64,000 nt of DNA, taken from the NCBI GenBank assembly GCA_050253075.1, contig JBFWJS010000001.1, forward strand, positions 576,001-640,000. Reading direction: 5' to 3'. Positions within the stretch are counted from its first letter, which is position 1. Each line of letters opens with the position of its first letter. The notes below the pieces were generated by a model. That model worked only from the letters and a program-made list of their open reading frames with translations, made no database searches and was not told where the DNA came from. This document shows positions 1 through 64,000 of this stretch, in pieces. Both the position numbers and the translations under genes were made by a program. This stretch comes from Deferribacterales bacterium (GTDB lineage: Bacteria; Chrysiogenota; Deferribacteres; Deferribacterales; Geovibrionaceae).

Positions 1-34
1 GATCAAAAGCGTTATCGACACATCTCTCGGTCAG

Positions 35-1579
35 GTGAACCAGGTGGTGGCAAAGGTTGAGGGCTTCCTCTCTCTTTCCAGAACAAACCTGTTCAAAGCC
101 GACTTTATCAGCAAGCAGTGTACGACTGTACGCGGACATACCGACGAGATAGGCATAGAAGTGAATAAGGTAAAAACAGGCGCACAGCGCATCAGCGAGG
201 AATCAAGCAAGTCTATGGACCTCGTGAGCAGGCTGGCGTCTTCATCCGAGCAGAATGCAGCAGCATCCGAAGAGGTGAGTAAGTTCACCGCTGAGCAGTC
301 TAAGGCTTTCAGTGAACTGACCATCGCAGCACAGGAGCTGGCGGAGATGTCCGACGACCTTAAGCACTCCACAGACATAGCCAAATCATCCGAAGAGGTA
401 GCAGCAGCAGCCGAAGAGCTCTCCAGCACCATCGAAGAGCTTAACGCATCCGCAGACGAAGTTCTCAAAGCTATCGACCAGATGGACATAGGCACCACAG
501 AGATATTCGAGGAGATATCGGGGATCACTAAGGAATTCAAGATAATCTCCAAAGCGATAGAAGAAGGAAAGGCGAGCTGGAAGTATATGTTCGAGCTCGG
601 ACATAAAGTAGACGATGCTCTGGAGGAGATCAAAGCTCTCGACCACATCGTGTTCATCAACCAGCTTCAGGAATCTATAAACAACAACACTGAGTTCAAA
701 GGTCAGCTCGACCCTTCAAAATGTGCTTTCGGAGCATGGTATCAGACATACAAACCTGAGCCGGGCAAGGAAGAGAGAGCATACGACGACATCAGAGAGC
801 CGCACAACCACGTGCATCTCGGCGCCGCAGAGATAGTCGAGATGATGAGAGACGGCAAACTTCAGGACGCCAGAGAGATATACTCTAATAAAGTGAAGCC
901 TTCCGTTGATCAGTTCAAAGGACATTTCAGAGATTTCCGCCATGGTATAGAGCTTGTGGTTAAGGGCTTTGTCGGTTCGATAAACAACCTCCGCGAGGTT
1001 CATGAGGAAGTTTCACTCCTGAGCAAATCTTTCAGCAGTATCAGAAAGATCGTGGACACTATCACAAACGTCGCCATACAGACAAACATGCTGGCCGTTA
1101 ACGGTAATATCGAAGCCGCACGCTCGGGCGAATTCGGCAGAGGATTCTCCGTGGTGGCAGCAGACATCCGTGCGCTGGCGAACGAATCCGCAGATAACGC
1201 AGACAAGATGAAAGACATCCTCGACGAGATGTATGAGCGTGTTATCAACTTCCAGAACGAGCTGGCAGAGATAACAGCCCTTATCAGAGTGCAGATAGAG
1301 AAATCTCAGTCTGCCGTGGACAACCTCGTGAGCGTTGTCGTGATAAGAAAGCGTCTCGTAGAGCTCGCTAACAAGTGTGTGGACTATGTCGATGCCGGGG
1401 CCGAAAAAGTGGCTAAGGTAGAAGAGGCTTGTGCACAGGGACTCGAAGCCGGTGAAAACCTTAAGTCTCTCTCCGAGGAAGCTAAAACAGCGGCTGACGA
1501 GCAGGTTAAAGGACTTCAGGAGATAGCGGCAGCATCCGAAGAGGTTGCGTCTCTGGCTGATGAAATGCAGGTATTCTAA
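35..1579 (+). CDS. Methyl-accepting chemotaxis protein with internal CZB zinc-binding domain (probably 5'-truncated by window edge)
   Basis: MCP tip motif QTNMLAVNGNIEAARSGEFGRGFSVVA, methylation helices AAAAEELSS, CZB motifs DHIVF / CAFGAWY / HNHVH. The frame is open upstream of the GTG. Confidence 0.9.
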   Translation: MNQVVAKVEGFLSLSRTNLFKADFISKQCTTVRGHTDEIGIEVNKVKTGAQRISEESSKSMDLVSRLASSSEQNAAASEEVSKFTAEQSKAFSELTIAAQELAEMSDDLKHSTDIAKSSEEVAAAAEELSSTIEELNASADEVLKAIDQMDIGTTEIFEEISGITKEFKIISKAIEEGKASWKYMFELGHKVDDALEEIKALDHIVFINQLQESINNNTEFKGQLDPSKCAFGAWYQTYKPEPGKEERAYDDIREPHNHVHLGAAEIVEMMRDGKLQDAREIYSNKVKPSVDQFKGHFRDFRHGIELVVKGFVGSINNLREVHEEVSLLSKSFSSIRKIVDTITNVAIQTNMLAVNGNIEAARSGEFGRGFSVVAADIRALANESADNADKMKDILDEMYERVINFQNELAEITALIRVQIEKSQSAVDNLVSVVVIRKRLVELANKCVDYVDAGAEKVAKVEEACAQGLEAGENLKSLSEEAKTAADEQVKGLQEIAAASEEVASLADEMQVF

Positions 1580-1616
1580 GCAGTTCCTCCATATATAGGC
1601 AATGCAGGAGGATGCT

Positions 1617-3119
1617 ATGTCAGATAATACAATAGATAACATCTATGTCTCTTTCGATGTAGGTGAAGAGACATACGGGATAAGCATCGAGGATGTGCGT
1701 CAGATAATACGTGTGCCTAAGATAACCCGTGTGCCTAAAATGCCCGACTATGTGCTGGGGATGACAAACCTGCGGGGAGAAGTTCTGCCCCTGGTGGATC
1801 TGTCCATGCGCATGGGGTATGAGCACCCTTGTGAACACGGCGAAGACACCCGTGTCATCGTTGTGGATAAAAGAGGGATACTCACCGGGCTGATAGTGGA
1901 ATCCGTGAATGAAGTGAAGTCCACAGAACTGCACGACATAGATAAATTCCCCGAGATACTCAACGCCGGCGTTGATAAGAAGTTTATCTCGGGCATTCTG
2001 AAAGTGGCAGACGGCGGACATGTTGCCATCATTCAGATAATAAACACCGATGAGATAATCGACATCGAGGCTGCCAGCAAGCAGCTCGAAAAGAACGGTT
2101 CACTGGTAAAGAGAGAAAAGACGGCGGAAGAATCCCACGGCGGCGTGATAGACGAACAGCGCTTTATCAGCTTCAACATCACGTCTCAGGAATACGCCAT
2201 CGAGATACATAAGATAAACGAGATCATATGGATGCCTGAGGTGACAAGCGTTCCCGGACTTCCGAAATATGTTCTCGGCATCTTCTCCCTCAGGGGGCAG
2301 GTTATCCCGCTTTTGTCACTGCACGATAAATTCGGCATGAAGCTGAAGACCGACGCAGAGACCACCCGTGTGGTGATAGTGGATATCAGCAATGTGCTGG
2401 TAGCCTTTGCCGCCGACAGGGTGAACGCTGTGCTCAGTGTCGAAGACAGCCTGATAGAAGAACCGCCGAAGATATACGAAGACGACGATTCTGAAGTTTC
2501 TGCGGTGCTGAAGCTGGATAAAGGTAAAAGGCTCGTTATGGTGCTCGAACCGGAGCATCTGATAGACGACGCAGAGCTGGAAGCACTGAAACATGTGGCA
2601 GACCAGAGTACGGAGAGTGTAATGGGCGAACACGGCATGGATAATGCAGCAGAAGAAGAAAAACAGATAGTAACCTTTCAGATAGAGAACGAAAACTACG
2701 GTATCTATATCGAAAAGGTACAGGAAATAAACAGATATACAAATGTGACCAAAATACCTAAGACCCCGAAATTCGTCGAGGGCATCATAAACCTGCGTGG
2801 TGAAGTGATACCGCTCATCGACCTCCGCTCCAGATTCGAGCTGGAGAAGAAGGAGAGGGACGAATTCACCCGTGTGATCATAGTAAATCTTCAGAGCATG
2901 AAGGTCGGCTTTGTGGTGGACTGGGTGGACGAGGTTCTGCGCATCAGGGAAGACCAGATAGACAATGTGCCCCCTGTGTTAAGCGCAGCAGTGAATTCTG
3001 AGTTTATTGACGGTGTCGTTAATTTCGACAAAAACGGGAAGATGATACTTCTGCTTGATGTGGAAGAGCTCTTTTCCAAGGCGGAGATCAAAAAACTGGA
3101 GAATTTACAGGAAGGATGA
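1617..3119 (+). CDS. cheW: CheW protein with three tandem CheW domains
   Basis: Three repeats of VP..P.(Y/F)V.G..(N/S)LRG.V(I/L)PL. GGAGG RBS before ATG 1617. Confidence 0.92.
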   Translation: MSDNTIDNIYVSFDVGEETYGISIEDVRQIIRVPKITRVPKMPDYVLGMTNLRGEVLPLVDLSMRMGYEHPCEHGEDTRVIVVDKRGILTGLIVESVNEVKSTELHDIDKFPEILNAGVDKKFISGILKVADGGHVAIIQIINTDEIIDIEAASKQLEKNGSLVKREKTAEESHGGVIDEQRFISFNITSQEYAIEIHKINEIIWMPEVTSVPGLPKYVLGIFSLRGQVIPLLSLHDKFGMKLKTDAETTRVVIVDISNVLVAFAADRVNAVLSVEDSLIEEPPKIYEDDDSEVSAVLKLDKGKRLVMVLEPEHLIDDAELEALKHVADQSTESVMGEHGMDNAAEEEKQIVTFQIENENYGIYIEKVQEINRYTNVTKIPKTPKFVEGIINLRGEVIPLIDLRSRFELEKKERDEFTRVIIVNLQSMKVGFVVDWVDEVLRIREDQIDNVPPVLSAAVNSEFIDGVVNFDKNGKMILLLDVEELFSKAEIKKLENLQEG

Positions 3120-4186
3120 AAAAAGTAAGGGTTCTAATTGTCGACGACTCTGCGCTGATGCGTAAGAAGATCTCTGAGATGCTGGATACGGCTTTCGGCA
3201 TCGAGGTGATCGGCACTGCCAGAAACGGTGAGGACGGGATAAACAAAGCTATGGAGCTGAAGCCCGATGTCATCACTCTGGACGTGAACATGCCCGTTAT
3301 GGACGGGCTGACTGCTCTGCGCATCATCATCGAACGTGAGATATGCCCTGTTGTCATGCTCAGCTCTCTGACACAGGAGGGGACGAGTACTACATTCGAG
3401 GCGATGGAAGCAGGTGCTTTCGACTTTGTGGCGAAACCCAGCGGAACTGTCTCACGGGATATCGATATAGTTCGTAAAGAACTTGTGAGAAAAGTTAAAG
3501 CTGCTGCGGGCATGGGGCTCTCAAAGCTGACACGACACATCGAGGTAGAGGAACTGCCCGAGGGTGAGAGTGTCAACGAGATGGAGCTTAAACCTGTCGA
3601 TGCGGCAGATTTCCGAGCGGTGGCTATGGGTATATCAACAGGCGGTCCTAAGACCATCTTTGATGTCATACCCAGAATACCTGCGGATATAAACGCTGCG
3701 CTCTTCCTTGTACAGCATATGCCTGTGGGGTTTACCGAATCCTTCGCACAGAGGCTGAACAAGGCCTCAAGGATATTTGTGAAAGAGGCGGCAGCGGGCG
3801 ACATCGTGACACCCGGCGTCTGCTATGTGGGCAAGGCGGGGTATCACCTTACGATGTATAAAAAGCATAACGGAGTCACAACCCTGCGACTGGGCAAGAC
3901 TCCGGACCACGCATTCATCCCCAGTGCGGACATCATGATGGAGTCCGTCACAAAGGTCTTCGGCAGTAATACTCTCGGAGTGCTGATGACAGGGATGGGG
4001 GACGACGGTGCGAGGTCTATGTGCGGGATAAGAAAGGCGGGCGGATACACCATCGCCGAGTCTGAAGAGACAGCTATCGTTTACGGTATGCCGAGGGAAG
4101 CCGTGGAGAGAGGATGCGCAGACATCGTGCTCCCCAGCCATAAGATAGCCGCCGAGATAACCAGAAAGATAAGCAGAGGATGGTAA
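3116..4186 (+). CDS. cheB: Chemotaxis response regulator protein-glutamate methylesterase
   Basis: N-terminal REC domain, GISTGGP, QHMP and MTGMGDDGA motifs. Confidence 0.97.
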   Translation: MKKVRVLIVDDSALMRKKISEMLDTAFGIEVIGTARNGEDGINKAMELKPDVITLDVNMPVMDGLTALRIIIEREICPVVMLSSLTQEGTSTTFEAMEAGAFDFVAKPSGTVSRDIDIVRKELVRKVKAAAGMGLSKLTRHIEVEELPEGESVNEMELKPVDAADFRAVAMGISTGGPKTIFDVIPRIPADINAALFLVQHMPVGFTESFAQRLNKASRIFVKEAAAGDIVTPGVCYVGKAGYHLTMYKKHNGVTTLRLGKTPDHAFIPSADIMMESVTKVFGSNTLGVLMTGMGDDGARSMCGIRKAGGYTIAESEETAIVYGMPREAVERGCADIVLPSHKIAAEITRKISRGW

Positions 4187-4187
4187 G

Positions 4188-4487
4188 ATGGAAATAAAAG
4201 AGCTGAAGACAAAGGTCAAGGTCGGTTTTCCTGAAGAGTCTGAGATATTCATGGCTGAAGAATTCCTTGAAGAGCTGAGCAAGGTCAGCCTGAAGGAAAA
4301 GCCCGTTGAAATAGACTTTTCCGCTGTGCAGACCTTAGACACGGTTTTTTTCCAGCTTGCTGTCAGTATTATAAAAACGATAAACAGCAGTAATAATAAA
4401 ATCACCCTTAGATCTTCCGAGGCATTGGAAAATGCCGAGGCGCTTTACGGTATTAATCTGGGTGATCTGATTGGTGGAGGGAATTAA
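4188..4487 (+). CDS. STAS-domain protein
   Basis: IDFSAVQTLDTVFFQL STAS-like motif, 99 aa, within che operon. Confidence 0.7.
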   Translation: MEIKELKTKVKVGFPEESEIFMAEEFLEELSKVSLKEKPVEIDFSAVQTLDTVFFQLAVSIIKTINSSNNKITLRSSEALENAEALYGINLGDLIGGGN

Positions 4488-4852
4488 TGAAAAAAATCCT
4501 GATTGTCGATGATGCGATAACCATGAGACAGCTCGTGGCGGCTACGCTTAAATCTGCCGGATATGAAGTCGTCGATGCCAGAGACGGAGTGGACGCTCTT
4601 AAAAAACTGGAAGCAGAGGGGCGATTCAACCTGATAGTTTCCGACGTGAATATGCCTAATATGGACGGGATAACATTCCTTAAGGAAGTGAAGGCTAACC
4701 CTAAGCATAAATTTACCCCTGTGATAATGCTGACCACAGAGTCTCAGGCAAATATCAAAGAGGAAGGGAGAAAGGCCGGTGCGAAAGCATGGATCGTAAA
4801 GCCGTTTAAGCCGAACGACCTGCTGGCAGTGGTGAAGAAGATCATCGGCTGA
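4487..4852 (+). CDS. cheY: CheY-like response regulator
   Basis: ILIVDD, SDVNMPNMDG, MLTTES, VKPF motifs. Confidence 0.92.
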   Translation: MKKILIVDDAITMRQLVAATLKSAGYEVVDARDGVDALKKLEAEGRFNLIVSDVNMPNMDGITFLKEVKANPKHKFTPVIMLTTESQANIKEEGRKAGAKAWIVKPFKPNDLLAVVKKIIG

Positions 4853-4878
4853 TGATAGTAATTCCAAAGGAGTAGCAT

Positions 4879-5940
4879 GTGGAAAAGAGTGAGCTGCTGA
4901 AAGCATTGCAGAATGACGATGAAGCAGAACGTATATATGCAGTTGAAGATGTCATCGATCTGAAGGATAAGAGCCTTTATCCTGTCATTATCGACCACAT
5001 GGAAAAAGAAGAAAGCAGGCTCGTGCGTGAGCTCATCGTGGAAGGGCTGAAGGTTATGGATGTGTCGGACAGCTACGACGCCATCTCAAAATACTTCGAA
5101 TCCACAGATGCCTATGTCCGCAACTGTGCTATAGAGATATTCGGTGCGAAGGGTGAGGACGCCGTTGCATTCCTCACATCCATCATGGACAACGAAGACA
5201 AAGAGGTGCGGAAGCTCATTCTGGACAGTCTGGTCGCCACCAGCTCCAAATACTCCATACCCGCTCTCCGTGCTGCGCTGAATGATAAGGCGGCTAATGT
5301 TATGATCACCGCCATAGAATATCTGGGCAAGATATACGATGAGGAATCCCTGAGGGATGTGCTCGACATCTTTATCAGAGCGGATGAGCCGATGGTTCGC
5401 TCCGCATGCCTCGAGACACTGACACTGATGGGCAACTCCGACATAGTCGACACAGTGCTCAACACCCTCGGGCAGACAGGCGTGGAGGGTTTTTATAAAC
5501 CCAGCGTCATAAGGCTGGTGGGGGAAAAGGGCGGGAAACGCCATCTGGAATTTCTGCTCTCGTTTCTGAATAATAAGAACACAATGTATTTCCGTGAGGT
5601 TTCAAACGGGATACTTAAGATAGTCTCAAGAGAGAACATAGAACAGCTCGACGAGATACATACAAAATTCATGCTGAATAATTTAAAAAATCTGAACGGC
5701 TACGCAGAGGAAAGGCTCACATTCCTCTATATCATAGCAAAGCTGAACATACCTGATAAAGAAACCCTTTATGAGGAACTGGCGTCTGATGACAATGAAG
5801 ACCTTTCACTCACTGCCATAGAGCACCTTGCTGATATTGATAAAGACCGTGCCGTCAGACTTATTGAAAACAAGTTAAAGCTGGCTGAGGGGGAACACAG
5901 TAGAAATCTGTCCGCATTGCTGGATAGTATCAAGGAGTGA
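4879..5940 (+). CDS. HEAT-repeat protein
   Basis: Repeated D.D..VR..A/I helical motifs, adjacent to cheR. Confidence 0.8.
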   Translation: MEKSELLKALQNDDEAERIYAVEDVIDLKDKSLYPVIIDHMEKEESRLVRELIVEGLKVMDVSDSYDAISKYFESTDAYVRNCAIEIFGAKGEDAVAFLTSIMDNEDKEVRKLILDSLVATSSKYSIPALRAALNDKAANVMITAIEYLGKIYDEESLRDVLDIFIRADEPMVRSACLETLTLMGNSDIVDTVLNTLGQTGVEGFYKPSVIRLVGEKGGKRHLEFLLSFLNNKNTMYFREVSNGILKIVSRENIEQLDEIHTKFMLNNLKNLNGYAEERLTFLYIIAKLNIPDKETLYEELASDDNEDLSLTAIEHLADIDKDRAVRLIENKLKLAEGEHSRNLSALLDSIKE

Positions 5941-5950
5941 CAGGGAGTCT

Positions 5951-6778
5951 ATGCATATAAATTCAGATGATTTCAAGGATCTGACAGCTTTTATTTATAA
6001 GAAATCAGGCATCAAGTTTGAAGCCAAGAAGATGTACTTTATTAACAAACGGGTAGCGAAAAGATTAGAAGACCTCGGCATGGACAGTGTCAGAGACTAC
6101 ATGCGCTACCTGAAGTTTAAAGACGACGGATCGGAGATGCAGGAACTGATGAACCTGCTGACCGTGAATGAGACATACTTCTTCAGAGAGTTCCACACGC
6201 TGGAGACCTTCGCAGAGCACTGCCTGCAGGAGATAGTGGAGGAAAAACTGAAGAGGGGCGACAGAAAACTGCGGATATGGTCTGCGGGATGCTCCACCGG
6301 TGAAGAGCCGTACACCCTCGGCATAATAGTGAGGGAGATGCTCGACGATTTTGCCGACTGGGATGTGGAGATTGTCGCCAGCGACATAGACGAAAATGTA
6401 CTGGAAAAGGCACAGAGCGCCTGTTACGACGACAGAAGCGTGAAGGACGTGCCTAATGCGTATTACACAAGGTACTTCAATGTGGCAAGAGGATGCCACA
6501 TGCCCGTGGACGAGATACGCGATATGGTTACGTTCGAACACCTGAACCTTATGGACAGAATGGCCATGAGGAAAAAGCGTAACTTCGATTTTGTCTTTTG
6601 CAGGAATGTTTTGATATATTTTGACGAGATATCCAGAAAGCAGGTCGTAGACCATTTCTACATATCGCTGAACAAGGGGGGATACATTTTCCTGGGGCAC
6701 AGCGAGTCTGTAGGGCGCATCACGACAGCTTTCAAGATGAAGCGATTCGGTTCTAGTGTGGTATATTACAAGGGGTAA
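5951..6778 (+). CDS. cheR: Chemotaxis methyltransferase
   Basis: TVNETYFFRE, IWSAGCSTGEEPY, FCRNVLIYF, LGHSES motifs. Confidence 0.97.
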   Translation: MHINSDDFKDLTAFIYKKSGIKFEAKKMYFINKRVAKRLEDLGMDSVRDYMRYLKFKDDGSEMQELMNLLTVNETYFFREFHTLETFAEHCLQEIVEEKLKRGDRKLRIWSAGCSTGEEPYTLGIIVREMLDDFADWDVEIVASDIDENVLEKAQSACYDDRSVKDVPNAYYTRYFNVARGCHMPVDEIRDMVTFEHLNLMDRMAMRKKRNFDFVFCRNVLIYFDEISRKQVVDHFYISLNKGGYIFLGHSESVGRITTAFKMKRFGSSVVYYKG

Positions 6779-6783
6779 TCTGT

Positions 6784-7149
6784 ATGGCTATTAAGGTGCT
6801 AGTAATTGATGATTCAGATATGGTGAGGCACTTTCACAGTAATATTCTGAAATCTGCCGGTTTTGATGCGGACGGAGCGATAGACGGCATGGATGCGTTG
6901 GAAAAATCCATGAAGACCAACTATTCACTGATGCTCTGTGACCTGAACATGCCCAGAATGGACGGCATCACGTTTATAAAAGAATTCCGCAAGACAGGTA
7001 AGGAAACCCCTATCATTATCATTACCACACAGGAAGAGATCGAAAACAGAAGGAAAGGATATGAATCCGGCGCGAACCTTTATATCACAAAGCCGGTGAA
7101 ACCCGATGACCTTATAATGAATATAAAAATGCTTCTCGGCATAATTTAG
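6784..7149 (+). CDS. CheY-like response regulator
   Basis: VLVIDD, CDLNMPRMDG, ITKPV motifs. Confidence 0.9.
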   Translation: MAIKVLVIDDSDMVRHFHSNILKSAGFDADGAIDGMDALEKSMKTNYSLMLCDLNMPRMDGITFIKEFRKTGKETPIIIITTQEEIENRRKGYESGANLYITKPVKPDDLIMNIKMLLGII

Positions 7150-7165
7150 TGAGACGGAGTTTGCT

Positions 7166-10090
7166 ATGACCCAAATAGATATGGAACAATTCAGACTAGG
7201 GTTTTTAGAGGAAGCTACGGATCTCCTTGAGGAGGCCAATGAGAATATCCTCCGTGCCGAGTCGGAAGGCGACCTTGAGCTTTTTAACGCTGTTTTCAGA
7301 GGGATCCACACCATCAAAGGGAGTGCGGGCGGATTCGGCTTTGACGAGATGTCAGACTTTGCCCATCATCTGGAAACACTGCTGGACAAACTGCGCAATG
7401 GCGAGCTTACCATAGACGGCGACATCACAGACCTCCTGCTGAAAGGTATCGACACACTTTTCGAGATGGTGGACTACGTCAAAGATAAGAAAACATACGA
7501 CAAAGACCTCACAGAGCTAATAGCTCTTTATGAAAATAGAGCAGTAGAAGATGCCGAGGCCGCATCATCCGAAGAAGAAGGAGCCGAAGAAGCCCCCGCA
7601 GCAGACAGCAGGCTGAGGGTTTCCCCTGAGCTGACAGAAAAGCTGAAAAGCAGTCACCCGGGGTTCGGCAAGCCTTATAAGGTGGATGTAAAATTCACCG
7701 ATGAAATGCTCGAAAACGGTTACGACCCGCTCACCCTCTTTGCAAACCTGAGAGAGATATCAGACGTATTCATAGCCGAGACAGACATCTCCGCCATTCC
7801 TGCGTCTGAGTCCATCGAGCCGTATAAGCTGTATCTGCGCCCTGAAATATATATAATCAGCGACGCCACACATGCAGAGATAAACGACCTCGCATTCGAC
7901 GACGACATCATGACCGTCACCGAGATAAACTTAGACGCTGCCCCTGAAGAGGCTCCGAAAGCTGCTGCAAAAGCAGAGGAAAAACCTGTGCAAAGTGCAC
8001 CCGCACAGGCTCAGGAAGAGATAGACCTCACAGGGCTGGACACAGAGATGCTGTCCGAGCTGGCGACAGGCATCGAGGACTACTTCGAATCTATCGAAAA
8101 TTACCTTATAGAAATAGAAAAGACTGGCTCAGGCTCCCGTGATGCAGTGGATAACATCTTCAGAGTGTTCCACAATATCAAAGGGGACTGTGGATATGTG
8201 GGCTTTTCCTTTATGGAGAAATATGCTCACCTCGTTGAAAATATGCTGGATAAGGTGCGTGACGGCGTTGTCCAGTTTGATAATAAGGCGGCTGAGTTCA
8301 TTCTCAATGTTATCTCAGACGTGAAGTCACTGGTGGCGGCCATCCTGAACGGTGAGAAACCTCACCTGCCGAAGACATATAAAATGCTCACAGACCTCTC
8401 GGGCACAATGGTAGAGCACACAGAAGCTGTCCATGTGGTATCTGAGGATGTGAAGATATTCCTCGGACAGGTCGACCAGTTCATCGAGATGATAGAAATG
8501 GCGGAGAACTCACCCACGGGCAGACAGATACTGAAACGTGCTGCTGCCGGGCTGCGTAATGCTGCGAAGTTCATCGGATTTAAGGATCTTACAGACCTCG
8601 CCGTTGCATTTGAGGAAAAGGCCGTAAAGGGCGAAGACCACGGCGAAGTTCTTGCCAGTATCTCAAACTATATCTCTCAGCTGAAATCACCTCCGAAGAA
8701 GCTCGGCGAGCTCCTTGTGGAATCAGGCAAAGTGACCCCCGAAGAGATAGCCCATGCGAAATCTCAGCAGAAGAGAATCGGTGAGATACTCGTAGACCAG
8801 GGTAAGCTGAACAAGGACGACCTCGACGTAGTGCTGAAAAAGCAGAACATCATGAAAGCGGCGGAGAAATCACGCCCGCAGGATGACGACGAGCCTAGAG
8901 ACACAGCAGTATCAAAAGAGAAAATATCCCAGTCCATGAAAGTGGATCAGGAGAAGATAGATAAATTTACCAATACTATAGGCGAGCTCACAGTGGCCAA
9001 GAATGCCTATGAGTATATGGTGCAGAAGCTGATAAAGGATTATGACCTCCCGACCAGCCTCATAAAGGATATCAAGGACAACTCAAACCTGATATCAAGG
9101 ATATCTCAGGATTTGCAGAGGGATATACTTGCCCTTCGCATGGTTTCCATCAAGCAGGTTTTCAACAAATTCCCCCGTGTGGTCAGAGATATATCACGCA
9201 AACAGAATAAAGAGATCGACCTCCGCATCATCGGAGAAGACACAGAGATAGATAAAAAGATCGCAGATATACTCTCCGACCCGCTTGTGCATCTGGTGAG
9301 GAACGCATGTGACCACGGACTCGAGCCTGCATCCGAGAGGGAGACAGCGGGCAAGTACGGCACAGGCAGTCTCATACTTAAGGCATATAACGAAGGCAGC
9401 TTTGTTTATATCGAGGTTATCGACGACGGACGTGGCATAAACAGCGAGAAAGTATATAAGAAAGCGCTGAGCAAAGGAATGATTCCGGAGGATGCAAATC
9501 TTTCTGAAAAAGAGATAATCCAGTTCATTCTTGCTCCCGGCTTTTCCACTGCGGATAAAGTTACGGACATATCAGGCAGAGGCGTCGGCATGGATGTGGT
9601 GAAAAGCTCCATCATAAGTGTCGGCGGTACGATAGACGTTTCGTCCTCTCAGGGCGAGGGTACAAGGGTGACCATGAAGATACCCGTGACCATAGGCATG
9701 TCTACATCCCTGCTGGTGAATATGGGCGGAACCGATTTCTATGCATTCCCTATAGAGAATGTGGCAGAGACCATAATAGTAGACAAAGCCGAGGTGAAAG
9801 ACCTTCATTTCGGCAAAGGTATATATTACAGAGGCAATGTCCTCCCGCTTTTCCAACTGTCTAAGCTGTTGGGAGGAGAGGATAAAGAGCTGGATGATGA
9901 AGTAAGTATAGTAATTTCCGTTACAGATGCAGGCAAAACGGGTATCATTGTAGATGAACTGCTGAACAGGATGGATATCGCTATCAAGCCTGTGCCTGAG
10001 TATTTCGCACATCTGAACTACATCGGCGGTGTTACGATACTCGGCGACGGTCAGGCGGTTCTGGTGCTTAATGTGAATAAGTTATTTTAA
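7166..10090 (+). CDS. cheA: Chemotaxis histidine kinase CheA (two Hpt domains, MshEN-like insert)
   Basis: FRGIHTIKG and FRVFHNIKG Hpt motifs, HLVRNACDHG, DDGRG, SGRGVGMDVV, C-terminal CheW domain. Confidence 0.97.
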   Translation: MTQIDMEQFRLGFLEEATDLLEEANENILRAESEGDLELFNAVFRGIHTIKGSAGGFGFDEMSDFAHHLETLLDKLRNGELTIDGDITDLLLKGIDTLFEMVDYVKDKKTYDKDLTELIALYENRAVEDAEAASSEEEGAEEAPAADSRLRVSPELTEKLKSSHPGFGKPYKVDVKFTDEMLENGYDPLTLFANLREISDVFIAETDISAIPASESIEPYKLYLRPEIYIISDATHAEINDLAFDDDIMTVTEINLDAAPEEAPKAAAKAEEKPVQSAPAQAQEEIDLTGLDTEMLSELATGIEDYFESIENYLIEIEKTGSGSRDAVDNIFRVFHNIKGDCGYVGFSFMEKYAHLVENMLDKVRDGVVQFDNKAAEFILNVISDVKSLVAAILNGEKPHLPKTYKMLTDLSGTMVEHTEAVHVVSEDVKIFLGQVDQFIEMIEMAENSPTGRQILKRAAAGLRNAAKFIGFKDLTDLAVAFEEKAVKGEDHGEVLASISNYISQLKSPPKKLGELLVESGKVTPEEIAHAKSQQKRIGEILVDQGKLNKDDLDVVLKKQNIMKAAEKSRPQDDDEPRDTAVSKEKISQSMKVDQEKIDKFTNTIGELTVAKNAYEYMVQKLIKDYDLPTSLIKDIKDNSNLISRISQDLQRDILALRMVSIKQVFNKFPRVVRDISRKQNKEIDLRIIGEDTEIDKKIADILSDPLVHLVRNACDHGLEPASERETAGKYGTGSLILKAYNEGSFVYIEVIDDGRGINSEKVYKKALSKGMIPEDANLSEKEIIQFILAPGFSTADKVTDISGRGVGMDVVKSSIISVGGTIDVSSSQGEGTRVTMKIPVTIGMSTSLLVNMGGTDFYAFPIENVAETIIVDKAEVKDLHFGKGIYYRGNVLPLFQLSKLLGGEDKELDDEVSIVISVTDAGKTGIIVDELLNRMDIAIKPVPEYFAHLNYIGGVTILGDGQAVLVLNVNKLF

Positions 10091-10105
10091 CGGAGCGGGT
10101 GTGGT

Positions 10106-10128
10106 ATGAACGTATTTGTTATAGACGA
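10106..10128 (+). pseudogene. 5' fragment (MNVFVID..) of response regulator interrupted by prophage
   Basis: ATG at 10106 after cheA. Joins in frame to 43467 onward across the AGACGA duplication to give MNVFVIDDNELHLKMCK... Confidence 0.93.
10123..10128 (+). repeat. Left copy of 6-bp target site duplication AGACGA
   Basis: AGACGA immediately before the TG end. Identical to 43461-43466. Confidence 0.93.
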
Positions 10129-10177
10129 TGTCGAAGAGTACCATAATAAGAAGAGAAAACGTACTATAAACTTTTAC

Positions 10178-10212
10178 GGGATATGACGGGATAATGTGGG
10201 ATAAGATGGGAT
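10178..10212 (+). repeat. Four GGGAT repeats at exact 10-bp period near prophage left end
   Basis: GGGAT at 10178, 10188, 10198 and 10208. Confidence 0.85.
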
Positions 10213-10255
10213 TTCCAAACATATTGAAAGAATAAGAAGGAACTATTTAAATCTC

Positions 10256-10612
10256 TTATTCGAGTTCGTCCTTCAGTGACAACGCATAGGAACTTCTATT
10301 GATGATAGCACGGATATGACTCTCTGAAAGACCAAACTCCTTAGCCAGATCTCTTTGATTAGAACCCGTAAACTTTTTCATGATCTGCCTATCTCTCTCT
10401 GGTCTAAACATCTGCTTTGTAGAATGAATGTAAATGTTCATGCCGCCAGTCTGAGAACCGACAACGAGTACAGAACGGACTGCGATCCTTTCGGCTGAAG
10501 ACTCGGAAATGCCTTCTTTGCAGGCGGCCGAAAAAATCGCCTCCGCAACTATTCTGGAATCTCCGGAGAGATCGTCAAGTTTTACTATCTGATCTTCAGG
10601 CTGCCACTTCAT
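10256..10612 (-). CDS. mor: Mor/C-family transcription activator
   Basis: GGMNIYI...RDRQIMKKFTGSNQRDLAKEFGLSESHIRAII, typical of the Mor family. Confidence 0.88.
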   Translation of the reverse strand: MKWQPEDQIVKLDDLSGDSRIVAEAIFSAACKEGISESSAERIAVRSVLVVGSQTGGMNIYIHSTKQMFRPERDRQIMKKFTGSNQRDLAKEFGLSESHIRAIINRSSYALSLKDELE

Positions 10613-11385
10613 CAGTCTGACTCTCTCTGTAATTTGGCCGCAGTTTGGGCAACCTTTGCAAGCAGTACTGCAGAATGTGTTAAGCTGCCGTCAGGAGCAA
10701 TCAGCTTGTTGTGATTGAGATAAGCAAGCTCAGCTCGTGATACAAGTATCAGATTTTCAAGAGTGATGTTCTGTTTGTCTCCATCAGCAAATATGATTGC
10801 ATGGCCTTCGGGTATTTCGCCGTGCGCATTTTCCCATATCATACGGTGCTTATATTTCCATACATTAGGTTCGCTGATTTTAACTTTAAGATAGCCGTCT
10901 CTGTCAGTAATTTCTGTGCCGACCTCGACAGCATTTTTAGGACGGTTCCCTTTTTTGAATGATGTGCGATTAGCACCCATAAAACCTTTCTTGCCTTTAT
11001 CCCAGGGGATGTGTCCTTTTTTAAAACGAGTGTTACGGCCATTACATAGATGATTCACTGAACATATCCGTTTGATAGAGTCACGGCCGTGATCAGTCTT
11101 GAAGTGCTCATTAAACAATAATGTTAGTTCAGCAATACTACGACCAGTGATATTCTCTTTAAGGAAGTCTATATGCACAGCAAAAAACTTTTGATTAGGT
11201 GACTGCCCTCTGCGGTGTCCACGAGGGCAGTCATTTGTGAGTTCATGCCTTTTGCATGTACTCCTAATCTGGTCTACAGACAAGGCAAGCCCAAACTCAG
11301 AGTTAAATAACTCTGTCAGATCCTTATAGCTTATACCTTTGATATTCTGCTTTAAGAATGTAATATGAAAATTCATATACCTCAT
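10612..11385 (-). CDS. HNH-endonuclease-like protein (HNH_3 type) with repeated N-terminal helical domain
   Basis: KHRMIWENAHGEIPEGHAIIFADGDKQNITLENLILV and FKKGH.PW.KG motifs. Confidence 0.8.
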   Translation of the reverse strand: MRYMNFHITFLKQNIKGISYKDLTELFNSEFGLALSVDQIRSTCKRHELTNDCPRGHRRGQSPNQKFFAVHIDFLKENITGRSIAELTLLFNEHFKTDHGRDSIKRICSVNHLCNGRNTRFKKGHIPWDKGKKGFMGANRTSFKKGNRPKNAVEVGTEITDRDGYLKVKISEPNVWKYKHRMIWENAHGEIPEGHAIIFADGDKQNITLENLILVSRAELAYLNHNKLIAPDGSLTHSAVLLAKVAQTAAKLQRESD

Positions 11386-11386
11386 C

Positions 11387-11641
11387 TTAATCTTGAGCCT
11401 CTATTGCAGTTTTACTGTTAAAGACATCGGGCATATCACCATATACTTCTCCTTTCTGAGCAGCTATGTGAGCTTTCAGCACTAAAGCATTATTTGCAAT
11501 AATTTGCTTTGATACGTCTGTAATAGCCTTTGCTCTGATAATCTCTGTTTTCAATTCATCTCCCGTGGTTTCTTCATCAGAGAGTCTTTCTAACTGTGCA
11601 AACAAGTGGTTTGTTAGGTCGATACTTTTGTTCTTTGGCAT
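11387..11641 (-). CDS. Conserved phage protein (LxNHLFAQLERL family), HNH-associated
   Basis: 84-aa ORF with AAGGAG RBS, stop directly adjacent to the HNH gene start. Confidence 0.75.
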   Translation of the reverse strand: MPKNKSIDLTNHLFAQLERLSDEETTGDELKTEIIRAKAITDVSKQIIANNALVLKAHIAAQKGEVYGDMPDVFNSKTAIEAQD

Positions 11642-11657
11642 TGTTGTCTCCTTATAT

Positions 11658-11720
11658 TGGTCTGCCTCATCAGTGCGGAGAGACCATTCTCCACAGACGC
11701 TCCATGCGGAGCGTTTCGGC
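11658..11720 (-). ncRNA. Type II hammerhead ribozyme with pseudoknot
   Basis: Minus strand reads GCC-GAAA-CGCUCC(GCAU)GGAGCG-UC-UGUGGAGA(AUGGUC)UCUCCGCA-CUGAUGA-GGC-AGACCA. Full catalytic core and three stems are present, and 3' GACCA pairs with loop UGGUC. Confidence 0.93.
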
Positions 11721-11992
11721 TATGATTCGGTTGATTTTAATAGTGTGTCTTTTACAGAGTTGAATATGAACTCAGCAGCCTCCTCTGCTGCTTCTTGTGT
11801 AAATTCATCAAAGCATCTGCATAGCTCTTCTATGCCTTCATCAGAGTCGTTATAGTTAAAGCTAAAGCTAGCTCCTCCTAAACCTTCAGGCCTAACTTTA
11901 ACACTGATACTAGGTTCATCTTCATGATCCTCTTTCAGTACAAGGATCTGTCCATATTTCTCTGTCTCATATAGTTTTGCGAACTTGTCCAT
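11720..11992 (-). CDS. Phage hypothetical protein
   Basis: 90-aa ORF with GGAG RBS in the early operon. Confidence 0.7.
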   Translation of the reverse strand: MDKFAKLYETEKYGQILVLKEDHEDEPSISVKVRPEGLGGASFSFNYNDSDEGIEELCRCFDEFTQEAAEEAAEFIFNSVKDTLLKSTES

Positions 11993-12002
11993 TCTCTACT
12001 CC

Positions 12003-12215
12003 TTATTTGATGAGTTCTTTTGTTTGTTTGATTACTGCTTCTTTCTCTTCATCTGTCAGTTTGTGGTTATTAACGACTGTTTCGATGATGAGACGATATT
12101 CTTTAATGACTTCTATTTTGCGTTTATCACTTAAGTTCAAGCTGTATAAACAAGAGCCCAAGGCTAAAAGCAGAAATACGAAAACGCCTACAATAACTAA
12201 AGTGGCTTCATTCAT
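12003..12215 (-). CDS. Small phage membrane protein
   Basis: N-terminal hydrophobic helix, RBS, overlaps the stop of the upstream gene. Confidence 0.65.
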   Translation of the reverse strand: MNEATLVIVGVFVFLLLALGSCLYSLNLSDKRKIEVIKEYRLIIETVVNNHKLTDEEKEAVIKQTKELIK

Positions 12216-12741
12216 TGTCTACTCCTTTGTTCATGTTTGCTTTTTTCCAGTCTTTGAAAGACATGCCAGGGTTTTCACGTTTACAGTCCAGATATGGCTG
12301 CACATAATCTGAGATGTCTGATGTGGAGATCCCTGTCATTTGTTTCAGTTTTTCTATTACTTTCTGAGCGTCCCAGTCGAAGAATAACTGATTGTCTGTA
12401 AAGTCTATGAGTCCTTTATCGTGCTGTTTCTGCAGCCAGAGTTCGAAGCCGTTTTCGTATTTCCAGGGATACTGGTCTGCCAGAAACTGAATAAGACGGA
12501 GCTGGCTTTCTGAGATGCCGCCGCCTTGCTGTTTCTTCGGTCTATTCTTTGGTCTGCGCTTCATCTTGAAGCCTTTCTTTTTCAGCTCGTCTATGAGCTG
12601 AGTCGCCTGGAAGTATGTCAGTTCCTTTGAACTCTTCACTTTAAATCTGGCGAGCATGTCTCTGTATGTGTCCTCATCCATGCCGAGCTTCGTCTTTGCA
12701 ACGTGTATCAGCGTTATCTGCTTTGCTTCTATCATCCTCAT
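12208..12741 (-). CDS. gemA: Mu gp16/GemA-family regulatory protein
   Basis: KQITLIHVAKTKLGMDEDTYRDML...SSKELT motif. GAGGT RBS before ATG 12741. Confidence 0.85.
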   Translation of the reverse strand: MRMIEAKQITLIHVAKTKLGMDEDTYRDMLARFKVKSSKELTYFQATQLIDELKKKGFKMKRRPKNRPKKQQGGGISESQLRLIQFLADQYPWKYENGFELWLQKQHDKGLIDFTDNQLFFDWDAQKVIEKLKQMTGISTSDISDYVQPYLDCKRENPGMSFKDWKKANMNKGVDNE

Positions 12742-12866
12742 GTGTACCTCTTTAAGCCCCTGCGCCCACAAAGGGGCACAGGGTTTGTTAAGGGGGGGAA
12801 ATGGCTGGGGGAAGTAAACCCCACTGGAGGCTCGACAAGCAAGCCGCCAGCGGGACACACATCCCG

Positions 12867-13484
12867 CTATTTGTCTTTAATATCTAGCTTCGCTATGTCC
12901 AGGCTGATAGCTTTCCATTCGCTTTCTGGTGTATCCCTCTCGTAGAATCTGATATAGTTCTTGCTGCCTGTTACAACGATGGAATCGCTGATGATATCCA
13001 TAGCCTTTTTCCACTCTGCCTCTTCTATCGCTAGGCGGCGGAGACCGAGAAGGCGGGACACGGATATTTTGCCTTCTTTGTCCACCTCAAAAGCATCCAT
13101 GACAACTACCTTCAGGTTTACGTTTGCTCCATCGCTCCATTCCTGAATCAGGTCGTCAATGATCGCTTTTGCAGCCTTCAGGCTTTCGTCAAATGTTATG
13201 TGTTCGCTAACCTGGATATTTACCTTCATACAGCCACAGTAGCTAAGTAGGCTGATATTGCCTTTCTTCCCTCCCAGCTCCACGCCGTGTTCGGCGGCGA
13301 TGAGATCAACGAAGTCGTTGACCTGATTTGTCGCCTCTGTCTTAAAATGCTGTAAGCCTGCCTGCTCGCACTTTGCATCTGCTATGAGCTTTTTCACAAG
13401 CTCGTCACGGAGCAGATCAGCAGGCTTTACCTTATCCGTTGGAACCATATGACCCTGTGCATTTGTTAAGAATCCGTCCATCAT
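12867..13484 (-). CDS. DUF3164-like transposable-phage protein
   Basis: NAQGHMVP..VKP.D.LRD, GGKKGNISL.S, WKKAMDII.DS...GSKNYIRFYER motifs. Confidence 0.85.
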   Translation of the reverse strand: MMDGFLTNAQGHMVPTDKVKPADLLRDELVKKLIADAKCEQAGLQHFKTEATNQVNDFVDLIAAEHGVELGGKKGNISLLSYCGCMKVNIQVSEHITFDESLKAAKAIIDDLIQEWSDGANVNLKVVVMDAFEVDKEGKISVSRLLGLRRLAIEEAEWKKAMDIISDSIVVTGSKNYIRFYERDTPESEWKAISLDIAKLDIKDK

Positions 13485-13693
13485 TCACCTCTGATGTTTT
13501 TATAGTATGTCCCAAGAGACTCTGCTCCCTGAGACCTGAACTCTTCCATAAGATCAAACACATCTATGCTGTCCACTAGCTGACTTGTTGCTTCTGTAAA
13601 ATCCATATAATCTTTTGCACTAAGTGCCAGTGTTCGCAGCTCTTCTTTTTGCTCTCTGATCTTCTTTTGCCTTTGTGTCGCTAGCCCTTCCAT
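13481..13693 (-). CDS. Phage hypothetical protein
   Basis: 70-aa ORF packed in the operon. Confidence 0.6.
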   Translation of the reverse strand: MEGLATQRQKKIREQKEELRTLALSAKDYMDFTEATSQLVDSIDVFDLMEEFRSQGAESLGTYYKNIRGE

Positions 13694-13701
13694 TTCTTCA
13701 C

Positions 13702-14892
13702 CTATGCCTTGAAGATAACGTCTGCGGTTACAAGCTCTTCGCCTATATTCGCTGCGAAGTTCATAGCCTTTGCCACAAGGTTATTAATAGTTAGAGGGTA
13801 TGTGTGATACTCAACGTCACCGAGCTTACCTCTTGATTTCAGCTTTCTATAGATAGCTTCATAGGCATCTTTGGCAAAGATAGTGGAGATGTTCTTACAG
13901 CCTACTCTGTTGAACTTGTGGATAAGATACTTCTCCACTTCTTCCTGTGTCATGCCTGTGATCTGAGCTTTATCCATACGGCGTGTAAGCTCTCTGAGGT
14001 CGTGTCGTTTATCTGATAGAGTGGTCTCCAGCTCTGGCTGCCCAAAGAAGACAACACCGCAAAGAGACTGAAAACCGTTCTTTAGCTCTGCGATCCTCTT
14101 CACAGACTTGAGAGCTTTGATGTTTAGCAGTTCTGCATCTTCGATGAATAAGACTTGCTGATATCCGGTTTCGCACCTGTTAGTAAGCAGCTGGATAGCC
14201 TGTCTGGATTTCTGCTCTCTTCGGATCTTCGGCTTTTCCTCCGGAGCTATGTCCATGATGATAGCATCCAGAAGAGACTCCGGTGTGATGCTGGACTTGT
14301 CCAGTATCTGAGGGAAGATCACCTTTATACCTTCGTCCTCCAGCTGCTCTGCTGCTGCCATGCGGATAGCGGATTTACCACAGCCGACTTCGCCATAGAC
14401 AGCGAACATGCCTTTATGATGTGCGGTTGAAAGGATCATCTCTTTTACGAATAGGTGATCCTCTGAATAGTAGATATCATCGACACTGTTTATGTCGCCT
14501 ACGAATGGATTTTTAAACAGCTTGAAATACTTCATTGTTCTCATGTTTATCATCTCTGCCTCCTCTGGCTCTGCTTCAAACTCTGCTGCTTTTTTCAGCT
14601 GAAATGGTTTCTTCCTCTCTTGTCCTGCTATGCGTCCTCTGCCGATCTTTCCGCTTTCCTCGTCATCCAGCCAGAGGTCTGCCATCGTGTACTCGTTTGT
14701 ATCCATCCACTCTGTGAGCTTTGGGTATACTTCAAAAGCCTTTGCTATTTTTTCGTCAAACTGCTCTCTCTTCGCAGGGAAGACTCCCTTCACAGCGAGA
14801 GATAAGGCCGCTGGGCTGAAGCCTGCTGTCTTTGATAACTGTGCCTGGCTGATACCGTTCTCACGAAGACATCGTTTCAGTAGTGCCTGCAT
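13702..14892 (-). CDS. Transposition AAA ATPase (ExeA-like, MuB counterpart) with N-terminal HTH
   Basis: Walker A GEVGCGKS, Walker B LFIEDAE, FFGQPEL. Follows the transposase. Confidence 0.88.
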   Translation of the reverse strand: MQALLKRCLRENGISQAQLSKTAGFSPAALSLAVKGVFPAKREQFDEKIAKAFEVYPKLTEWMDTNEYTMADLWLDDEESGKIGRGRIAGQERKKPFQLKKAAEFEAEPEEAEMINMRTMKYFKLFKNPFVGDINSVDDIYYSEDHLFVKEMILSTAHHKGMFAVYGEVGCGKSAIRMAAAEQLEDEGIKVIFPQILDKSSITPESLLDAIIMDIAPEEKPKIRREQKSRQAIQLLTNRCETGYQQVLFIEDAELLNIKALKSVKRIAELKNGFQSLCGVVFFGQPELETTLSDKRHDLRELTRRMDKAQITGMTQEEVEKYLIHKFNRVGCKNISTIFAKDAYEAIYRKLKSRGKLGDVEYHTYPLTINNLVAKAMNFAANIGEELVTADVIFKA

Positions 14893-16534
14893 CTGTGTCT
14901 CCTCCTTCTGTTATTTCCCACACGATCTTCTCAGCTTCCTTCAGTGATACTGACGATCCATACTTGTCACGCAGTTCCTGATTCATACCCTTTGGTATAC
15001 TGCCGAGCTTTTTAGATATCCTGTCGAGTACATCAATTATGGGGATGCGCTTATCCTCCAGTGTCTCTATCTTTGCGAGCTCGTGTGCTGTGCCGTGTTT
15101 TGAAATGTATTCGGGAACATCTTCTGATCTGTTGCCCATGACTGTGAGACTGCCACCGAAAGGCAGGTCTCCTTTTTTTCTATTGTCTCCGTATGCGAGG
15201 TTTTCTGATATTGCTTCCTGCTTTTGCAGGTCTGACTCTGGCAGTGCTTTGTACTCCTGCCCGATGATCGGTGCATCCTCTCTGAACCCTGCTTCGTTCT
15301 TTGCTATTGGTTCGACAATGTATTCCTGATCGTTGAACACCACGCCGATCTTCGGCCAGTCGAATACACGCAGGACAACCTGTACCTTGCTCTTGCGTGG
15401 AATGATGCCTGGTATCATGCGCAGGTCGTAGTCCAGAGTGCGGAACGGGATAGCATAGTGAGCGTCAACTGTCCTAGGTACTTCCGGCTCACGAAAGAGA
15501 TCCTGAAGCAGCTTCCTCTCCGGAAGGTTGATAAGCTGCTCTGGCTTGATTGTCATCCAGAGTGAGTTTCTGCTCTGCTTTGTTCTGCGGTGTATGCGTT
15601 CTGAGTTTATGGAAATACACCAGTCTGTGACCCATGTGTTGATATCTTCCAGAGAGTGAGCCGGCTGCAGACGGAGCCCTGATTCGAAACTGCCTTCGAC
15701 AAAATTATGCATACGTTCCACAGCACCCTGTATCTGTGACTGGTACGGCGTTGACTTTGGAGTTTCGACATTCAGCCTCTTCAGCCAGCCCATGATAGTC
15801 TTGCTCATGTTCGCAGAGCCGTGGTCTCTCAGGAGCTGGGCAGGTACACCTCTGAATGGCAGCTTGCCGCTCTTTTCTTCCCATGCGGAGATGAGGAAGT
15901 CGAAAAGGTCTGCCTGTGTCTCACCGCTGCTGTAGTAATACTTTACGTAGATAGCCCCGCTGTAGTGGTCTACCAGGACATAGCGCAGCAGACGCTGCTT
16001 TATCTGTTTGAAGTTTTCGATCTTGTTTTTATATAAAGACTTCTCGTCTCTCAGTCCGATCTGTCCGTCTTTCAGGTAATACTGGATACAGACCGAGGAA
16101 TCCACAACATGAACGTGGTTCGGGTGCAGGCTTCTCATCTGGACTGCCGGCTTTGCTGTTCCCATTGTCTTTTTGTCCATTTGTCTGTCCTTTAGGATGC
16201 GGTTCAGAGTGCTTACGCTTACGCTTCCTTTTTCTATTACGCCGTTGTTTTCGGCTATGCGCAGAGCCTCATTCATGGGCATGTGTGCGCCTTTGTTCTC
16301 TCTGGATGTTGTCATCAGCAGAGAGTGCAGGAACTGTATCTGATGCTTATTCATAGTACACTTGCCTGCGTCTGTTCTCTTTTGTCTGCCGCTGGAGAAG
16401 CCGTTTGCACGGGCTCTGCGGTAGAGCGTTGATTCGCACAGACCCGTTGTTTTCTGATACGCTTTGATTATCTCTCTTCGGGCAGAGGGGGTATCAGCTT
16501 TTTGCAGTTTCTCTGCCAGTTCCCTTTCCCACAT
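14861..16534 (-). CDS. DDE transposase (B3-type MuA counterpart)
   Basis: RSLHPNHVHVVDSS, LVDHYSG, RDHGSAN, GAVERMHNFVE catalytic motifs. Confidence 0.9.
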   Translation of the reverse strand: MWERELAEKLQKADTPSARREIIKAYQKTTGLCESTLYRRARANGFSSGRQKRTDAGKCTMNKHQIQFLHSLLMTTSRENKGAHMPMNEALRIAENNGVIEKGSVSVSTLNRILKDRQMDKKTMGTAKPAVQMRSLHPNHVHVVDSSVCIQYYLKDGQIGLRDEKSLYKNKIENFKQIKQRLLRYVLVDHYSGAIYVKYYYSSGETQADLFDFLISAWEEKSGKLPFRGVPAQLLRDHGSANMSKTIMGWLKRLNVETPKSTPYQSQIQGAVERMHNFVEGSFESGLRLQPAHSLEDINTWVTDWCISINSERIHRRTKQSRNSLWMTIKPEQLINLPERKLLQDLFREPEVPRTVDAHYAIPFRTLDYDLRMIPGIIPRKSKVQVVLRVFDWPKIGVVFNDQEYIVEPIAKNEAGFREDAPIIGQEYKALPESDLQKQEAISENLAYGDNRKKGDLPFGGSLTVMGNRSEDVPEYISKHGTAHELAKIETLEDKRIPIIDVLDRISKKLGSIPKGMNQELRDKYGSSVSLKEAEKIVWEITEGGDTDAGTTETMSS

Positions 16535-16536
16535 GC

Positions 16537-17565
16537 TTAATCCTTTGGTACTTTGTTATCGCACTTATATGTCTGAAAACCGTCACTGTAGAAATCTCTG
16601 CGTTCGCATGTGTCGCCTTTCTGGCATGTGTCGCACGGCAGCTCCGGCATGGCGTTGTCTGCTGCTGTGAAGCTGTCGCTGTATGCTGTGCCTTGCATCA
16701 CATCGTTAAAGATTTCTTCCAGATCTTTGACAACAGATATGTACTCTGCCTCCATCGTCGGTGTCATATCCTGTGGGAGATTGTGACGCTCCAGCTTTAT
16801 CAGCTGGCCCTTTGCGATTATCTTTATATTCTGTATATTACGAATAAATTTCTGCTCGTCTGCTGAGATGCCCAAAGCCTCTGCGGAGGCTTCATGCTTT
16901 GCCAGCTCGGATGCCATATCATCTATGGTTTTCTGCTTTGCAGAGATAACCTTTTGAGATGTTTTATTGAGCTGCTTTTCACGCTCTATTTGTTCGTCTT
17001 TCTTTTTCAGCAGGCCTTCCAGTGCTTCTTTTAACTCGTCTTTGTCGGTGAGGGGGATCTCTGTCTGGTCTCCGGATGCATCTATAATGATTCTGTCGTC
17101 TTGTATGGACAGTGTGCCTTCGGCTGCCTGACTGCGGAGCTGACGAAGCTCTCTATAACCAAGTCCAAAAGTGGCGACTGTCGCCAAAAACTCTTCGCCC
17201 AGAGCTTGTAGATTCTGTAAGTTTTCATCAGCCTGCCTACGTGAGATACCTATTGATTGACAGTAGTTTTCCCATGTTCCGATGCCTGGCATGTCTTTAT
17301 AGACTTTGTTTTCTTTGACTTTTTTTAGAAGCATAAAAGTGGCGACTGTCGCCACTTTTGAAATAAAACTGACTCCCTCTATGCGTCCAGTAAGTTTGAA
17401 TGCATCTGCTATCAGAGCCTCTCTCTCCTGCTGGTTTACAGGCTGAAGGGCTTGCTCCTCCATAACCTCTTCGGCTACTACTTCTTCTGCCGCTGCGAGG
17501 TCTAGCTCTGCTCTGTCGGCTGCTGCCTGTGTTTCATCTATTGTTTCTTTCTTTTTCCCTGCCAT
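16537..17565 (-). CDS. Phage DNA-binding/coiled-coil protein upstream of transposase
   Basis: TWENYCQSIGISRRQADENL HTH-like segment followed by coiled coil. Confidence 0.7.
   Translation of the reverse strand: MAGKKKETIDETQAAADRAELDLAAAEEVVAEEVMEEQALQPVNQQEREALIADAFKLTGRIEGVSFISKVATVATFMLLKKVKENKVYKDMPGIGTWENYCQSIGISRRQADENLQNLQALGEEFLATVATFGLGYRELRQLRSQAAEGTLSIQDDRIIIDASGDQTEIPLTDKDELKEALEGLLKKKDEQIEREKQLNKTSQKVISAKQKTIDDMASELAKHEASAEALGISADEQKFIRNIQNIKIIAKGQLIKLERHNLPQDMTPTMEAEYISVVKDLEEIFNDVMQGTAYSDSFTAADNAMPELPCDTCQKGDTCERRDFYSDGFQTYKCDNKVPKD
17167..17359. repeat. 20-bp direct repeat with palindromic core (AAAAGTGGCGACTGTCGCCA) inside CDS
   Basis: Copies at 17167-17186 and 17335-17354. 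The second extends to a 25-bp palindrome at 17335-17359. Confidence 0.9.
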
Positions 17566-17616
17566 TTCTTCCTCCTGTCCTCGGCATCTGTGTTATAATC
17601 AGATCAGAGGTGACAT

Positions 17617-17829
17617 ATGCTTAGTGATCAATCTGTTGAATTCGCTTGTGGAAATTGCAACCATAAGCTCCATGTAAAAATGAAGGACATGAAGCCTGGT
17701 GGAAGTATTACTTGCCCGTCCTGTGGAGCTATTACTAACTTTACGGGAGATGACATATCAAAGCCCGTTGCCCAGTTTGATAAAGCCATCTCTGATATCC
17801 AGAAGGCTTTCAAAAAGTTTGGTAAATAA
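17617..17829 (+). CDS. Small zinc-ribbon protein, antisense to the early operon
   Basis: CGNC...CPSC, GAGGTG RBS, extended -10 TGTTATAAT at 17591-17599. Confidence 0.75.
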   Translation: MLSDQSVEFACGNCNHKLHVKMKDMKPGGSITCPSCGAITNFTGDDISKPVAQFDKAISDIQKAFKKFGK

Positions 17830-17976
17830 CTCTTCGGCCTCTTGGCTGAGTGTTGCTACCTGCTCTTTTGATTCTATACGGTTGATTACTTTTGCGGTGC
17901 TCTGTATTGCTATGATCAGGTCTTGCTTTGCTCCTTCGTTTACGAGGAGCTCTATCTGTAATTCTCTCTTTGCCAT
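17758..17976 (-). CDS. Phage hypothetical protein
   Basis: 72-aa ORF with AAGGAG RBS. Its 3' end overlaps the convergent zinc-ribbon gene. Confidence 0.55.
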   Translation of the reverse strand: MAKRELQIELLVNEGAKQDLIIAIQSTAKVINRIESKEQVATLSQEAEELFTKLFESLLDIRDGFIKLGNGL

Positions 17977-17986
17977 CTTTATCTCC

Positions 17987-18187
17987 TTACATTAAGACGT
18001 AGACTTTCTGGTCTTCGTCATAGGTGTATTCATATGTGCCTTCAGATGTTTTAAAAACTATGTAGTCGTAGGGTACACAGTCGTCTCCGATATATGGTTT
18101 CGCATCTGCTGCATACTCTGACAGCATCGCCATCTGATTTGGGGTGTATGTGTCTCTTGGTAGAGTGCTGTATAATCCTTTGCTCAT
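17987..18187 (-). CDS. Phage hypothetical protein
   Basis: 66-aa ORF tightly packed in the operon. Confidence 0.6.
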   Translation of the reverse strand: MSKGLYSTLPRDTYTPNQMAMLSEYAADAKPYIGDDCVPYDYIVFKTSEGTYEYTYDEDQKVYVLM

Positions 18188-18188
18188 G

Positions 18189-18446
18189 TTATGGCCCCAG
18201 TCTATTAAGAGTGAGTTGTCTGTTTCGCCACTCTGCGAGAGACTTTGTCTGCTCTGCCTCTTCGGGAGTGAGCAGGACGCCAGACGGCCTTACGTTGTCG
18301 GTGAAGACTTCGCAGTATTCTGCTGTGCAGTAGAACGCTGATGAAGATCCGTCTGAAGATTTAAGGAATTGCTTAGCCTCGCTGCGGCATGAGCCACAGC
18401 AGTCGAATATGAGCTCATGCTTTGTCTTTGGCAGATCCTTTCTCAT
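18189..18446 (-). CDS. Phage hypothetical Cys-rich protein
   Basis: 85-aa ORF with ATGA overlap to the upstream gene. Confidence 0.6.
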   Translation of the reverse strand: MRKDLPKTKHELIFDCCGSCRSEAKQFLKSSDGSSSAFYCTAEYCEVFTDNVRPSGVLLTPEEAEQTKSLAEWRNRQLTLNRLGP

Positions 18447-19150
18447 AGCTCGTCTTCCTTATTAAAAAAGGATGTGGGCTTGCCGCACTTTGGGCAGTAT
18501 GGATCATCTGCCAGACCTATTGCGGTGTGTCCGCAATTGTTGCATTCCTGATGACACTGACGGAGATCCCCGCCACATGTGCGGCAAAATCTATCTGTGG
18601 TGTCTTTCACTGGCTCTTTGCATGACTTGCATGTGTGGGCTGTAGTTGTGTCTTCCTGCTTTTCTGGCTCGGCTTCATCAAAGAATCTTTCAGATATGTC
18701 ACAACCTGACCATAGAGGATATGTGCGACAATCGAACCAGACAGAGCCTGATCTGAAATCCTCTGGCCAGAGTGTGCGCATGGCTTCTGATTTACCATAC
18801 TGCTTTGCAGGTTCGGTGAAAACAATACGATCTTTTAATGAGAGAGGAAACTGTCTGAGAAACGCTAACTGATAAGAGCCCAGACCTCTCTCTGCTCTCT
18901 TGATAGACTCTAAGGCAGCAAATGCTGTGGCTGCTGCCTGAACGAGTTCTCTTTCCGCATCGGCAATGGTTTCGGCTTTTTCTATCTTATGACAGATGCC
19001 CTCTATGATGAGTCCCCATTGGTTCATTGAGTGGGTGTCATCGTGGTCTGAGCCGCCCCATTTCGTGTCTTGTCTCTGGCGTTCTGCTTCGACAAGTTTG
19101 AATATCTGATGCATATCATCAGTCATCGGTATGAAGTGTTTCTTAGTCAT
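18443..19150 (-). CDS. Phage protein with MazG-like helical N-terminus and double zinc-ribbon C-terminus
   Basis: AERQRQDTKWG...ERELVQAAA motif and four CxxC pairs at the C-terminus. Confidence 0.65.
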   Translation of the reverse strand: MTKKHFIPMTDDMHQIFKLVEAERQRQDTKWGGSDHDDTHSMNQWGLIIEGICHKIEKAETIADAERELVQAAATAFAALESIKRAERGLGSYQLAFLRQFPLSLKDRIVFTEPAKQYGKSEAMRTLWPEDFRSGSVWFDCRTYPLWSGCDISERFFDEAEPEKQEDTTTAHTCKSCKEPVKDTTDRFCRTCGGDLRQCHQECNNCGHTAIGLADDPYCPKCGKPTSFFNKEDEL

Positions 19151-19436
19151 TGCCTAGCTCCTGATTTATGTTTGTCTGTGCTGCCTGTAGCTTTGCTTTA
19201 CGGCGTGCATAAAGCATTGTTACCGCCTGACCTAGCTCCCACTGACCACCGACAGAACGGACGTATTTCCTGCTCTCCATTGTGACGAGGTAGTTCTTTG
19301 CTGAGGTGTATGTGATATCCATCTCGTCTGCTATTGCCTGTGTGCCCACAGGCTGTTTCTGCAGACTGAGCATGTCGAGGATATCCAGAGCCTTAGCCAC
19401 AGTGGATAATTCTGTGTATCCGCCCACTTTAGCCAT
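19143..19436 (-). CDS. IclR-type HTH DNA-binding protein
   Basis: STVAKALDILDML...IADEMDITYTSAKNYLVTMESRKYV. Confidence 0.8.
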   Translation of the reverse strand: MAKVGGYTELSTVAKALDILDMLSLQKQPVGTQAIADEMDITYTSAKNYLVTMESRKYVRSVGGQWELGQAVTMLYARRKAKLQAAQTNINQELGND

Positions 19437-19923
19437 TGTTCTGCTCCTGCATCTTCATCTGGAGTCTGCGCTTTCTGGCAGATTCTCTGACACTGTGGGC
19501 AGCGTTGATCAGCTCGTTTGCCTCACGCTCTATCTGCTCCAGTTCTTCTACGGTGTAGACTCCGTCCATGCGAGCCTCTGCATCTGCGCTTATGACATCG
19601 CTAGCTTCACGCATCATCTTTGCCACGTTTACCTGCAGGCTTTCCTGTGATGGTTTTTGCTCGGTATCCAGGACGACACGGCCGCCTATTTTGGATGCCA
19701 TCCAGTCCACCATTATTGTGTTGCCCAGACCTTCGCACAGTAGCGGGATGTTACGAGCTGATGGGTCGTATTCCGGATCAGTGAACATTCTTTGTAGCGT
19801 GCTGCTCGGTATGCCGGAGCTGATAGCCAGGTCTTTGAATGTGGCAGGGCTCATTGCTTTTGCGAATTCCTTTGCCTGCTGGAATGAGATTTCTCTCAGA
19901 TCAGGCATTCTGTTAAGTGTCAT
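19429..19923 (-). CDS. Phage regulatory CII-family protein
   Basis: N-terminal HTH and DGVYTVEELEQIEREA C-terminal motif. Follows the cro-like gene. Confidence 0.7.
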   Translation of the reverse strand: MTLNRMPDLREISFQQAKEFAKAMSPATFKDLAISSGIPSSTLQRMFTDPEYDPSARNIPLLCEGLGNTIMVDWMASKIGGRVVLDTEQKPSQESLQVNVAKMMREASDVISADAEARMDGVYTVEELEQIEREANELINAAHSVRESARKRRLQMKMQEQNNG

Positions 19924-19978
19924 ATTAGTTGTCTCCTATATTGTTCCTATCCCTGCAAATTACTAGGATTGAAAGAAT

Positions 19979-20007
19979 CCTCCCCATGTGCTTCAATCAT
20001 GGGGAGG
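19979..20007 (-). terminator. Hairpin downstream of cro-like gene (candidate attenuator/terminator)
   Basis: CCTCCCCATG-N9-CATGGGGAGG followed by ATTCTTT on the minus strand. Confidence 0.5.
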
Positions 20008-20047
20008 CAAACCCAGGAGTGTTTCAGGAGGGAAAGGGTATTATGTT

Positions 20048-20245
20048 TCATTTGATGCCGAGCAGTTCTTTGGCTGCTGCTTCGATGCGGTCTGAGTCTA
20101 TCTTGCCGTTAAAAAACTGGCTGACAGAAGCACCCGTTACTTCTGCTTTTTCGGCGATTTGTGTTTGTGTGATTTTTTTACGTCGGCGGATTTTGTCTAA
20201 TTCGTTACGTTTAGTGAGTTTTTCGATTGCTAGATCAATGTGCAT
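20048..20245 (-). CDS. Cro/Ner-like HTH regulator
   Basis: ITQTQIAEKAEVTGASVSQFFNG HTH, divergent from the repressor. Confidence 0.8.
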   Translation of the reverse strand: MHIDLAIEKLTKRNELDKIRRRKKITQTQIAEKAEVTGASVSQFFNGKIDSDRIEAAAKELLGIK

Positions 20246-20284
20246 TATGATAACCTCAAGTAGTTTTTAAGTAATAAGTAACTA

Positions 20285-20338
20285 AATAATACATCAAAAT
20301 GAGGTAATGTCAAATATTAACTTTATCATTTCGAGGTA
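20285..20338. promoter_or_regulatory. Lysis/lysogeny switch: leftward promoter and two candidate operators
   Basis: Minus-strand TTGACA (20313-20308)-N16-TATTAT. Related dyads TACATCAAAATGAGGTA (20290-20306) and TTTATCATTTCGAGGTA (20322-20338). Confidence 0.6.
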
Positions 20339-20359
20339 TTGTTTGCGGTGTAAATGTAA

Positions 20360-20785
20360 ATGTTTGGAGCACAACTGAAAAAGATAAGAAAAGAGTTAGA
20401 GCTTTCACAAACTCAATTTGGTGAACGACTTGGAAAAGGTTTGGCAACAATACAAAGATGGGAAGCACTAGAGGAACCGCCAAAGGATTCTATAATAAAT
20501 CTCATATGTAGTGTTTTTGGTATTAGTGAAACATGGTTGAAAACAGGCACAGGTAACATGTATGGCTCATATTCAAATAACCAAAGCATACAAAAGAATT
20601 ACGGAATACAGATACAAAATAATGGTAACATAACCCATTTTGGAACGCCTACAAACCCTATGACAGAGGGCGTTGAGAAAGACGTTAAGGAACTGTTTGA
20701 AATGATTTTAGAATATGGTACCCCAAAAATCATCAAACAGTTTAAGTCAAAAATGGAAGCTATTAAAAAACTTCATGAGGAGTAG
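20360..20785 (+). CDS. XRE-family prophage repressor
   Basis: LKKIRKELELSQTQFGERLG...WLKTGTGNM HTH. No S24 peptidase domain evident. Confidence 0.85.
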   Translation: MFGAQLKKIRKELELSQTQFGERLGKGLATIQRWEALEEPPKDSIINLICSVFGISETWLKTGTGNMYGSYSNNQSIQKNYGIQIQNNGNITHFGTPTNPMTEGVEKDVKELFEMILEYGTPKIIKQFKSKMEAIKKLHEE

Positions 20786-20790
20786 AACCA

Positions 20791-21852
20791 ATGGATACAA
20801 TATATGGAATTATCTTTTGGGCAATAATTATCTATTATTTTTATAACCGAAGAAAAAAGAAAAAGATGTCTGAAAATGTAAATGTTAAAACACCTGTCAG
20901 AAAGGAAAACTCTGAGAATAATATAGTTCATCAGGTGGATAATATAGATGGGGTGGTAGTACAGAAGACGAGGATGCCAGAAGATATTGCACACTTACTT
21001 TGGTTCTCTAATGGTAAATATAAGAATTATGATCCTGACTCTGTTGGGAACACTATCGATACAGGTCTTGGTATTTCTTTTAAAGCATACATGAATACAG
21101 ATATAGAACCGAGTCTGATAGACATTACACTTCCAATAAAGAAGCCGCATGACCTCATGTTTGTTGAAGCATTAGGCTATTGGCCAAGATATGAAAACCT
21201 TAACCCTGAGCAAAGATGGGTTTACCTTAGCTGGCTTCAGAATATTGAAATTTCAGTTGATATAGGCTATGTATTTTTATTTTATTACGGTCTTGAAAGA
21301 CATCTGTTCTTAGGAGATATAGACGCAGCATTTGATATGATACTACGGCTGAATGCTAATCATAATAATAATTCATTCCATAGCTACTCAACCAATGCTT
21401 TGCTTGGCGCAATACTATATCACAAGCGTTCTGATCTGCTTGAAAAGTTTCTGCTCAGTACATCAAATTTCGTTATTTCAGAGCTTTACTTATTCGTTAA
21501 GCTTTTATTAGATAAACCACTTCTCGCAGAAGAAATAATAGCATTGTCAAGCAAAGTGGGCTTTACGAATAAAAGATATATAAAATCTGACTATGAATTA
21601 TTTATAAAAATATTAAAGAAAGAGATTCTGGAGCAAACTGGATCTGAGAATTTATCTTGGCAGAATTTAGATATTGATCAATGCCCAATGATAAAAACAA
21701 CACTTACTGCTAACCAGTCGATATCTCCACGTGAGATATCAATACCAGATGTTATGCAAGATTATAGATATAAAACATTAGTAAATAAGTTATTAAAATC
21801 TACGCATGAAAAAGTGAAAGTTGAATTGAGAGAGCTTAGAAAAAAGGTGTGA
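20791..21852 (+). CDS. TerB N-terminal-domain protein with N-terminal membrane anchor (AT-rich cargo)
   Basis: YWPRYENLNPEQRWVYLSWL...DIGYVFLFYYGLER motif. Confidence 0.8.
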   Translation: MDTIYGIIFWAIIIYYFYNRRKKKKMSENVNVKTPVRKENSENNIVHQVDNIDGVVVQKTRMPEDIAHLLWFSNGKYKNYDPDSVGNTIDTGLGISFKAYMNTDIEPSLIDITLPIKKPHDLMFVEALGYWPRYENLNPEQRWVYLSWLQNIEISVDIGYVFLFYYGLERHLFLGDIDAAFDMILRLNANHNNNSFHSYSTNALLGAILYHKRSDLLEKFLLSTSNFVISELYLFVKLLLDKPLLAEEIIALSSKVGFTNKRYIKSDYELFIKILKKEILEQTGSENLSWQNLDIDQCPMIKTTLTANQSISPREISIPDVMQDYRYKTLVNKLLKSTHEKVKVELRELRKKV

Positions 21853-22094
21853 GCTCTCATGTGTTGACACCTATCTTATATCTGTATATTCTGAGACACT
21901 CCAAACATAAACCCCTTAACTTATTATAATTTCTTCAAACTCCCCGTAGTGTAATAATCAACCATATTGCCTAATGTGACTCTTAAGCCAATCGGAATTT
22001 GCCATCCGTGGAAATTCCGACATGCGCTCGCACCACACAAGTGTGGTTTCGCTGCGCACGGCGAAACAGCATCATGCTGTTTTAGGAGACACAC

Positions 22095-22559
22095 ATGGCA
22101 AGACTTTCAAACATAATCATACACTGCAGCGACAGCACATTTGGCTCTGCTGCTATTATACGTCAATGGCATCTGCAACGTGGCTGGAGAGACATCGGCT
22201 ATCACTTTGTGATCTGTAACGGCAAGATCGCACCTGATCTCTTTATTCCTGAGATGGACGGTAGTATCGAAACCGGCAGACCGCTGGACGGCGATCACTT
22301 CATCACTGGTGATGAAGTGGGCGCACATGCGCTTGGGTATAACTCTAACTCTATCGGCATCTGCAATATCGGTGTCAGATCATTTTCTCTTAATCAAATG
22401 GCATCTCTGCATGACCTGCTTTTCAGGCTCATGGACAAATTCGACATACCTATAGAAAACATTCTCGGACATTACGAGACAGCGCAGGCACACGGCAAAA
22501 CATGCCCGAACTTTGATGTCTCTGAGCTCCGTGAGTTTATGAAATCATACAGACCGTAG
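22095..22559 (+). CDS. Endolysin, N-acetylmuramoyl-L-alanine amidase (T7 lysozyme-like)
   Basis: IIIHCS, GWRDIGYHFVI, GAHALGYNSNSIGIC, GH...KTCPNFDV motifs. Confidence 0.93.
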   Translation: MARLSNIIIHCSDSTFGSAAIIRQWHLQRGWRDIGYHFVICNGKIAPDLFIPEMDGSIETGRPLDGDHFITGDEVGAHALGYNSNSIGICNIGVRSFSLNQMASLHDLLFRLMDKFDIPIENILGHYETAQAHGKTCPNFDVSELREFMKSYRP

Positions 22560-22568
22560 GAGGTATTG

Positions 22569-22997
22569 ATGAAGATATTAAGATCTATTTTTCTCGTCCT
22601 GCTGCTTGCTTTTGCGGCGGTGGGCTGTACGGCTGACCCTGTGGTGGCAGACTCTGTGGGCAATATCCTGAGCGGATATGTATTCCCTGCGCTGGCATCT
22701 CTGGGCGGTGTCTTGGCACTGATGGCTATGCAGCAGTTCCAAAAGAAGACGGGCATACAGCTGAAGAAAGAGCAGATGCAGTATGTGCAGAACATGGCAG
22801 AGGAAGCTGTGCTCTATGTGACGGAGATAGCGGCCCAGAAGGCTAAGTATTCTGTCAAGCTCCACGCTGGCGAAAAGAAACAGATGGCTATGACAAAGCT
22901 GGTATCTGCTGTACCAACGCTGTCTAAGACAGAGGCAGACGAAGCTATACACGCTGCACTGGCACGCATAGGCGAAGGAGCATCGGCAGTATCATGA
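22569..22997 (+). CDS. Holin-like membrane protein with putative lipoprotein signal
   Basis: LLLAFAAVG-C lipobox-like sequence, second hydrophobic helix, AEEAVLYV.E and GEKK..A motifs resembling LL-H-type holins. Confidence 0.55.
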   Translation: MKILRSIFLVLLLAFAAVGCTADPVVADSVGNILSGYVFPALASLGGVLALMAMQQFQKKTGIQLKKEQMQYVQNMAEEAVLYVTEIAAQKAKYSVKLHAGEKKQMAMTKLVSAVPTLSKTEADEAIHAALARIGEGASAVS

Positions 22998-23119
22998 CAC
23001 TGCTAGCGATTGTTCAGCTGGTGTCGGCAGTGCTGCCACTGGCTATGAAAGGGATAAGATCCGTGCAGGCTAAACGCAAGTCTGCACGGGTGATACGTGA
23101 GATCAGGGGTGAGGTATGA
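22994..23119 (+). CDS. 41-aa cationic amphipathic peptide (not in ORF track)
   Basis: MTLLAIVQLVSAVLPLAMKGIRSVQAKRKSARVIREIRGEV, with ATGA overlaps at both ends. Confidence 0.7.
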   Translation: MTLLAIVQLVSAVLPLAMKGIRSVQAKRKSARVIREIRGEV

Positions 23120-23478
23120 CACCGGAACAGATAGCTGCTTTTTCCGCCATTGCTACACTTCTGGAAAGAATAGGTACATGGCCAGTGGGTACATTGATTG
23201 TTGTGATGCTTATTTCACCCTGGGCGATTCTGGTCTGGGTGACTATTACCCAGCGTAAGCAGCTGGACGAGTTTGTAAAATCTGCAAACACACAGTCAGC
23301 GCAGTTTAAACAGATGTATGAGAACAATGCAGAGCTTGTGAAAGGCTTTCTGCGTCTGAGCACTGACCTGCACGACACCGTGGTCCTGAACATAAGGGAG
23401 CTGACAGAGATGAAAGACATAGCAAAGAATAACCAAATCTGCCCACTGGTGCGTGAGCAAGGGAGAATGAAGCCATGA
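23116..23478 (+). CDS. Phage membrane protein
   Basis: One TM helix followed by coiled coil, GAGGT RBS. Confidence 0.7.
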   Translation: MTPEQIAAFSAIATLLERIGTWPVGTLIVVMLISPWAILVWVTITQRKQLDEFVKSANTQSAQFKQMYENNAELVKGFLRLSTDLHDTVVLNIRELTEMKDIAKNNQICPLVREQGRMKP

Positions 23479-23723
23479 GCAGTAATAGACTGATCATGCA
23501 GGGGAAGCTGCAGGAGCTGAAAGAACAGCGCAGAAAGCTGACTCTGCGGGCTGACAGCCTTATGGAGTCTATCACTGCTGACCTGACTCTGTATGAGGTG
23601 ACGAAGCTGGTTGATATAGATACTGAACGTGTGAGGGTGCTAAGCACTGAGCTGGACGAGATCAAGCAAGAAGTGCTGGAGCTGGACACACATATACAAA
23701 AGCTGAGGGATGAACTTGGGTGA
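23475..23723 (+). CDS. Phage coiled-coil protein
   Basis: 82 aa, coupled to neighbours, upstream of the small terminase. Confidence 0.7.
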   Translation: MSSNRLIMQGKLQELKEQRRKLTLRADSLMESITADLTLYEVTKLVDIDTERVRVLSTELDEIKQEVLELDTHIQKLRDELG

Positions 23724-24240
23724 GCATAGCAAACGCCGCAGCAGCATAGAGAGCGAGCTGCCCGAAAACATCCGCAAGGAACTGCGGCGCCGACTGGTGG
23801 AAGATAACGAGACCTATGACGATATCACCGCATGGCTGAACGCTGAAGGGTATGACATAAGCCGCTCTGCTGTGGGACGATACGGTAAAACCTTCTTTGA
23901 CATTGTTAAAGATATGAAGGTGATAGAAGAGCAGTCCGCAACGCTGGTGGGTGATGAGGCAAGCAGCATGGTTCTGGAGGAAGCAACGACTAAGCTGATC
24001 CTGAACAAGCTGATGCAGATGCTGATGACAGATGATGTGGATCTGAAGAAAAGCACAAGGATCATGACCGACCTGGCGAACCTGCAGAAGTCGAACGTGA
24101 GCAGGGAAAAGCTGAAGATAGAGATCAGAGACAGAGCGAAGGCTGTCGCTGAAAAAGTGGCAGGAATAGCTAAGAAGAAAGGTCTGACACCGGACACAGT
24201 TGCGAGGATCAAGAAAGAGATCCTGGGCATTAGTAAATAA
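23710..24240 (+). CDS. Mu gp27/DUF3486-like putative small terminase
   Basis: RRSSIESELP...GYDISRSAVGRYG motif. Confidence 0.85.
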   Translation: MNLGEHSKRRSSIESELPENIRKELRRRLVEDNETYDDITAWLNAEGYDISRSAVGRYGKTFFDIVKDMKVIEEQSATLVGDEASSMVLEEATTKLILNKLMQMLMTDDVDLKKSTRIMTDLANLQKSNVSREKLKIEIRDRAKAVAEKVAGIAKKKGLTPDTVARIKKEILGISK

Positions 24241-24253
24241 CACAGGGAAATCC

Positions 24254-25771
24254 ATGAAAGCAGTTATGGCTGAAAGCACTGACAAACACATAAAGCCGAT
24301 ACAGACAGTTACCGCAAGTAACGGTGATGATATCCGCATCCTTCTGAAATATCAGGCTGACTGGTGTGCTGATCTGGCTGATGTGAAGTTTCTGGAAAAG
24401 TCCAGACGTATCGGCGGGACATTCGGAGAGATACTGGATGACTGTCTGACTGCTGCCGGAGAGATCGGAGACGATATCTGGTACATCGGATACAACAAAG
24501 AGATGGCGCAAGAGTTCATACGTGCGGCAGCTGAGTTTGTCCGTGTGCTGCACAATGAGCTGGTTGATATAGATGAAGAGATAATAGAAGACGAAAACAA
24601 AGATATCCTGACCTATGTGATCAAGCTGGCTAGTGGACACAGAGTGTCTGCTCTGTCCTCTGCTCCGTCTAACCTGAGAGGTAAGCAAGGGATCATCGTA
24701 ATAGATGAAGCTGCTTTCCATGAAGACCTCGAAGAGGTGCTGAAGGCTGCCCTGGCTATGCTGATCTGGGGCGGAAAGGTCAGAGTCATCAGCACCCATA
24801 ACGGTATAGACAACACCTTTGCAATATACATCAAAGATATCAAAGAAGGCAGGCTGCCATATAGCCTGCACACAGTAACATTCAGAGATGCTATCGCTGA
24901 TGGGCTCTATAAACGTATCTGTCTGGTGAGCGGAAAGGAATACTCACCGGAAGCGGAAGATGCGTTTGTAGAATCTATCTATCAACAATACGGCGAAGCG
25001 GCGGATGAAGAGCTGGACTGTATACCTAAGAAGTCCGGCAAGAGCTACTTCAACAGTGCTGTTGTGGAAAACAACCTGGATAAGGGCATCCCTTATCTGG
25101 AATTTGGGAAGCCTGACGAATGGAAGCTGCTTGACCCTGATGTCCGCAGAGCTGAGATCACTGAGTGGTGTGAGGAAAATCTGACTCCGCTGCTGGAGAT
25201 GTACGACAAGGAGACAGTGTGGTTCGGAGAGGACTTCGCACGTAATGGTGATGCAACTATCTTTGACCCTTGCTTCGATGATGGAGACAACTTTACAAGC
25301 ATGTTCCTGCTGGAGCTTCGCAATATCCCGTTCGCAGATCAGGAGACATTTCTCTTCTTTATCCTTGACCGTGTAAACCTCGGCGGGGCTGCACTGGACG
25401 CTACAGGTAACGGTGCCCAGATAGCAGAGAACACTGCACTGCGCTATGGAGTAGACCGTGTGCATGAGATCAAGCTGAATCAAAAGTGGTATCAGGAAAA
25501 TGTGCCACGCTATAAGACACGCCTGGAAGACGGCACTATACGCATGGCTGACAATCAGGCTGTGCGTGATGACCACAGGGTGTGGGTGTCGGCGAATGGT
25601 GTGCCGACTATCGGTAAGAGAATCAACTCAAAAGGTAAGAAACACCACGGCGATATCGTCATAGCAAAGGTTATGGCTGTGTATGCCAGAAACAATATAG
25701 AGGTGCTGGAGACAGAAGTGATGTCTGCAGCAAAGAGAGAAGGATACAGGGAGGCCGCCTATTATGGCTGA
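24254..25771 (+). CDS. Terminase large subunit (Mu gp28-like)
   Basis: EKSRRIGGT, NLRGKQG, IDEAAFH, ISTHNG, GEDFAR.GD, HGD motifs. Confidence 0.93.
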   Translation: MKAVMAESTDKHIKPIQTVTASNGDDIRILLKYQADWCADLADVKFLEKSRRIGGTFGEILDDCLTAAGEIGDDIWYIGYNKEMAQEFIRAAAEFVRVLHNELVDIDEEIIEDENKDILTYVIKLASGHRVSALSSAPSNLRGKQGIIVIDEAAFHEDLEEVLKAALAMLIWGGKVRVISTHNGIDNTFAIYIKDIKEGRLPYSLHTVTFRDAIADGLYKRICLVSGKEYSPEAEDAFVESIYQQYGEAADEELDCIPKKSGKSYFNSAVVENNLDKGIPYLEFGKPDEWKLLDPDVRRAEITEWCEENLTPLLEMYDKETVWFGEDFARNGDATIFDPCFDDGDNFTSMFLLELRNIPFADQETFLFFILDRVNLGGAALDATGNGAQIAENTALRYGVDRVHEIKLNQKWYQENVPRYKTRLEDGTIRMADNQAVRDDHRVWVSANGVPTIGKRINSKGKKHHGDIVIAKVMAVYARNNIEVLETEVMSAAKREGYREAAYYG

Positions 25772-27275
25772 TGGAATATATACGGCAGATGGCAGATGGA
25801 TGGACTTTAGCGACAGTTCGCAGATGCTGGACGAGGTGGCGACAAGGGCAACCAGAGGTGAGGTATTTAACTGGCTGGGAACTCTGGCAGATCCTGATCC
25901 TATCCTGCGTAAGCTGTTTCAGGGGGATGAGGTATTCGATGACCTGATGAGCGATGACGAGGTCATAACAGCCACCCAGGGGCGCAAGCTCGGATCGCTG
26001 GGTATGGAGTATGAGTTTCGTGCTGGAGCATTAAAAGATGAGGAAGCAACAGATGAAGCCAATAGGACTTACACAATGCTGGCTCAGGATCTGGAGAATA
26101 TAGATATATACAACCTGATAGCTCAGATGCTGGATACGCCTTTTTACGGTTTTGTACCTGTGGAGCTGCTCTGGAAGATGGAGAATGGATACTGGAGGCT
26201 GAAGGATCTGTGTCCACGGCCGACCAGCTGGTTTGCTTTCGATGATAAGAATCAGCCCCGATTCATGACTCTGGACAGCGGCATGAACGGTAAGCCGCTG
26301 CCAAAAAATAAGTTCGTCCTTGTGAGACATTTCCCGACATATAAGAACCCATACGGACTGCGCCTGCTATCAAGATGTTTCTGGCCTGTTGCGCTGAAGC
26401 GTGGCGGGCGAAAATTCTGGGGGATATTCGCAGAGCGTTTCGGTATGCCCTGGGTGATCGGCAAATATGCCAAAGGCACACAATACGCTGATAAGCGTGA
26501 GATGCTGTCTAACCTGACAAACATGGTGCAGGACGCAGTGGCTATCATCCCGCAGGGTGGCGGAGTGGAGCTCCTGAGTAATAACGGATCTGGCGGTCAG
26601 GTACACCAGAAGCTGATAGAGCACATGGACGCTGCCATTAGTAAAGTGCTGCAAGGGCAGACTCTGACCAGCTCAGTATCAAAAGATGGTGCTGCATACT
26701 CTGCAGGCAAGGTGCACGCATCAACACTGGCATCTTATCAGGCCGCAGACCGAAAGCTGGTAAAGGCAGCGATGGAAGAGATAGCCTGGATATACACCAA
26801 GGTAAATGCAGCTGCTGGCGTGATCAGTCCTAGCTTCCACTGGCCTGAAGATGAGGCTGAAGAGCAGGAAGATACAGCAGGCAGAGATACACGACTTACA
26901 CAGCAGGGTGTCAGGTTCACTAAGAAGTATTACATGAAACAATACAACCTGGAAGAAGACGACCTGGATGTTGATACCGGTTCTGACAGAGGGAGTGACG
27001 GGCTTATGTTTGCTGACAGTAAGAATAAAAAGTTTACACCGGAGCAACAGGCAATAGAAGACCTGGTGACTGAAGCTGTGGGTAAAGCATCTATGAAAAA
27101 CATAGAGCAGGCAGTGCGTAAAGCAGTAGATGAAAGCTCAGACTATGAGGAGCTGATGGAACGCCTGGCTGCACTTTTACCTGATTTGAATAATGAGGAC
27201 ATGCAGGATGTTCTGGAGAGAGCTGCTGTTATCTCTGCAGGATATGGCACCACTATAGAAGACGAACGGGAATAA
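25764..27275 (+). CDS. Portal protein (Mu gp29/DUF935-like)
   Basis: NPYGLRLL, FAERFGMP, ISKVLQGQTLT motifs. Confidence 0.92.
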   Translation: MADGIYTADGRWMDFSDSSQMLDEVATRATRGEVFNWLGTLADPDPILRKLFQGDEVFDDLMSDDEVITATQGRKLGSLGMEYEFRAGALKDEEATDEANRTYTMLAQDLENIDIYNLIAQMLDTPFYGFVPVELLWKMENGYWRLKDLCPRPTSWFAFDDKNQPRFMTLDSGMNGKPLPKNKFVLVRHFPTYKNPYGLRLLSRCFWPVALKRGGRKFWGIFAERFGMPWVIGKYAKGTQYADKREMLSNLTNMVQDAVAIIPQGGGVELLSNNGSGGQVHQKLIEHMDAAISKVLQGQTLTSSVSKDGAAYSAGKVHASTLASYQAADRKLVKAAMEEIAWIYTKVNAAAGVISPSFHWPEDEAEEQEDTAGRDTRLTQQGVRFTKKYYMKQYNLEEDDLDVDTGSDRGSDGLMFADSKNKKFTPEQQAIEDLVTEAVGKASMKNIEQAVRKAVDESSDYEELMERLAALLPDLNNEDMQDVLERAAVISAGYGTTIEDERE

Positions 27276-27387
27276 GGCGTTTTAACGCATTAAATATATG
27301 AAACAGCCGAATGTGCGTATTTAGCACAAACGGCCGGATAAGGGCATTTATAAACGTTTTTAAACGCATATATAAGCGAGGTTTCGA

Positions 27388-28635
27388 GTGAGCAGTATTG
27401 AGCTGATGGAATTAAAAGAAGCTGTTGAGTTCTGGGGAGGTAAAACGCCCCTGCCTGTGGATGAGTTTAAGGCTCTGACAGAGGTGGAGAGGCAGCGTGC
27501 TTTTACTGTGTCTGGTATATCCAGCCAGGATGCCCTGGCATCTATCTATCAGCAGATAGGTAGTGCTGTGAAAGACGGCCTCAGCTATGAAGATTTTAAA
27601 AACAGTGATGTATGGGAAAAGACAGGCTTTCAGGATAAGGGCTACAGGATAGACAATATCTTCCGCACTAACATGCAGAGTTCGCTGATGGCTGGCAGAT
27701 ATGCAAGCCTGCGTAAGTCGAAGCTGAAGGAATACTGGATGTATTCTGCTGTGAATGATAGCAGGACACGCCCCGCTCATACTGCACTGCACGGCAAAGT
27801 GTATCACAGAGACCATGCCTTTTGGATCACATGGTTTCCCGTTAACGGGTATCGCTGCCGCTGTGGAGTGCGTGCGTATTCTGCTGCTCAGGTGAAACGC
27901 ATGGAGCTGCATGTTGAACAGGATGATCTGACAGGTCAGGTGATAGATGTTGTGCATCCGGAGACCGGAGAAGTTTCAAAAGTGAAGCTGATACCTGATG
28001 CCGGCTTTGCAGGAAATCCTGCTGAAGGACTTGCACAGCTTTCACCAAGTGAAGCCACAGATATAAAAGACCTGACAGACAGAGCCAGATGCAGAAAAGA
28101 CTTTGCAGATGACTGCCGTATACCGTTGAAAGACATAGACCCGAAATACATCATAGATGTGAAAGACACAGACATAATGCCAAAGGGGCTGAAGCCTGAA
28201 GAGTATGCCGAGGCATTCCTGAATGAGTTTAACCTGAAGATGGAAGGGAGCGCAGTGATAACTGTACCAGGGATGAGGCTACCCTTTGTGATCAGTAAGA
28301 CGCTGTTTATAGATAAGCAGACAGGGCTGTGGAAGATAGAGAAGTCCGGCCGTGAGCAGTATATGAAACCTCTGGCCTGGACAATCCAGAATCCTTTTGA
28401 GGTTTGGTCTGTACCTGCGGAGGTTGCAAACAAACCTATGGCTGTGGCACGGCTGTTGAAGCTCTTTAAAACTTCGGCAGGACAGATCGGCGGCTTTGGT
28501 GTGTTTAACCTGGCAGGCAGCAGATATCTGCCGGCGACAGTCTTTGCACCGAATGCAGAGAAAGGCAGTGTTGAAAAAGTGCTGAAGTATCTGGAAAAGC
28601 AGAGAGTCGGAGTTTTGTCCTATAGGCAAAAGTAA
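27388..28635 (+). CDS. MuF head morphogenesis protein with C-terminal PBECR-like nuclease extension
   Basis: AFTVSG, IFRTNMQS, YSAVNDSRTRP.H, PVNGYRCRC (MuF). C-terminal REQYMKPLAWTIQNPFEVW...YLEKQRVG.L.Y resembles PBECR2. Confidence 0.85.
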   Translation: MSSIELMELKEAVEFWGGKTPLPVDEFKALTEVERQRAFTVSGISSQDALASIYQQIGSAVKDGLSYEDFKNSDVWEKTGFQDKGYRIDNIFRTNMQSSLMAGRYASLRKSKLKEYWMYSAVNDSRTRPAHTALHGKVYHRDHAFWITWFPVNGYRCRCGVRAYSAAQVKRMELHVEQDDLTGQVIDVVHPETGEVSKVKLIPDAGFAGNPAEGLAQLSPSEATDIKDLTDRARCRKDFADDCRIPLKDIDPKYIIDVKDTDIMPKGLKPEEYAEAFLNEFNLKMEGSAVITVPGMRLPFVISKTLFIDKQTGLWKIEKSGREQYMKPLAWTIQNPFEVWSVPAEVANKPMAVARLLKLFKTSAGQIGGFGVFNLAGSRYLPATVFAPNAEKGSVEKVLKYLEKQRVGVLSYRQK

Positions 28636-28714
28636 ACCCGATGTGATCCAGCCATCGGGAGGCAACACCCTTGCTGATTGCCGCCACTGGTCTGACGGTC
28701 AGGGTACGCTACCT
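28629..28714 (-). ncRNA. Putative ~86-nt structured small RNA convergent with muF
   Basis: Own promoter, long 5' stem-loop (28714-28660), terminator hairpin CCCGAUG-N9-CAUCGGG plus UUUACUUUU. Confidence 0.75.
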
Positions 28715-28720
28715 GATTTA

Positions 28721-28749
28721 AATATAGTTGAAAGACTTTGAGAGGTCAA
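28721..28749 (-). promoter_or_regulatory. Sigma70-type promoter for the small RNA
   Basis: TTGACC (28749-28744)-N17-TATATT (28726-28721). Predicted +1 A at 28714. Confidence 0.75.
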
Positions 28750-28754
28750 GAGAT

Positions 28755-29609
28755 ATGAAGATAGAGGTTTTTAGAACCGGACAACACAGAGATGCAGGGG
28801 GGCAGGAGTACGAAGCTACGCCGGAAAAACTGCATCAGATAGCAAATGACTATAATGTGTCTGACCATGATGCCCCTGTGGTCATAGGGCATCCGGCGGA
28901 TAATGCCCCGGCATACGGCTGGGTAAAGGCGCTATCTGTGGCGGGTGACAGACTGATGGCAGAACTGCGGGACATCCAGCCGGAGTTTAAAGACTGGGTG
29001 AACCGCAGTCTGTTTAAGAAACGCAGTATAAGCCTTTACCCCTCTGGACTGCTCCGACATGTGGGCTTTCTGGGGGCACTGCCTCCGGCGGTGAAAGGCT
29101 TGAAAGATTTTGAATTTAAGTCCGGTGAGGGCTTTGAACAATACGAGTATGAAGACATACAAGACCAAAAGGAGGTCGATATGACACTTGAAGAGCTGCA
29201 AGCGCAGCTGAAGGTAATGCAGGATCGTCTCAGTGTTCTTGAGACGGAGAAGAAACAGGAAACAGAGCGTGCTGATAAAGCGGAAGCCGATCTTGAAAAA
29301 GTGAACACAGAGTTCTCTGATGCTCAGGCAAAACAGGCTAAGGCTGAGCTGACACAGTTCGTTGATCAGCTGGTAGCGGATGAAAAGCTGCTCGGTAAAG
29401 ATAAGGCTAATGTGCTGGCATTCGCTGAAGGACTCGCTGCAGGCGGTAAGGTTATCAACTTCAGCGATAAAGAGGAAACTCCTCTGGCTGCTTTCAAGGC
29501 TCTGATGAGCGGTATGCCTAAGCTGACTGATCTGTCGCATGACTTTTCAGACAGTAACCCTGGCAGACAGACCGAGCAGACAGAAACAATCAAAAACGGG
29601 CAGGTGTAA
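28755..29609 (+). CDS. Mu gpI-like prohead protease with C-terminal scaffold
   Basis: IEVFRTG, APVVIGHP..NAPAYGWV, LRHVGFLGA.PPAVKGL. Internal GGAGG + ATG at 29181. Confidence 0.88.
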   Translation: MKIEVFRTGQHRDAGGQEYEATPEKLHQIANDYNVSDHDAPVVIGHPADNAPAYGWVKALSVAGDRLMAELRDIQPEFKDWVNRSLFKKRSISLYPSGLLRHVGFLGALPPAVKGLKDFEFKSGEGFEQYEYEDIQDQKEVDMTLEELQAQLKVMQDRLSVLETEKKQETERADKAEADLEKVNTEFSDAQAKQAKAELTQFVDQLVADEKLLGKDKANVLAFAEGLAAGGKVINFSDKEETPLAAFKALMSGMPKLTDLSHDFSDSNPGRQTEQTETIKNGQV

Positions 29610-29612
29610 AAG

Positions 29613-29969
29613 ATGGATAATATACTGAAATCTATCACAGTCTCAGACAAAAAGATCCTTGATGATATTCATCCTCCCGTCGTGATGACAAGAGGACTCG
29701 CTGACCACGCTGAGGATATCCCTGCGGGGACTATAGTGGCTGTAAATGGTACGGGCACCACTATAGTGTATGACCCAGACGGCACTGCGCCGACGAATGT
29801 ACCGACAGGAGTTCTGCTCCGTGATGCGGCAGTAGATGCAGATGTGGCAGACATCCTGGTACATGGGTGTGTTTTTGCTGATGTGCTCCTCGTAGAAGGA
29901 TCAGCGGCTGACTCTGCAGCACTCATTGCGCTGGAAACAAACACTCAAATCTTTGTAACTAGGAGATAG
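29613..29969 (+). CDS. Head decoration protein (lambda gpD-like)
   Basis: IPAGTIVA...PTGVLL...ILVHG motif, directly upstream of the capsid gene. Confidence 0.7.
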   Translation: MDNILKSITVSDKKILDDIHPPVVMTRGLADHAEDIPAGTIVAVNGTGTTIVYDPDGTAPTNVPTGVLLRDAAVDADVADILVHGCVFADVLLVEGSAADSAALIALETNTQIFVTRR

Positions 29970-29974
29970 AAAAG

Positions 29975-30952
29975 ATGAATATAGACCTTCGTCAGATATT
30001 TTCAAAAGCGGCGTTTATCAGATCATTGAATCTGCTTTCGCCTATCAGCTCTGTAGCTGTGGATAACATCTACAAGAACGTGCAGAACATCGCAAACCCT
30101 GTGATCCCTCTGGCTGATCTGTTTACTCAGATCAAGACTGTGGGACTCAGTACCCGTGGCGGTAAATACATCGACCTTTCCGGTTCGACAGAACTGGGTG
30201 CGAAGTGGGTGGAACCGTTCCCCATTAAGCTGAAGGAATCGCTCAATGGTGTTGAACTGAACAACCTGAAGATGCTTTCTGAAACAAGCATCGAAGCATG
30301 GAGACAGCAGAAGATCAACAAGGTACGCCAGACAAACCGTGCGACAACAGAGTATCAGGCTGTAAAAGCTCTGTCTGGAAAGATAGAGATGCCTGTCATC
30401 ACAGATGACGGATCTTCGGCTACGTATACCGTAGACTACGGCACACCAGCAACACTGACACCGGCAAAAGCCTTTAACGCTGTGGATGCGTCAGTAGAAA
30501 CAGTAGAAAAGTTTCTGTTAGACATGGCTGCAAAGGTTATCGAATCAGGCTACTCTGAAGTGGAGTTCTGGGCTGGTAAGGATGTCTGGTTTGCTATCTA
30601 TGCTCTCATCCAGGCAGTGCCAAACGACACACGTATCAGTGCAAAAGTCGAAGGACAGACGATCATCACTGCTGCAGGTAAAGTGAAGCTCCGCAATGAG
30701 CTGGTATATAACCCTACATCGAAGGCCTTTGAGCCGACAGTAGCAGCGAATAAGATCATGTGTATTGCGATGAACGCACCGCATACACTCGCTTATGCTG
30801 CGATAGACGACCTCGACGGAAACCTTGAAGCAGTACCGCTCTTTATGAAACCGATCAAAGACCCTGAAGGCGGCTGGAAGATACTTACTGAGTCTAAGCC
30901 TCTGCCGGCTCCGGTGATCAGAGCTATCTGCTGGGCAACAGCTATATCGTAA
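29975..30952 (+). CDS. Major capsid protein (lambda gpE-like family)
   Basis: 325 aa, TTEYQAVKALSGKI, VDYG, C-terminal ESKPLP.P motif. Confidence 0.82.
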   Translation: MNIDLRQIFSKAAFIRSLNLLSPISSVAVDNIYKNVQNIANPVIPLADLFTQIKTVGLSTRGGKYIDLSGSTELGAKWVEPFPIKLKESLNGVELNNLKMLSETSIEAWRQQKINKVRQTNRATTEYQAVKALSGKIEMPVITDDGSSATYTVDYGTPATLTPAKAFNAVDASVETVEKFLLDMAAKVIESGYSEVEFWAGKDVWFAIYALIQAVPNDTRISAKVEGQTIITAAGKVKLRNELVYNPTSKAFEPTVAANKIMCIAMNAPHTLAYAAIDDLDGNLEAVPLFMKPIKDPEGGWKILTESKPLPAPVIRAICWATAIS

Positions 30953-30965
30953 ATAGGAGGGGAGT

Positions 30966-31397
30966 ATGTACTGCAGTATTGATGATATCAAAAAGTATCT
31001 GGACTCTGAGGTGGTGGATCAGGTGGTCGCTGGCCGTCCTGGTCTTATCGAAAGTCACATTGAAGATGTGAGCGGAGAGATTGATGATCATCTGCGTGGG
31101 CGGTATGTACTCCCTATCTCTGTGGAAACTCCGGCTGTGATTAACCGTTGCTGTGCTGTGCTGGTAGCATATCGCACTCTTGGCGGTATCACAGGTGTGA
31201 TGGATACAGACAAAACAACAGAAAATGCACTGATGTATCTGCAGAAGCAGGCAGCCAGTGTTGACAAAATATTAGCAAACATCTCCGAAGGGAAGATGCG
31301 TCTGGGGCTGGCGGAAGCACAAGCAGATAGCGGGACAACAGATAATGAGCTGCTAACGAGCACTCGGCCCCAGACTTTTAACTTTGAAGGATATTGA
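30966..31397 (+). CDS. Mu gp36-like head-tail connector
   Basis: MYCSIDDI...EIDDHLRGRYVLP motif. Confidence 0.85.
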   Translation: MYCSIDDIKKYLDSEVVDQVVAGRPGLIESHIEDVSGEIDDHLRGRYVLPISVETPAVINRCCAVLVAYRTLGGITGVMDTDKTTENALMYLQKQAASVDKILANISEGKMRLGLAEAQADSGTTDNELLTSTRPQTFNFEGY

Positions 31398-31398
31398 T

Positions 31399-31902
31399 AT
31401 GGCTAAGGATGGATTTCGCCTGGATATGGGAGCACTTCAAAAGGTTGTCGGGAATATGCTGGACGGGATGTCGAAGACAGAAGACCTTATGGAGGAGATC
31501 GGCATGCACATGGTGGACGAGATCCAGGCTGCTATGGATGCCGAGGAAACATTTGACGGGGAAAAATGGCCTGAAGGTAACAGAAGCGGACAGGCTCTCA
31601 GAAATACAAGCAAGCTGTGGGGAGCAATTGCATATGAAGCGACAGGCGACTCTGTGGCTGTGGGAGTTGGGCAGGCAGCAGCAGACAGACACCCCGAAGT
31701 ACATAACGAAGGGATGACTATCAGACCAAAAAATAAGAAGGCTCTGAAGTTTCAGCTGCCTAACGGGACATGGCGCACAGTTAAGAAAGTGGTCATACCG
31801 AAGAGGGAATTTGTCCCTGACTTTGGAGAAAGTACCCGAGCACAGGATGAGATCAGGGAGCTTTGCTCTGAATATATGCAAGAGATCATGGGGATCAAAT
31901 AA
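31399..31902 (+). CDS. Virion morphogenesis protein (Mu gpG-like)
   Basis: DGEKW, HNEG.TIRPKNKKAL.F, V.IPKREF motifs. Confidence 0.8.
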   Translation: MAKDGFRLDMGALQKVVGNMLDGMSKTEDLMEEIGMHMVDEIQAAMDAEETFDGEKWPEGNRSGQALRNTSKLWGAIAYEATGDSVAVGVGQAAADRHPEVHNEGMTIRPKNKKALKFQLPNGTWRTVKKVVIPKREFVPDFGESTRAQDEIRELCSEYMQEIMGIK

Positions 31903-32408
31903 TGAATAGTGCAGCACTCTTTGAGTATCTGAAATCTGTCTTTGTTGATTGCGGAGTGGACGCTGTGAATGTTCATGATGCTCACAAGACCAACATCCTG
32001 AAACCAGGCTTGCCAGCAGCGAAAGTCTCCTCCGCTGACGACAGTTTGGTTCGGGATGTTGATCTGGTAAGCATAACCCGCAGTGCAACGAAAGAGACAC
32101 TGAATAAGAAAGTATATGACCGCACTGTGGAGTTCGAAGTTGAACTGCTGCATAAGACGACTGAAGAGGCCGAAGACCTCGGACTGGCGGTGCTGGCGGC
32201 ACTGCCTAGCAGAAAGGTTATCGGTGATGTCCGAGTGGATATAAAGGCCGAGAAGATGCAGCGTAAAGTATTCGCAGAAAACAAGCTGATGCGTGTGAAG
32301 GATGCAAAGGTGGTGCTGGTGATAAAGATCACGCTGCCAGTGATCCAAACCACAGAACGCCAGCTGATAACAACAATAGATATCACACCTAAATATACGG
32401 AGGTATGA
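31902..32408 (+). CDS. Putative tail completion protein
   Basis: Position between gpG-like and sheath genes. Confidence 0.55.
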   Translation: MNSAALFEYLKSVFVDCGVDAVNVHDAHKTNILKPGLPAAKVSSADDSLVRDVDLVSITRSATKETLNKKVYDRTVEFEVELLHKTTEEAEDLGLAVLAALPSRKVIGDVRVDIKAEKMQRKVFAENKLMRVKDAKVVLVIKITLPVIQTTERQLITTIDITPKYTEV

Positions 32409-32409
32409 C

Positions 32410-32721
32410 ATGGCAAAAAAGCCTGAAGGTGTAACACCTGAAGATGAAAAAACAACAGGACAGCAATCTGATGAATCGCAAGCTCAGGCTGGGCAGACGG
32501 CTCCAAAAGATGAGAAGCCGGTTAAGAAATCATCCAGTAAAAAGAAGGATGCAGCTGAAAAGCTGGTAGATGTCGCTGAGCTGGGCAAAGAGTTGCCAGT
32601 CTGGAAGCTGACAGGCATCCTGACTATGAAACAGTGGAAGCCTGGCAAGCAGGTTTCTGAAGCAGAATTTCAGGCTGCTGTGGAGCAGTTTGAAAACCGC
32701 AGTATAGGCAGAGGTAGATAA
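32410..32721 (+). CDS. Phage hypothetical protein
   Basis: GGAGGT RBS, W..GKQVSEAEF..AV..F motif. Confidence 0.65.
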   Translation: MAKKPEGVTPEDEKTTGQQSDESQAQAGQTAPKDEKPVKKSSSKKKDAAEKLVDVAELGKELPVWKLTGILTMKQWKPGKQVSEAEFQAAVEQFENRSIGRGR

Positions 32722-32723
32722 TT

Positions 32724-34403
32724 ATGAATGATGTAATTGAATATATCGTTGACGGCACGAGCGGCCTGGCACCTGGAGACGTTTCCGGTAGTGCAATGAT
32801 CGTGGGCGTATGCTCCGCCGGAACAGTGGGTAAAGCTTATCTGCTGGGTAAGAGTTCAGATTTATCCGGATTGCTCGGAGCCGGCCCTCTTGTTGATGCT
32901 CTACGTGATGTTTTCGCCACTGGCGGACAGGAAGCGTATGTTGTCGCTGTGCCTTGCTCCGGAGTGAGCGGTGCATACATCACAGACATTACCCATGTGG
33001 GCGGGGGCAGTGAGGCCACAGTAAGCGGTGTGGCCGCTGAGAATGCAGATGTTGTGATCAGTGTAGTATCCGGCGGTGTGCTGGGTGTTGCAACTGTAAA
33101 GGTGTCTGTTGATGGCGGTGAGAACTTTGGCTCTGACCAGCAGGTAGCTGCAGACGGCATATTGCCTCTGACAGACCAGGGCGCAAATGTTGTCTTTGTC
33201 GGTGATCTCGTGACGGACGACACATACAGCTTTGCTGTGCGTACCGCCATAGGCCCTGTGGCGCATGTAGGTACCGGTCCTGATATCACTGTGGCTGGAA
33301 CTGTAACTATGGGTGCCGATATCATCCTTCAGATAACATCTGCAGGTGGGCTGAATGAAGGTACATATCAGCTCTCCCTCGATGGCGACAGCTTTGGACT
33401 GGAAAGAACTATCCCTGCCGACGGTCTGATCAGTGTCGGTGACACTGGTGTGACTATCACATTCCCTGATGAAGACGCTGTACAGGGGGACACTTATACA
33501 TTCCGTCTGATGGCTCCTGTGCCTTCGGTCTCTATGGTGATAGATGCTATCGAACAACCGCTGGAGACTTTCGATGTAGAGAACATCCTCGTTGTCGGCC
33601 CTACAGACAGTGTGGACTGGGCGAGCTTTGGCGCATATGCAGATGAGCTTTGGAATAAACACAGGCCGACATACTTCATCACTGCTGCCAGGATGCCTTA
33701 TGACAATGAAGACATTGATGACTGGGCGGCTGCACTGATCAATGAAGCCAGTGAATACTCTCACAGGTTTGTCAGTGTATGTGCAGCATGGGGAGAGATC
33801 AGCGACACTGAAGGATACACCCAGAGACGTAATGCAGCTGGTCTGCTCCAGGGCAGAATACTTTCTATCCCTGTTGTACGCTCCATCGGCCGTGTGCGTG
33901 ATGCTGCTGTTTCTCAGCTGGCTCTGCCTGATGGGTATAATGAAAGCCATGTGACTGCACTGGCAAACGCAGGCTATACCGTTGCTAAGAAGTATGCAGG
34001 TCTGAACGGTACATACTGGGAAGATGCTAAAACACTGGCTGATGCAACATCAGACTATATCTATCTGCGTGTGGTCAGGACTGTATTTAAAGCTATACGC
34101 CTGGCGAGGATCGCCGCTCTGAAGAGTATGTATGACGAGGTGGGAGATCCTCTCCGCCCTGAAGGTGCTGCGGGGCTGAACTATCTGAAAGCGAATATCG
34201 AAAGTGCAGTGGGAACAATGTCTGCGGCGGTACCGCAGGAGCTTGCAGACTGTATCGCTTCATTCCCTGCAGGTCAGGATATTGTGAATAACGGTGTGGC
34301 TACTGAGCTGGAGCTGATCGGTATACCTGTCATCGGTAAGATCAAGATCTTTGCTAAGTATATGTATGCCGGCAGCGCATTTGATCCGAGACTGGAGGTA
34401 TAG
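32724..34403 (+). CDS. Tail sheath protein (DUF2586-like)
   Basis: 559 aa, SIGRVRD, YAGLNG.Y, SDY......RTVFKA.R motifs. Confidence 0.82.
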   Translation: MNDVIEYIVDGTSGLAPGDVSGSAMIVGVCSAGTVGKAYLLGKSSDLSGLLGAGPLVDALRDVFATGGQEAYVVAVPCSGVSGAYITDITHVGGGSEATVSGVAAENADVVISVVSGGVLGVATVKVSVDGGENFGSDQQVAADGILPLTDQGANVVFVGDLVTDDTYSFAVRTAIGPVAHVGTGPDITVAGTVTMGADIILQITSAGGLNEGTYQLSLDGDSFGLERTIPADGLISVGDTGVTITFPDEDAVQGDTYTFRLMAPVPSVSMVIDAIEQPLETFDVENILVVGPTDSVDWASFGAYADELWNKHRPTYFITAARMPYDNEDIDDWAAALINEASEYSHRFVSVCAAWGEISDTEGYTQRRNAAGLLQGRILSIPVVRSIGRVRDAAVSQLALPDGYNESHVTALANAGYTVAKKYAGLNGTYWEDAKTLADATSDYIYLRVVRTVFKAIRLARIAALKSMYDEVGDPLRPEGAAGLNYLKANIESAVGTMSAAVPQELADCIASFPAGQDIVNNGVATELELIGIPVIGKIKIFAKYMYAGSAFDPRLEV

Positions 34404-34405
34404 AA

Positions 34406-34831
34406 ATGATAAACGGCGTTATGTATGACTGGGAGTCTGTGGAGATACAGCTCCCGAACGGCACAGCGTATGGTGTGACAGAGATATCATATGATGACGA
34501 GCAGGCGATAGAGGCTCGTTACGGTAAAGGCTCAAAACCAAGAGGCTATGGACGGGGGAACTATAAGGGTTCCGGTTCGATGACTATGGACAGAGACGAG
34601 TATGAGAGGCTGAGAAAGTCACTCGGCGGATCTGTGTATAAGGCAGATCCTTTCCCTGTCGTTTCAAGCTATGGGAACGATGATCAGCCCACTGTTACTG
34701 ATACATTACCAAAATGTAAGATTACAAAGCAGTCCACATCATCTAAGCAGGGTGAATCGAAAGCCAGTGAGATGAAGCTGGACTTTGAGATACTGGAGCC
34801 GATCAAGTGGGACGGCGAGTCCGCATACTAA
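34406..34831 (+). CDS. Tail tube protein
   Basis: MINGVMYDW...ISY.D...YGKGSKPRGYGRGNY, follows the sheath gene. Confidence 0.8.
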   Translation: MINGVMYDWESVEIQLPNGTAYGVTEISYDDEQAIEARYGKGSKPRGYGRGNYKGSGSMTMDRDEYERLRKSLGGSVYKADPFPVVSSYGNDDQPTVTDTLPKCKITKQSTSSKQGESKASEMKLDFEILEPIKWDGESAY

Positions 34832-34851
34832 ACATATAAAAGGAGACAAAC

Positions 34852-35166
34852 ATGAATGAGAAGAAACCGGAAGGAAAAGACGAGAAGCAGTATCTGCCGC
34901 TGGAAGCAAGTTTTGAGAACTGGGCAGAGGAAACTATTGAGGTAACATTCCGTTTTGCGAAGCCTTCGAAGGCGAAGATCGAGCATACAAATGCGGCTAT
35001 ACAGAAAGATAAAGGGACAAAGGCTATCAGGAACTTTCTGGTCGGCCTTATACATCCAGATGAATCAGAAAAGTTCATCGAATATCTTGATGAATACCCA
35101 GGCCTTGTACAGTCATTCTCAGACGCAATATACCGCAAGCTGGGCTTTCAAAGCGTGGGAAAGTAA
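34852..35166 (+). CDS. Tail assembly chaperone (G form)
   Basis: Between tube and tape measure genes, ends G GGA AAG TAA. Confidence 0.8.
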   Translation: MNEKKPEGKDEKQYLPLEASFENWAEETIEVTFRFAKPSKAKIEHTNAAIQKDKGTKAIRNFLVGLIHPDESEKFIEYLDEYPGLVQSFSDAIYRKLGFQSVGK

Positions 35167-35339
35167 TACAGCAGAAAAAGCAGGAGCTGGGCTTTTTCGG
35201 ACAGCAGGACGCACTGATAAAGCAATGGCTGCATGAACCGCCTGCAGAAGACTTTGAAGTCTATACAACGCAGGCGGCTCAGGCTGCTTTTCTGGAAGAG
35301 AGATTCTTTAAACAATTAAACAGCAGTAGAGAAGGTTAG
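35157..35339 (+). CDS. -1 frameshift extension of tail chaperone (GT form)
   Basis: Slippery GGGAAAG at 35157-35163. The -1 frame is open with no ATG up to TAG 35337-35339, two bases before the tape measure start. Confidence 0.85.
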   Translation, partial: GKVIQQKKQELGFFGQQDALIKQWLHEPPAEDFEVYTTQAAQAAFLEERFFKQLNSSREG

Positions 35340-35341
35340 AT

Positions 35342-37750
35342 ATGGTCGGCAAGAGCATGGTTTTGAACAGTGTCTTCAGTTTGACAGACATGATATCAGG
35401 CCCGCTGAAAAGGATACAGAGCAGCATGAACAACACTGAGCGGGCAGGCAATAGCCTGACCGCTAAGATGATGAAGCTGACAAAGAGCTTTGCTCTGGTG
35501 GCTGCGGCTGCCGGAGTCATCGTTGGCTCTATGTGGTCTCTGGCATCGTCAACCATAGAGACTCAGAGCCGTCTGGGTGAACTGGCATCTGTCGGGATCA
35601 CGAACATGGCGGCTCTGGAAACTGCTGCTACTGACTTTTCAAACAACTTTGCCGGAAGTACGAAGGCGGACTTTCTGGCTGCTGCATATGACATAAAGTC
35701 CGGTATATCTTCGCTGAGTGATGAAGGTGTAGCGGAGTTTACGGCACTGGCCGGTGCGACTGCGAAAGCGACAAAGGCGACTATCGGAGAGATGACATCT
35801 CTGTTTGCCACCGGTTATGGAATATATAAGGGGCAGTATGCCCAGATGAGCGACATTGAGTTTGGCTCTCTGTTTTCATCCGGTATAGCTGCATCTGTGC
35901 AGGGGTTTAAGACTACTGGTGCGGAGATGTCCGCAGCGATCACGTCTATAGGCGCCGCTGCAACAAATGCACAAGTTCCTCTTCAGGAACAGTTATCTGT
36001 GCTGGGTATGCTGCAGGCAACTATGAGCGGCTCGGAAGCGGGTACGAAATATCGTGCATTTATCGCTAAGGCTGCCGGAGCAGGTAAAGACCTGGGGCTG
36101 TCTTTTATGGATGCTAATAATACTCTGCGGTCTATGCCTGAAATACTGACTGCTCTGAAGAGTAAATATGGAGAGACAATAGACGCAGTAGAAAAGATGC
36201 AGCTGACAAAGGCATTTGGTACTGAGGAGGCTGTGGCCCTGATAGATCTGCTGTACTCAAAAGTCGGCGATCTGCAGACGAACATCGGCAGCCTGGACTC
36301 TGCTATGAAATCTGGCAAGGCTTTTACTCTGGATATGGCAAAGGCCATGAATGACCACCTGGGAGCGAATATACAAAAGGCAGGTCAGCAGGTGCATAAC
36401 CTGGCGGAGATAGTCGGCGGAATATTTGCCCCGATGTTTAACACTGTGGTGAACGGCTTTTCGGGTGTTGCTATGTGGCTTCAGAAGGTGGCGACTGCTG
36501 TTGCCTCCAGTTCTATCGGCAGAGGCTTTTTAAACATTGCTCTTGTGGCTTCGCTCGCTGTTGTCGGGTTGTTTGCTTTTTCAGCTGCGACTGCTGCGGC
36601 CAGCTTTGCTATGCCTATGCTGACAGCGGCGCTTGCCCCTGTGGTTGCGATGATCGGTGCTATCAGCTGGCCAATATGGCTGGCTGTGGGTGCGGTGATC
36701 GGGCTGTATATAGCTTTTAAAAAGAACTTTGGCGGGATGGCAGACAGTGTGAAGGGGTGGTGGAATAATATCAGCCTGACCTTCAGAGGTGTTACTGCGA
36801 TATTCCGCAGCCTGGAAGACGGTGTGGGAACTATCAAGGGTGAGCTGGCCACAGACATAAAGGCGGCCGGACTTGTCAATGCGGTGACTACTATCGCCAA
36901 GATCGTCTACAGGATCAAAGAGCTTTTTGCAGGGATATATGAGCCTATCGCTGCAACATTTGCATCTCTGGCACCAGTGTTTTCTGATGCATTTGGCCCT
37001 TTGTGGAGTCTGCTGAAGGGTGTGGGCTCAATGATAGGCTGGGTAGCTGAGAAGCTAGGACTGATGACTGCGGGAACAGATGTCAGTGGATGGCGGACAT
37101 TTGGCAATGTGATAGGTATGGTTATGTCCGGTGTTGTACAGCTGATTATGCTGCCGATCCACGCTATCTCAATCCTGATGAACGCTTCTAAGGCTCTGGC
37201 TGCTGCTCCTATGGCTGTTGTTGATGCCTTTTTAAACATGATCGCTTCTGTGAAAAACTTCTTTGCAAATTTGAACCTGGCGGAGTCCGGGGCGAAGATG
37301 GTTACCACTCTGGTGGACGGGATAAAGTCTAAGATAATGGCACCTGTGGAGGCTGTGAAAGGCGGCTTTATGAAGCTGCGCAACCTGTTGCCTTTTTCGG
37401 ATGCCAAAGAGGGGCCCCTTTCACAACTGACAAAATCCGGAAGTAAGATAATGAGCACTCTGGCTGTGGGTGTTGTTGCGGAATCACCTGTGCTGTCGGC
37501 TGCTATGGAGAAAGGTTTTAACTCTCTGCCTGGTGTTTCCCAGGCTATGCCTGCGGAAGCTCAACATCTGGAAATGCCGGCGAGTGTGCCGACTCCCGGA
37601 GAACAGCAAATAAACCTGAAACAAGAAAAGTCAGACAAGTCTGCTAAGGGCGGCTTGACTGTTACTATACAACAATTAAATCTGCCTGGGGTGACTGATG
37701 TGAATGACTTCATCGCTGCCCTGCAGGCAATGGTGGTGGAAAATGCCTGA
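35342..37750 (+). CDS. Tail tape measure protein
   Basis: 802 aa Ala/Gly-rich, AAYDIKSG, SGSEAGT, LLPFSDAKEGPLS motifs. Confidence 0.92.
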   Translation: MVGKSMVLNSVFSLTDMISGPLKRIQSSMNNTERAGNSLTAKMMKLTKSFALVAAAAGVIVGSMWSLASSTIETQSRLGELASVGITNMAALETAATDFSNNFAGSTKADFLAAAYDIKSGISSLSDEGVAEFTALAGATAKATKATIGEMTSLFATGYGIYKGQYAQMSDIEFGSLFSSGIAASVQGFKTTGAEMSAAITSIGAAATNAQVPLQEQLSVLGMLQATMSGSEAGTKYRAFIAKAAGAGKDLGLSFMDANNTLRSMPEILTALKSKYGETIDAVEKMQLTKAFGTEEAVALIDLLYSKVGDLQTNIGSLDSAMKSGKAFTLDMAKAMNDHLGANIQKAGQQVHNLAEIVGGIFAPMFNTVVNGFSGVAMWLQKVATAVASSSIGRGFLNIALVASLAVVGLFAFSAATAAASFAMPMLTAALAPVVAMIGAISWPIWLAVGAVIGLYIAFKKNFGGMADSVKGWWNNISLTFRGVTAIFRSLEDGVGTIKGELATDIKAAGLVNAVTTIAKIVYRIKELFAGIYEPIAATFASLAPVFSDAFGPLWSLLKGVGSMIGWVAEKLGLMTAGTDVSGWRTFGNVIGMVMSGVVQLIMLPIHAISILMNASKALAAAPMAVVDAFLNMIASVKNFFANLNLAESGAKMVTTLVDGIKSKIMAPVEAVKGGFMKLRNLLPFSDAKEGPLSQLTKSGSKIMSTLAVGVVAESPVLSAAMEKGFNSLPGVSQAMPAEAQHLEMPASVPTPGEQQINLKQEKSDKSAKGGLTVTIQQLNLPGVTDVNDFIAALQAMVVENA

Positions 37751-38273
37751 GAATGAGAAAAAGAGACTGGTATTCGAAGACGGGATAGTTACGCTGGATA
37801 GTGAGCCTCTGCCGGGCATACTTGTTAGTGCCAGCGTTGGCTCTGAGGTCATATGGGATGATGCGAAGGAAGACGGGATGAGCGGTAAGAAACGTGTGGC
37901 GATGGGATGGGATGATGCGAGTGTGAACATCGTTGTTGACCTTTTGACTGAGGACGACAGTGACTGTTATGACAAGCTGCGTGTACTTGATAAGACATTT
38001 AAGGGGCATGATAATAAGGGCCTGCCACAGGTATATGCTGTGCGGAACAGGCACACTCTGGCCAGAGGTATAAACAACGTGGCCTTTGACAGGCTGGAGA
38101 GTGCGGAGGATGACCAGACAGACATTATCCGCTGTACGCTGCGCTTCACAGAACATATCCCTGCTGTTGTGAAGATGGAAAGTGAAACAGCTGCTAACTC
38201 AGCAGCTCCGCAGGATACGACACAGAAGACTGATCCAAAGCTAGATGAAACAATAACAGCAAATGTGAAGTAA
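37743..38273 (+). CDS. Putative tail tube initiator/baseplate protein
   Basis: Overlaps the tape measure stop, positional call. Confidence 0.6.
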   Translation: MPENEKKRLVFEDGIVTLDSEPLPGILVSASVGSEVIWDDAKEDGMSGKKRVAMGWDDASVNIVVDLLTEDDSDCYDKLRVLDKTFKGHDNKGLPQVYAVRNRHTLARGINNVAFDRLESAEDDQTDIIRCTLRFTEHIPAVVKMESETAANSAAPQDTTQKTDPKLDETITANVK

Positions 38274-39073
38274 TGAACTACAGCGGCATAATCACAGAAA
38301 TACAGCTAGGCAGCCTGAAGGTAAGCCGTGCTCCGGAGATAACTATCCGCCACGACAGATACCGCCCAGTGTCGATATGCTATATCACTCTGGCTGACCC
38401 GACAGGCTCTATGTATCGCACTGTGTCTGTAGATGATGCCGTGAGCCTTTTATATGGATACCGAGACGGAGCGAAAGCGACATGGAGCGGCACGATAACA
38501 TATCTGCAGAGGGGGAAAGATAAGCTGTACCTCACATGCTCTGATGCCGGCAGAGATGCTCTGAAAACATACATGACAGAATACTGGATGGATGAATCAC
38601 CGGCGGCGATAGTGCGTGCTGCCCTGGGGAAACTGGGGGGCATCGGAACTGTGCAGGATATGGACATCACCCTGCCATCATTTACTGCATCGAACATCAG
38701 CATATATGACCTGATCCGCAAGGTGGAGCACACTATGCAGCAGGGCTTTGATGTGGATGTATCACAGTATGCGCTCTTTATAGATGAGTCCGGAGTATGG
38801 AACTGGGGCGAGCATGGACTTGACGGTGAGATACCTGTTATCGCCAGTCAGAACGGTCTGATAGCGCATAACCCTGACATAGACGGATACGCAGGTAAGA
38901 AGACTGTGGAGACATGGCTTGTCCCTGGGTTTACCCATAGCAGACAGTTTAAGCTGAAGGATACATATGCCGGAGTGGACGGCTCATTTATGGCGGATGT
39001 TGTCTGCCATGTATTTAAGCAGCGGAATGTAAGGACGTTCATAAACTATGGAGGCGGCTATGGAAAGTTCTGA
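38273..39073 (+). CDS. Putative baseplate hub protein
   Basis: 266 aa, directly upstream of the spike gene, positional call. Confidence 0.6.
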   Translation: MNYSGIITEIQLGSLKVSRAPEITIRHDRYRPVSICYITLADPTGSMYRTVSVDDAVSLLYGYRDGAKATWSGTITYLQRGKDKLYLTCSDAGRDALKTYMTEYWMDESPAAIVRAALGKLGGIGTVQDMDITLPSFTASNISIYDLIRKVEHTMQQGFDVDVSQYALFIDESGVWNWGEHGLDGEIPVIASQNGLIAHNPDIDGYAGKKTVETWLVPGFTHSRQFKLKDTYAGVDGSFMADVVCHVFKQRNVRTFINYGGGYGKF

Positions 39074-39719
39074 GCTGAAGGCTCTGCTGAAGAAAGTAAT
39101 AGAGATCGCAATGCCTAACCTCCGTAAATACTACAGAGTCGTGCGGAAAGCAAAGGTTGTGGCGACATATGCCAGTAATGGGAAGTATTACTGCGATGTG
39201 CAGCCGATGCGTAATGATGAGTCTGTGGATGATGATGAGCCTGTGCTGAAGCGTGTGGAGATACCTGTCATATGGGCAGGATCTGCCAGGGGGATTATCT
39301 GCCCGCCTGCTGTCGGCAGCCATTGCGACCTTGAATATTATGACGGGGATCCATCATTCCCCAGAATATCAAACTTCCGCTGGCATGAGAACGGAGCACC
39401 CTCGGCAGCTGTGGACGAGCTGATCATCCAGCAGCAGGACGGAGTGTATATCCGGATATGTGCGAACAAGGATGTTGAAGTGAAGACTTCGGGAAACATA
39501 AAAGCTGAAGGCAAAGAGATTACCTTGAAAGCTGAGACTAAAATCATATTAGATGCCCCATTGGTTGATGCTTCGGCAGAGGTTAAGGCTGCGGGTAATA
39601 TGACATCTGCGGGTACTATGAAAGGTGCTGAAGTTGAAAATGGTGAAGGTAAGAAACTCGGAACACACAGGCACCCTATAACTGACGGTGCTGACTACAC
39701 AGGGCAGGCAGTATCATGA
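39060..39719 (+). CDS. Baseplate spike (gpV-like)
   Basis: OB-fold-like N-terminus, beta-helix repeats, C-terminal HRH metal motif. Confidence 0.8.
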   Translation: MESSELKALLKKVIEIAMPNLRKYYRVVRKAKVVATYASNGKYYCDVQPMRNDESVDDDEPVLKRVEIPVIWAGSARGIICPPAVGSHCDLEYYDGDPSFPRISNFRWHENGAPSAAVDELIIQQQDGVYIRICANKDVEVKTSGNIKAEGKEITLKAETKIILDAPLVDASAEVKAAGNMTSAGTMKGAEVENGEGKKLGTHRHPITDGADYTGQAVS

Positions 39720-40129
39720 ATGAAGATGTGAAAGATATCTATGTAGATGAAAACCTAACACCTGCTGTTACTGCCCAGGGTGAAGTGCTCATGGTGTCCG
39801 GTGTGCAGGTGATACTTCAGGATATAGCTCTGCGGCTGAAGACTCCGCTGGGTAGTTTGTTTTATGACGAAGAGTTCGGCAGCCTACTTTACCTCTTTAA
39901 AAACGATGAGAATACCGCTGTGAACAGGCAGGCGATCATAGCAGAGATAGAAAACAGAATAGACCTTGATACTCGTGTGATCCCTCTCTCTGTATCTGCC
40001 AGTGTTATCAGCTGGGATAAGGAAGGGATCAGCGTGAGTGCCAGCTTTAGGCTGTATGAGACGGAGACAGAATACTTTATGCATATAAGCATAGGGGATG
40101 ATATAAACGTGGTGGTGCAAGATGCCTGA
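39716..40129 (+). CDS. Baseplate wedge protein (gp25/W-like)
   Basis: QDIALRLKTPLGSLFYDEEFGS motif. Confidence 0.8.
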   Translation: MNEDVKDIYVDENLTPAVTAQGEVLMVSGVQVILQDIALRLKTPLGSLFYDEEFGSLLYLFKNDENTAVNRQAIIAEIENRIDLDTRVIPLSVSASVISWDKEGISVSASFRLYETETEYFMHISIGDDINVVVQDA

Positions 40130-41216
40130 AATACCAATAGATAAGACACTGGAAGATGTACGATCAGAAGTATATGAGAAAGTCGAGGAACAGCAGCAGG
40201 CTGATGGCCTGCCTAGAAAGCTGAACCTGAACAGAGGGCCTATACGTGGCCTTATAGAGCTTTTTAGCTGGGGGTTGTATCAGCTGTATCTCTTCCTGGC
40301 ATCTATCCTGAAACAGGCTTTCCCGTCCACCGCATCCGGAACATGGCTTGACCTGCACTGTAAGCAAGTCGGGATAACCAGAAAGGCTGCGACAAAGGCG
40401 ACAGGTAATGTGACTGTGACACGATCTCAGGCGGGGAATATTAGAATACCTGCAGGTAAAATATTCCGCACAGAGCCTGATGCTACTGGGCAGATATACC
40501 GCTTTGTGACCACTGAGGCTGTTGTGCTGCCTGATGGGACTGACAGTATAACTGTGCCTGTGGCGGCTGAAGAGTACGGACAGAACGGCAATGTCGTAGC
40601 TGGTATGATCTCTGTGATCGTGACATCTATCACAGGTATTGCCAGTGTGACAAATCTTTCGGACTGGCTGACATCTGAAGGCCGAGACAAAGAGACTGAT
40701 GATGAGCTGAGGGAGCGTTATTTCCTCGCATGGAAAGCTACTAATGGCTGTACAAAATACGCATATGAGAGCTGGGCTCTTGGAATCTCCGGCGTGGAGT
40801 CTGTGAAGATCCTTGACCAGCATCCACGTGGCCAGGGGACTGTTGATGTTATCGTTAAAGGTACTGCTGGCGCACCGACAGAGACGACACTGAGTGCTGT
40901 CGAGGCTGTTGTGGACACAAATAAGCCTGTTAATGATGATACAGAAGTACGTGGGCCGGAGATATCTAATGTTGTGATAGAGATCAGTCTGACACTCTCA
41001 TCCGGAGATCAGGCAACTGCTGTCGATGATGTAAAGGATATTATTAATGCTTACTTTAAAGATACTATAGACATCGGGACATCATTCACAAAGCAAAGGC
41101 TTACACAGCTGGCTATGTTGGAGAATGTGTCTGCCGTTACTATCACTCAGCCTGCTAATGATGTGTCTGTGGACTCTGATGGACTTGTGATCCTTCAGAG
41201 CCTGAGTGTGAGCTAA
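40122..41216 (+). CDS. Baseplate J-like protein
   Basis: ASGTWLDLH, G.D.ETDDELRER, YESWAL, PRGQGTVDV motifs. Confidence 0.92.
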   Translation: MPEIPIDKTLEDVRSEVYEKVEEQQQADGLPRKLNLNRGPIRGLIELFSWGLYQLYLFLASILKQAFPSTASGTWLDLHCKQVGITRKAATKATGNVTVTRSQAGNIRIPAGKIFRTEPDATGQIYRFVTTEAVVLPDGTDSITVPVAAEEYGQNGNVVAGMISVIVTSITGIASVTNLSDWLTSEGRDKETDDELRERYFLAWKATNGCTKYAYESWALGISGVESVKILDQHPRGQGTVDVIVKGTAGAPTETTLSAVEAVVDTNKPVNDDTEVRGPEISNVVIEISLTLSSGDQATAVDDVKDIINAYFKDTIDIGTSFTKQRLTQLAMLENVSAVTITQPANDVSVDSDGLVILQSLSVS

Positions 41217-41219
41217 GTT

Positions 41220-41858
41220 ATGTTTTTTCAATATTTTTCAAAGACTTTAAAATTCCCATTCCTTTCTGCAGGGAGTGCGATCACTAGCCTGGTGAAAGGT
41301 ATGGCTGCTGTGTTGGATGACATGGTGGACGTTCTCTACTGGCTACGGAAGCAGTTTATGCCGTCTGAGTGTGAGGAACAATACCTTCGCCGCTTTGCTG
41401 AAAGCAGGTCTATAAAGCGTTATTCATTTGAGTCTGCAGAACAGTACAGAGACCGTATCTTCGGAGCTTATATATTCTATGCTCTTGCTGGGCGAGTGGA
41501 CGGAATCAAGGCGATATTTGAGATGTATGGCCTTGATGTTGCCGTGCAGAGTCTGCGGGATGAAGACCCTGAAAGATGGGCTGAGTTTTACCTTATATTT
41601 GCGTCTGTGTCTGCAGACGTATTAACCAGAAACACTGAATATATAGAGATTATAAATGATGTTAAGCCCGCCCGCAGCAAGCTGGCAGGGATTAAATATA
41701 ATATGGATATAGATGGGGACGTGTACGTGGCCTCTGGGCTTCAGACCAGCTCAATATGTATTGTTCAGCCTGCGGAGCTTGAAGATATATATGTGGATAC
41801 AGCTGCGTATCTTTCTGGGTATATCCATACCGTTAGCAAAGTAATAATCGGAGGGTAA
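41220..41858 (+). CDS. Baseplate/tail protein (P2 gpI-like)
   Basis: ES.EQYRDRI, INDVKPARS motifs. Confidence 0.78.
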   Translation: MFFQYFSKTLKFPFLSAGSAITSLVKGMAAVLDDMVDVLYWLRKQFMPSECEEQYLRRFAESRSIKRYSFESAEQYRDRIFGAYIFYALAGRVDGIKAIFEMYGLDVAVQSLRDEDPERWAEFYLIFASVSADVLTRNTEYIEIINDVKPARSKLAGIKYNMDIDGDVYVASGLQTSSICIVQPAELEDIYVDTAAYLSGYIHTVSKVIIGG

Positions 41859-41859
41859 T

Positions 41860-42987
41860 ATGCCTGATTTTAAATCATATGTGACTCTTGTGGGGACGGC
41901 GAAGATAGCGGCTGCTATTACTGCCGGCACTGCTGTTGACCTTACAGAGATGGCTATCGGTGACGGTGGAGGCTCTGTTGTTGAGCCGACTCCAGATATG
42001 GAAACACTGGTGAATGAGGTGGCGAGAGTGTCATTAACTGGATACTCTGCAGATACAGAGAGCAGCACTATAGAAGCTACTGCTGTTATATCTGCATCTG
42101 TAGGAGGTTGGACGATCAGGGAGCTTGGACTTTATGATGCTGAAGGTGATCTGATAGCTGTGTGTAACTATCCTGATACAGTGAAGCCTGTCCTTACTGA
42201 TGGCGTTGCTTCTGACCTTGTGGTCGGTATGAATATCGCTGTTGCTTCCACAGAAGCTGTCACCCTTGCTGTGGATCCATCAAAAGTGCTTGCGACTCGT
42301 GAGTATGCAGACAGTGTTGTCTCTAATCATGAAGGAAAAAGTGATCCGCATTCTCAATATGCGCCTAAAGTATCACCAATATTTACAGGGACACCGACAG
42401 CTCCCACGCCTGCTTCGGCTGACAATTCCTTAAAACTGGCCACTACTGCTTTTGTTAAAGCTGCCCTTGCGGCACTGGTTGATAGTAGCCCTGCGGCTCT
42501 TGATACGCTTAATGAACTGGCGGCCGCTCTTGGGGATGATCCTAACTTTGCGACAACAATGACAAATGCGCTCGCAGGAAAACTTAATTCTGATTCGTAC
42601 ACTGCTGCAGACGTTCTTGCAAAAATTAAGAGTGTTGATGGGGCTGGTTCTGGCGTAGATTGTGATCTTGTTCGAGGGCTTCCTGCTAACTTTACAATTG
42701 TTAAAAATATAAATGGCCGTCAAGAGAATCCGTCCGGTTTTTTTGAACAATGGGTCAGAGTTACTGTCTCTATTCCTCCTGGCGCAAATGAATATGATAT
42801 CGTTTTACCAGTAGCATTTCCTGTTCTGATGGCGTTTTGCGTAGCGAATATTGCTAATACAAATAATAATGTTATCAATTATTCTGCCGGAGCGAATGGT
42901 ACAGCGGCACTTAAAGTTTATGTTTCTAATACAGGTGGCACTACTTATGAAACTGTAACTATAACATGTTTTGCGATAGGATATTAA
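41860..42987 (+). CDS. Tail fibre protein
   Basis: P2 gpH-like N-terminus (MAIGDGGG, GGWTIRELGL), DPHSQYA, LDTLNELAAALGDDPNFATT. AT-richer variable C-terminus. Confidence 0.92.
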   Translation: MPDFKSYVTLVGTAKIAAAITAGTAVDLTEMAIGDGGGSVVEPTPDMETLVNEVARVSLTGYSADTESSTIEATAVISASVGGWTIRELGLYDAEGDLIAVCNYPDTVKPVLTDGVASDLVVGMNIAVASTEAVTLAVDPSKVLATREYADSVVSNHEGKSDPHSQYAPKVSPIFTGTPTAPTPASADNSLKLATTAFVKAALAALVDSSPAALDTLNELAAALGDDPNFATTMTNALAGKLNSDSYTAADVLAKIKSVDGAGSGVDCDLVRGLPANFTIVKNINGRQENPSGFFEQWVRVTVSIPPGANEYDIVLPVAFPVLMAFCVANIANTNNNVINYSAGANGTAALKVYVSNTGGTTYETVTITCFAIGY

Positions 42988-42990
42988 GGA

Positions 42991-43374
42991 GTGAATATGA
43001 GTAAATATATGACAGTGGACGGTGAAGGTTGCCCAAATGGTTTTTACGATACGAGTATTAATACAAATATTCCGGAGATGGCGATTGAGATCACAGACGA
43101 ACAGTACTATGAGCTTATTAATAATCAAGGTGCTCGAAAGTGGAACGGTGAGACTGTAGTTGAGTATATAAAGGAGCTCTCTGCTGAGGAGCAAGCGAAT
43201 ATACGCATTGCTGAAATAGATAAATTATTGGCTACGAATGAGCTTGCTTGTATACGACCACTTCGGGCTATAGCTGCGGGAAATGGTACAGCGTATGACA
43301 CTCAAAAGCTCGCAGAGTTAGATACTGAGGCTGAGGCTCTCAGAATAGAGAGAGCTAGTCTTGTATCTGAGTAA
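42991..43374 (+). CDS. Tail fibre assembly chaperone
   Basis: GFYDTSIN..IP..AIEITDEQYYELI motif. Confidence 0.8.
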   Translation: MNMSKYMTVDGEGCPNGFYDTSINTNIPEMAIEITDEQYYELINNQGARKWNGETVVEYIKELSAEEQANIRIAEIDKLLATNELACIRPLRAIAAGNGTAYDTQKLAELDTEAEALRIERASLVSE

Positions 43375-43428
43375 GTGTTGAAACTTTTCCAATTATATTG
43401 AATAAGTCGCCCCGCTCAGTTATAGTGC

Positions 43429-43453
43429 AAAAAACGCCGCCGTTTTGGCGGCG
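43429..43453 (-). terminator. Intrinsic terminator at prophage right end, facing inward
   Basis: CGCCGCC-N5-GGCGGCG hairpin (43435-43453) followed by T6 on the minus strand. Confidence 0.65.
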
Positions 43454-43460
43454 TGCTACA

Positions 43461-43466
43461 AGACGA
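43461..43466 (+). repeat. Right copy of 6-bp target site duplication AGACGA
   Basis: Immediately after terminal CA (43459-43460). Confidence 0.93.
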
Positions 43467-43791
43467 TAATGAATTGCATCTGAAAATGTGCAAGATCCTG
43501 CTGAATAATCTCGGACACGAGGTTAATACGGCGACGTCTCTCGAAGCACTGAAAGATGTTATCGACACTGTCGAGACCCCTGATGTGGTGCTGATAGACT
43601 ACAGACTGAACCCGGGCGAGACAGGTGTGGATGTGCTTCATTATCTGAAGAGCGAACATAAATGGAACGGCAGCAGGATGGTTGCTCTCACGGCTGATAT
43701 CAGCGAGAGGTCAACACTGGAAAGCGCAGGGTTTAAAAACATAGTTTTCAAGCCTGTGACAGAGTCGCTCCTGAAGGAGATCATCAAATAG
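43461..43791 (+). pseudogene. 3' part of response regulator interrupted by prophage
   Basis: DDNELHL...LIDYRL...ALTAD...FKPV receiver lacking its first beta-strand, which lies at 10106. Confidence 0.92.
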
Positions 43792-45264
43792 ATGAGTGCT
43801 AAATTCGACAGCCTTAGAAACGAAATCAATGACTGCTTCTACGAGATAGTCGGTATTATCAATGAGATAATAAGCCACCGTACCGACAGCTTCACAGACA
43901 TGCTGAAGGTAAGTGAAGAGATACAGAGAGGCTCTGAAAGCTTTGTAGACGAGACTGACAAGGTTATCACAGCAATCTCGGACGACATAAATGATAAGAT
44001 CCAGAATCTGAACATGAACAAGATGAAGCAGGACATCGTCGACGCCACATCTACCTTCATTGCTATTACGGACGAGCTGGAACTTCTCTCGTATAACACC
44101 ATATGCCGAACTATGGCTCTCGGTGACAAAGGCTCCACCATCACGCACATCAGTAAAGAGATAAAGAAATACTCCACAACGGTTAAGTCACTGCTGGACG
44201 TTATATCCGTCAATTTCAACGAGATGTTCAACAGATTTAAATCCGTATCCGACCACCTGATGGATAACAAGCTGGTGCCTGAGGACACATCGCTGAATGT
44301 CGAGTCTATGGACGACTTCGTCATGACATCCGACGCATCCGTCCTGATAGAGAACTCACAGTTCCACGATATATTTATGCAGGAGCTGGAGATAATAAAC
44401 GATGCTCTCAGCAATACTTCATATACATCAGCGTATGAGGCGGGCATCATATTCGGTATTTATGAAAAGGCTATGGCTAAGCTCGACTTCGTTAAATACG
44501 GCATACAGGAAAAACTGGAAAACATAAGGTCCGTCATGGGCGACTTTATATATACATTCAATACAGACCTGCAGAACATCATCGGCAAAACAAACATACT
44601 CCGCTCTGAGCTGGGCAGGGTATCCGAACTGTCGAAGGATGTCTGCGACAACGTAAACACGCTGACAGACAGAGTGGCAGGCACAAAGGACATTCTGTAT
44701 AAAACAAAAAGCAGTGTGGACATGCTGGGAAAACAGTCAAAGACATTCCGCAACCTTGTGGTCATCACGGCTGTAGAGGTGGCACGCATAAATGACGAAA
44801 GCCTGCGCAGTGTTGTCGTTTCCATGAACCAGACAGAGGCAGAACTTCAGGAGCTCATCACAAAGCTCCATGACAATATCGACATATGGAGCGTACTGCG
44901 GACAGACTTCATGGCGACATTCGACACAGCCCAGAAGAGCATGGATCACCTGTGCAGGGATAAAAGCGATAACGAACGCAACGAAGTCATGCAGAAGACT
45001 CTTCATCTCGATGACGAGCTGAATAATTTCCGGAAGATATTTACCTCCGAAAGATATGTCAATTTCTTTGAAAGCACCACAGGCAAGCTCGTAGAGCTCT
45101 TTGGTGAATTCAATGACAGCGTTTCAGAGGAATTCATGAATTTTAATAACAGTCTGGGCGATGATATCCTTTCAGACGAAGAATTTACTAACGGACGTAA
45201 CGACGCCGAGCTAAAGGATATATTGGCCGAGGATGACGACCAGTCATCTGTGGAATTTTTCTGA
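43792..45264 (+). CDS. Cytoplasmic coiled-coil protein with degenerate MCP-like signalling motifs
   Basis: LELLSYNTICRTMALGDKGSTITHISKEIK and NLVVITAVEVARI resemble chemoreceptor tips. Ends in SSVEFF. Confidence 0.55.
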   Translation: MSAKFDSLRNEINDCFYEIVGIINEIISHRTDSFTDMLKVSEEIQRGSESFVDETDKVITAISDDINDKIQNLNMNKMKQDIVDATSTFIAITDELELLSYNTICRTMALGDKGSTITHISKEIKKYSTTVKSLLDVISVNFNEMFNRFKSVSDHLMDNKLVPEDTSLNVESMDDFVMTSDASVLIENSQFHDIFMQELEIINDALSNTSYTSAYEAGIIFGIYEKAMAKLDFVKYGIQEKLENIRSVMGDFIYTFNTDLQNIIGKTNILRSELGRVSELSKDVCDNVNTLTDRVAGTKDILYKTKSSVDMLGKQSKTFRNLVVITAVEVARINDESLRSVVVSMNQTEAELQELITKLHDNIDIWSVLRTDFMATFDTAQKSMDHLCRDKSDNERNEVMQKTLHLDDELNNFRKIFTSERYVNFFESTTGKLVELFGEFNDSVSEEFMNFNNSLGDDILSDEEFTNGRNDAELKDILAEDDDQSSVEFF

Positions 45265-45277
45265 TAGCGGGGTTTTA

Positions 45278-45646
45278 ATGAGCGTAATAAATGTTTTGGT
45301 AGCAGAAGACGACAAGCTGAACAGGCTGATGCTGTGCAGACTGCTGGCAAAGCTGGGAACAGAGACGAAAGATGCATCAAACGGTCAGGAAGCCGTGGAA
45401 AAAGAGCAGGAGGGCTCTTTCGACATTGTGCTTCTGGACTATAACATGCCCGTATACAGCGGTGCCGAGAGCGCAAGGCTGATACGTGAAAACTGTGAGA
45501 AAGACGGACGCAGGACACCGCTTCTGGTATGTGTGTCGGCAGACGAAGACCTCAGTGACAGCGGTGTTTTCGACTGTTTTCTGCCGAAGCCGTTTAAAAT
45601 AGAAGACATACAAGGCATCTTAGACAAAATTTCTCAGGGGGAATGA
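45278..45646 (+). CDS. Single-domain response regulator
   Basis: VLVAEDD, LLDYNMP, LPKPF motifs. Confidence 0.9.
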   Translation: MSVINVLVAEDDKLNRLMLCRLLAKLGTETKDASNGQEAVEKEQEGSFDIVLLDYNMPVYSGAESARLIRENCEKDGRRTPLLVCVSADEDLSDSGVFDCFLPKPFKIEDIQGILDKISQGE

Positions 45647-45671
45647 TATCAAAGATTATGATATCGGAAAG

Positions 45672-45965
45672 GTGGCGGAGCTTATCGGTCTGGATAAAGA
45701 CATAATGATCATGCTGCTTGACGAATTCTTCAGCGTAATGGAAGAGGAGATAGCCGCTCTGCGCTCAGCCATAGAGAAGGACGATGCGGAGCTGATAAGG
45801 CATCACGCTCATAAGATGAAGGGCGCCGCCGCAAACATGATGGTGGAAGACCTGCGTGAGCACTGCCACGACCTTCAGGACGCTGATAAAAACGATAAAA
45901 AACTGGTAAACGACCTCTTCGCAAAGATCGAAGCCTCATACGCAGAGTTCAGGTCTTTATTTTAA
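45672..45965 (+). CDS. Hpt-domain protein (start uncertain)
   Basis: HAHKMKGAAAN phosphotransfer motif. Confidence 0.85.
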   Translation: MAELIGLDKDIMIMLLDEFFSVMEEEIAALRSAIEKDDAELIRHHAHKMKGAAANMMVEDLREHCHDLQDADKNDKKLVNDLFAKIEASYAEFRSLF

Positions 45966-47117
45966 GATATTCGCCTTTGCAGTGTCGTACACTATAGACG
46001 GGGCACAGCCGAGCTTTTCCCCTGCCCTTACACAGTCGTCCCATTCAGGGCTGTATTTCTTTATATCGCCAAAGCTCAGAACTTTCACATTCACTTTTTC
46101 GCCCGATACTTCAACAGATTCCATGTGTCTGTCCATAACCATGCGGTCTGATCTGTGATATCTCATGCCCGCCGTGGACGTATGGCGGAAGAGGATGTCT
46201 GCTATGGTGTCCGTCTCTCTGTGTTCGCAAAGTATGGTCAGATGCATTGCAGGGCGGTTCTTCTTTGCCGTTACGGCTGTGATGAAGAAATCCAGTGCGT
46301 GCGGCTCGAGAGTTTTGAAAAGACTGCCGATCACTTCCCCCGAACAGTCGTCTATGTTTGTCTCTATCACGGTTATCTGACCGCACTTCATAGATGCGCC
46401 GAGTAGAGTCCCTCTAAGGATGTTCGGCATGGTTTTCAGGGTCAGTGTCCCTGTGGAATATGCAGAGCCGAGTATCTTTCCGCTGTATGCGGTGGAGAAT
46501 TCCTTTACGTAATATTTCAGTATGGCCGCCCCTGTGGGGGTGGTGAGCTCATTTGGCTCTTCTGTACGGATGACGTCGAGCTCTTCGAGTATTTTAAGGG
46601 TAGCGGGTGCGGGTACGGGCACTTTGCCGTGTGCACATTTTACAAATCCGCTCCCCAATACGGGTTTCGAAGCCGATATCTCCGTTATGCCGAGCTTATG
46701 GACTCCGTATGCGAAGCCCACTATGTCGAGTATGGAATCCAGCGCACCGACCTCGTGGAAGTGAACCTCTTCGGATGATCTGCCGTGCACCTTACCTTCG
46801 GCATCGGCAATAATTTCGAAAATGCCGACAGCATCCCTGACCACCTGATCGGGCAGGTCAGCCTGCTGGAGCATATCTCTGATGTCTTTCATCCTTCGGT
46901 GGGCGTGCTCGTGGGGCATGTCTATCTTCAGCCTTGCTGATTCTATGCCGTTGATAAATGTCTTTTCCACATCTATCTTTATCTCTTTTCCCGTCATCTT
47001 CAGCACTATGTCAGTTACTTCGCTGAGGTCGAGCCCCAGCCCGTGCAGCACCGCAAGGGACATGTCCCCCGCTATGCCTGATGATATATCAAAGTGTAGA
47101 ATAGTATTTGCATGCAT
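45957..47117 (-). CDS. larC: Nickel pincer cofactor biosynthesis protein LarC
   Basis: SGIAGDM, VHFHEVGALDSI, AHG..PVPAPAT, ELTTPTGAA, ETNIDD motifs. Confidence 0.93.
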   Translation of the reverse strand: MHANTILHFDISSGIAGDMSLAVLHGLGLDLSEVTDIVLKMTGKEIKIDVEKTFINGIESARLKIDMPHEHAHRRMKDIRDMLQQADLPDQVVRDAVGIFEIIADAEGKVHGRSSEEVHFHEVGALDSILDIVGFAYGVHKLGITEISASKPVLGSGFVKCAHGKVPVPAPATLKILEELDVIRTEEPNELTTPTGAAILKYYVKEFSTAYSGKILGSAYSTGTLTLKTMPNILRGTLLGASMKCGQITVIETNIDDCSGEVIGSLFKTLEPHALDFFITAVTAKKNRPAMHLTILCEHRETDTIADILFRHTSTAGMRYHRSDRMVMDRHMESVEVSGEKVNVKVLSFGDIKKYSPEWDDCVRAGEKLGCAPSIVYDTAKANILK

Positions 47118-47721
47118 GTGAAACTCCGCATTGGTCACATTTAGGGCTTCTGGCTGTGCATATCTCACGTCCGAAGTATATGACACGGTGGCACCAGTCG
47201 CAGTGTTTTTCGCCTTTTAATATTTTTTCCAGATCTTTTTCGACCTTATCCGGGTCTGTGTTTACAGTCAGCCCGATTCGCTTTGCTATTCGCTTTACGT
47301 GGGTGTCTACGACCACCCCGGGCATCTTCCACAGATTACCCCTGACGACATTCGCCGTTTTTCTGCCTACGCCGGGGAGGGCGAGCAGCTCGTCCATCTC
47401 TTTCGGCACTTCTCCGCCGTATTTCTCCACCAGCATTTTTGCCATGCCGGTGATGCTTTTCGACTTCATTTTATACATCCCCGTGCTTTTGATCAGCTTT
47501 TCCACATCGGCGATATCGGCGTCGGCGAGTGCGAATGCATCGGGATAAGCGGCAAAGAGATCCTTTGTCACTATGTTTACTCTGGCGTCTGTGCACTGTG
47601 CGCTGAGTATCGTCGCAGTCAGCAGCTGAAAGGGGGTTCCGTAGTTTAGAGAGCAGACCACGACGGGATATTTTTCCTCAAGGTACTGCTCGAAAATCTC
47701 TGATCTTTCTTTCCTGTTCAT
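47089..47721 (-). CDS. nth: Endonuclease III
   Basis: LSAQCTD.RVN, LPGVGRKTANVV, VDTHV, C-X6-C-X2-C-X5-C cluster. Confidence 0.96.
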   Translation of the reverse strand: MNRKERSEIFEQYLEEKYPVVVCSLNYGTPFQLLTATILSAQCTDARVNIVTKDLFAAYPDAFALADADIADVEKLIKSTGMYKMKSKSITGMAKMLVEKYGGEVPKEMDELLALPGVGRKTANVVRGNLWKMPGVVVDTHVKRIAKRIGLTVNTDPDKVEKDLEKILKGEKHCDWCHRVIYFGREICTARSPKCDQCGVSHACKYYSTL

Positions 47722-47779
47722 ACGCTTATATAGCATTTTAATTGATGCTCTTAAACCTTTTTTGGGATATGATGCGCCT

Positions 47780-48538
47780 ATGGACATAAATTTATTTCAT
47801 TTGATAATCCTGTTCGTAGCAGGAATCGGTGCAGGCCTTTTAAATGCCCTTGCGGGGGGCGGGTCATTCATGACAGTGCCTTTGCTCATTTTTACAGGGC
47901 TAGAGCCCACAGTGGCAAATGCTACAAACAGGCTCGGCATATGGCTGCAGTCACTCTTCGGTACTCGTAAGTTCAGCTCTATGGGCTACTTCCCTAAAAA
48001 GTACAGCTTTCGTGTTGCTGTGCCTGTCGCTATAGGGTCTGTCGTCGGGGCGTATCTTGCAACAATTATTTCCGATGCGGCATTTACCAAGTATTTCGCT
48101 GCGTTTATGGTGCTTATGACTCTAATGACTTTTTATAAGCCTTCGGTTAAGGAATTTAAGCATGATGTTGAGGAAATGACGCCGAAAACCGCACTTATAA
48201 ATGCAGTTGTATTTTTTCTGATAGGTATATACAGCGGATTTGCACAGGCTGGCGTCGGATTTGTCATGATCGCCGCATGTGTTGTTGCCGGTTTTGATAT
48301 GGTCAGGGCAAATGCCGTAAAGCTCTTCCTGAATCTGATTACGGCAACTATCTCTGTTGCTCTGTTTATATACGCGGGTAAGGTGCTCTATATGCCTGCC
48401 ATCGCACTCGGTCTGGGCATGTCGATCGGCGCTGTGACTGCTGCGAATATCAGCGTGCGTGTCAGCAACGACTTCCTGAAAAGGCTGGTTTCTGTAGCGA
48501 TAATAATCTTTGCGGTGCTTCTGCTTATTTTGAAATAA
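47780..48538 (+). CDS. TauE/SafE-family membrane transporter
   Basis: AGLLNALAGGGS, ANATN, GIYSGF motifs, multiple TM helices. Confidence 0.88.
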   Translation: MDINLFHLIILFVAGIGAGLLNALAGGGSFMTVPLLIFTGLEPTVANATNRLGIWLQSLFGTRKFSSMGYFPKKYSFRVAVPVAIGSVVGAYLATIISDAAFTKYFAAFMVLMTLMTFYKPSVKEFKHDVEEMTPKTALINAVVFFLIGIYSGFAQAGVGFVMIAACVVAGFDMVRANAVKLFLNLITATISVALFIYAGKVLYMPAIALGLGMSIGAVTAANISVRVSNDFLKRLVSVAIIIFAVLLLILK

Positions 48539-49391
48539 ACTGACGTGCGGCATCGAGCAGTGCTTTGCTCTCCGCCTGATTCGGGCCTGTGACGAGGGTG
48601 TGGTAATATCCGCCGATGACCATCTTTACAGACTCCACCCTGAGCAGAGGGTAATCCTCCACGGGCGACATCTCGCCTGTATGTATGAGGAAAGGTCCTT
48701 CCTTTCGTTTTTCAGATGCGGATACCGTCCCCTGAATGATTATCTGTGTACCGTAAGGGACAGGATGCCTGTCGGTCTTAATGTATTTCATCCCTTTTAC
48801 TGCTATGTGGCTCGCCAGCTTCAGCTCGTCTATCTCCCTCGGCAGTTTGCTTACGGATGCGAGAATGAGCTGAAATGATGTTCCCACGGCGATGGTGACA
48901 GGGATGTCGTCCCCTTTCGAAAGCTGTTCTGCAAGGTCGGATTCCGGATAGCAGTGGATTATCGCCTCGCTGTCTGAAAGGGGCTGTATTCTGTATATTC
49001 CGCTGTTGTATATGCCTTCATGTTCGCTTATCACGCACCCCATATTTATAGAGCCGGAGACATCGTCTTCGCAGTGCTTCATGATGGGCAGGTCGGATAT
49101 AGAAATCTCTTTGTACTTGTCAGCAGACATAAATTCCAGCTCGGGGAGCTTCGCTTCGGGGTTATATCTATGGATTGGTTCTTTCAGTGCCACTTCCATT
49201 CTGGTGACGGAGGAGAAGAGATTCATGACGATGGGGATATCTCGACGGAATATGAGTGCCTTACCGCCGGGGCGGCTCTCACGTTCGGCTCGCTCGGCCA
49301 TTTTAATGCCTGAGATGTTGCCGTCCAGGTGCAGTGTGTGTCCTGCCATATCGAGTTTTCGGACTATATTTGAAAAGCTGTGCTCATACAT
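48525..49391 (-). CDS. UbiD-family decarboxylase-like protein (short)
   Basis: YNSGIYRIQ and EGPF motifs, coupled to ubiE/menG. Confidence 0.72.
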   Translation of the reverse strand: MYEHSFSNIVRKLDMAGHTLHLDGNISGIKMAERAERESRPGGKALIFRRDIPIVMNLFSSVTRMEVALKEPIHRYNPEAKLPELEFMSADKYKEISISDLPIMKHCEDDVSGSINMGCVISEHEGIYNSGIYRIQPLSDSEAIIHCYPESDLAEQLSKGDDIPVTIAVGTSFQLILASVSKLPREIDELKLASHIAVKGMKYIKTDRHPVPYGTQIIIQGTVSASEKRKEGPFLIHTGEMSPVEDYPLLRVESVKMVIGGYYHTLVTGPNQAESKALLDAARQFISK

Positions 49392-50073
49392 CAGATTTAT
49401 GGCATATGGTCGCATCGCATATGCCGAAGGTCATAGGGTTGAAATCTACAGAATCAAACCCTGCGTCCAGTACCATCTGTCTGTAAACATCCCTTTTAGG
49501 GAATTTATAGACAGAATCAGGCAGATACTCATAAGCCCCTCTGTTGCCTGATATCAGACCGCCGATGAAGGGGAGTATCTTTGTAAAATACAGTCTGTAC
49601 AGTCTGCTGAAAAACCAGCCCTCAGGCTGTGAAAACTCTAAAATGCAGAGCTTTCCTCCGGGTTTCAGCACCCTGTGCATCTCTTTCAGCCCCGTCGGCT
49701 TATCCGTAACATTGCGGAAGCCGAAGGATATCGTCATCCTGTCGAAGCTGTTATCCTTAAAAGGGAGCATGTGCGCATCGGAAACACTGAAAGCTCCTTT
49801 AGGGAACTTTTCCTTTCCGAGCCTCAGCATGTTATAGCTGAAGTCTCCGCCGATAAGGGTTATATCACCCACACGGGTGTCCATTTCTATCATCATATCT
49901 GCCGTACCGCATGCAAGGTCGAGCACTGTGTGCCCCTTTGTAATGCTTGCGAGCTTTATGGCCTTTTTCCTCCAGCGCACGTCGGTGCGGAAGCTGAGGA
50001 GCCTGTTGAGCAGATCGTATTTATGTGCGATGTCGTCGAACATCTGTTGAATTTCGCGGGATTTCTGTTCCAA
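49384..50073 (-). CDS. ubiE: Menaquinone/ubiquinone C-methyltransferase
   Basis: MFDDIA..YDLLN, VLDLACGT, SFGFRNV, AYEYLPDSV motifs. Confidence 0.93.
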   Translation of the reverse strand: MEQKSREIQQMFDDIAHKYDLLNRLLSFRTDVRWRKKAIKLASITKGHTVLDLACGTADMMIEMDTRVGDITLIGGDFSYNMLRLGKEKFPKGAFSVSDAHMLPFKDNSFDRMTISFGFRNVTDKPTGLKEMHRVLKPGGKLCILEFSQPEGWFFSRLYRLYFTKILPFIGGLISGNRGAYEYLPDSVYKFPKRDVYRQMVLDAGFDSVDFNPMTFGICDATICHKSDV

Positions 50074-50082
50074 GTGATACCT

Positions 50083-51648
50083 CTATATCCTGATGAGCAT
50101 ACAGGTGAAGTCGTCTTTCTGTGCCGTCTTCTCCTTAACCATCTCGTCGTACAGGACATCAAGTATATTGCCTTCACCAAATTTTGCAAGATGTTTGACG
50201 TCTTCTCTAAGCTGGTCGTCTGTGGTGTATTCCACCAGACCGTCTGTATATATGAAGATAACGTCCCCCTTGTGCAGGTCAATGGATTTCTCGTAATGCT
50301 TTTCTTCAAAGAGACCTATGGGGAGGAAATCTGATTTGATCACAAGGTCTTGCGCTTCTTCGCTGAAGACTGCGGCAGGCTCGTGCCCGCATGATATATA
50401 TCGCATTGTCTTGCATTTACAGTCGATGTAGCCGAAGAATGCGGTGATGAATCTGTCGGAAAATTTCTTTGCCAGCAGATATCTGTTAAGGGATGTCACC
50501 AGATTTGAAAGTGAGCCTTCGGTGTCGAAAAGGGCAGCATTTTCAGTGAATACAGAGAGCACAACGGTGAATACCGCCGCCGAATATCCCTTTCCGCATA
50601 CGTCTGCGACGGTGAAGAATATGCCTTTCTCGGTCTGTTTCACCATGAGGAAGTCTCCGCCTGCGGCTCTGGCGGGATAGTTTATCCCTGATATGCTGAT
50701 GCCGTCGTGGAGCTCAAGGTTTTTCTGTACGAACTTGTTCAGGATGTCTCCGGTGATCTGCATCTCGGATTCCTGAACCTTTATCTCTGTCATTCTCTTG
50801 TGATACTGGGCGTTTTCCACTGCGGTGGTCACAATGGATGAAACCAGTTCGGAGAATTCTTTATCGGGTATAACGTCAAAGTGTATGTTGAATAGGATGA
50901 TGCGGATGTCCATCGTCTCTTCGTATATAAAGAATATGTTGTCTATGTTGAACTTCTCGCATTCGATAAAGCTGTCGATGAACTCTGTGGCCTCCATCAT
51001 GGCGACCATCTCCAGCAGATTCTGTCCTTTGACGGTTATTTTCTTTTCAAAATCGACGAAATCTATGCCGAATCCCTGAAACTCGTCTTCGTGTATGGTG
51101 CATCCTGCCTCTGCGCTGAATGTATCCATGAAGAAATTCAGGGCGACAGCCATCACCTCGTCCACCTCTACGGCTTTGAGTATACGGCTGCTCTGTTTTA
51201 CTACTTCCAGCTTTTTCTGATAGTCGACAAATACGTTGATGTTCCGCTCACGGGCGATTATCTCGCTCATGCGCTGGCCTATATAGTCGGAGAATTCCAG
51301 CATCTCTGCTATGGCTTCTTCGTTGTCGGCGTGGAATGTCACTATGCCGTGTACGCTCCCCATGTATCTGAAAAAGACGGATGTTAACACCTCTATCTTT
51401 TCGTCGAAGAATTCGAGGGTGCGTTTTGTCCTGTCGCTTATCTGACCTTCGTATCCGAAATCGTGCAGGTCGAAACGGCCTTCTATCCTTTTATGCGTAC
51501 CCGCCACAGCCTCACAGATGGAGTTGTCTACCTTCCACAGGGTGAAGGGGGTGTCCCATGTATCTTTGATATGATCGTCTAAAAGGTGGAAAAAATCGGG
51601 GATGCTGTTTGCGAAAAGGCTGTCAAGAAGCTTCTTCTGGATCTTCAT
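50083..51648 (-). CDS. PP2C/SpoIIE-family phosphatase
   Basis: GGDF, VADVCGKG, CGH, YTDGLVE, DDFT motifs. Confidence 0.9.
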   Translation of the reverse strand: MKIQKKLLDSLFANSIPDFFHLLDDHIKDTWDTPFTLWKVDNSICEAVAGTHKRIEGRFDLHDFGYEGQISDRTKRTLEFFDEKIEVLTSVFFRYMGSVHGIVTFHADNEEAIAEMLEFSDYIGQRMSEIIARERNINVFVDYQKKLEVVKQSSRILKAVEVDEVMAVALNFFMDTFSAEAGCTIHEDEFQGFGIDFVDFEKKITVKGQNLLEMVAMMEATEFIDSFIECEKFNIDNIFFIYEETMDIRIILFNIHFDVIPDKEFSELVSSIVTTAVENAQYHKRMTEIKVQESEMQITGDILNKFVQKNLELHDGISISGINYPARAAGGDFLMVKQTEKGIFFTVADVCGKGYSAAVFTVVLSVFTENAALFDTEGSLSNLVTSLNRYLLAKKFSDRFITAFFGYIDCKCKTMRYISCGHEPAAVFSEEAQDLVIKSDFLPIGLFEEKHYEKSIDLHKGDVIFIYTDGLVEYTTDDQLREDVKHLAKFGEGNILDVLYDEMVKEKTAQKDDFTCMLIRI

Positions 51649-52738
51649 CGGTCTTTTCCTCCTCTTCTTTGTTTACTGCATGGAGTATAGGGTTCATCAG
51701 GTTGAACAGTGCCTCAGGAGGCAGTTCGAGGAACGCACCTGCCTTTTCCGCAACGGAGAGTGTGTCGTCCACCATTGCAAACATGTTCGCATAGTAAAGC
51801 ACTCCGTTGAATCTATCTGTGGGCTTTGTGTGGTGTGCTCTGACAGCTTCTGCTATCAGCCCTACGACAGACCATTTACGCAGTACAAGCTCTCCTATAG
51901 AGCAGTGGTCGGTGCCCAGCTGCTGCTTCTCGCCCTCGGTGTCGTCGACCTCTTTAACGAGGAAGTCCACGAGGACGGTCTTGCCTATATCATGCATAAG
52001 CCCTGCAAGGTAGAGGGCATCTTCGTCCTCTCCGCATTCCTTGGCGAGCATTTCGCACAGTCTGGCAACGAGAAAGGAGTGATCCCAAAGTGCCTGACCG
52101 GTGGATTTATAAAGGCTGAAGTTTTTGGAGAAGAAGTGCTCTGTGGAGATGGCGAGAGCCAGATTCTTCACAGTGTTCAGACCCAGCAGAACCGTCGCCC
52201 TGTCTATGCTGGCGACATCCTGACGGAGTCCGTAAAATGGAGAGTTGACCAGCTTTATAATGCGTGAGCTGAGCCCCTGGTCCATCTTTATCTTTTCGAT
52301 GAAGTCCTTCATCTGTGTTTTATCGTTTCGGGTGAGCCTGACGAGTTCCTTCGCCAGAGCGGGGAGCGGCGGGATGTTCTCCGCCTTTGCAATTATCTTT
52401 GCTTTCAGGGTGTCGAATTCGTTGCCGTTCACTTTAGAGCTGTTCTCTACAGGTTTCCCTGCGAATTTTTTGCGTATCTCTTCGGGTTTCAGCGGGGGGA
52501 CGAATATGCCTGAAATTTTGAAATCTTTGAGTATCTCGATGACCTTTCGGTCTTTCACCGTCAGGTAGAAATATGTGGGCACGCTGAACTGCTTCGGCAG
52601 TTTAAAAAGTGTGGCCGTGTCGGATACTTCGATAAGGCAGGCCTGTGCGTCCTTGTCCGACGACAGCACGGCGGATGTGCCGAGAGCCTGCTGAAAGAGT
52701 TCTTTGCTAGCCTGAGAGCCCACATAGAGAATTTTCAT
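51623..52738 (-). CDS. HDOD-domain protein
   Basis: IPPLP, LVNSPFYG, LWDHS, GLMHDIGK motifs. Confidence 0.9.
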   Translation of the reverse strand: MKILYVGSQASKELFQQALGTSAVLSSDKDAQACLIEVSDTATLFKLPKQFSVPTYFYLTVKDRKVIEILKDFKISGIFVPPLKPEEIRKKFAGKPVENSSKVNGNEFDTLKAKIIAKAENIPPLPALAKELVRLTRNDKTQMKDFIEKIKMDQGLSSRIIKLVNSPFYGLRQDVASIDRATVLLGLNTVKNLALAISTEHFFSKNFSLYKSTGQALWDHSFLVARLCEMLAKECGEDEDALYLAGLMHDIGKTVLVDFLVKEVDDTEGEKQQLGTDHCSIGELVLRKWSVVGLIAEAVRAHHTKPTDRFNGVLYYANMFAMVDDTLSVAEKAGAFLELPPEALFNLMNPILHAVNKEEEEKTDEDPEEAS

Positions 52739-53094
52739 TCAGCTTTGCTCTTTATCACGTCTATCAGTTCTTTAGGGCTGAAAGGCTTTGTCAGATAAGC
52801 ATCTGCGCCTGCGTCGGTGCCCTTTTTCATGTCTTCGGAATCAGCCATGGCAGTCAGCAGGATAATGGGAGTGTTCGCAAACTTCTCGTTTGCTTTCAGC
52901 TCTGCGCATGCCTCTAGTCCTGTTTTTTCGGGCATCATGACATCCAGCACGATGACATCGGGCGAATGTTCCTCGGCGAGTTTTACCGCCTGCAGTCCGT
53001 TGCTCGCTTCGATAATGTCGAATCCGCTCTTCTTCATATGCAGAGAAACAACCTTTCGGAGCCTAAGCTCATCATCAGCTATTAATACTTTCAT
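52735..53094 (-). CDS. Single-domain response regulator
   Basis: LIADD, LDVMMP, LTKPF motifs. Confidence 0.93.
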   Translation of the reverse strand: MKVLIADDELRLRKVVSLHMKKSGFDIIEASNGLQAVKLAEEHSPDVIVLDVMMPEKTGLEACAELKANEKFANTPIILLTAMADSEDMKKGTDAGADAYLTKPFSPKELIDVIKSKAE

Positions 53095-53665
53095 CTGGAA
53101 ACCTCAGCTCTATAGATATTTTGTCGTACTCGGTCTCGATCCCCTGCGATGCCAATACTTCTTTGAAGATGGCGAATATTTCAGGATTTTCATAAAAGCC
53201 TCCGTCGGGCTTTATGCTGACAGTGTTGTCTGCAAATCGTACGGAGAAGCCCCCCTGAGCTGCCAGTGCTGCCTCGTGCAGGAATATCTGCAAAAGGTTT
53301 TTAAAGGCATAGGGCTCGCAGTGTACCTTCAAGTTTTCCGGGATGTCGGTGTCAGTATTACAGCTGCCGTCTTTAGGTACGGCGTTAAGTATAAATAAGT
53401 CCACTAGCATTTTCAGATCAACATCTTCGGGCTCTGAGCTTTCAGGTTTTCCAAAGATGTGGTTGAAGCAGACGCTCATTCCTCTGTCGAAAATGTCCAG
53501 CAGGTATCCCGACTCCATTATCATCTGAGACATGGATTCGTCAGTAAGTCCTTCATTAATAGCTTCCAGCATGGCCACTATCACTGCGGTATTAGTGCGG
53601 ATGTGGTGAGAGAAGTATCTGTGAACAGTTTCGACCAGCTTATTGGAATTTTCAGCGGTATTCAT
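53075..53665 (-). CDS. Degenerate histidine-kinase-like protein
   Basis: H-box-like SHHIRTNTAVI. No recognisable N/G ATP boxes. Confidence 0.5.
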   Translation of the reverse strand: MNTAENSNKLVETVHRYFSHHIRTNTAVIVAMLEAINEGLTDESMSQMIMESGYLLDIFDRGMSVCFNHIFGKPESSEPEDVDLKMLVDLFILNAVPKDGSCNTDTDIPENLKVHCEPYAFKNLLQIFLHEAALAAQGGFSVRFADNTVSIKPDGGFYENPEIFAIFKEVLASQGIETEYDKISIELRFPDESINS

Positions 53666-53751
53666 GGTGACCACCTCTAATTTCCTAAGTATAAAGGGGA
53701 ATATCTGCATTTTCAACAAATTAATATCGAAATATGCAAGGGCCTGTGCGC

Positions 53752-55482
53752 CTAGTGATGGGGCACTGCGCAGGAGGTGTGCGATTCGGAGTTTTCTATT
53801 ATCACTATAAAGCGTTCTTTCGGCGGTTCTCTGTCGGGTTTCTGCAGTTCTATCCTGCCGTTCACCCCTTGTATCACGACGGTGTTTCCTGTCGTGTCTA
53901 TGTCTGCTAACCCTTTTACGCGGAAGGCATTTTCAGCTTCGTTTTTTATCAGGCTGAGCAGTTCGTCACGGGACAGAGGCTCATTCAGGGATATCTTCCT
54001 CGTGGTGATGTGTTCGTGGGTGTGGTTATGCATTGCGCCCGTGTCGGTGAGCCTGCTTTCACGCTCTTCGCCGTATAGCAGAGGGAATGCGGTATATCCG
54101 TTCACTGCTTTGGCATAGAGTGCGTTTGGGTTCAGCCTTTTCAGCATATTATGTACGCTCTGCACCTGCTCTTCGTCTGTCATGTCTGTCTTGTTCATGA
54201 CTACGATGTCTGCTGCCATTATCTGACTGCATACGAGGTCGCTGTCGTTTATCCTCTCTTCGGCTGACGGAGTGTCCACCACTGTGGTCACGCTGTCGAA
54301 GGCGACGATGTCTTTTATATCCTCTATCTCGCTCAGCAGGTTCATAGGGTTTGCCACGCCGCTGGTCTCGAGGATTATTGTGTCGGGGATGCGCTCTTTT
54401 GATAGATCGGCTATAGCCATTTTGAGCTGTCCCGAGAGCGTACAGCATACGCACCCTTCGTCTATCTGCACCAGTGAGCAGTCGTAGTCCAGCAGGAATC
54501 CGTCCAGACCTGTTTCGCCTGCTTCGTTTTGTATGATGCCGACGAATCTGTTCTTTTCTGTTTCATATTCTATCAGCTTTTTGATGAATGTGGTCTTTCC
54601 GCTGCCGAGGAATCCGCTGATGATGAGCAGTCTCGGTCTGCTGTCCATTATCTTCTCTTCGGATTTTATCTCTTCGTTCCACCAGCCTTTGCGGACGGCA
54701 GTTTTGAAGACACTGCTTTCGCCGTCCCTACCTTCGTATGTCAAAGCCAGAAAGAGCATGTGCGCAGTTCTGCTCGGTACTTCCTCTGCACCTTCTCTGC
54801 TTAGGATGGTCTGGAAAGCACCTGATGAACGCTTTGATATCTTGTCTGCGGATGTCTCCATAGAATAAGCCAGCGCCCCTGTGAAGGCTTTGAAAAACGG
54901 GAGTGCCAGTCTGTATGAAGGGATGTTTCTGTCGTATCCCATCGGCGGGACCAGTTCCTGAAGCTCGCCTGTTTCGCCCTTGAGGTACAGCCCCTCACGT
55001 ATTACCGTGCGGGTGAATGTCTCTGTATATAGCTCCGCCGTGAAGCGGTTTTCTTTTTTAGGGAAGTGCAGTGATATCTCGCCTATACCGAAAAGCTCAA
55101 AGAATGCGTCCACTGATGTGAAATTACGCACGCTGTCGGTATATGACGGGTCGTTTGCTGCCATTATCTCCGCTATGGAGAAGTTGTCGAGAGCCTCTTC
55201 ATTATTCATCGGAAAGTATTTTATGCCGAGGTAGCACTCGTATTCGTCGTCTGTCTCGTGGATGTAGACTATGTTTACGCCGTAGACCCCTTCTTTTCCC
55301 CGCAGTTTCACCGTCCAGCATTCGGGTGAGCTGAAGTTGGAATTGAAGCCTGCTATGCCGAGGGTGCGCTTTATCTTGAAATTAAAGCAGCTCTTCATGA
55401 ATATTGAGCGGACTATACCGCTGAATGATTCGTGCAGGTTTTCATTTATCCCCGGTGGGTATAGGTTTGTCAGGTCAAACAT
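53752..55482 (-). CDS. CobW/COG0523-family metallochaperone GTPase with long N-terminal extension
   Basis: SGFLGSGKTT, GCVCC, ETSG, NKTD, HNHTHEH, RVKG motifs. Confidence 0.9.
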   Translation of the reverse strand: MFDLTNLYPPGINENLHESFSGIVRSIFMKSCFNFKIKRTLGIAGFNSNFSSPECWTVKLRGKEGVYGVNIVYIHETDDEYECYLGIKYFPMNNEEALDNFSIAEIMAANDPSYTDSVRNFTSVDAFFELFGIGEISLHFPKKENRFTAELYTETFTRTVIREGLYLKGETGELQELVPPMGYDRNIPSYRLALPFFKAFTGALAYSMETSADKISKRSSGAFQTILSREGAEEVPSRTAHMLFLALTYEGRDGESSVFKTAVRKGWWNEEIKSEEKIMDSRPRLLIISGFLGSGKTTFIKKLIEYETEKNRFVGIIQNEAGETGLDGFLLDYDCSLVQIDEGCVCCTLSGQLKMAIADLSKERIPDTIILETSGVANPMNLLSEIEDIKDIVAFDSVTTVVDTPSAEERINDSDLVCSQIMAADIVVMNKTDMTDEEQVQSVHNMLKRLNPNALYAKAVNGYTAFPLLYGEERESRLTDTGAMHNHTHEHITTRKISLNEPLSRDELLSLIKNEAENAFRVKGLADIDTTGNTVVIQGVNGRIELQKPDREPPKERFIVIIENSESHTSCAVPHH

Positions 55483-55535
55483 GTCTGTCCTTTTATATCA
55501 GGGGCCGGACATATGCCCGACCCCATAGAGGTTGA

Positions 55536-56699
55536 TTATGCTCCGAACTGGATCCTGTCGCCGTTGCCGAGGTATACGTTGCTCTTAGAGCGGAACTGCG
55601 CCGTACCCTGTACGACGGGATACCCCGCCTCGACAAATTTTTTCGCAGTGAGGATACCCGTACAGTGGTTGCACCCCACTTTTTCGAATCCCCATTTGCC
55701 CAGAGATATGACAAGGTCGTCATACTTCGGATCCCAGTCGTCGAAAGGCGATATGTGAAGACCGCCATAGATACCGTACATCTTGTCGTTTTCATACTGC
55801 AGCTCACGATAGGCTGTGTCGGCGAACTTTATGATGCCCTGATGGCAGCATCCGGTAACGCTGACGAGCCCTTTGTCGGCTACGTTGAAATAGAGTGACT
55901 GCTCGCCGAATACACGGCAGATGATAGGCACGTCAAAGACGTATGTTGCCATGCCGGGGAGCATAGTGTTCAGGCCTTTTTTCATCAAGGTCAGCTCGCC
56001 TGTGTGGCCGGAGTCTTTGATATACTGCAGTCCTTCCTCGTAGAAGCCCTCCGGATAATAGATAGGTATATCGGGCTTATACTTCATAGTTACAGGGAGC
56101 CCCCAGAAATGGTCGAAGTGCTCGTGGGAGAGGATGAGCGCCTCGATCTCGCCGTTTGCGAGCATCTTGTCTATCCCTTCACGCTTAAAACATTCGTCCA
56201 TCCACTGATACGACCAGCCGCTGTCCAGAAGGTATTTATGCTTCTGTCCGTTCATCTCCTCCACCTCTACCAGAGCGGCATAACCGCCTGCGTTCTCGGG
56301 GTGGATGCAGTTTTTGGTCGCTATTTCCCATGCCTTTTCCAGGTCGTGGGGGAGGTATTCTTTTATGGCTGCGATCCCCTCTTTATAGGAGCCTTTCGCC
56401 AGCCCTTTTCCGTTTCCGAAAGGTGCCCAGTTGTAGTCGTACTGATTAACCAGCAGACCGCCTGCGCCTTTGATATCGCCCATGAGGACAGCGTTGTCAA
56501 ACCAGCTTGTCTCGGAGATGTTGGTCACGTGGACGCTTTTGCATACTCCGAAGTCTTTGCCCAGTCTTGTCACCTTCGGCAGGAAATTCTCTCTCATAGA
56601 TGAATATGAGAATAAGCCCATAGAGGCGAGAGTTCCCAGACCGATGCCTGTGAGTGTCCCCTTTACGAAATCCCTGCGGGAAAGTTTGTTATCAGACAT
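55536..56699 (-). CDS. Tat-exported metallo-beta-lactamase-fold hydrolase
   Basis: SRRDFVK signal, SHEHFDH, TGCCHQG, GGLH, NHCTG motifs. Confidence 0.88.
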   Translation of the reverse strand: MSDNKLSRRDFVKGTLTGIGLGTLASMGLFSYSSMRENFLPKVTRLGKDFGVCKSVHVTNISETSWFDNAVLMGDIKGAGGLLVNQYDYNWAPFGNGKGLAKGSYKEGIAAIKEYLPHDLEKAWEIATKNCIHPENAGGYAALVEVEEMNGQKHKYLLDSGWSYQWMDECFKREGIDKMLANGEIEALILSHEHFDHFWGLPVTMKYKPDIPIYYPEGFYEEGLQYIKDSGHTGELTLMKKGLNTMLPGMATYVFDVPIICRVFGEQSLYFNVADKGLVSVTGCCHQGIIKFADTAYRELQYENDKMYGIYGGLHISPFDDWDPKYDDLVISLGKWGFEKVGCNHCTGILTAKKFVEAGYPVVQGTAQFRSKSNVYLGNGDRIQFGA

Positions 56700-56715
56700 T
56701 TTATCCCTCCCAGGG

Positions 56716-58095
56716 TTAGTTGATCACTTTGAATGAGAAGAGCGTCGGTATCACGGTGATGGCGATGAAATAGAGCGCAACGCCTATCGCTGTACCTGTC
56801 AGGAGCCCCATAGCAAAGCGCGGGGTCCATACTGTCTGCTCTTCTGCTGCATGTTCGGCCGCCTCGGATGTTACGAGCTTAAAGCCAGGCCAGCCGTCCA
56901 TAAACCAGTGGTGGATAAGGAAGATGTTTATCAGCCATATCATAGGTATCATAGGGAACTGCTGAGGGTGTGAGAACCCTTTCTGTGTTCCAAGGAAGAG
57001 GTGCGATGTTTTGTAATATACGACGTATATGACGCACGCAGCCGCTATTGATATCAATGTGCGGATAAACACGTTCACGGGTGTTGAGTATTTCTTCGGC
57101 CAGTTGTCTGCGTATAGATACATAAAGAGCGCAGGCACAAGCCAGAAGATAGCCATCTCGCCGACGTGGAGCCAGCGCCAGTCGGGAGACATCAGCCTTC
57201 TTGTTCCTCTGATAGCAGGACCCCAGACGAGTTCCTGAGCGAAATAGAGGAAGAATGACAGAGCGACGGCTATGACAAATATGCCAAAGAAAGATGTCGT
57301 ACGCCTCAGCCAGTCGGTTTTTATCATGCTGAACGGATATCTTTGCCATATTGTCTCATACATCCATACTATAACCGTGGCACACATTATCCATGCTATG
57401 TGGAAGTTACCGTGTACGGTATTGGCAAAGTCCTGCCAGTACGGAGGTGCTATCGCCGTGTACTTCTGCCATGGATAGAAAAGGATGCCCATATGCGGAT
57501 GCATAGTGACAAAATAAATAATAATACTCATGAAGAAGGTCAGCATCAGTACACTGAATCCTTTCACAGGCTGAGTCAGCTTCTGCCACGGTGCATTCTC
57601 GGCTGCGACAACCCAAGCAGGGCTCAGCCATGAAGCGATGGCGGCAAACATAAGTATCGCCTGTGCTGCGTATTCCTCAGCGTAGAACTCTGTCAGCCCC
57701 AGCTTTGTCAGCTGTGCCGGGCTGAAATAGGCAATAGCGAAATTACCGAGCAGTCCGTTGAAGAAAAGTTTTAATACACCCAGAAAGATAGCGACAGAGA
57801 ATGCCGACAGTATCAAACCTTTTACAAGGGGGTGTGTGCTCTCCAGCCAGCTCCTTTTAAAGGGCCAGAAGTTGAAGATGTAAGCTACCCAGATGAACAT
57901 GATAAGGAGCCAACGGCACCACATGTAGCCCACGTACGGGGTGTACATTCTCATGATTCCTCTCGGGTCTTGAAAGATCCACCATGTGGAATAGAAGAGT
58001 ATTGCGATGACGGCAACGTTTGCCAGCATCGGCCAGGGACCTTTCCACCTTTTGACGAGCGTGCGCTCCTCAAGAAATAGTCTGCCTTCGCTCAT
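56716..58095 (-). CDS. Polytopic Trp-rich membrane protein of unknown function
   Basis: Many hydrophobic helices, repeated (W/Y)P(F/W) motifs, AAGGAG RBS. Confidence 0.75.
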   Translation of the reverse strand: MSEGRLFLEERTLVKRWKGPWPMLANVAVIAILFYSTWWIFQDPRGIMRMYTPYVGYMWCRWLLIMFIWVAYIFNFWPFKRSWLESTHPLVKGLILSAFSVAIFLGVLKLFFNGLLGNFAIAYFSPAQLTKLGLTEFYAEEYAAQAILMFAAIASWLSPAWVVAAENAPWQKLTQPVKGFSVLMLTFFMSIIIYFVTMHPHMGILFYPWQKYTAIAPPYWQDFANTVHGNFHIAWIMCATVIVWMYETIWQRYPFSMIKTDWLRRTTSFFGIFVIAVALSFFLYFAQELVWGPAIRGTRRLMSPDWRWLHVGEMAIFWLVPALFMYLYADNWPKKYSTPVNVFIRTLISIAAACVIYVVYYKTSHLFLGTQKGFSHPQQFPMIPMIWLINIFLIHHWFMDGWPGFKLVTSEAAEHAAEEQTVWTPRFAMGLLTGTAIGVALYFIAITVIPTLFSFKVIN

Positions 58096-58355
58096 GGTTA
58101 ACTCCTTAGCGTAAAGCTCTAAAGGTCACAAAGCATCCTTTGAGTGGATGCTGCTATCTATAGTATACCACTTGAATAGCTTTTCGCATGAAAAAGTTTA
58201 AATGCTAATTTTTATATATAACAAACAGTTAGGTTAATTAATAATAAATATCAAATGAACATAAGTTCTATTTAGCTTGTATTAAAGACACTTTTTGCTG
58301 TTGTGTTCCCTTTTGAAAATTTATAGAATATTAAATAAATCAGCGGAGGTTTCTT

Positions 58356-58766
58356 ATGGATTGTATTTTTTGCAAGATTATCGCAGGCGAGATACCCTGC
58401 AGCAAGGTTTACGAAGACACTCTCTTCATCGCTTTCCTCGATATCAATCCCGTACATAAGGGGCATCTGCTCATCGTTCCCAAGAGACATTTCGTAAACA
58501 TGCTCGACACGCCAGATGTGGAAGCTGTTGAGATTTATAAGGTCGCCCGTGATCTGGGCAAGGCTGTGATGGAGGCGACAGGATGTGACGGGGTGAACCT
58601 TGTGCAGAACAACAACGCCGCCGCAGGACAGGAAGTTTTCCACTCGCACCTGCACATCATCCCCAGATATGAAGACGACGGACTGCACTTCGCCTCTATA
58701 AAGAAGGAGTACGACAGCTTCGACGAAATGGGCGAAATGGCAGAAAAGATCAAAAACGCATTATAA
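58356..58766 (+). CDS. HIT-family protein
   Basis: CIFCKI, AFLDINP, GQEVFHSHLHIIPR motifs. Confidence 0.95.
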   Translation: MDCIFCKIIAGEIPCSKVYEDTLFIAFLDINPVHKGHLLIVPKRHFVNMLDTPDVEAVEIYKVARDLGKAVMEATGCDGVNLVQNNNAAAGQEVFHSHLHIIPRYEDDGLHFASIKKEYDSFDEMGEMAEKIKNAL

Positions 58767-58848
58767 ATAAACGCTTAGGATGAGCTTTGCTTTTAACAAA
58801 GCGACCGACCAAATTATTTTCTAGGACAGAAAATAAATCTAACTAATT

Positions 58849-58945
58849 GGGGGAGTTTGGGATGCTGGTGCACCCCACGGTCTTCAAAACCGATTGTGAC
58901 GGGTTCTGCTCGTCAGGCAGGTTCGATTCCTGTGCTCCTCCGCCA
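58849..58945 (+). tRNA. selC: tRNA-Sec (anticodon TCA)
   Basis: 8-bp acceptor stem, anticodon arm CGGT-CTTCAAA-ACCG, long variable arm, GTTCGATTC, GCCA end, 97 nt. Confidence 0.95.
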
Positions 58946-58960
58946 ATAATATTCTGATCT

Positions 58961-59075
58961 GTAACATATGTGTTACTTAATTTTATTTAAGTAACATAAT
59001 ATGGCTAAAATGTTACTTATTTTCATATCTCTCCTTGCAAATAACATATGTGTTACATATTATAATTTAAGTAAC
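58961..59075. repeat. GTAAC/GTTAC dyad array upstream of fic
   Basis: TAACATATGTGTTAC...ATTTAAGTAAC at 58962-58995 and 59042-59075. Inverted pair at 58988-59019. Confidence 0.8.
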
Positions 59076-59108
59076 GTTAAAGTTGAATTATGTTAGTTAG
59101 GTGACGAT

Positions 59109-60272
59109 ATGAATAAGGAAGAAAGAATTGGTAAGTATATTAATGGTTCTTTAGTGGGTGGAGAGTCGTATAGAGCGTATGTCCCCAAACCATTACCTCC
59201 TACACCCGCTATAGAAATGACAGAAATATATCCACTGCTTGATAAAGCCTCTGTTGCCATTGGACGATTAGACGGTATGAGTACTGTTTTGCCTGATATC
59301 ACGTTGTTTCTCTATATGTATGTTCGTAAAGAAGCAGTTTTGTCTTCTCAGATTGAAGGGACACAGTCATCTCTATCTGATCTTCTTATTTATGAGAATG
59401 AAGCTGTTCATGGAATACCGATCGATGATGTTAGTGAAGTTTCAAGCTATGTGTCGGCGATGTTTTATGGTCTCGAAAGACTAAAGACGTTTCCAATGTC
59501 GCTCAGGCTGATCAAAGAAATACATGGAAAATTGATGGCGAACTCCAGAGGCAGCACAAAGCAACCGGGAGAATTTAGGAGATCTCAGAATTGGATAGGA
59601 GGCTCCAGACCTGGAAATGCAAATTTTGTACCTCCTTCTCCCGATAATCTTATGGAGTGTCTCAGTGATTTTGAAAAGTTCCTGCATGATGACAAAGTTG
59701 CTCTGCCCGCTTTGGTTAAGGCCGCATTAGCACATGTGCAGTTTGAGACAATACACCCATTTTTAGACGGAAACGGAAGACTGGGCCGTCTTCTTATTAC
59801 ATTTATTCTTTGTATTGAGGGTTTATTAAAAGAACCTCTCCTTTATTTGAGTTTATATTTTAAAACTCATAGGGATGAGTACTACAGGCTGTTGCAAAAT
59901 GTAAGAGTAAGCGGAGACTGGGAAGAATGGATAAAGTTCTTTTTAGAAGGGGTGATTGAAACGGCTGACCAAGCGACAAAAACCGCAAAAAGTATTTTAC
60001 TGCTTTTTGATAAAGACAGGAAGAAGATTGAAGAATCAGGAAAATCGAATGCTTCAATAATGGCTATACATAATTACATGCAAAATTATCCTATAGTTAG
60101 TACAACAAAGCTCAAAGAAGCATGCAGCATGTCCTTGCCCACAGTGATACGTAATCTGGGCACATTAGAATCTTTGGGCATCGTGAAAGAGGTTACGGGT
60201 AAAGAGAGACATAAGATGTTTGTCTACATCGATTATATATCAGTGCTGAATGAAGGCACTGAAGTTAAATAA
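59109..60272 (+). CDS. Fic-family protein with C-terminal wHTH
   Basis: HPFLDGNGRLGR catalytic motif and N-terminal SSQIEGT inhibitory motif. Confidence 0.95.
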   Translation: MNKEERIGKYINGSLVGGESYRAYVPKPLPPTPAIEMTEIYPLLDKASVAIGRLDGMSTVLPDITLFLYMYVRKEAVLSSQIEGTQSSLSDLLIYENEAVHGIPIDDVSEVSSYVSAMFYGLERLKTFPMSLRLIKEIHGKLMANSRGSTKQPGEFRRSQNWIGGSRPGNANFVPPSPDNLMECLSDFEKFLHDDKVALPALVKAALAHVQFETIHPFLDGNGRLGRLLITFILCIEGLLKEPLLYLSLYFKTHRDEYYRLLQNVRVSGDWEEWIKFFLEGVIETADQATKTAKSILLLFDKDRKKIEESGKSNASIMAIHNYMQNYPIVSTTKLKEACSMSLPTVIRNLGTLESLGIVKEVTGKERHKMFVYIDYISVLNEGTEVK

Positions 60273-60426
60273 TTAGTGCAGGCATCATTGAAGGTTTTGA
60301 TAAAGTAATCAAGACAATCTTCTAATAGGGTGTTTCTTCGCCATTAAATTTTAATCTATCAATTTATCAATATTTTACAGATGTGTCCAAAATGCTTCTG
60401 CCCAAAAGTGGCCTAAGAATGTGCCT

Positions 60427-61500
60427 TTAATTTTCTGCACTAAATCTGAATATATTGTATAGAAATGTATAGATTTCGATGTGTTCTCTAATATAGGTAT
60501 TGCTAAAGCATTCAGGCAGATTCGGGAGTATTGCTTTGGCTAAGCATATGCCTAACTCAACTTTGTGGTGCCCAAGATCAATGCCACTGTCTTGTATCGT
60601 TTGAACATAACTCTGAGTGTTACGTTTCACCATTTCTAAGTATTTTTGACGCTCAGATGGACTGATAAGATTTAATTCAATCATTCCATGTATAAATATT
60701 TCAGGAGGGAAGGCTGACTCAAAATCGTGCTTGAAAAGAAAGAAATCATGTATTAATCCAGAATCCATTAGTTGATTTATATGTGCTGGAATCTCATGTT
60801 TTCCATCTAGGTCTCCTTGTAAAAAGACAGCATAGCCCTGTTCTACTTTATCATCAAATAGCATTCGGATTAATTTCTTAAGCTGACCAGCCCCTTTATA
60901 CGATTTTATTTCGATATCACTAAAACTAAAAGATTTTGATTTTGCTATAGTTTTAAAGAAAGCATGTTCTGACTCTCCTTCTACGAAAAGGTATGTTTTT
61001 TTATGGTGTAGATTAGGGTGATTTTCTAGAATTTTGCTTAGCAAATTTAAATTATCTCGTGAGTGAACGATTGAGGTGATTGCTCTAGCAGCATATGGAC
61101 CATGCCAGCTAAGAAGATCATCATCGTTTAGTGTGCCTATAAATGTAATAGAAGCAACAGTTTGTTTCCAAATATTGATAATGCTTTGTAGCAACTTTGG
61201 TTTTTCAGTATCATTACAGCTGATTAAAGTATCAAAAATTTGTTTGGTGTAATTATTGATATGCTTAATTTCTATTACACATTTAATGTCTTTGCAACGA
61301 TATTTGTTGGCTGGGTGAGGTATTGGATAAGGGCATAATGAATGCATAGGGCATTGGTGGCACTCTGTGTATGAAACTAGATTTTCAACTAAAATGTCTG
61401 AAATTTGTTGGCACGTATATATGCCATTAAAAACAATTGGGGTAATAGTATCTTGGTTGATTATAATATTATTGAGTTTTACTTGTCTCACGTCAGTCAT
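60427..61500 (-). CDS. TOPRIM-like domain protein with Cys-rich N-terminus
   Basis: YLFVEGESE and GDLDG (DxD), plus CHQCPMHSLC...C. Confidence 0.6.
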   Translation of the reverse strand: MTDVRQVKLNNIIINQDTITPIVFNGIYTCQQISDILVENLVSYTECHQCPMHSLCPYPIPHPANKYRCKDIKCVIEIKHINNYTKQIFDTLISCNDTEKPKLLQSIINIWKQTVASITFIGTLNDDDLLSWHGPYAARAITSIVHSRDNLNLLSKILENHPNLHHKKTYLFVEGESEHAFFKTIAKSKSFSFSDIEIKSYKGAGQLKKLIRMLFDDKVEQGYAVFLQGDLDGKHEIPAHINQLMDSGLIHDFFLFKHDFESAFPPEIFIHGMIELNLISPSERQKYLEMVKRNTQSYVQTIQDSGIDLGHHKVELGICLAKAILPNLPECFSNTYIREHIEIYTFLYNIFRFSAEN

Positions 61501-61648
61501 GCTTTGGTACCTATTGTAAATATGACTTGATAACTATACATATTTTAAGTCCATAGTGTTTGTAATTTAATAAAATTAGTTTCACAAAATGTTCTTGGCT
61601 CATCTCTATAGTATTTAAGATTTCCTACACTCCTCCGCCAATAAACCC

Positions 61649-63103
61649 TTACGGTACCATCTTGTTGATGAGGGCTGATTTCAGCTCTTTCAGCTCGTTT
61701 GAGATGCTCACCTTATAAATGTGCGGGTTCAGAAGTCGTTTATATGTGTCGTGCAGGGCGCTTATCTGGCTTTTTGCATAGTCACGAATCTCTTTGACGC
61801 TTCTGCTCTCTTTGGTCACTTTCCCGTCTTTCATCACGTTTTCCAGCAATAGTTCGGCGTGTGCGTATCCGCTTAGTGTCTTGTAAGCGTATTCGATGGA
61901 AGGGTGGTTCAGGCGGATGCTTTTGTTCTCAGCGATGAGTTCTTCGAGCTTCCGGGCATTGTCTTCCAAAAATACCAAATCCCCCATCATAGAGTCGTCA
62001 TAGTCGTAAAATCTGTAAATATTCTTTATCCCCGGGTTAGACATCTTTTCGGGATTGTTGGTCATCTTCATCGTCGGGGTGAAGCTGCCGTCCTTTTCCT
62101 CTTTGGCCGCCAGTTTGTAAACACCTGTGAGTGAAGAGTCTTTATCCGCAGTGACAAGCCTTGTGCCCACGCCGTATGCATTGATACATGCGCCCTCGTG
62201 GTTCATCTGGTCGATAACCCATTCGTCGAGGTCGTTCGAGGCGACTATCTTTGCCTCGGGGAGCCCGTTTGCGTCGAATATCTTCCTCGCCTCTCTGCTG
62301 AGGAAGCTGAGGTCGCCGCTGTCGAGGCGTATGCCATAGTTTTTATGTCCTTTCTCTTTCAGCTTTTTCATGACGACGATGGCGTTCGGCACGCCTGAGT
62401 GGATGGTATCGTATGTGTCTGCCAGCAGGATGCAGTTGTCGGGATAAATCTCTGAGAACGCTTCGAATGCGTCGAGCTCGTTATCAAAGCTCATGACCCA
62501 GCTATGCGCCATAGTGCCGTTTACGGGGATGTCGTACAGCTTTCCCGCTAGTACGTTGGATGTGACAGCCGCCCCGCCTATATAGGCTGCTCTGGATGCG
62601 GATATCGCTCCGTCTGTCCCCTGTGCACGTCTGAGCCCGAATTCCATAACTGCCGCCCCCTTCGCAGACCAGCACACCCTTGCAGCTTTCGTAGCTATAA
62701 GTGTCTGGAAATTAACAAGGTTGAGGAGCAAAGGCTCGATGAGTTGTGTTTCCAGCAGTGTCCCGCTGACACGCACGATAGGCTCATTGGGGAAGACGAC
62801 GCTCCCCTCCTTCACGGCGTAGATATCCCCTGTGAAGCGGAAATCACGCAGATAGTTAAGGAAGGATTCGCTGAAGCATTTAAGCCCTTCGAGGTATGCC
62901 ATGTCTTCGGGTGAAAACTGAAAGTTCTGAACAGCTTCCAGCATCGGCTCTATACCTGCGCAGACTGCATATCCGCCTCCGAAAGGCTGTCTGCGAAAGA
63001 ACATGTCGAATACTGTCCTGCGGTTAAAATTCTGATTGTGGAAACCCTGCATCATCGTCAGTTCGTAAAAGTCAGTGAGCAGGGCGGAGTATGTACATTT
63101 CAT
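61649..63103 (-). CDS. pncB: Nicotinate phosphoribosyltransferase
   Basis: LLTDFYELTM, EFGLRRAQG, GTMAHSW, IRLDSGDL, GVYKL motifs. Confidence 0.96.
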   Translation of the reverse strand: MKCTYSALLTDFYELTMMQGFHNQNFNRRTVFDMFFRRQPFGGGYAVCAGIEPMLEAVQNFQFSPEDMAYLEGLKCFSESFLNYLRDFRFTGDIYAVKEGSVVFPNEPIVRVSGTLLETQLIEPLLLNLVNFQTLIATKAARVCWSAKGAAVMEFGLRRAQGTDGAISASRAAYIGGAAVTSNVLAGKLYDIPVNGTMAHSWVMSFDNELDAFEAFSEIYPDNCILLADTYDTIHSGVPNAIVVMKKLKEKGHKNYGIRLDSGDLSFLSREARKIFDANGLPEAKIVASNDLDEWVIDQMNHEGACINAYGVGTRLVTADKDSSLTGVYKLAAKEEKDGSFTPTMKMTNNPEKMSNPGIKNIYRFYDYDDSMMGDLVFLEDNARKLEELIAENKSIRLNHPSIEYAYKTLSGYAHAELLLENVMKDGKVTKESRSVKEIRDYAKSQISALHDTYKRLLNPHIYKVSISNELKELKSALINKMVP

Positions 63104-63729
63104 TATCTGATACCGCCTGATGATATTATATTTATGCCGTTTTCCTGCATCTGTTTGAGCGCTGCGTCAACATTGCCTGCGGGGAAGTCCACGCCTCGGC
63201 ATGCGTCCGTGATGAGGTAAACATCGAACCCTGCGGACTTCGCATCCGTAGCCGTGTAAAGCACGCAGTAGTCTGTGGCGAGGCCTGTCACGTATACTTT
63301 CTTTATCCCCTTGTCCGTGAGGTATCCTCTCAGCCCTGTTGCAGTCTTCTTATCATTTTCGAGGAAACCAGAGTATGAATCGAGCATGGTCTGTGTGCCC
63401 TTTCTTATCACGACGGAGAACCTGTCCGTGTTCAGATCCTTATGGAAGTCTGCGCCGTCTGTCCCCTGTACGCAGTGGTCAGGCCACATAACCTGGGCTA
63501 TGCCGTCGATGTCTTTCATGTCGTATACTGCCGTGCCTGAGTTGTTCGAAGAAAATGAGCTGTGGTCTGCGGGGTGCCAGTCCTGTGTGGCGACAACGGT
63601 GGTGAAGCTGTCCATAAGCCTGTTTATAACAGGGACAACCATGTCTCCGTCCGTAACGGCGAGCCCGCCCCCGGGGCAGAAGTCGTTCTGAACATCGACA
63701 ACGATCAAAGCAGAATCTTTATCCGGCAT
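63103..63729 (-). CDS. pncA: Nicotinamidase/pyrazinamidase
   Basis: VDVQNDFCPGG, QDWHP, WPDHCVQGT, GLATDYCV motifs. Confidence 0.96.
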   Translation of the reverse strand: MPDKDSALIVVDVQNDFCPGGGLAVTDGDMVVPVINRLMDSFTTVVATQDWHPADHSSFSSNNSGTAVYDMKDIDGIAQVMWPDHCVQGTDGADFHKDLNTDRFSVVIRKGTQTMLDSYSGFLENDKKTATGLRGYLTDKGIKKVYVTGLATDYCVLYTATDAKSAGFDVYLITDACRGVDFPAGNVDAALKQMQENGINIISSGGIR

Positions 63730-63891
63730 AATAACCCTCCTGAGTCTGTGATAATCATTAATACGATTATAGTCGCTTAGAATTTATATGCAAAAGATAA
63801 AATTTGATTAAAAAGCAATATCGGTCAGGATTTCACTGTTTTACCCGTGTATTTTATGCCTAGAATTGAGAAGGTAAGATGCGAGGGTGAC

Positions 63892-64000
63892 GTGGCGGAC
63901 GAAAAGATAAGCAGGGTTTGCGACTATATAGTAAACAATCCGGATGAAGACCTGAGCCTTGAGATGCTCTGTCGTGTGGCGGGCGTGTCAAAGTTTCACT
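63892..64000 (+). CDS. AraC-family regulator, 5' part (runs off window)
   Basis: GTG start after GAGGG, reads MADEKISRVCDYIVNNPDEDLSLEMLCRVAGVSKFH. Confidence 0.8.
   Translation, partial: MADEKISRVCDYIVNNPDEDLSLEMLCRVAGVSKFH

Follow-up and report, generated by a model that had tools for sequence, protein, structure and literature searches.

Type II hammerhead ribozymes, their pseudoknot, their location in prophages and the idea that they process polycistronic RNA were all described by Perreault et al. (2011; PMC3088659). In that study, tandem prophage hammerheads cut a 2-kb polycistronic RNA in vitro, and it was proposed that gene-length mRNAs are produced in this way. Among the genes near which hammerhead and twister ribozymes occur in bacteria, those of Mu-like phages show the strongest association (PMC10085705; PMC6765202; PMC5737381; PMC4604425). 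The enrichment of self-cleaving ribozymes near such genes is credited to Roth 2014 and Weinberg 2015 in two of these articles, which state the reason for it as unknown (PMC10085705; PMC6765202). Cellular RNA of Desulfovibrio vulgaris contains read ends at the cleavage sites of three prophage-type type II hammerheads (loc 1-3), although for one of the three the reads are few (PMC8782182). Two other self-cleaving RNAs, the synthetic insulator RiboJ (10.1101/317875) and the ribozyme glmS (PMC3997798), leave an mRNA with a 5'-OH ahead of a ribosome-binding site (RBS). In E. coli, RiboJ raises the transcript about twofold and the protein two- to tenfold (10.1101/317875). Further background is found in PMC6993053 and PMC13725137.

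Here we describe a type II hammerhead in the early operon of a Deferribacterales prophage. The window analysed is a stretch of 64,000 nucleotides (positions 576,001 to 640,000 of contig JBFWJS010000001.1, assembly GCA_050253075.1), and all coordinates of the prophage refer to it. The ribozyme has the topology, canonical core, short stem II, pseudoknot and intergenic prophage location of the hammerheads of Perreault et al. (2011), and no structural difference from them was found, but it is a single copy where theirs are clustered. It shares the Mu-like setting of the ribozymes of Roth 2014 and Weinberg 2015, with gemA, DUF3164, MuB, MuA and mor all within 0.3-3.2 kb. Like loc 1-3 of D. vulgaris it is of type II and lies beside phage-like genes; those have cleavage ends in vivo, whereas cleavage of the prophage copy is predicted. 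RiboJ and glmS belong to different ribozyme classes and are not homologues, but the former is an analogy for a stabilising outcome of cleavage and the latter for a destabilising one; glmS is also ligand-gated, while no ligand site is suggested here. The Mu-like association is already published (PMC10085705), and the ribozyme itself, found in the best-known setting of its curated family, is nothing out of the ordinary.

The prophage and its early operon

The hammerhead lies in an apparently complete transposable prophage of 33.3 kb. A DDE transposase, a TnpB/MuB ATPase, GemA and a Mor/C protein are all found, and the arms are divergent. Divergent arms and a 6-bp target duplication are typical of B3, for which the marker genes are also named (PMC8705779). 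The prophage went into a chemotaxis cluster, at the beginning of a response-regulator gene immediately 3' of cheA. Two relatives from the same genus have this gene uninterrupted, again immediately 3' of cheA. The features of the prophage are as follows:

10129..43460, no strand: B3-like transposable prophage with TG...CA ends and a 6-bp target duplication (10123-10128 / 43461-43466)
20286..20313, minus strand: best sigma-70-like site (11/12) 5' of the Cro/Ner-like gene; a candidate for the early promoter
12208..16534, minus strand: gemA (PF06252), DUF3164 (PF11363), MuB-like ATPase (phrog_296) and MuA-like transposase (phrog_310), 5' of the predicted cut
11720..11992, minus strand: 90-aa gene (phrog_9037, phrog_19244), whose stop overlaps the first base of the ribozyme
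11387..11641, minus strand: 84-aa gene (phrog_2044), the first of the predicted 3' cleavage product
10612..11385, minus strand: HNH endonuclease gene (PF13392, phrog_1891)
10256..10612, minus strand: Mor/C-family transcription activator (PF08765, phrog_532 "late transcriptional activator"), the last gene of the leftward operon

The leftward arm begins with Cro/Ner-like, CII-like and IclR-like genes and small genes, and continues with the transposase, the MuB-like ATPase, DUF3164 and gemA. After gemA come a 70-aa gene, the 90-aa gene, the hammerhead, the 84-aa gene, HNH and mor, while the right arm carries lysis, head and tail genes. The Mu-like early operon that the preliminary description had seen around the ribozyme is borne out by gemA, MuB, MuA and mor. 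We infer a single transcript that extends as far as mor. Taken together, promoter-like sites are no more frequent than chance would give (13, where 20 are expected).

Some other features of the window deserve mention. Within the early arm a small zinc-ribbon ORF (17617-17829, plus strand) runs antisense to the other genes. The repressor is followed by a gene with a TerB_N domain (20791-21852, plus strand), and both may be accessory. A 342-aa gene contains a 21-nt inverted repeat (95%, 17166-17360). The host also has a selenocysteine tRNA gene (58849-58941, plus strand; Rfam RF01852).

Anatomy and folding of the ribozyme

The element matches Rfam Hammerhead_II (RF02276) at 63.6 bits, against a gathering score of 37 (E 7.6e-11). 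The match covers 11656-11721 and the full model (positions 1-66 of 66). Judged by its sequence, it is a genuine, new member of Hammerhead_II in the family's expected setting. Its parts are:

11658..11720, minus strand: type II hammerhead ribozyme with pseudoknot tail (RF02276), predicted cut 11696/11695
11664..11720, minus strand: three-way junction made of stem II (3 bp), GAAA, stem III (7 bp), C17, stem I (8 bp) and CUGAUGA
11658..11662, minus strand: 3' tail GACCA, complementary to the stem I loop UGGUC (11686-11682); possible pseudoknot
11648..11653, minus strand: Shine-Dalgarno (SD) sequence AAGGAG of the 84-aa gene, whose AUG is at 11641

Read along the minus strand, the ribozyme opens with the 5' side of stem II (GCC, 11720-11718), which is followed by GAAA (11717-11714) and by stem III, in which 11714-11708 pair with 11703-11697. 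The cleavage triplet GUC (11698-11696) places the predicted cut at 11696/11695. The eight pairs of stem I, including one G-U, then join 11695-11688 to 11681-11674 around the loop AUGGUC, and CUGAUGA (11673-11667) leads into the 3' strand of stem II (GGC, 11666-11664). The core is thus canonical (CUGAnGA, GAAA and a UH cleavage site), with stems I and III closed by loops and stem II open. Five Watson-Crick pairs are possible between loop I and the 3' tail, where at least four are expected of the predicted pseudoknot. Upstream, the ribozyme abuts the 90-aa gene so closely that the G of its stop codon (UAG, 11722-11720) is the first base of stem II; downstream, the SD begins 5 nt past the GACCA tail. 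Each element named in the preliminary description, including the cleavage position, the pseudoknot and the place in the gap between the 90-aa stop and the 84-aa RBS, is found where it had been put, and the Infernal search that it had called for gives a match well above threshold.

This is the sole Hammerhead_II match in the 3.04-Mb genome. In the phylum, 3 of 68 genomes have a type II hammerhead, the source genome being one of the three, and none was found in 14 control genomes. Within the prophage, Rfam yields no further ribozymes down to E 5, and our own covariance model, run without filters, finds no second hammerhead, the next match scoring 12 bits.

For the minimal RNA (11722-11652), the fold of lowest predicted energy is the active one; 2 of 200 shuffles fold equally well (z -2.5). 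With longer flanks, stems I and III persist (probability 0.97-0.99), while the 3-bp stem II falls to 0.01-0.02 in a model that does not include pseudoknots. Folding in context would thus rely on tertiary contacts. In these longer folds, upstream coding bases are able to pair with the core, and 4 of 18 consensus hammerheads assayed by Perreault et al. (2011) failed to cleave (PMC3088659), so in its native surroundings this copy could cleave slowly or not at all. We consider this very improbable given the perfect core, the persistence of stems I and III, the 5-bp pseudoknot and the typical context. The copy is probably active, as far as can be judged from its features.

The preliminary description had also suggested that the ribozyme could control translation through the RBS. 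In such a switch, the ribozyme or its pseudoknot would mask or expose this site and so regulate the 84-aa gene. The tail does end 17 nt before the AUG, which is about the edge of the 30S footprint. However, the SD lies outside every ribozyme helix. With the pseudoknot outside the model, the predicted cost of opening it is 1.0 kcal/mol in one precursor and 0.4 kcal/mol in another of different length, and again 0.4 kcal/mol in the product, so it would be accessible both before and after cleavage. In these folding models occlusion of the RBS is not supported, and we regard such a switch as extremely improbable.

A conserved slot in Mu-like loci

A survey anchored on gemA gave 160 Mu-like loci, of which 122 are distinct. 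A hammerhead is present in 47 of the 122, two weak matches (20 and 30 bits) being counted in. Where at least 4 kb is available upstream of gemA, 38 of 74 loci have one and 36 do not. All 70 matches are on the sense strand. Relative to MuA/MuB, the hammerhead is always on the downstream side (37 of 37 loci), and wherever mor is found it comes before that gene (38 of 38). In the 30 loci with MuB, gam/DUF3164, gemA and mor, all 32 hammerheads fall in the interval from gam/DUF3164 to gemA, which holds 153 of the 543 gene stops; since the surveyed loci are related to each other, these counts are not independent-sample statistics, and the slot may simply be inherited. The genes flanking it vary: the 36 proteins encoded upstream form 23 clusters, and the 29 encoded downstream form 14. 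The prophage copy differs from the main matches of the surveyed loci, which are upstream of gemA, in that it lies downstream, between gemA and mor.

The idea that the ribozyme uncouples mor from the transposition genes, raised when the element was first noticed, is in keeping with a position after MuA/MuB and before mor. A role specific to mor does not follow, because the 36 relatives without a hammerhead and a locus whose two hammerheads are both downstream of mor (L301) show that the ribozyme is optional. The second of these (L301 9834-9899, plus strand) is of type II and scores 41.9 bits with our own model; it is not listed by Rfam. On this sequence evidence a processing role is plausible and fits the conserved position, and it cannot be essential across Mu-like phages.

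Other ribozymes were considered as replacements for the hammerhead where it is missing. This was rejected: no other Rfam ribozyme reaches its cut-off in the 23 loci scanned out of 37 hammerhead-free ones with at least 3 kb upstream of gemA, nor does any other ribozyme class at Rfam cut-offs in three further loci (L298-L300). Three Mu-like prophages of the same phylum have no hammerhead. Some hammerhead-free Mu-like loci have Rfam matches to the C4, isrK or sRNA-Xcc1 family RNAs downstream of gemA (L212 9006-9185, L330 9223-9303, L381 11154-11235, L397 9781-9862). In L299, another prophage of the family, a homologue of the 90-aa gene is followed by a 60-nt gap with a possible stem (about 6780-6835, minus strand) and no hammerhead; this element folds no better than shuffles, and no match to it was found.

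In the prophage itself, the usual slot of relatives' hammerheads, the probable DUF3164-gemA gap, is occupied by a long imperfect hairpin (12741-12867, minus strand) together with a second hairpin just 5' of the gemA RBS (z -4.0, 0 of 200 shuffles). The long hairpin has no credible Rfam match, and apart from copies in the same genome no relatives of it were found in 466 loci, 67 other genomes and phage records. It may be an RNA of no described class or a processing site of the RNase III type, and it might serve this prophage as an alternative processing signal.

The 84-aa/HNH cassette

In many phages and bacteria the 84-aa and HNH genes (10612-11641, minus strand) form a closely linked pair, with HNH adjoining the 84-aa homologue in 158 of 162 loci. 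In PHROGs, phrog_2044 is labelled "RNA polymerase beta subunit", which is doubtful for 84 aa. A hammerhead that travels as part of this mobile cassette was rejected: a type II hammerhead is present in 6 of the 162 loci only. It is found in 5 of 12 cassette loci with Mu markers and in 1 of 150 without, and thus follows the Mu-like operon and not the cassette. Four of the six hammerhead-bearing loci were used in building our model, but Rfam had found those first; a hand-written scanner recovered 3 of the 162 where the covariance model found 6, and was not used for counts.

In three loci (L002, L263 and L279) the hammerhead is just upstream of the cassette. In L279, a Desulfovibrio Mu-like prophage, two near-identical hammerheads bracket the cassette exactly (1148-2306), and each begins right after a stop codon. 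Such an arrangement might mean that stop, ribozyme and SD together serve above all as a movable junction, marking the points at which recombination between copies brings accessory genes in or takes them out, with cleavage itself having little effect on fitness. A locus with four copies among the matches listed (L046), the variable flanking genes, the half of relatives that lack a hammerhead, and the GC content at 10.2-12.3 kb, which is below that of the transposition genes, are in keeping with this. Against it, the prophage has a single copy, the catalytic core is intact across divergent copies although recombination does not need it, and the 32 hammerheads keep to one interval holding a minority of the gene stops. 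We judge this reading to be decidedly unlikely.

Gene junctions in viral relatives

A pattern scan of viral contigs returned at least 126 stretches, representing at least 120 distinct hammerheads besides the prophage copy. Among annotated phages, nothing better than weak matches to this region came up. We aligned 51 sequences, namely 44 of the 51 hammerheads with a long stem I region and 7 others including the prophage copy. Among the matches listed, two-sided changes are seen at 6 of 7 pairs of stem III, 7 of 7 of stem I and all 5 of the pseudoknot. Overall, 90% of cells pair, compared with 32-41% when the partners are slid, and 74% of the pseudoknot cells are paired. Covariation in stem I, stem III and the pseudoknot is above shuffled and slid controls. 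The constancy of stem II and the core is no evidence, because the search pattern fixed both.

These relatives also have the gene junction of the prophage. Once weak-stemmed matches, duplicates and those with less than 900 nt upstream were removed, 77 hammerheads remained, and in 59 of these, among the matches listed, a gene stop falls within -12..+6 of the first stem II base. The same holds for 66 of 2156 control positions shifted along the sense strand. Under a less strict test the counts were 94 of 111 for the sense strand and 12 of 105 for the antisense, again among the matches listed. Downstream, an SD and a start codon occur within 60 nt in 81 of 114 of the matches listed, the mean of shuffles being 21. 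Only 5 of 80 such loci among the matches listed have a Mu marker within 3 kb, as scored by home-made profiles. The stop-ribozyme-SD unit is thus general, and the layout of the prophage is typical.

Given the size of its footprint, a ribosome at the 90-aa stop would cover the 5' strand of stem II and GAAA. Cleavage could thus be gated by translation: a ribosome terminating there would mask these elements, and the cut fraction would depend on how heavily the 90-aa gene is translated. The overlap of the 90-aa stop with the first stem II base, the stops at the viral hammerheads and the 43 of 48 cases in Mu-like loci that begin at the upstream stop codon are all consistent with this. However, genome compaction alone predicts zero spacer upstream, and the upstream genes are mutually unrelated. 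Moreover, a stop-like triplet is present in 70 of the 77 leaders, among the matches listed, whatever the frame, and the stop may thus be no more than a by-product of the A-rich leader. As a reading of this locus, translational gating remains on the unlikely side.

A model for processing of the early transcript

Hammerhead cleavage gives a 5' piece with a cyclic phosphate and a 3' piece with a 5'-OH. In the model that we favour, the leftward early transcript is processed at a gene junction by the self-cleaving RNA, probably constitutively. After transcription, stems I to III would fold, the pseudoknot between loop I and the tail would form, and the RNA would be cut at 11696/11695. The upstream piece would then carry the transposase, MuB, DUF3164, gemA and the 70-aa and 90-aa genes, ending in a 2',3'-cyclic phosphate past stem III, at a predicted one base beyond the hairpin. 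The downstream piece, of about 1.44 kb, would carry the 84-aa gene, HNH and mor. Its 5'-OH would sit on a fully paired stem I hairpin (the first 8 nt have a predicted pairing probability of 0.7-1.0), and it would retain a 54-nt leader with a free SD. With the cut giving two pieces with their own ends, the ribozyme would resemble a natural insulator. The two halves would get separate decay rates, and the distal, mor-containing half is the one most likely to be protected.

Both cleavage of this copy and the direction of its effect on expression are what we infer from these features. The full-length Rfam match, the canonical core, the covariation, the sense-strand bias and a slot that is kept while its flanks vary support the model. 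RNase E prefers 5'-monophosphate ends, and 5' hairpins stabilise the mRNA downstream (PMC3997798; PMC11780869). The reading to which we incline, if by a modest measure, is that processing is constitutive and that it insulates the 84-aa/HNH/mor message and probably protects it.

The effect could instead be destabilising, as with glmS. The host encodes both RNase E/G and RNase J, and in B. subtilis RNase J1 degrades the 5'-OH product of glmS (PMC3997798; PMC11780869). Cleavage would in that case damp HNH and Mor, for example upon leaky early transcription in the lysogen, and the downstream genes are indeed a nuclease and a lytic activator. On the other hand, the new 5' end is predicted to be base-paired from its first nucleotides, and the SD and start codon so often present downstream in viral relatives suit a translated product. 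A destabilising role for this copy thus seems improbable. Re-ligation of the pieces by a host RtcB was set aside, as the genome has no match to PF01139.

Outlook

Why Mu-like phages carry such ribozymes is a question put by the literature (PMC10085705; PMC6765202), and the prophage copy offers a clean case of it, since the prophage seems complete and its one hammerhead, canonical in form, immediately precedes the end of the operon with mor. A tractable host with the same arrangement would be equally good or better for the question. The survey sharpens two testable rules, the fixed slot and the start at the upstream stop codon. Our literature search found no published statement of the slot, of the abutment on a stop codon or of a role; Roth 2014 and Weinberg 2015 with their supplements, which may bear on this, fall outside its scope.

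More generally, and only tentatively, the hammerhead of Mu-like phages may be a dedicated, possibly translation-gated processing site. Starting at a stop codon between the transposition genes and gemA/mor, it would allow the late-gene activator a level and a timing different from those of the transposition proteins. If true, this would give the self-cleaving ribozymes of phages a concrete biological role.

Follow-up and report, generated by a model that had tools for sequence, protein, structure and literature searches.

The muF locus and the gap that follows it

What stands in the place of an immunity gene when a phage MuF protein ends in a predicted RNase domain and only a short gap separates its gene from the next late gene? 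MuF polymorphic toxins, in the sections of Jamet et al. 2017 (PMC5576092) that describe them, are temperate-phage MuF proteins with a toxin-type C-terminal fold, they have a partner gene directly downstream, and their C-terminal domain and partner are apparently exchanged together, and in these respects they resemble the locus examined here and its relatives. The two differ in that the immunity partner described there is a small ORF (<150 aa), whereas the candidate partner here is a predicted non-coding RNA, transcribed from a promoter of its own on the opposite strand; moreover, MuF with the RNase-like domain, PBECR2, is the common ancestral architecture of this phage group and not an occasional add-on. 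The window (the whole 64,000-nt stretch of Deferribacterales DNA that was analysed) contains the locus within a Mu-like transposable prophage, in the following arrangement.

25764-27275, Portal_Mu gene, immediately before muF
27388-28635, plus strand, muF, 415 aa (PF04233, PF18810 and phrog_220 'minor head protein and DNA pilot')
28213-28626, plus strand, PBECR2 domain of MuF (PF18810, residues 276-413), a predicted BECR-fold RNase
28633-28635, plus strand, muF stop codon TAA
28636-28754, 119-nt gap between muF and the protease ATG
28755-29609, plus strand, head maturation protease/scaffold gene (phrog_976, E = 3.8e-64), the next late gene

The muF gene (start 27388) occupies its usual head-module position directly after the portal gene. 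Within the gap that follows it there are only a 32-aa frame (28643-28741, plus strand) and the start of a 60-aa frame (28505-28687, minus strand). A PHROG search with these two frames returned no match, and both are broken by 1-3-nt indels in L002, a relative with 71% identity. Because the frames are short, unmatched in PHROG and indel-broken, the gap is, on this evidence, non-coding, as the initial annotation had judged from the want of a credible ORF; a small downstream immunity ORF (<150 aa) was looked for in the 119 nt, and no conserved ORF was found. A promoter and terminator scan revealed neither signal on the plus strand of the gap, and transcription of the late head genes into a single long mRNA is most likely.

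The C-terminal domain of MuF

Profile searches placed the Phage_Mu_F domain (PF04233) at residues 53-161 (E = 1.5e-17, 64.8 bits against a cut-off of 29.6) and PBECR2 (PF18810) at residues 276-413 (E = 6e-16, 59.2 bits against a cut-off of 27.1), the latter over the full model (positions 1-120 of 120), which turned an earlier impression of resemblance to PBECR2 into a firm assignment. There were 482 MuF-PBECR2 relatives at E <= 1e-10, and both domains were present in all of the best 120. The KSGRE motif of the window's PBECR2 has Arg where relatives have His (KxGHG), and a conserved Thr lies in ATVF. In the passages of Iyer et al. 2017 (PMC5512222) that deal with the PBECR domains of polyvalent and MuF proteins, the active-site pattern is given as His (Arg in one family) together with a C-terminal Thr or Ser; KSGRE aligns with the KxGHG of the relatives, and its correspondence to the positions of Iyer et al. 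2017 is putative. Those passages also describe MuF fused to a PBECR-type predicted RNase, which is the architecture of the present locus, and an Arg-for-His variant, but they describe no RNA or immunity partner. They further call the C-terminal PBECR domain of phage Mu catalytically inactive. The Mu genome has no slot for an RNA, since its genes F and G overlap.

An AlphaFold model of residues 254-415 had a mean pLDDT of 88.4. Foldseek comparison of the MuF C-terminal model with the PDB gave nothing at E <= 0.001, and the VIA-align structure comparison was weak, with a best Z of 3.3 and with colicin E5 and colicin D at Z 3.0-3.1. In one related locus (L318) a stand-alone PBECR2 gene is followed by an overlapping DUF2283 ORF, and DUF2283 is called a predicted antitoxin family in the relevant part of PMC12521503, so PBECR2 can sit in a toxin-antitoxin-like pair.

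A predicted small RNA on the minus strand

The minus strand of the gap carries a candidate promoter, a hairpin and a terminator. The initial annotation had drawn these elements, including the individual stem pairs, between the same flanking genes, and all of them were recovered at the positions it gave.

28744-28749, minus strand, -35 hexamer TTGACC, 5 nt upstream of the protease start codon on the opposite strand, identical in L002
28721-28726, minus strand, -10 hexamer TATATT, with a 17-nt spacer to the -35, ending 7 nt before the first base of P1
28714-28628, minus strand, predicted small RNA of family A, ~87 nt, with ends placed from the promoter and terminator
28660-28714, minus strand, conserved hairpin with stems P1, P2 and P3, supported by covariation (covariance-model match 63.1 bits, E = 5e-17)
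28714-28708 with 28666-28660, minus strand, stem P1, AGGUAGC/GUUGCCU
28705-28701 with 28671-28667, minus strand, stem P2, ACCCU/AGGGU
28698-28693 with 28686-28681, minus strand, stem P3, CCGUCA/UGGCGG, loop GACCAG
28659-28628, minus strand, intrinsic terminator CCCGAUG-N9-CAUCGGG followed by UUUACUUUU, overlapping the muF stop codon

The promoter (TTGACC-N17-TATATT, 28749 to 28721) is sigma-70-like, with 10 of 12 matches; since 5 kb yielded 8 promoter-like sites where 5.1 ± 2.5 were expected, a lone match of this kind is weak. The terminator was found by a separate script, its 9-nt loop being longer than the limit of 8 in the standard scan, and in L002 its stem is wholly replaced by another self-complementary sequence, followed there by UUUUUUAUUU. 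The internal loop of the hairpin is asymmetric and its sequence is conserved, with CUGA.. as its 5' side and ..A.CAAGG as its 3' side. The latter resembles a sequence close to the 3' end of 16S rRNA that is universally conserved, a likeness that a rough estimate puts at chance.

Folded singly, the minus strand reached -34.4 kcal/mol (z = -2.0, with 7 of 200 shuffles equally stable) and the plus strand -29.7 kcal/mol (z = -0.9). The minimum-free-energy fold of the minus strand is not the conserved fold, part of which is contained in the centroid. Single-sequence folding is only mildly unusual, and it is comparison with other loci that lifts the hairpin above chance.

Conservation of fold, strand and signals

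In the consensus fold of 11 sequences, 97.3% of the cells were paired and 8 of 17 pairs had changes on both sides, while none of 500 shuffles was as good and slid controls reached 39-52%; RNAalifold independently recovered the same family-A fold. Across 19 related loci the corresponding values were 96.8% of cells paired and compensatory changes in 11 of 17 pairs, in an alignment that was fitted to the model and so favours the structure.

Such conservation might reflect no RNA gene at all, the hairpin serving instead, for example, to process or stabilise the plus-strand late mRNA, or acting as DNA, since the region lies inside a transcribed operon and the plus strand can form a weaker mirror fold. 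However, G-U cells exceeded A-C cells by 31 to 3 in family A and by 34 to 3 in the 3' hairpin of a second family, B, and each such G-U pair becomes an A-C mismatch on the plus strand; the fold thus works on the minus strand only, a point that the initial annotation had made from the window's own G-U pairs. The signals show the same polarity. A promoter with at least 9 of 12 matches was found upstream on the RNA strand at 12 of 20 family-A loci, compared with 0 of 20 on the opposite strand and 2.9% of shuffles, and a TTGAC-type -35 recurred in 12 of 20. Minus-strand terminators were present at 9 of 20 loci, and it is only on the minus strand that T-runs come after the terminator stems. With these asymmetries against it, a purely plus-strand or DNA element is extremely improbable. 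The convergent promoter, hairpin and terminator whose conservation beside homologous genes the initial annotation had put up for checking do recur there, with covariation in the hairpin, and the comparison gives good support to the view that the gap after muF holds a real, independent minus-strand small-RNA gene.

This RNA (~87 nt, first put at ~86 nt) occupies the slot beside the predicted toxin domain, where there is no ORF and the RNA is conserved. It does not appear to belong to a described family. The 4227 covariance models of Rfam, searched against positions 27000-30000 of the window at E <= 10, gave three unrelated snoRNA rows (E > 4), and the same collection gave no match in 16 related loci at E <= 0.1. 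A DNA search of phage records was without a match, scanning viral contigs for exact 14-15-mers from two conserved stretches produced chance matches only, and the literature searched held no description of the RNA or of its pairing with MuF-PBECR2. As far as these searches reach, it is well supported that family A is a new RNA family and that its pairing with MuF-PBECR2 is undescribed, as had been supposed at the outset.

Association with MuF-PBECR2

The family-A covariance model, searched against the window and 166 loci, gave 20 strong matches; every one lies on the strand opposite to muF, at a locus where MuF-PBECR2 is full. The family-B model gave 35 matches in 188 sources, every one at the muF-PBECR2 stop and on the strand opposite to muF. 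A match to one family or the other was present at 44 of 63 distinct MuF-PBECR2 loci, as against 0 of 64 MuF loci without PBECR2. Promoters gave a similar picture: a strict antisense scan within 250 nt of the muF stop was positive at 26 of 63 loci with PBECR2 and at 3 of 64 without it, and the scan of the plus strand at 0 of 63 and 1 of 64, respectively. Starting from the RNA rather than from muF, a pattern scan yielded 27 matches, of which 22 were confirmed, and all 22 were convergent with MuF-PBECR2. Among whole genomes of the window's phylum, a single copy of family A was found in 2 of 68, in both cases beside MuF-PBECR2, and in a second phylum family A was found in 2 of 15 PBECR2-positive genomes versus 0 of 145 PBECR2-negative ones.

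The gene downstream of the RNA varies (a phrog_976 protease, a Mu-like_Pro protease or a Mu G-like gene), which ties the RNA to muF and not to the next gene. The model matches and the RNA-first scan together support the RNA as a habitual companion of MuF-PBECR2 genes. Against the link, gaps of at least 90 nt are also common after MuF genes without PBECR2 (35 of 61, compared with 47 of 60 with it). Descent and physical linkage, moreover, confound the association: the MuF loci that have no PBECR2 belong to other phage lineages, and because the RNA adjoins the C-terminal domain, recombination alone could make it track PBECR2.

RNA families and variants of the domain

At least two RNA families, and probably more, fill the slot after muF-PBECR2. 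Family A is paired with the Arg-type motif (KSGRE) and family B with the His-type motif (KxGHG); candidate families C, D and E were recognised by sequence similarity judged by eye, and for family C RNAalifold gave a 3-bp hairpin only. Pairs of loci with the same RNA family had higher C-terminal identity than other pairs at matched N-terminal identity, for example 51.1% versus 34.3% in the 40-50% class and 62.2% versus 43.2% in the 70-80% class, counts in which the pairs are not independent of one another. On quick trees, 11 changes of RNA family were required by the C-terminal domain compared with 16 by the N-terminal domain. By these measures, the RNA family follows the PBECR2 domain more closely than the MuF domain.

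A possible antidote to a virion-borne RNase

Our preferred reading, to which we give a probability of roughly 0.4, is that the RNA is a lysogen-expressed neutraliser of the PBECR2 RNase. Its promoter would be independent of the phage late activator, so that transcription of the RNA would go on in lysogens and in lytic growth alike. It would neutralise the virion-borne RNase in place of the small immunity protein found beside other MuF toxins, and in the mode that we favour the folded RNA would bind the PBECR2 domain directly, as an inhibitor or decoy substrate, protecting the producing cell and also lysogens that receive MuF-PBECR2 from sibling phage particles. The orientation of the gene might be explained in the same terms, because a constitutive promoter pointing backwards inside the late operon could fire without activating the downstream head genes and a one-way minus-strand terminator would leave late transcription unstopped. 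Generalised, the proposal would be that BECR-fold RNase domains delivered by virions have structured small RNAs as their cognate immunity factors. Such RNAs would make up a new class of antidote, read backwards from the late operon to protect lysogens and diversifying with the toxin domain as an exchangeable cassette, in the manner of the protein immunity genes of polymorphic toxins; so broad a formulation is tentative and rather doubtful.

In type III toxin-antitoxin systems such as ToxIN, the antitoxin is an RNA of tandem repeats encoded upstream of the toxin gene on the same strand. The proposed neutralisation of an endoribonuclease protein directly by RNA is common to both, but the type III-like anatomy initially suggested for the window did not hold: Tandem Repeats Finder returned 0 rows for 28400-29000, and the RNA lies downstream, on the opposite strand and under its own promoter. 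The toxin fold is also another one, and the 'toxin' here is a domain of a virion protein.

Two loci speak against the RNA as an essential antidote. L172 and L153 have no RNA and yet an apparently intact PBECR2 with both His and Thr; L172 corresponds to L275 with a clean deletion of ~57 nt between CCTTGC repeats that removes the RNA, and in L153 the gap itself is missing. In one Ralstonia phage record an Arg-type domain is followed by a gap of ~55 nt in which no promoter was seen. Also counting against the neutraliser are the loci, described below, where ~440-950 nt stand between the RNA and muF, and the family-B copy in a PBECR2-less genome.

MuF-PBECR2 head proteins abound in Mu-like phages, and at issue are the role of the RNase-like domain and how that domain is tolerated; a conserved partner RNA offers a handle for binding, assay and rescue of the isolated domain. 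If the RNA is an antidote, RNA-based immunity would extend beyond type III to proteins injected with phage DNA, and if it is not, it still represents a family of phage small RNAs that is widespread, strongly covarying and so far undescribed. Neutralisation has two close rivals, namely antisense action in cis and an anti-defence or other accessory role.

Possible pairing with the late mRNA

Lambda OOP RNA and the type I pairs that overlap at their 3' ends (txpA/RatA, bsrG/SR4 and fst/RNAII) are convergent antisense RNAs. With these the window's RNA shares the character of a short, structured, constitutive RNA, convergent with a gene at its 3' end and terminated beside the stop codon. By this route the RNA would pair with its perfect complement in the late mRNA between muF and the protease gene and act through duplex cleavage or transcription interference, either silencing leaky expression of muF-PBECR2 in the lysogen or setting the ratio of MuF to the downstream head proteins. 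The initial annotation had set antisense action aside as unlikely, given an overlap with muF of only a few bases, an argument that we could not uphold: the RNA is fully complementary to ~87 nt of the presumed long late mRNA and, if that mRNA is so read, antisense action stays a live rival. The convergent orientation of all strong family-A matches (20/20), all family-B matches (35/35) and all confirmed matches of the RNA-first scan (22/22) fits it well, as does a terminator that abuts or overlaps the muF stop codon. Late transcription should cross the complement, there being no plus-strand promoter or terminator in the gap, and RNAs rich in stem-loops are typical of antisense regulators; silencing of a toxic late gene would also explain both the link to PBECR2 and the absence of the RNA in Mu.

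Complementarity needs no fixed sequence, however, and the internal loop and P2 are nearly invariant across two phyla although PBECR2 has drifted to 39-57% identity, which points to recognition by some other factor. Conserved loop sequences across phyla are one difference from OOP RNA and the type I pairs; others are that the coding overlap here is a few bases and that the gene met at its 3' end encodes a 415-aa structural protein, where those RNAs face genes for small membrane peptides or regulators. The many G-U pairs in the stems would weaken the mirror structure in the mRNA, and the RNA is kept in loci where ~440-950 nt with other genes separate it from muF (L161/L291 and L342/L343/L348/L353). 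Pairing in trans with the translation starts of muF or the protease was considered separately and rejected, as duplex energies at 13 loci were ordinary (z -1.4 to +4.2) and revealed no special complementarity. On balance, antisense action in cis is somewhat unlikely.

A possible accessory RNA in a permissive slot

The loci with displaced RNAs also bear on the possibility that the RNA is a 'moron' expressed in the lysogen, an anti-defence factor or a regulator of host genes that sits in a permissive slot of the head module and has no tie to PBECR2. Protein-coding morons do occur in the antisense unit: L342 and three related loci carry a 98-aa lambda Ea8.5-like ORF (PF20735, E = 1.4e-18), and L161/L291 have one of 168 aa. 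L161 also shares its RNA-plus-promoter module with L273, the two phages having different muF genes. The RNA has its own host-type promoter and terminator, several unrelated RNA families occupy the same slot, and in a PBECR2-less genome a complete family-B module takes the place of a 'spacer' (139 nt) in a CRISPR array. What makes an accessory role unlikely is that none of the 64 PBECR2-less MuF loci had a match despite similar gaps, and that the RNA family tracks the PBECR2 domain.

Mu-like Pseudomonas phages have an anti-CRISPR operon in this very slot, flanked by the homologues of Mu G and of the protease. That locus, considered together with RNA anti-CRISPRs, resembles the present one in its head-module position, own promoter and varied content, but the RNA here is on the opposite strand and had no similarity to the CRISPR repeats tested. 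Comparison of the window's RNA with the repeats of the sole array found in its own genome (a 17-contig assembly that may lack others) gave p = 0.43 and 0.86, and comparison of the family-B copy in the CRISPR array with the repeats that flank it gave p = 0.36 and 0.75; mimicry of CRISPR repeats is thus unsupported by the repeats at hand, which also counts against an anti-defence role of this type.

A possible ligand of the MuF C-terminal domain

Direct binding to PBECR2, as in the preferred neutraliser reading, could also serve the particle itself, with the RNA as a cofactor of portal assembly, for which the packaging RNA of phi29 is a loose parallel, or as a cargo or guide RNA that is packed together with MuF and injected with the DNA. 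The RNA gene does lie inside the head-assembly module, and RNA binding by the MuF C-terminal domain is predicted in the part of Iyer et al. 2017 (PMC5512222) that treats it. An RNA needed for assembly only would be expected on the late strand and under late control, however, and two loci manage without one, so that such a ligand is very unlikely. The family-B RNA has two mutually complementary loops that would accord with a structural role; between these loops 80.5% of the cells were paired and 3 of 7 pairs had changes on both sides, and the loops could join either within one molecule or between molecules.

Prophage setting

The window carries a Mu-like transposable prophage with the following features.

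10256-10612 (-), Mor/C-type late activator, early region
13702-14892 (-), DNA transposition protein B, early region
14861-16534 (-), transposase A, early region
20360-20785 (+), repressor-like gene
24200-25771 (+), large terminase, late region
25764-27275 (+), Mu-type portal, late region
27388-28635 (+), muF, late region
28755-29609 (+), head protease, late region
(+), endolysin gene, late region
(+), decoration protein and major capsid protein genes, late region

Also in the early region, an HNH endonuclease gene (10612-11385, minus strand; phrog_1891, E = 1.8e-76) adjoins the late activator. The 161-nt stretch spanning the gap between muF and the protease gene is single copy in this genome (3.04 Mb, 17 contigs), in which a k-mer script found a sole CRISPR array, with at least 10 copies of a 36-nt repeat on the short contig C17 (~1790-2482).

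The MuF-PBECR2 protein

MuF is a 415-aa protein with a Phage_Mu_F domain at residues 53-161 and, at its C-terminus, where a resemblance to PBECR2 had been proposed in the initial annotation, a PBECR2 domain matched over its full length (residues 276-413; profile search, E = 6e-16). A threshold of E <= 1e-10 gave 482 relatives, of which the 120 best-scoring, 314-460 aa long, had both Pfam domains without exception; the MuF + PBECR2 architecture is the norm across a large protein group. According to Iyer et al. (2017, PMC5512222), PBECR domains are predicted metal-independent RNases with an active site of His (Arg in one family) and Thr/Ser, and Mu gp30 carries an inactive version. In the present alignment, KSGRE of the window's MuF lined up with KxGHG of other relatives and was followed by a conserved Thr, candidate equivalents of the published active-site positions. 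The AlphaFold model of residues 254-415 was confident (pLDDT 88.4); a Foldseek search with it returned no match at E <= 0.001, and a fold comparison was weak, with colicins E5 and D scoring Z 3.0-3.1 amid many unrelated matches.

A conserved RNA opposite the muF stop

The minus-strand transcription unit proposed in the initial annotation was present in all three parts, namely a TTGACC-N17-TATATT promoter (28749..28721), a long hairpin (28714-28660) and an intrinsic terminator (28659-28628) with a U-run that overlaps the stop codon of muF. Promoter-like sites were barely more frequent than chance (8 versus 5.1 +/- 2.5 expected), and single-sequence folding gave z = -2.0 for the minus strand against z = -0.9 for the plus strand. 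These predicted signals are weak when judged alone, and it is comparison among loci that settles them.

What emerged is an RNA fold, here called family A, that is conserved, specific to one strand, accompanied by promoter and terminator signals and associated with MuF-PBECR2. In the closest relative, a Deferribacterales genome (MuF 71% identical, gap homologous), the terminator stem is wholly replaced by a different self-complementary sequence with a minus-strand T-run, and three one-sided changes in the outer stem preserve pairing on the minus strand only. Protein-guided collection yielded 160 further loci, and the element was visible down to ~40% protein identity among MuF-PBECR2 loci with short gaps. 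On 11 sequences the fold comprised 17 pairs with 97.3% of cells paired and both-side changes in 8 pairs; none of 500 shuffles did as well, slid controls reached 39-52%, and RNAalifold recovered the same fold. A 19-sequence alignment, fitted to the model, gave compensatory changes in 11 of the 17 pairs and revealed covariation in stem P2 (ACCCU/AGGGU versus UCCAU/AUGGA), which had otherwise been invariant. Family-A cells held 31 G-U versus 3 A-C. In 12 of 20 loci the RNA strand carried an upstream promoter matching at least 9 of 12 positions, versus 0 of 20 for the other strand (shuffle rate 2.9%); a downstream hairpin with T-run occurred in 9 of the 20 loci. No Rfam family matched the window or 16 related loci, and literature searches on PBECR2, MuF toxins and immunity, MuF antisense RNA and BECR RNA antitoxins found no description of the pairing.

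Between ribosome-binding site and start codon, the gene after the gap has a GTCAA(G/C) motif (28744-28754 in the window). Many loci have it at the corresponding position, both those with a protease gene there and those with a Mu G-like gene; on the other strand it is the -35 of the antisense promoter, so that two signals use the same bases.

Because the RNA is necessarily complementary to the late mRNA, antisense action on that transcript remains a strong rival explanation, if in our estimate a less likely one; operon architecture is enough on its own to account for the antisense orientation.

Distribution and association with PBECR2

The family-A covariance model R1 gave strong matches at 20 places in the window and 166 loci, all opposite muF and all in full MuF-PBECR2 loci, plus three weak ones in L246 (E = 0.025), L236 (a further site, 0.21) and L254 (0.62). 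In the window's phylum the RNA occurred in 2 of 68 genomes, one copy each. In a sample of another phylum, PF18810 was present in 15 of 401 genomes, and a second family-A model, R2, applied with strict filters to 160 of the 401, matched 2 of the 15 positives and none of the 145 negatives included. When viral contigs were scanned for the RNA pattern itself, 27 matches were returned, 22 of them convergent with MuF-PBECR2 (18 within 150 nt, 4 at ~440 nt), 4 unconfirmed by the model (the one inspected lay inside an ORF) and 1 weak, without a MuF match.

Family A or a second RNA family, B, was matched in 44 of 63 distinct MuF-PBECR2 loci (18 + 26) versus 0 of 64 PBECR2-less MuF loci; the other 19 comprised 11 family C, 3 family E, 3 others and 2 without RNA, families C-E being candidate groupings and family C placed by eye. 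For family C, RNAalifold yielded no more than a 3-bp hairpin. A strict antisense-promoter scan after the muF stop was positive in 26 of 63 versus 3 of 64. Gap length by itself does not discriminate well (at least 90 nt in 47 of 60 PBECR2 loci versus 35 of 61 without). The gene before the RNA is muF-PBECR2, and the one after it varies (phrog_976 protease, Mu-like_Pro protease or Mu G-like gene). At equal N-domain (MuF) identity, PBECR2 domains were more similar in pairs sharing an RNA family, and quick trees of 63 rows, from which family D rows were left out because their matches were short, showed 11 changes of RNA family for the C-domain (PBECR2) and 16 for the N-domain. L253 and L237 are close phages (N-domain 89%, C-domain 64%) whose RNAs differ, a pattern that resembles a cassette swap of PBECR2 domain and RNA.

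Other RNAs and cargo in the slot

Loci without a family-A match mostly had other conserved elements immediately 3' of the muF stop. The family-B model R3 gave 35 matches in 188 sources, all opposite muF and at its stop. The family-B 3' hairpin was 94.3% paired with compensatory changes in 7 of 8 pairs, two loops were mutually complementary (80.5% paired), and the 5' stem aligned poorly (54% paired); cells held 34 G-U versus 3 A-C. Tandem elements, family-C-like and then family A, follow muF in L236 (~3240-3402) and L247 (~3290-3447).

In L342 (2115-2411, plus strand), and likewise in L343, L348 and L353, the family-A terminator and the muF stop are separated by a 98-aa ORF that has the RNA's orientation and encodes a lambda Ea8.5-related domain (PF20735, E = 1.4e-18); the antisense unit is thus able to carry a protein-coding moron. 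In L161 (3284-4230) and L291, ~950 nt separate muF from the family-A RNA and contain two ORFs, one of 84 aa on the plus strand and one of 168 aa sharing the RNA's strand, with no significant Pfam match; the dozen bases immediately preceding the RNA correspond to the 3' end of another muF gene (L273), suggesting that the module moved by recombination. In L354 (2532-2670; G084:C1, ~1107931-1108069) a 139-nt insert replaces one spacer of a large CRISPR array (at least 50 copies of a 29-nt repeat, spacing 61 nt); ~120 nt are homologous to the L266 module of muF 3' end, family-B RNA and antisense promoter, and the genome has no PBECR2 match. This RNA showed no resemblance to the flanking repeat (p = 0.36 and 0.75).

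Such morons in the same unit, exchange of the module between phages and a complete family-B module within a CRISPR array would all suit an accessory or anti-defence RNA; however, the lack of matches in PBECR2-less MuF loci and of similarity to the CRISPR repeats tested argue against this reading, which we consider less likely.

Proposed function

Conservation of the loop and P2 sequences across phyla, against covarying stems, suggests that a factor recognizes the RNA. For this reason, and because RNA family follows the PBECR2 domain, we favor a role in which the RNA, made in lysogens, would neutralize the PBECR2 RNase domain by binding it directly, and give this function a tentative probability of about 0.4; the tracking of the domain could stem from physical linkage instead. 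Three records speak against the RNA being an essential antidote: L172 differs from L275 in lacking the family-B RNA, through a clean ~57-nt deletion between CCTTGC repeats that leaves PBECR2 intact; L153, with PBECR2 unchanged, has no gap, its muF stop lying directly at the start of the following gene; and in one Ralstonia record the gap is only ~55 nt.

In phage Mu, genes F and G overlap, so that the slot is absent, and gp30 has a weak MuF_C match and no PBECR2 match. PBECR2 is present in Rhizobium phage RR1-B (E = 3e-30), in whose 103-nt gap a minus-strand terminator and TTGGAC-N18-TATATT were read by eye. A stand-alone PBECR2 gene (121 aa; L318, 490-1055), followed by an overlapping 71-aa DUF2283 ORF, looks like a type II toxin-antitoxin pair.
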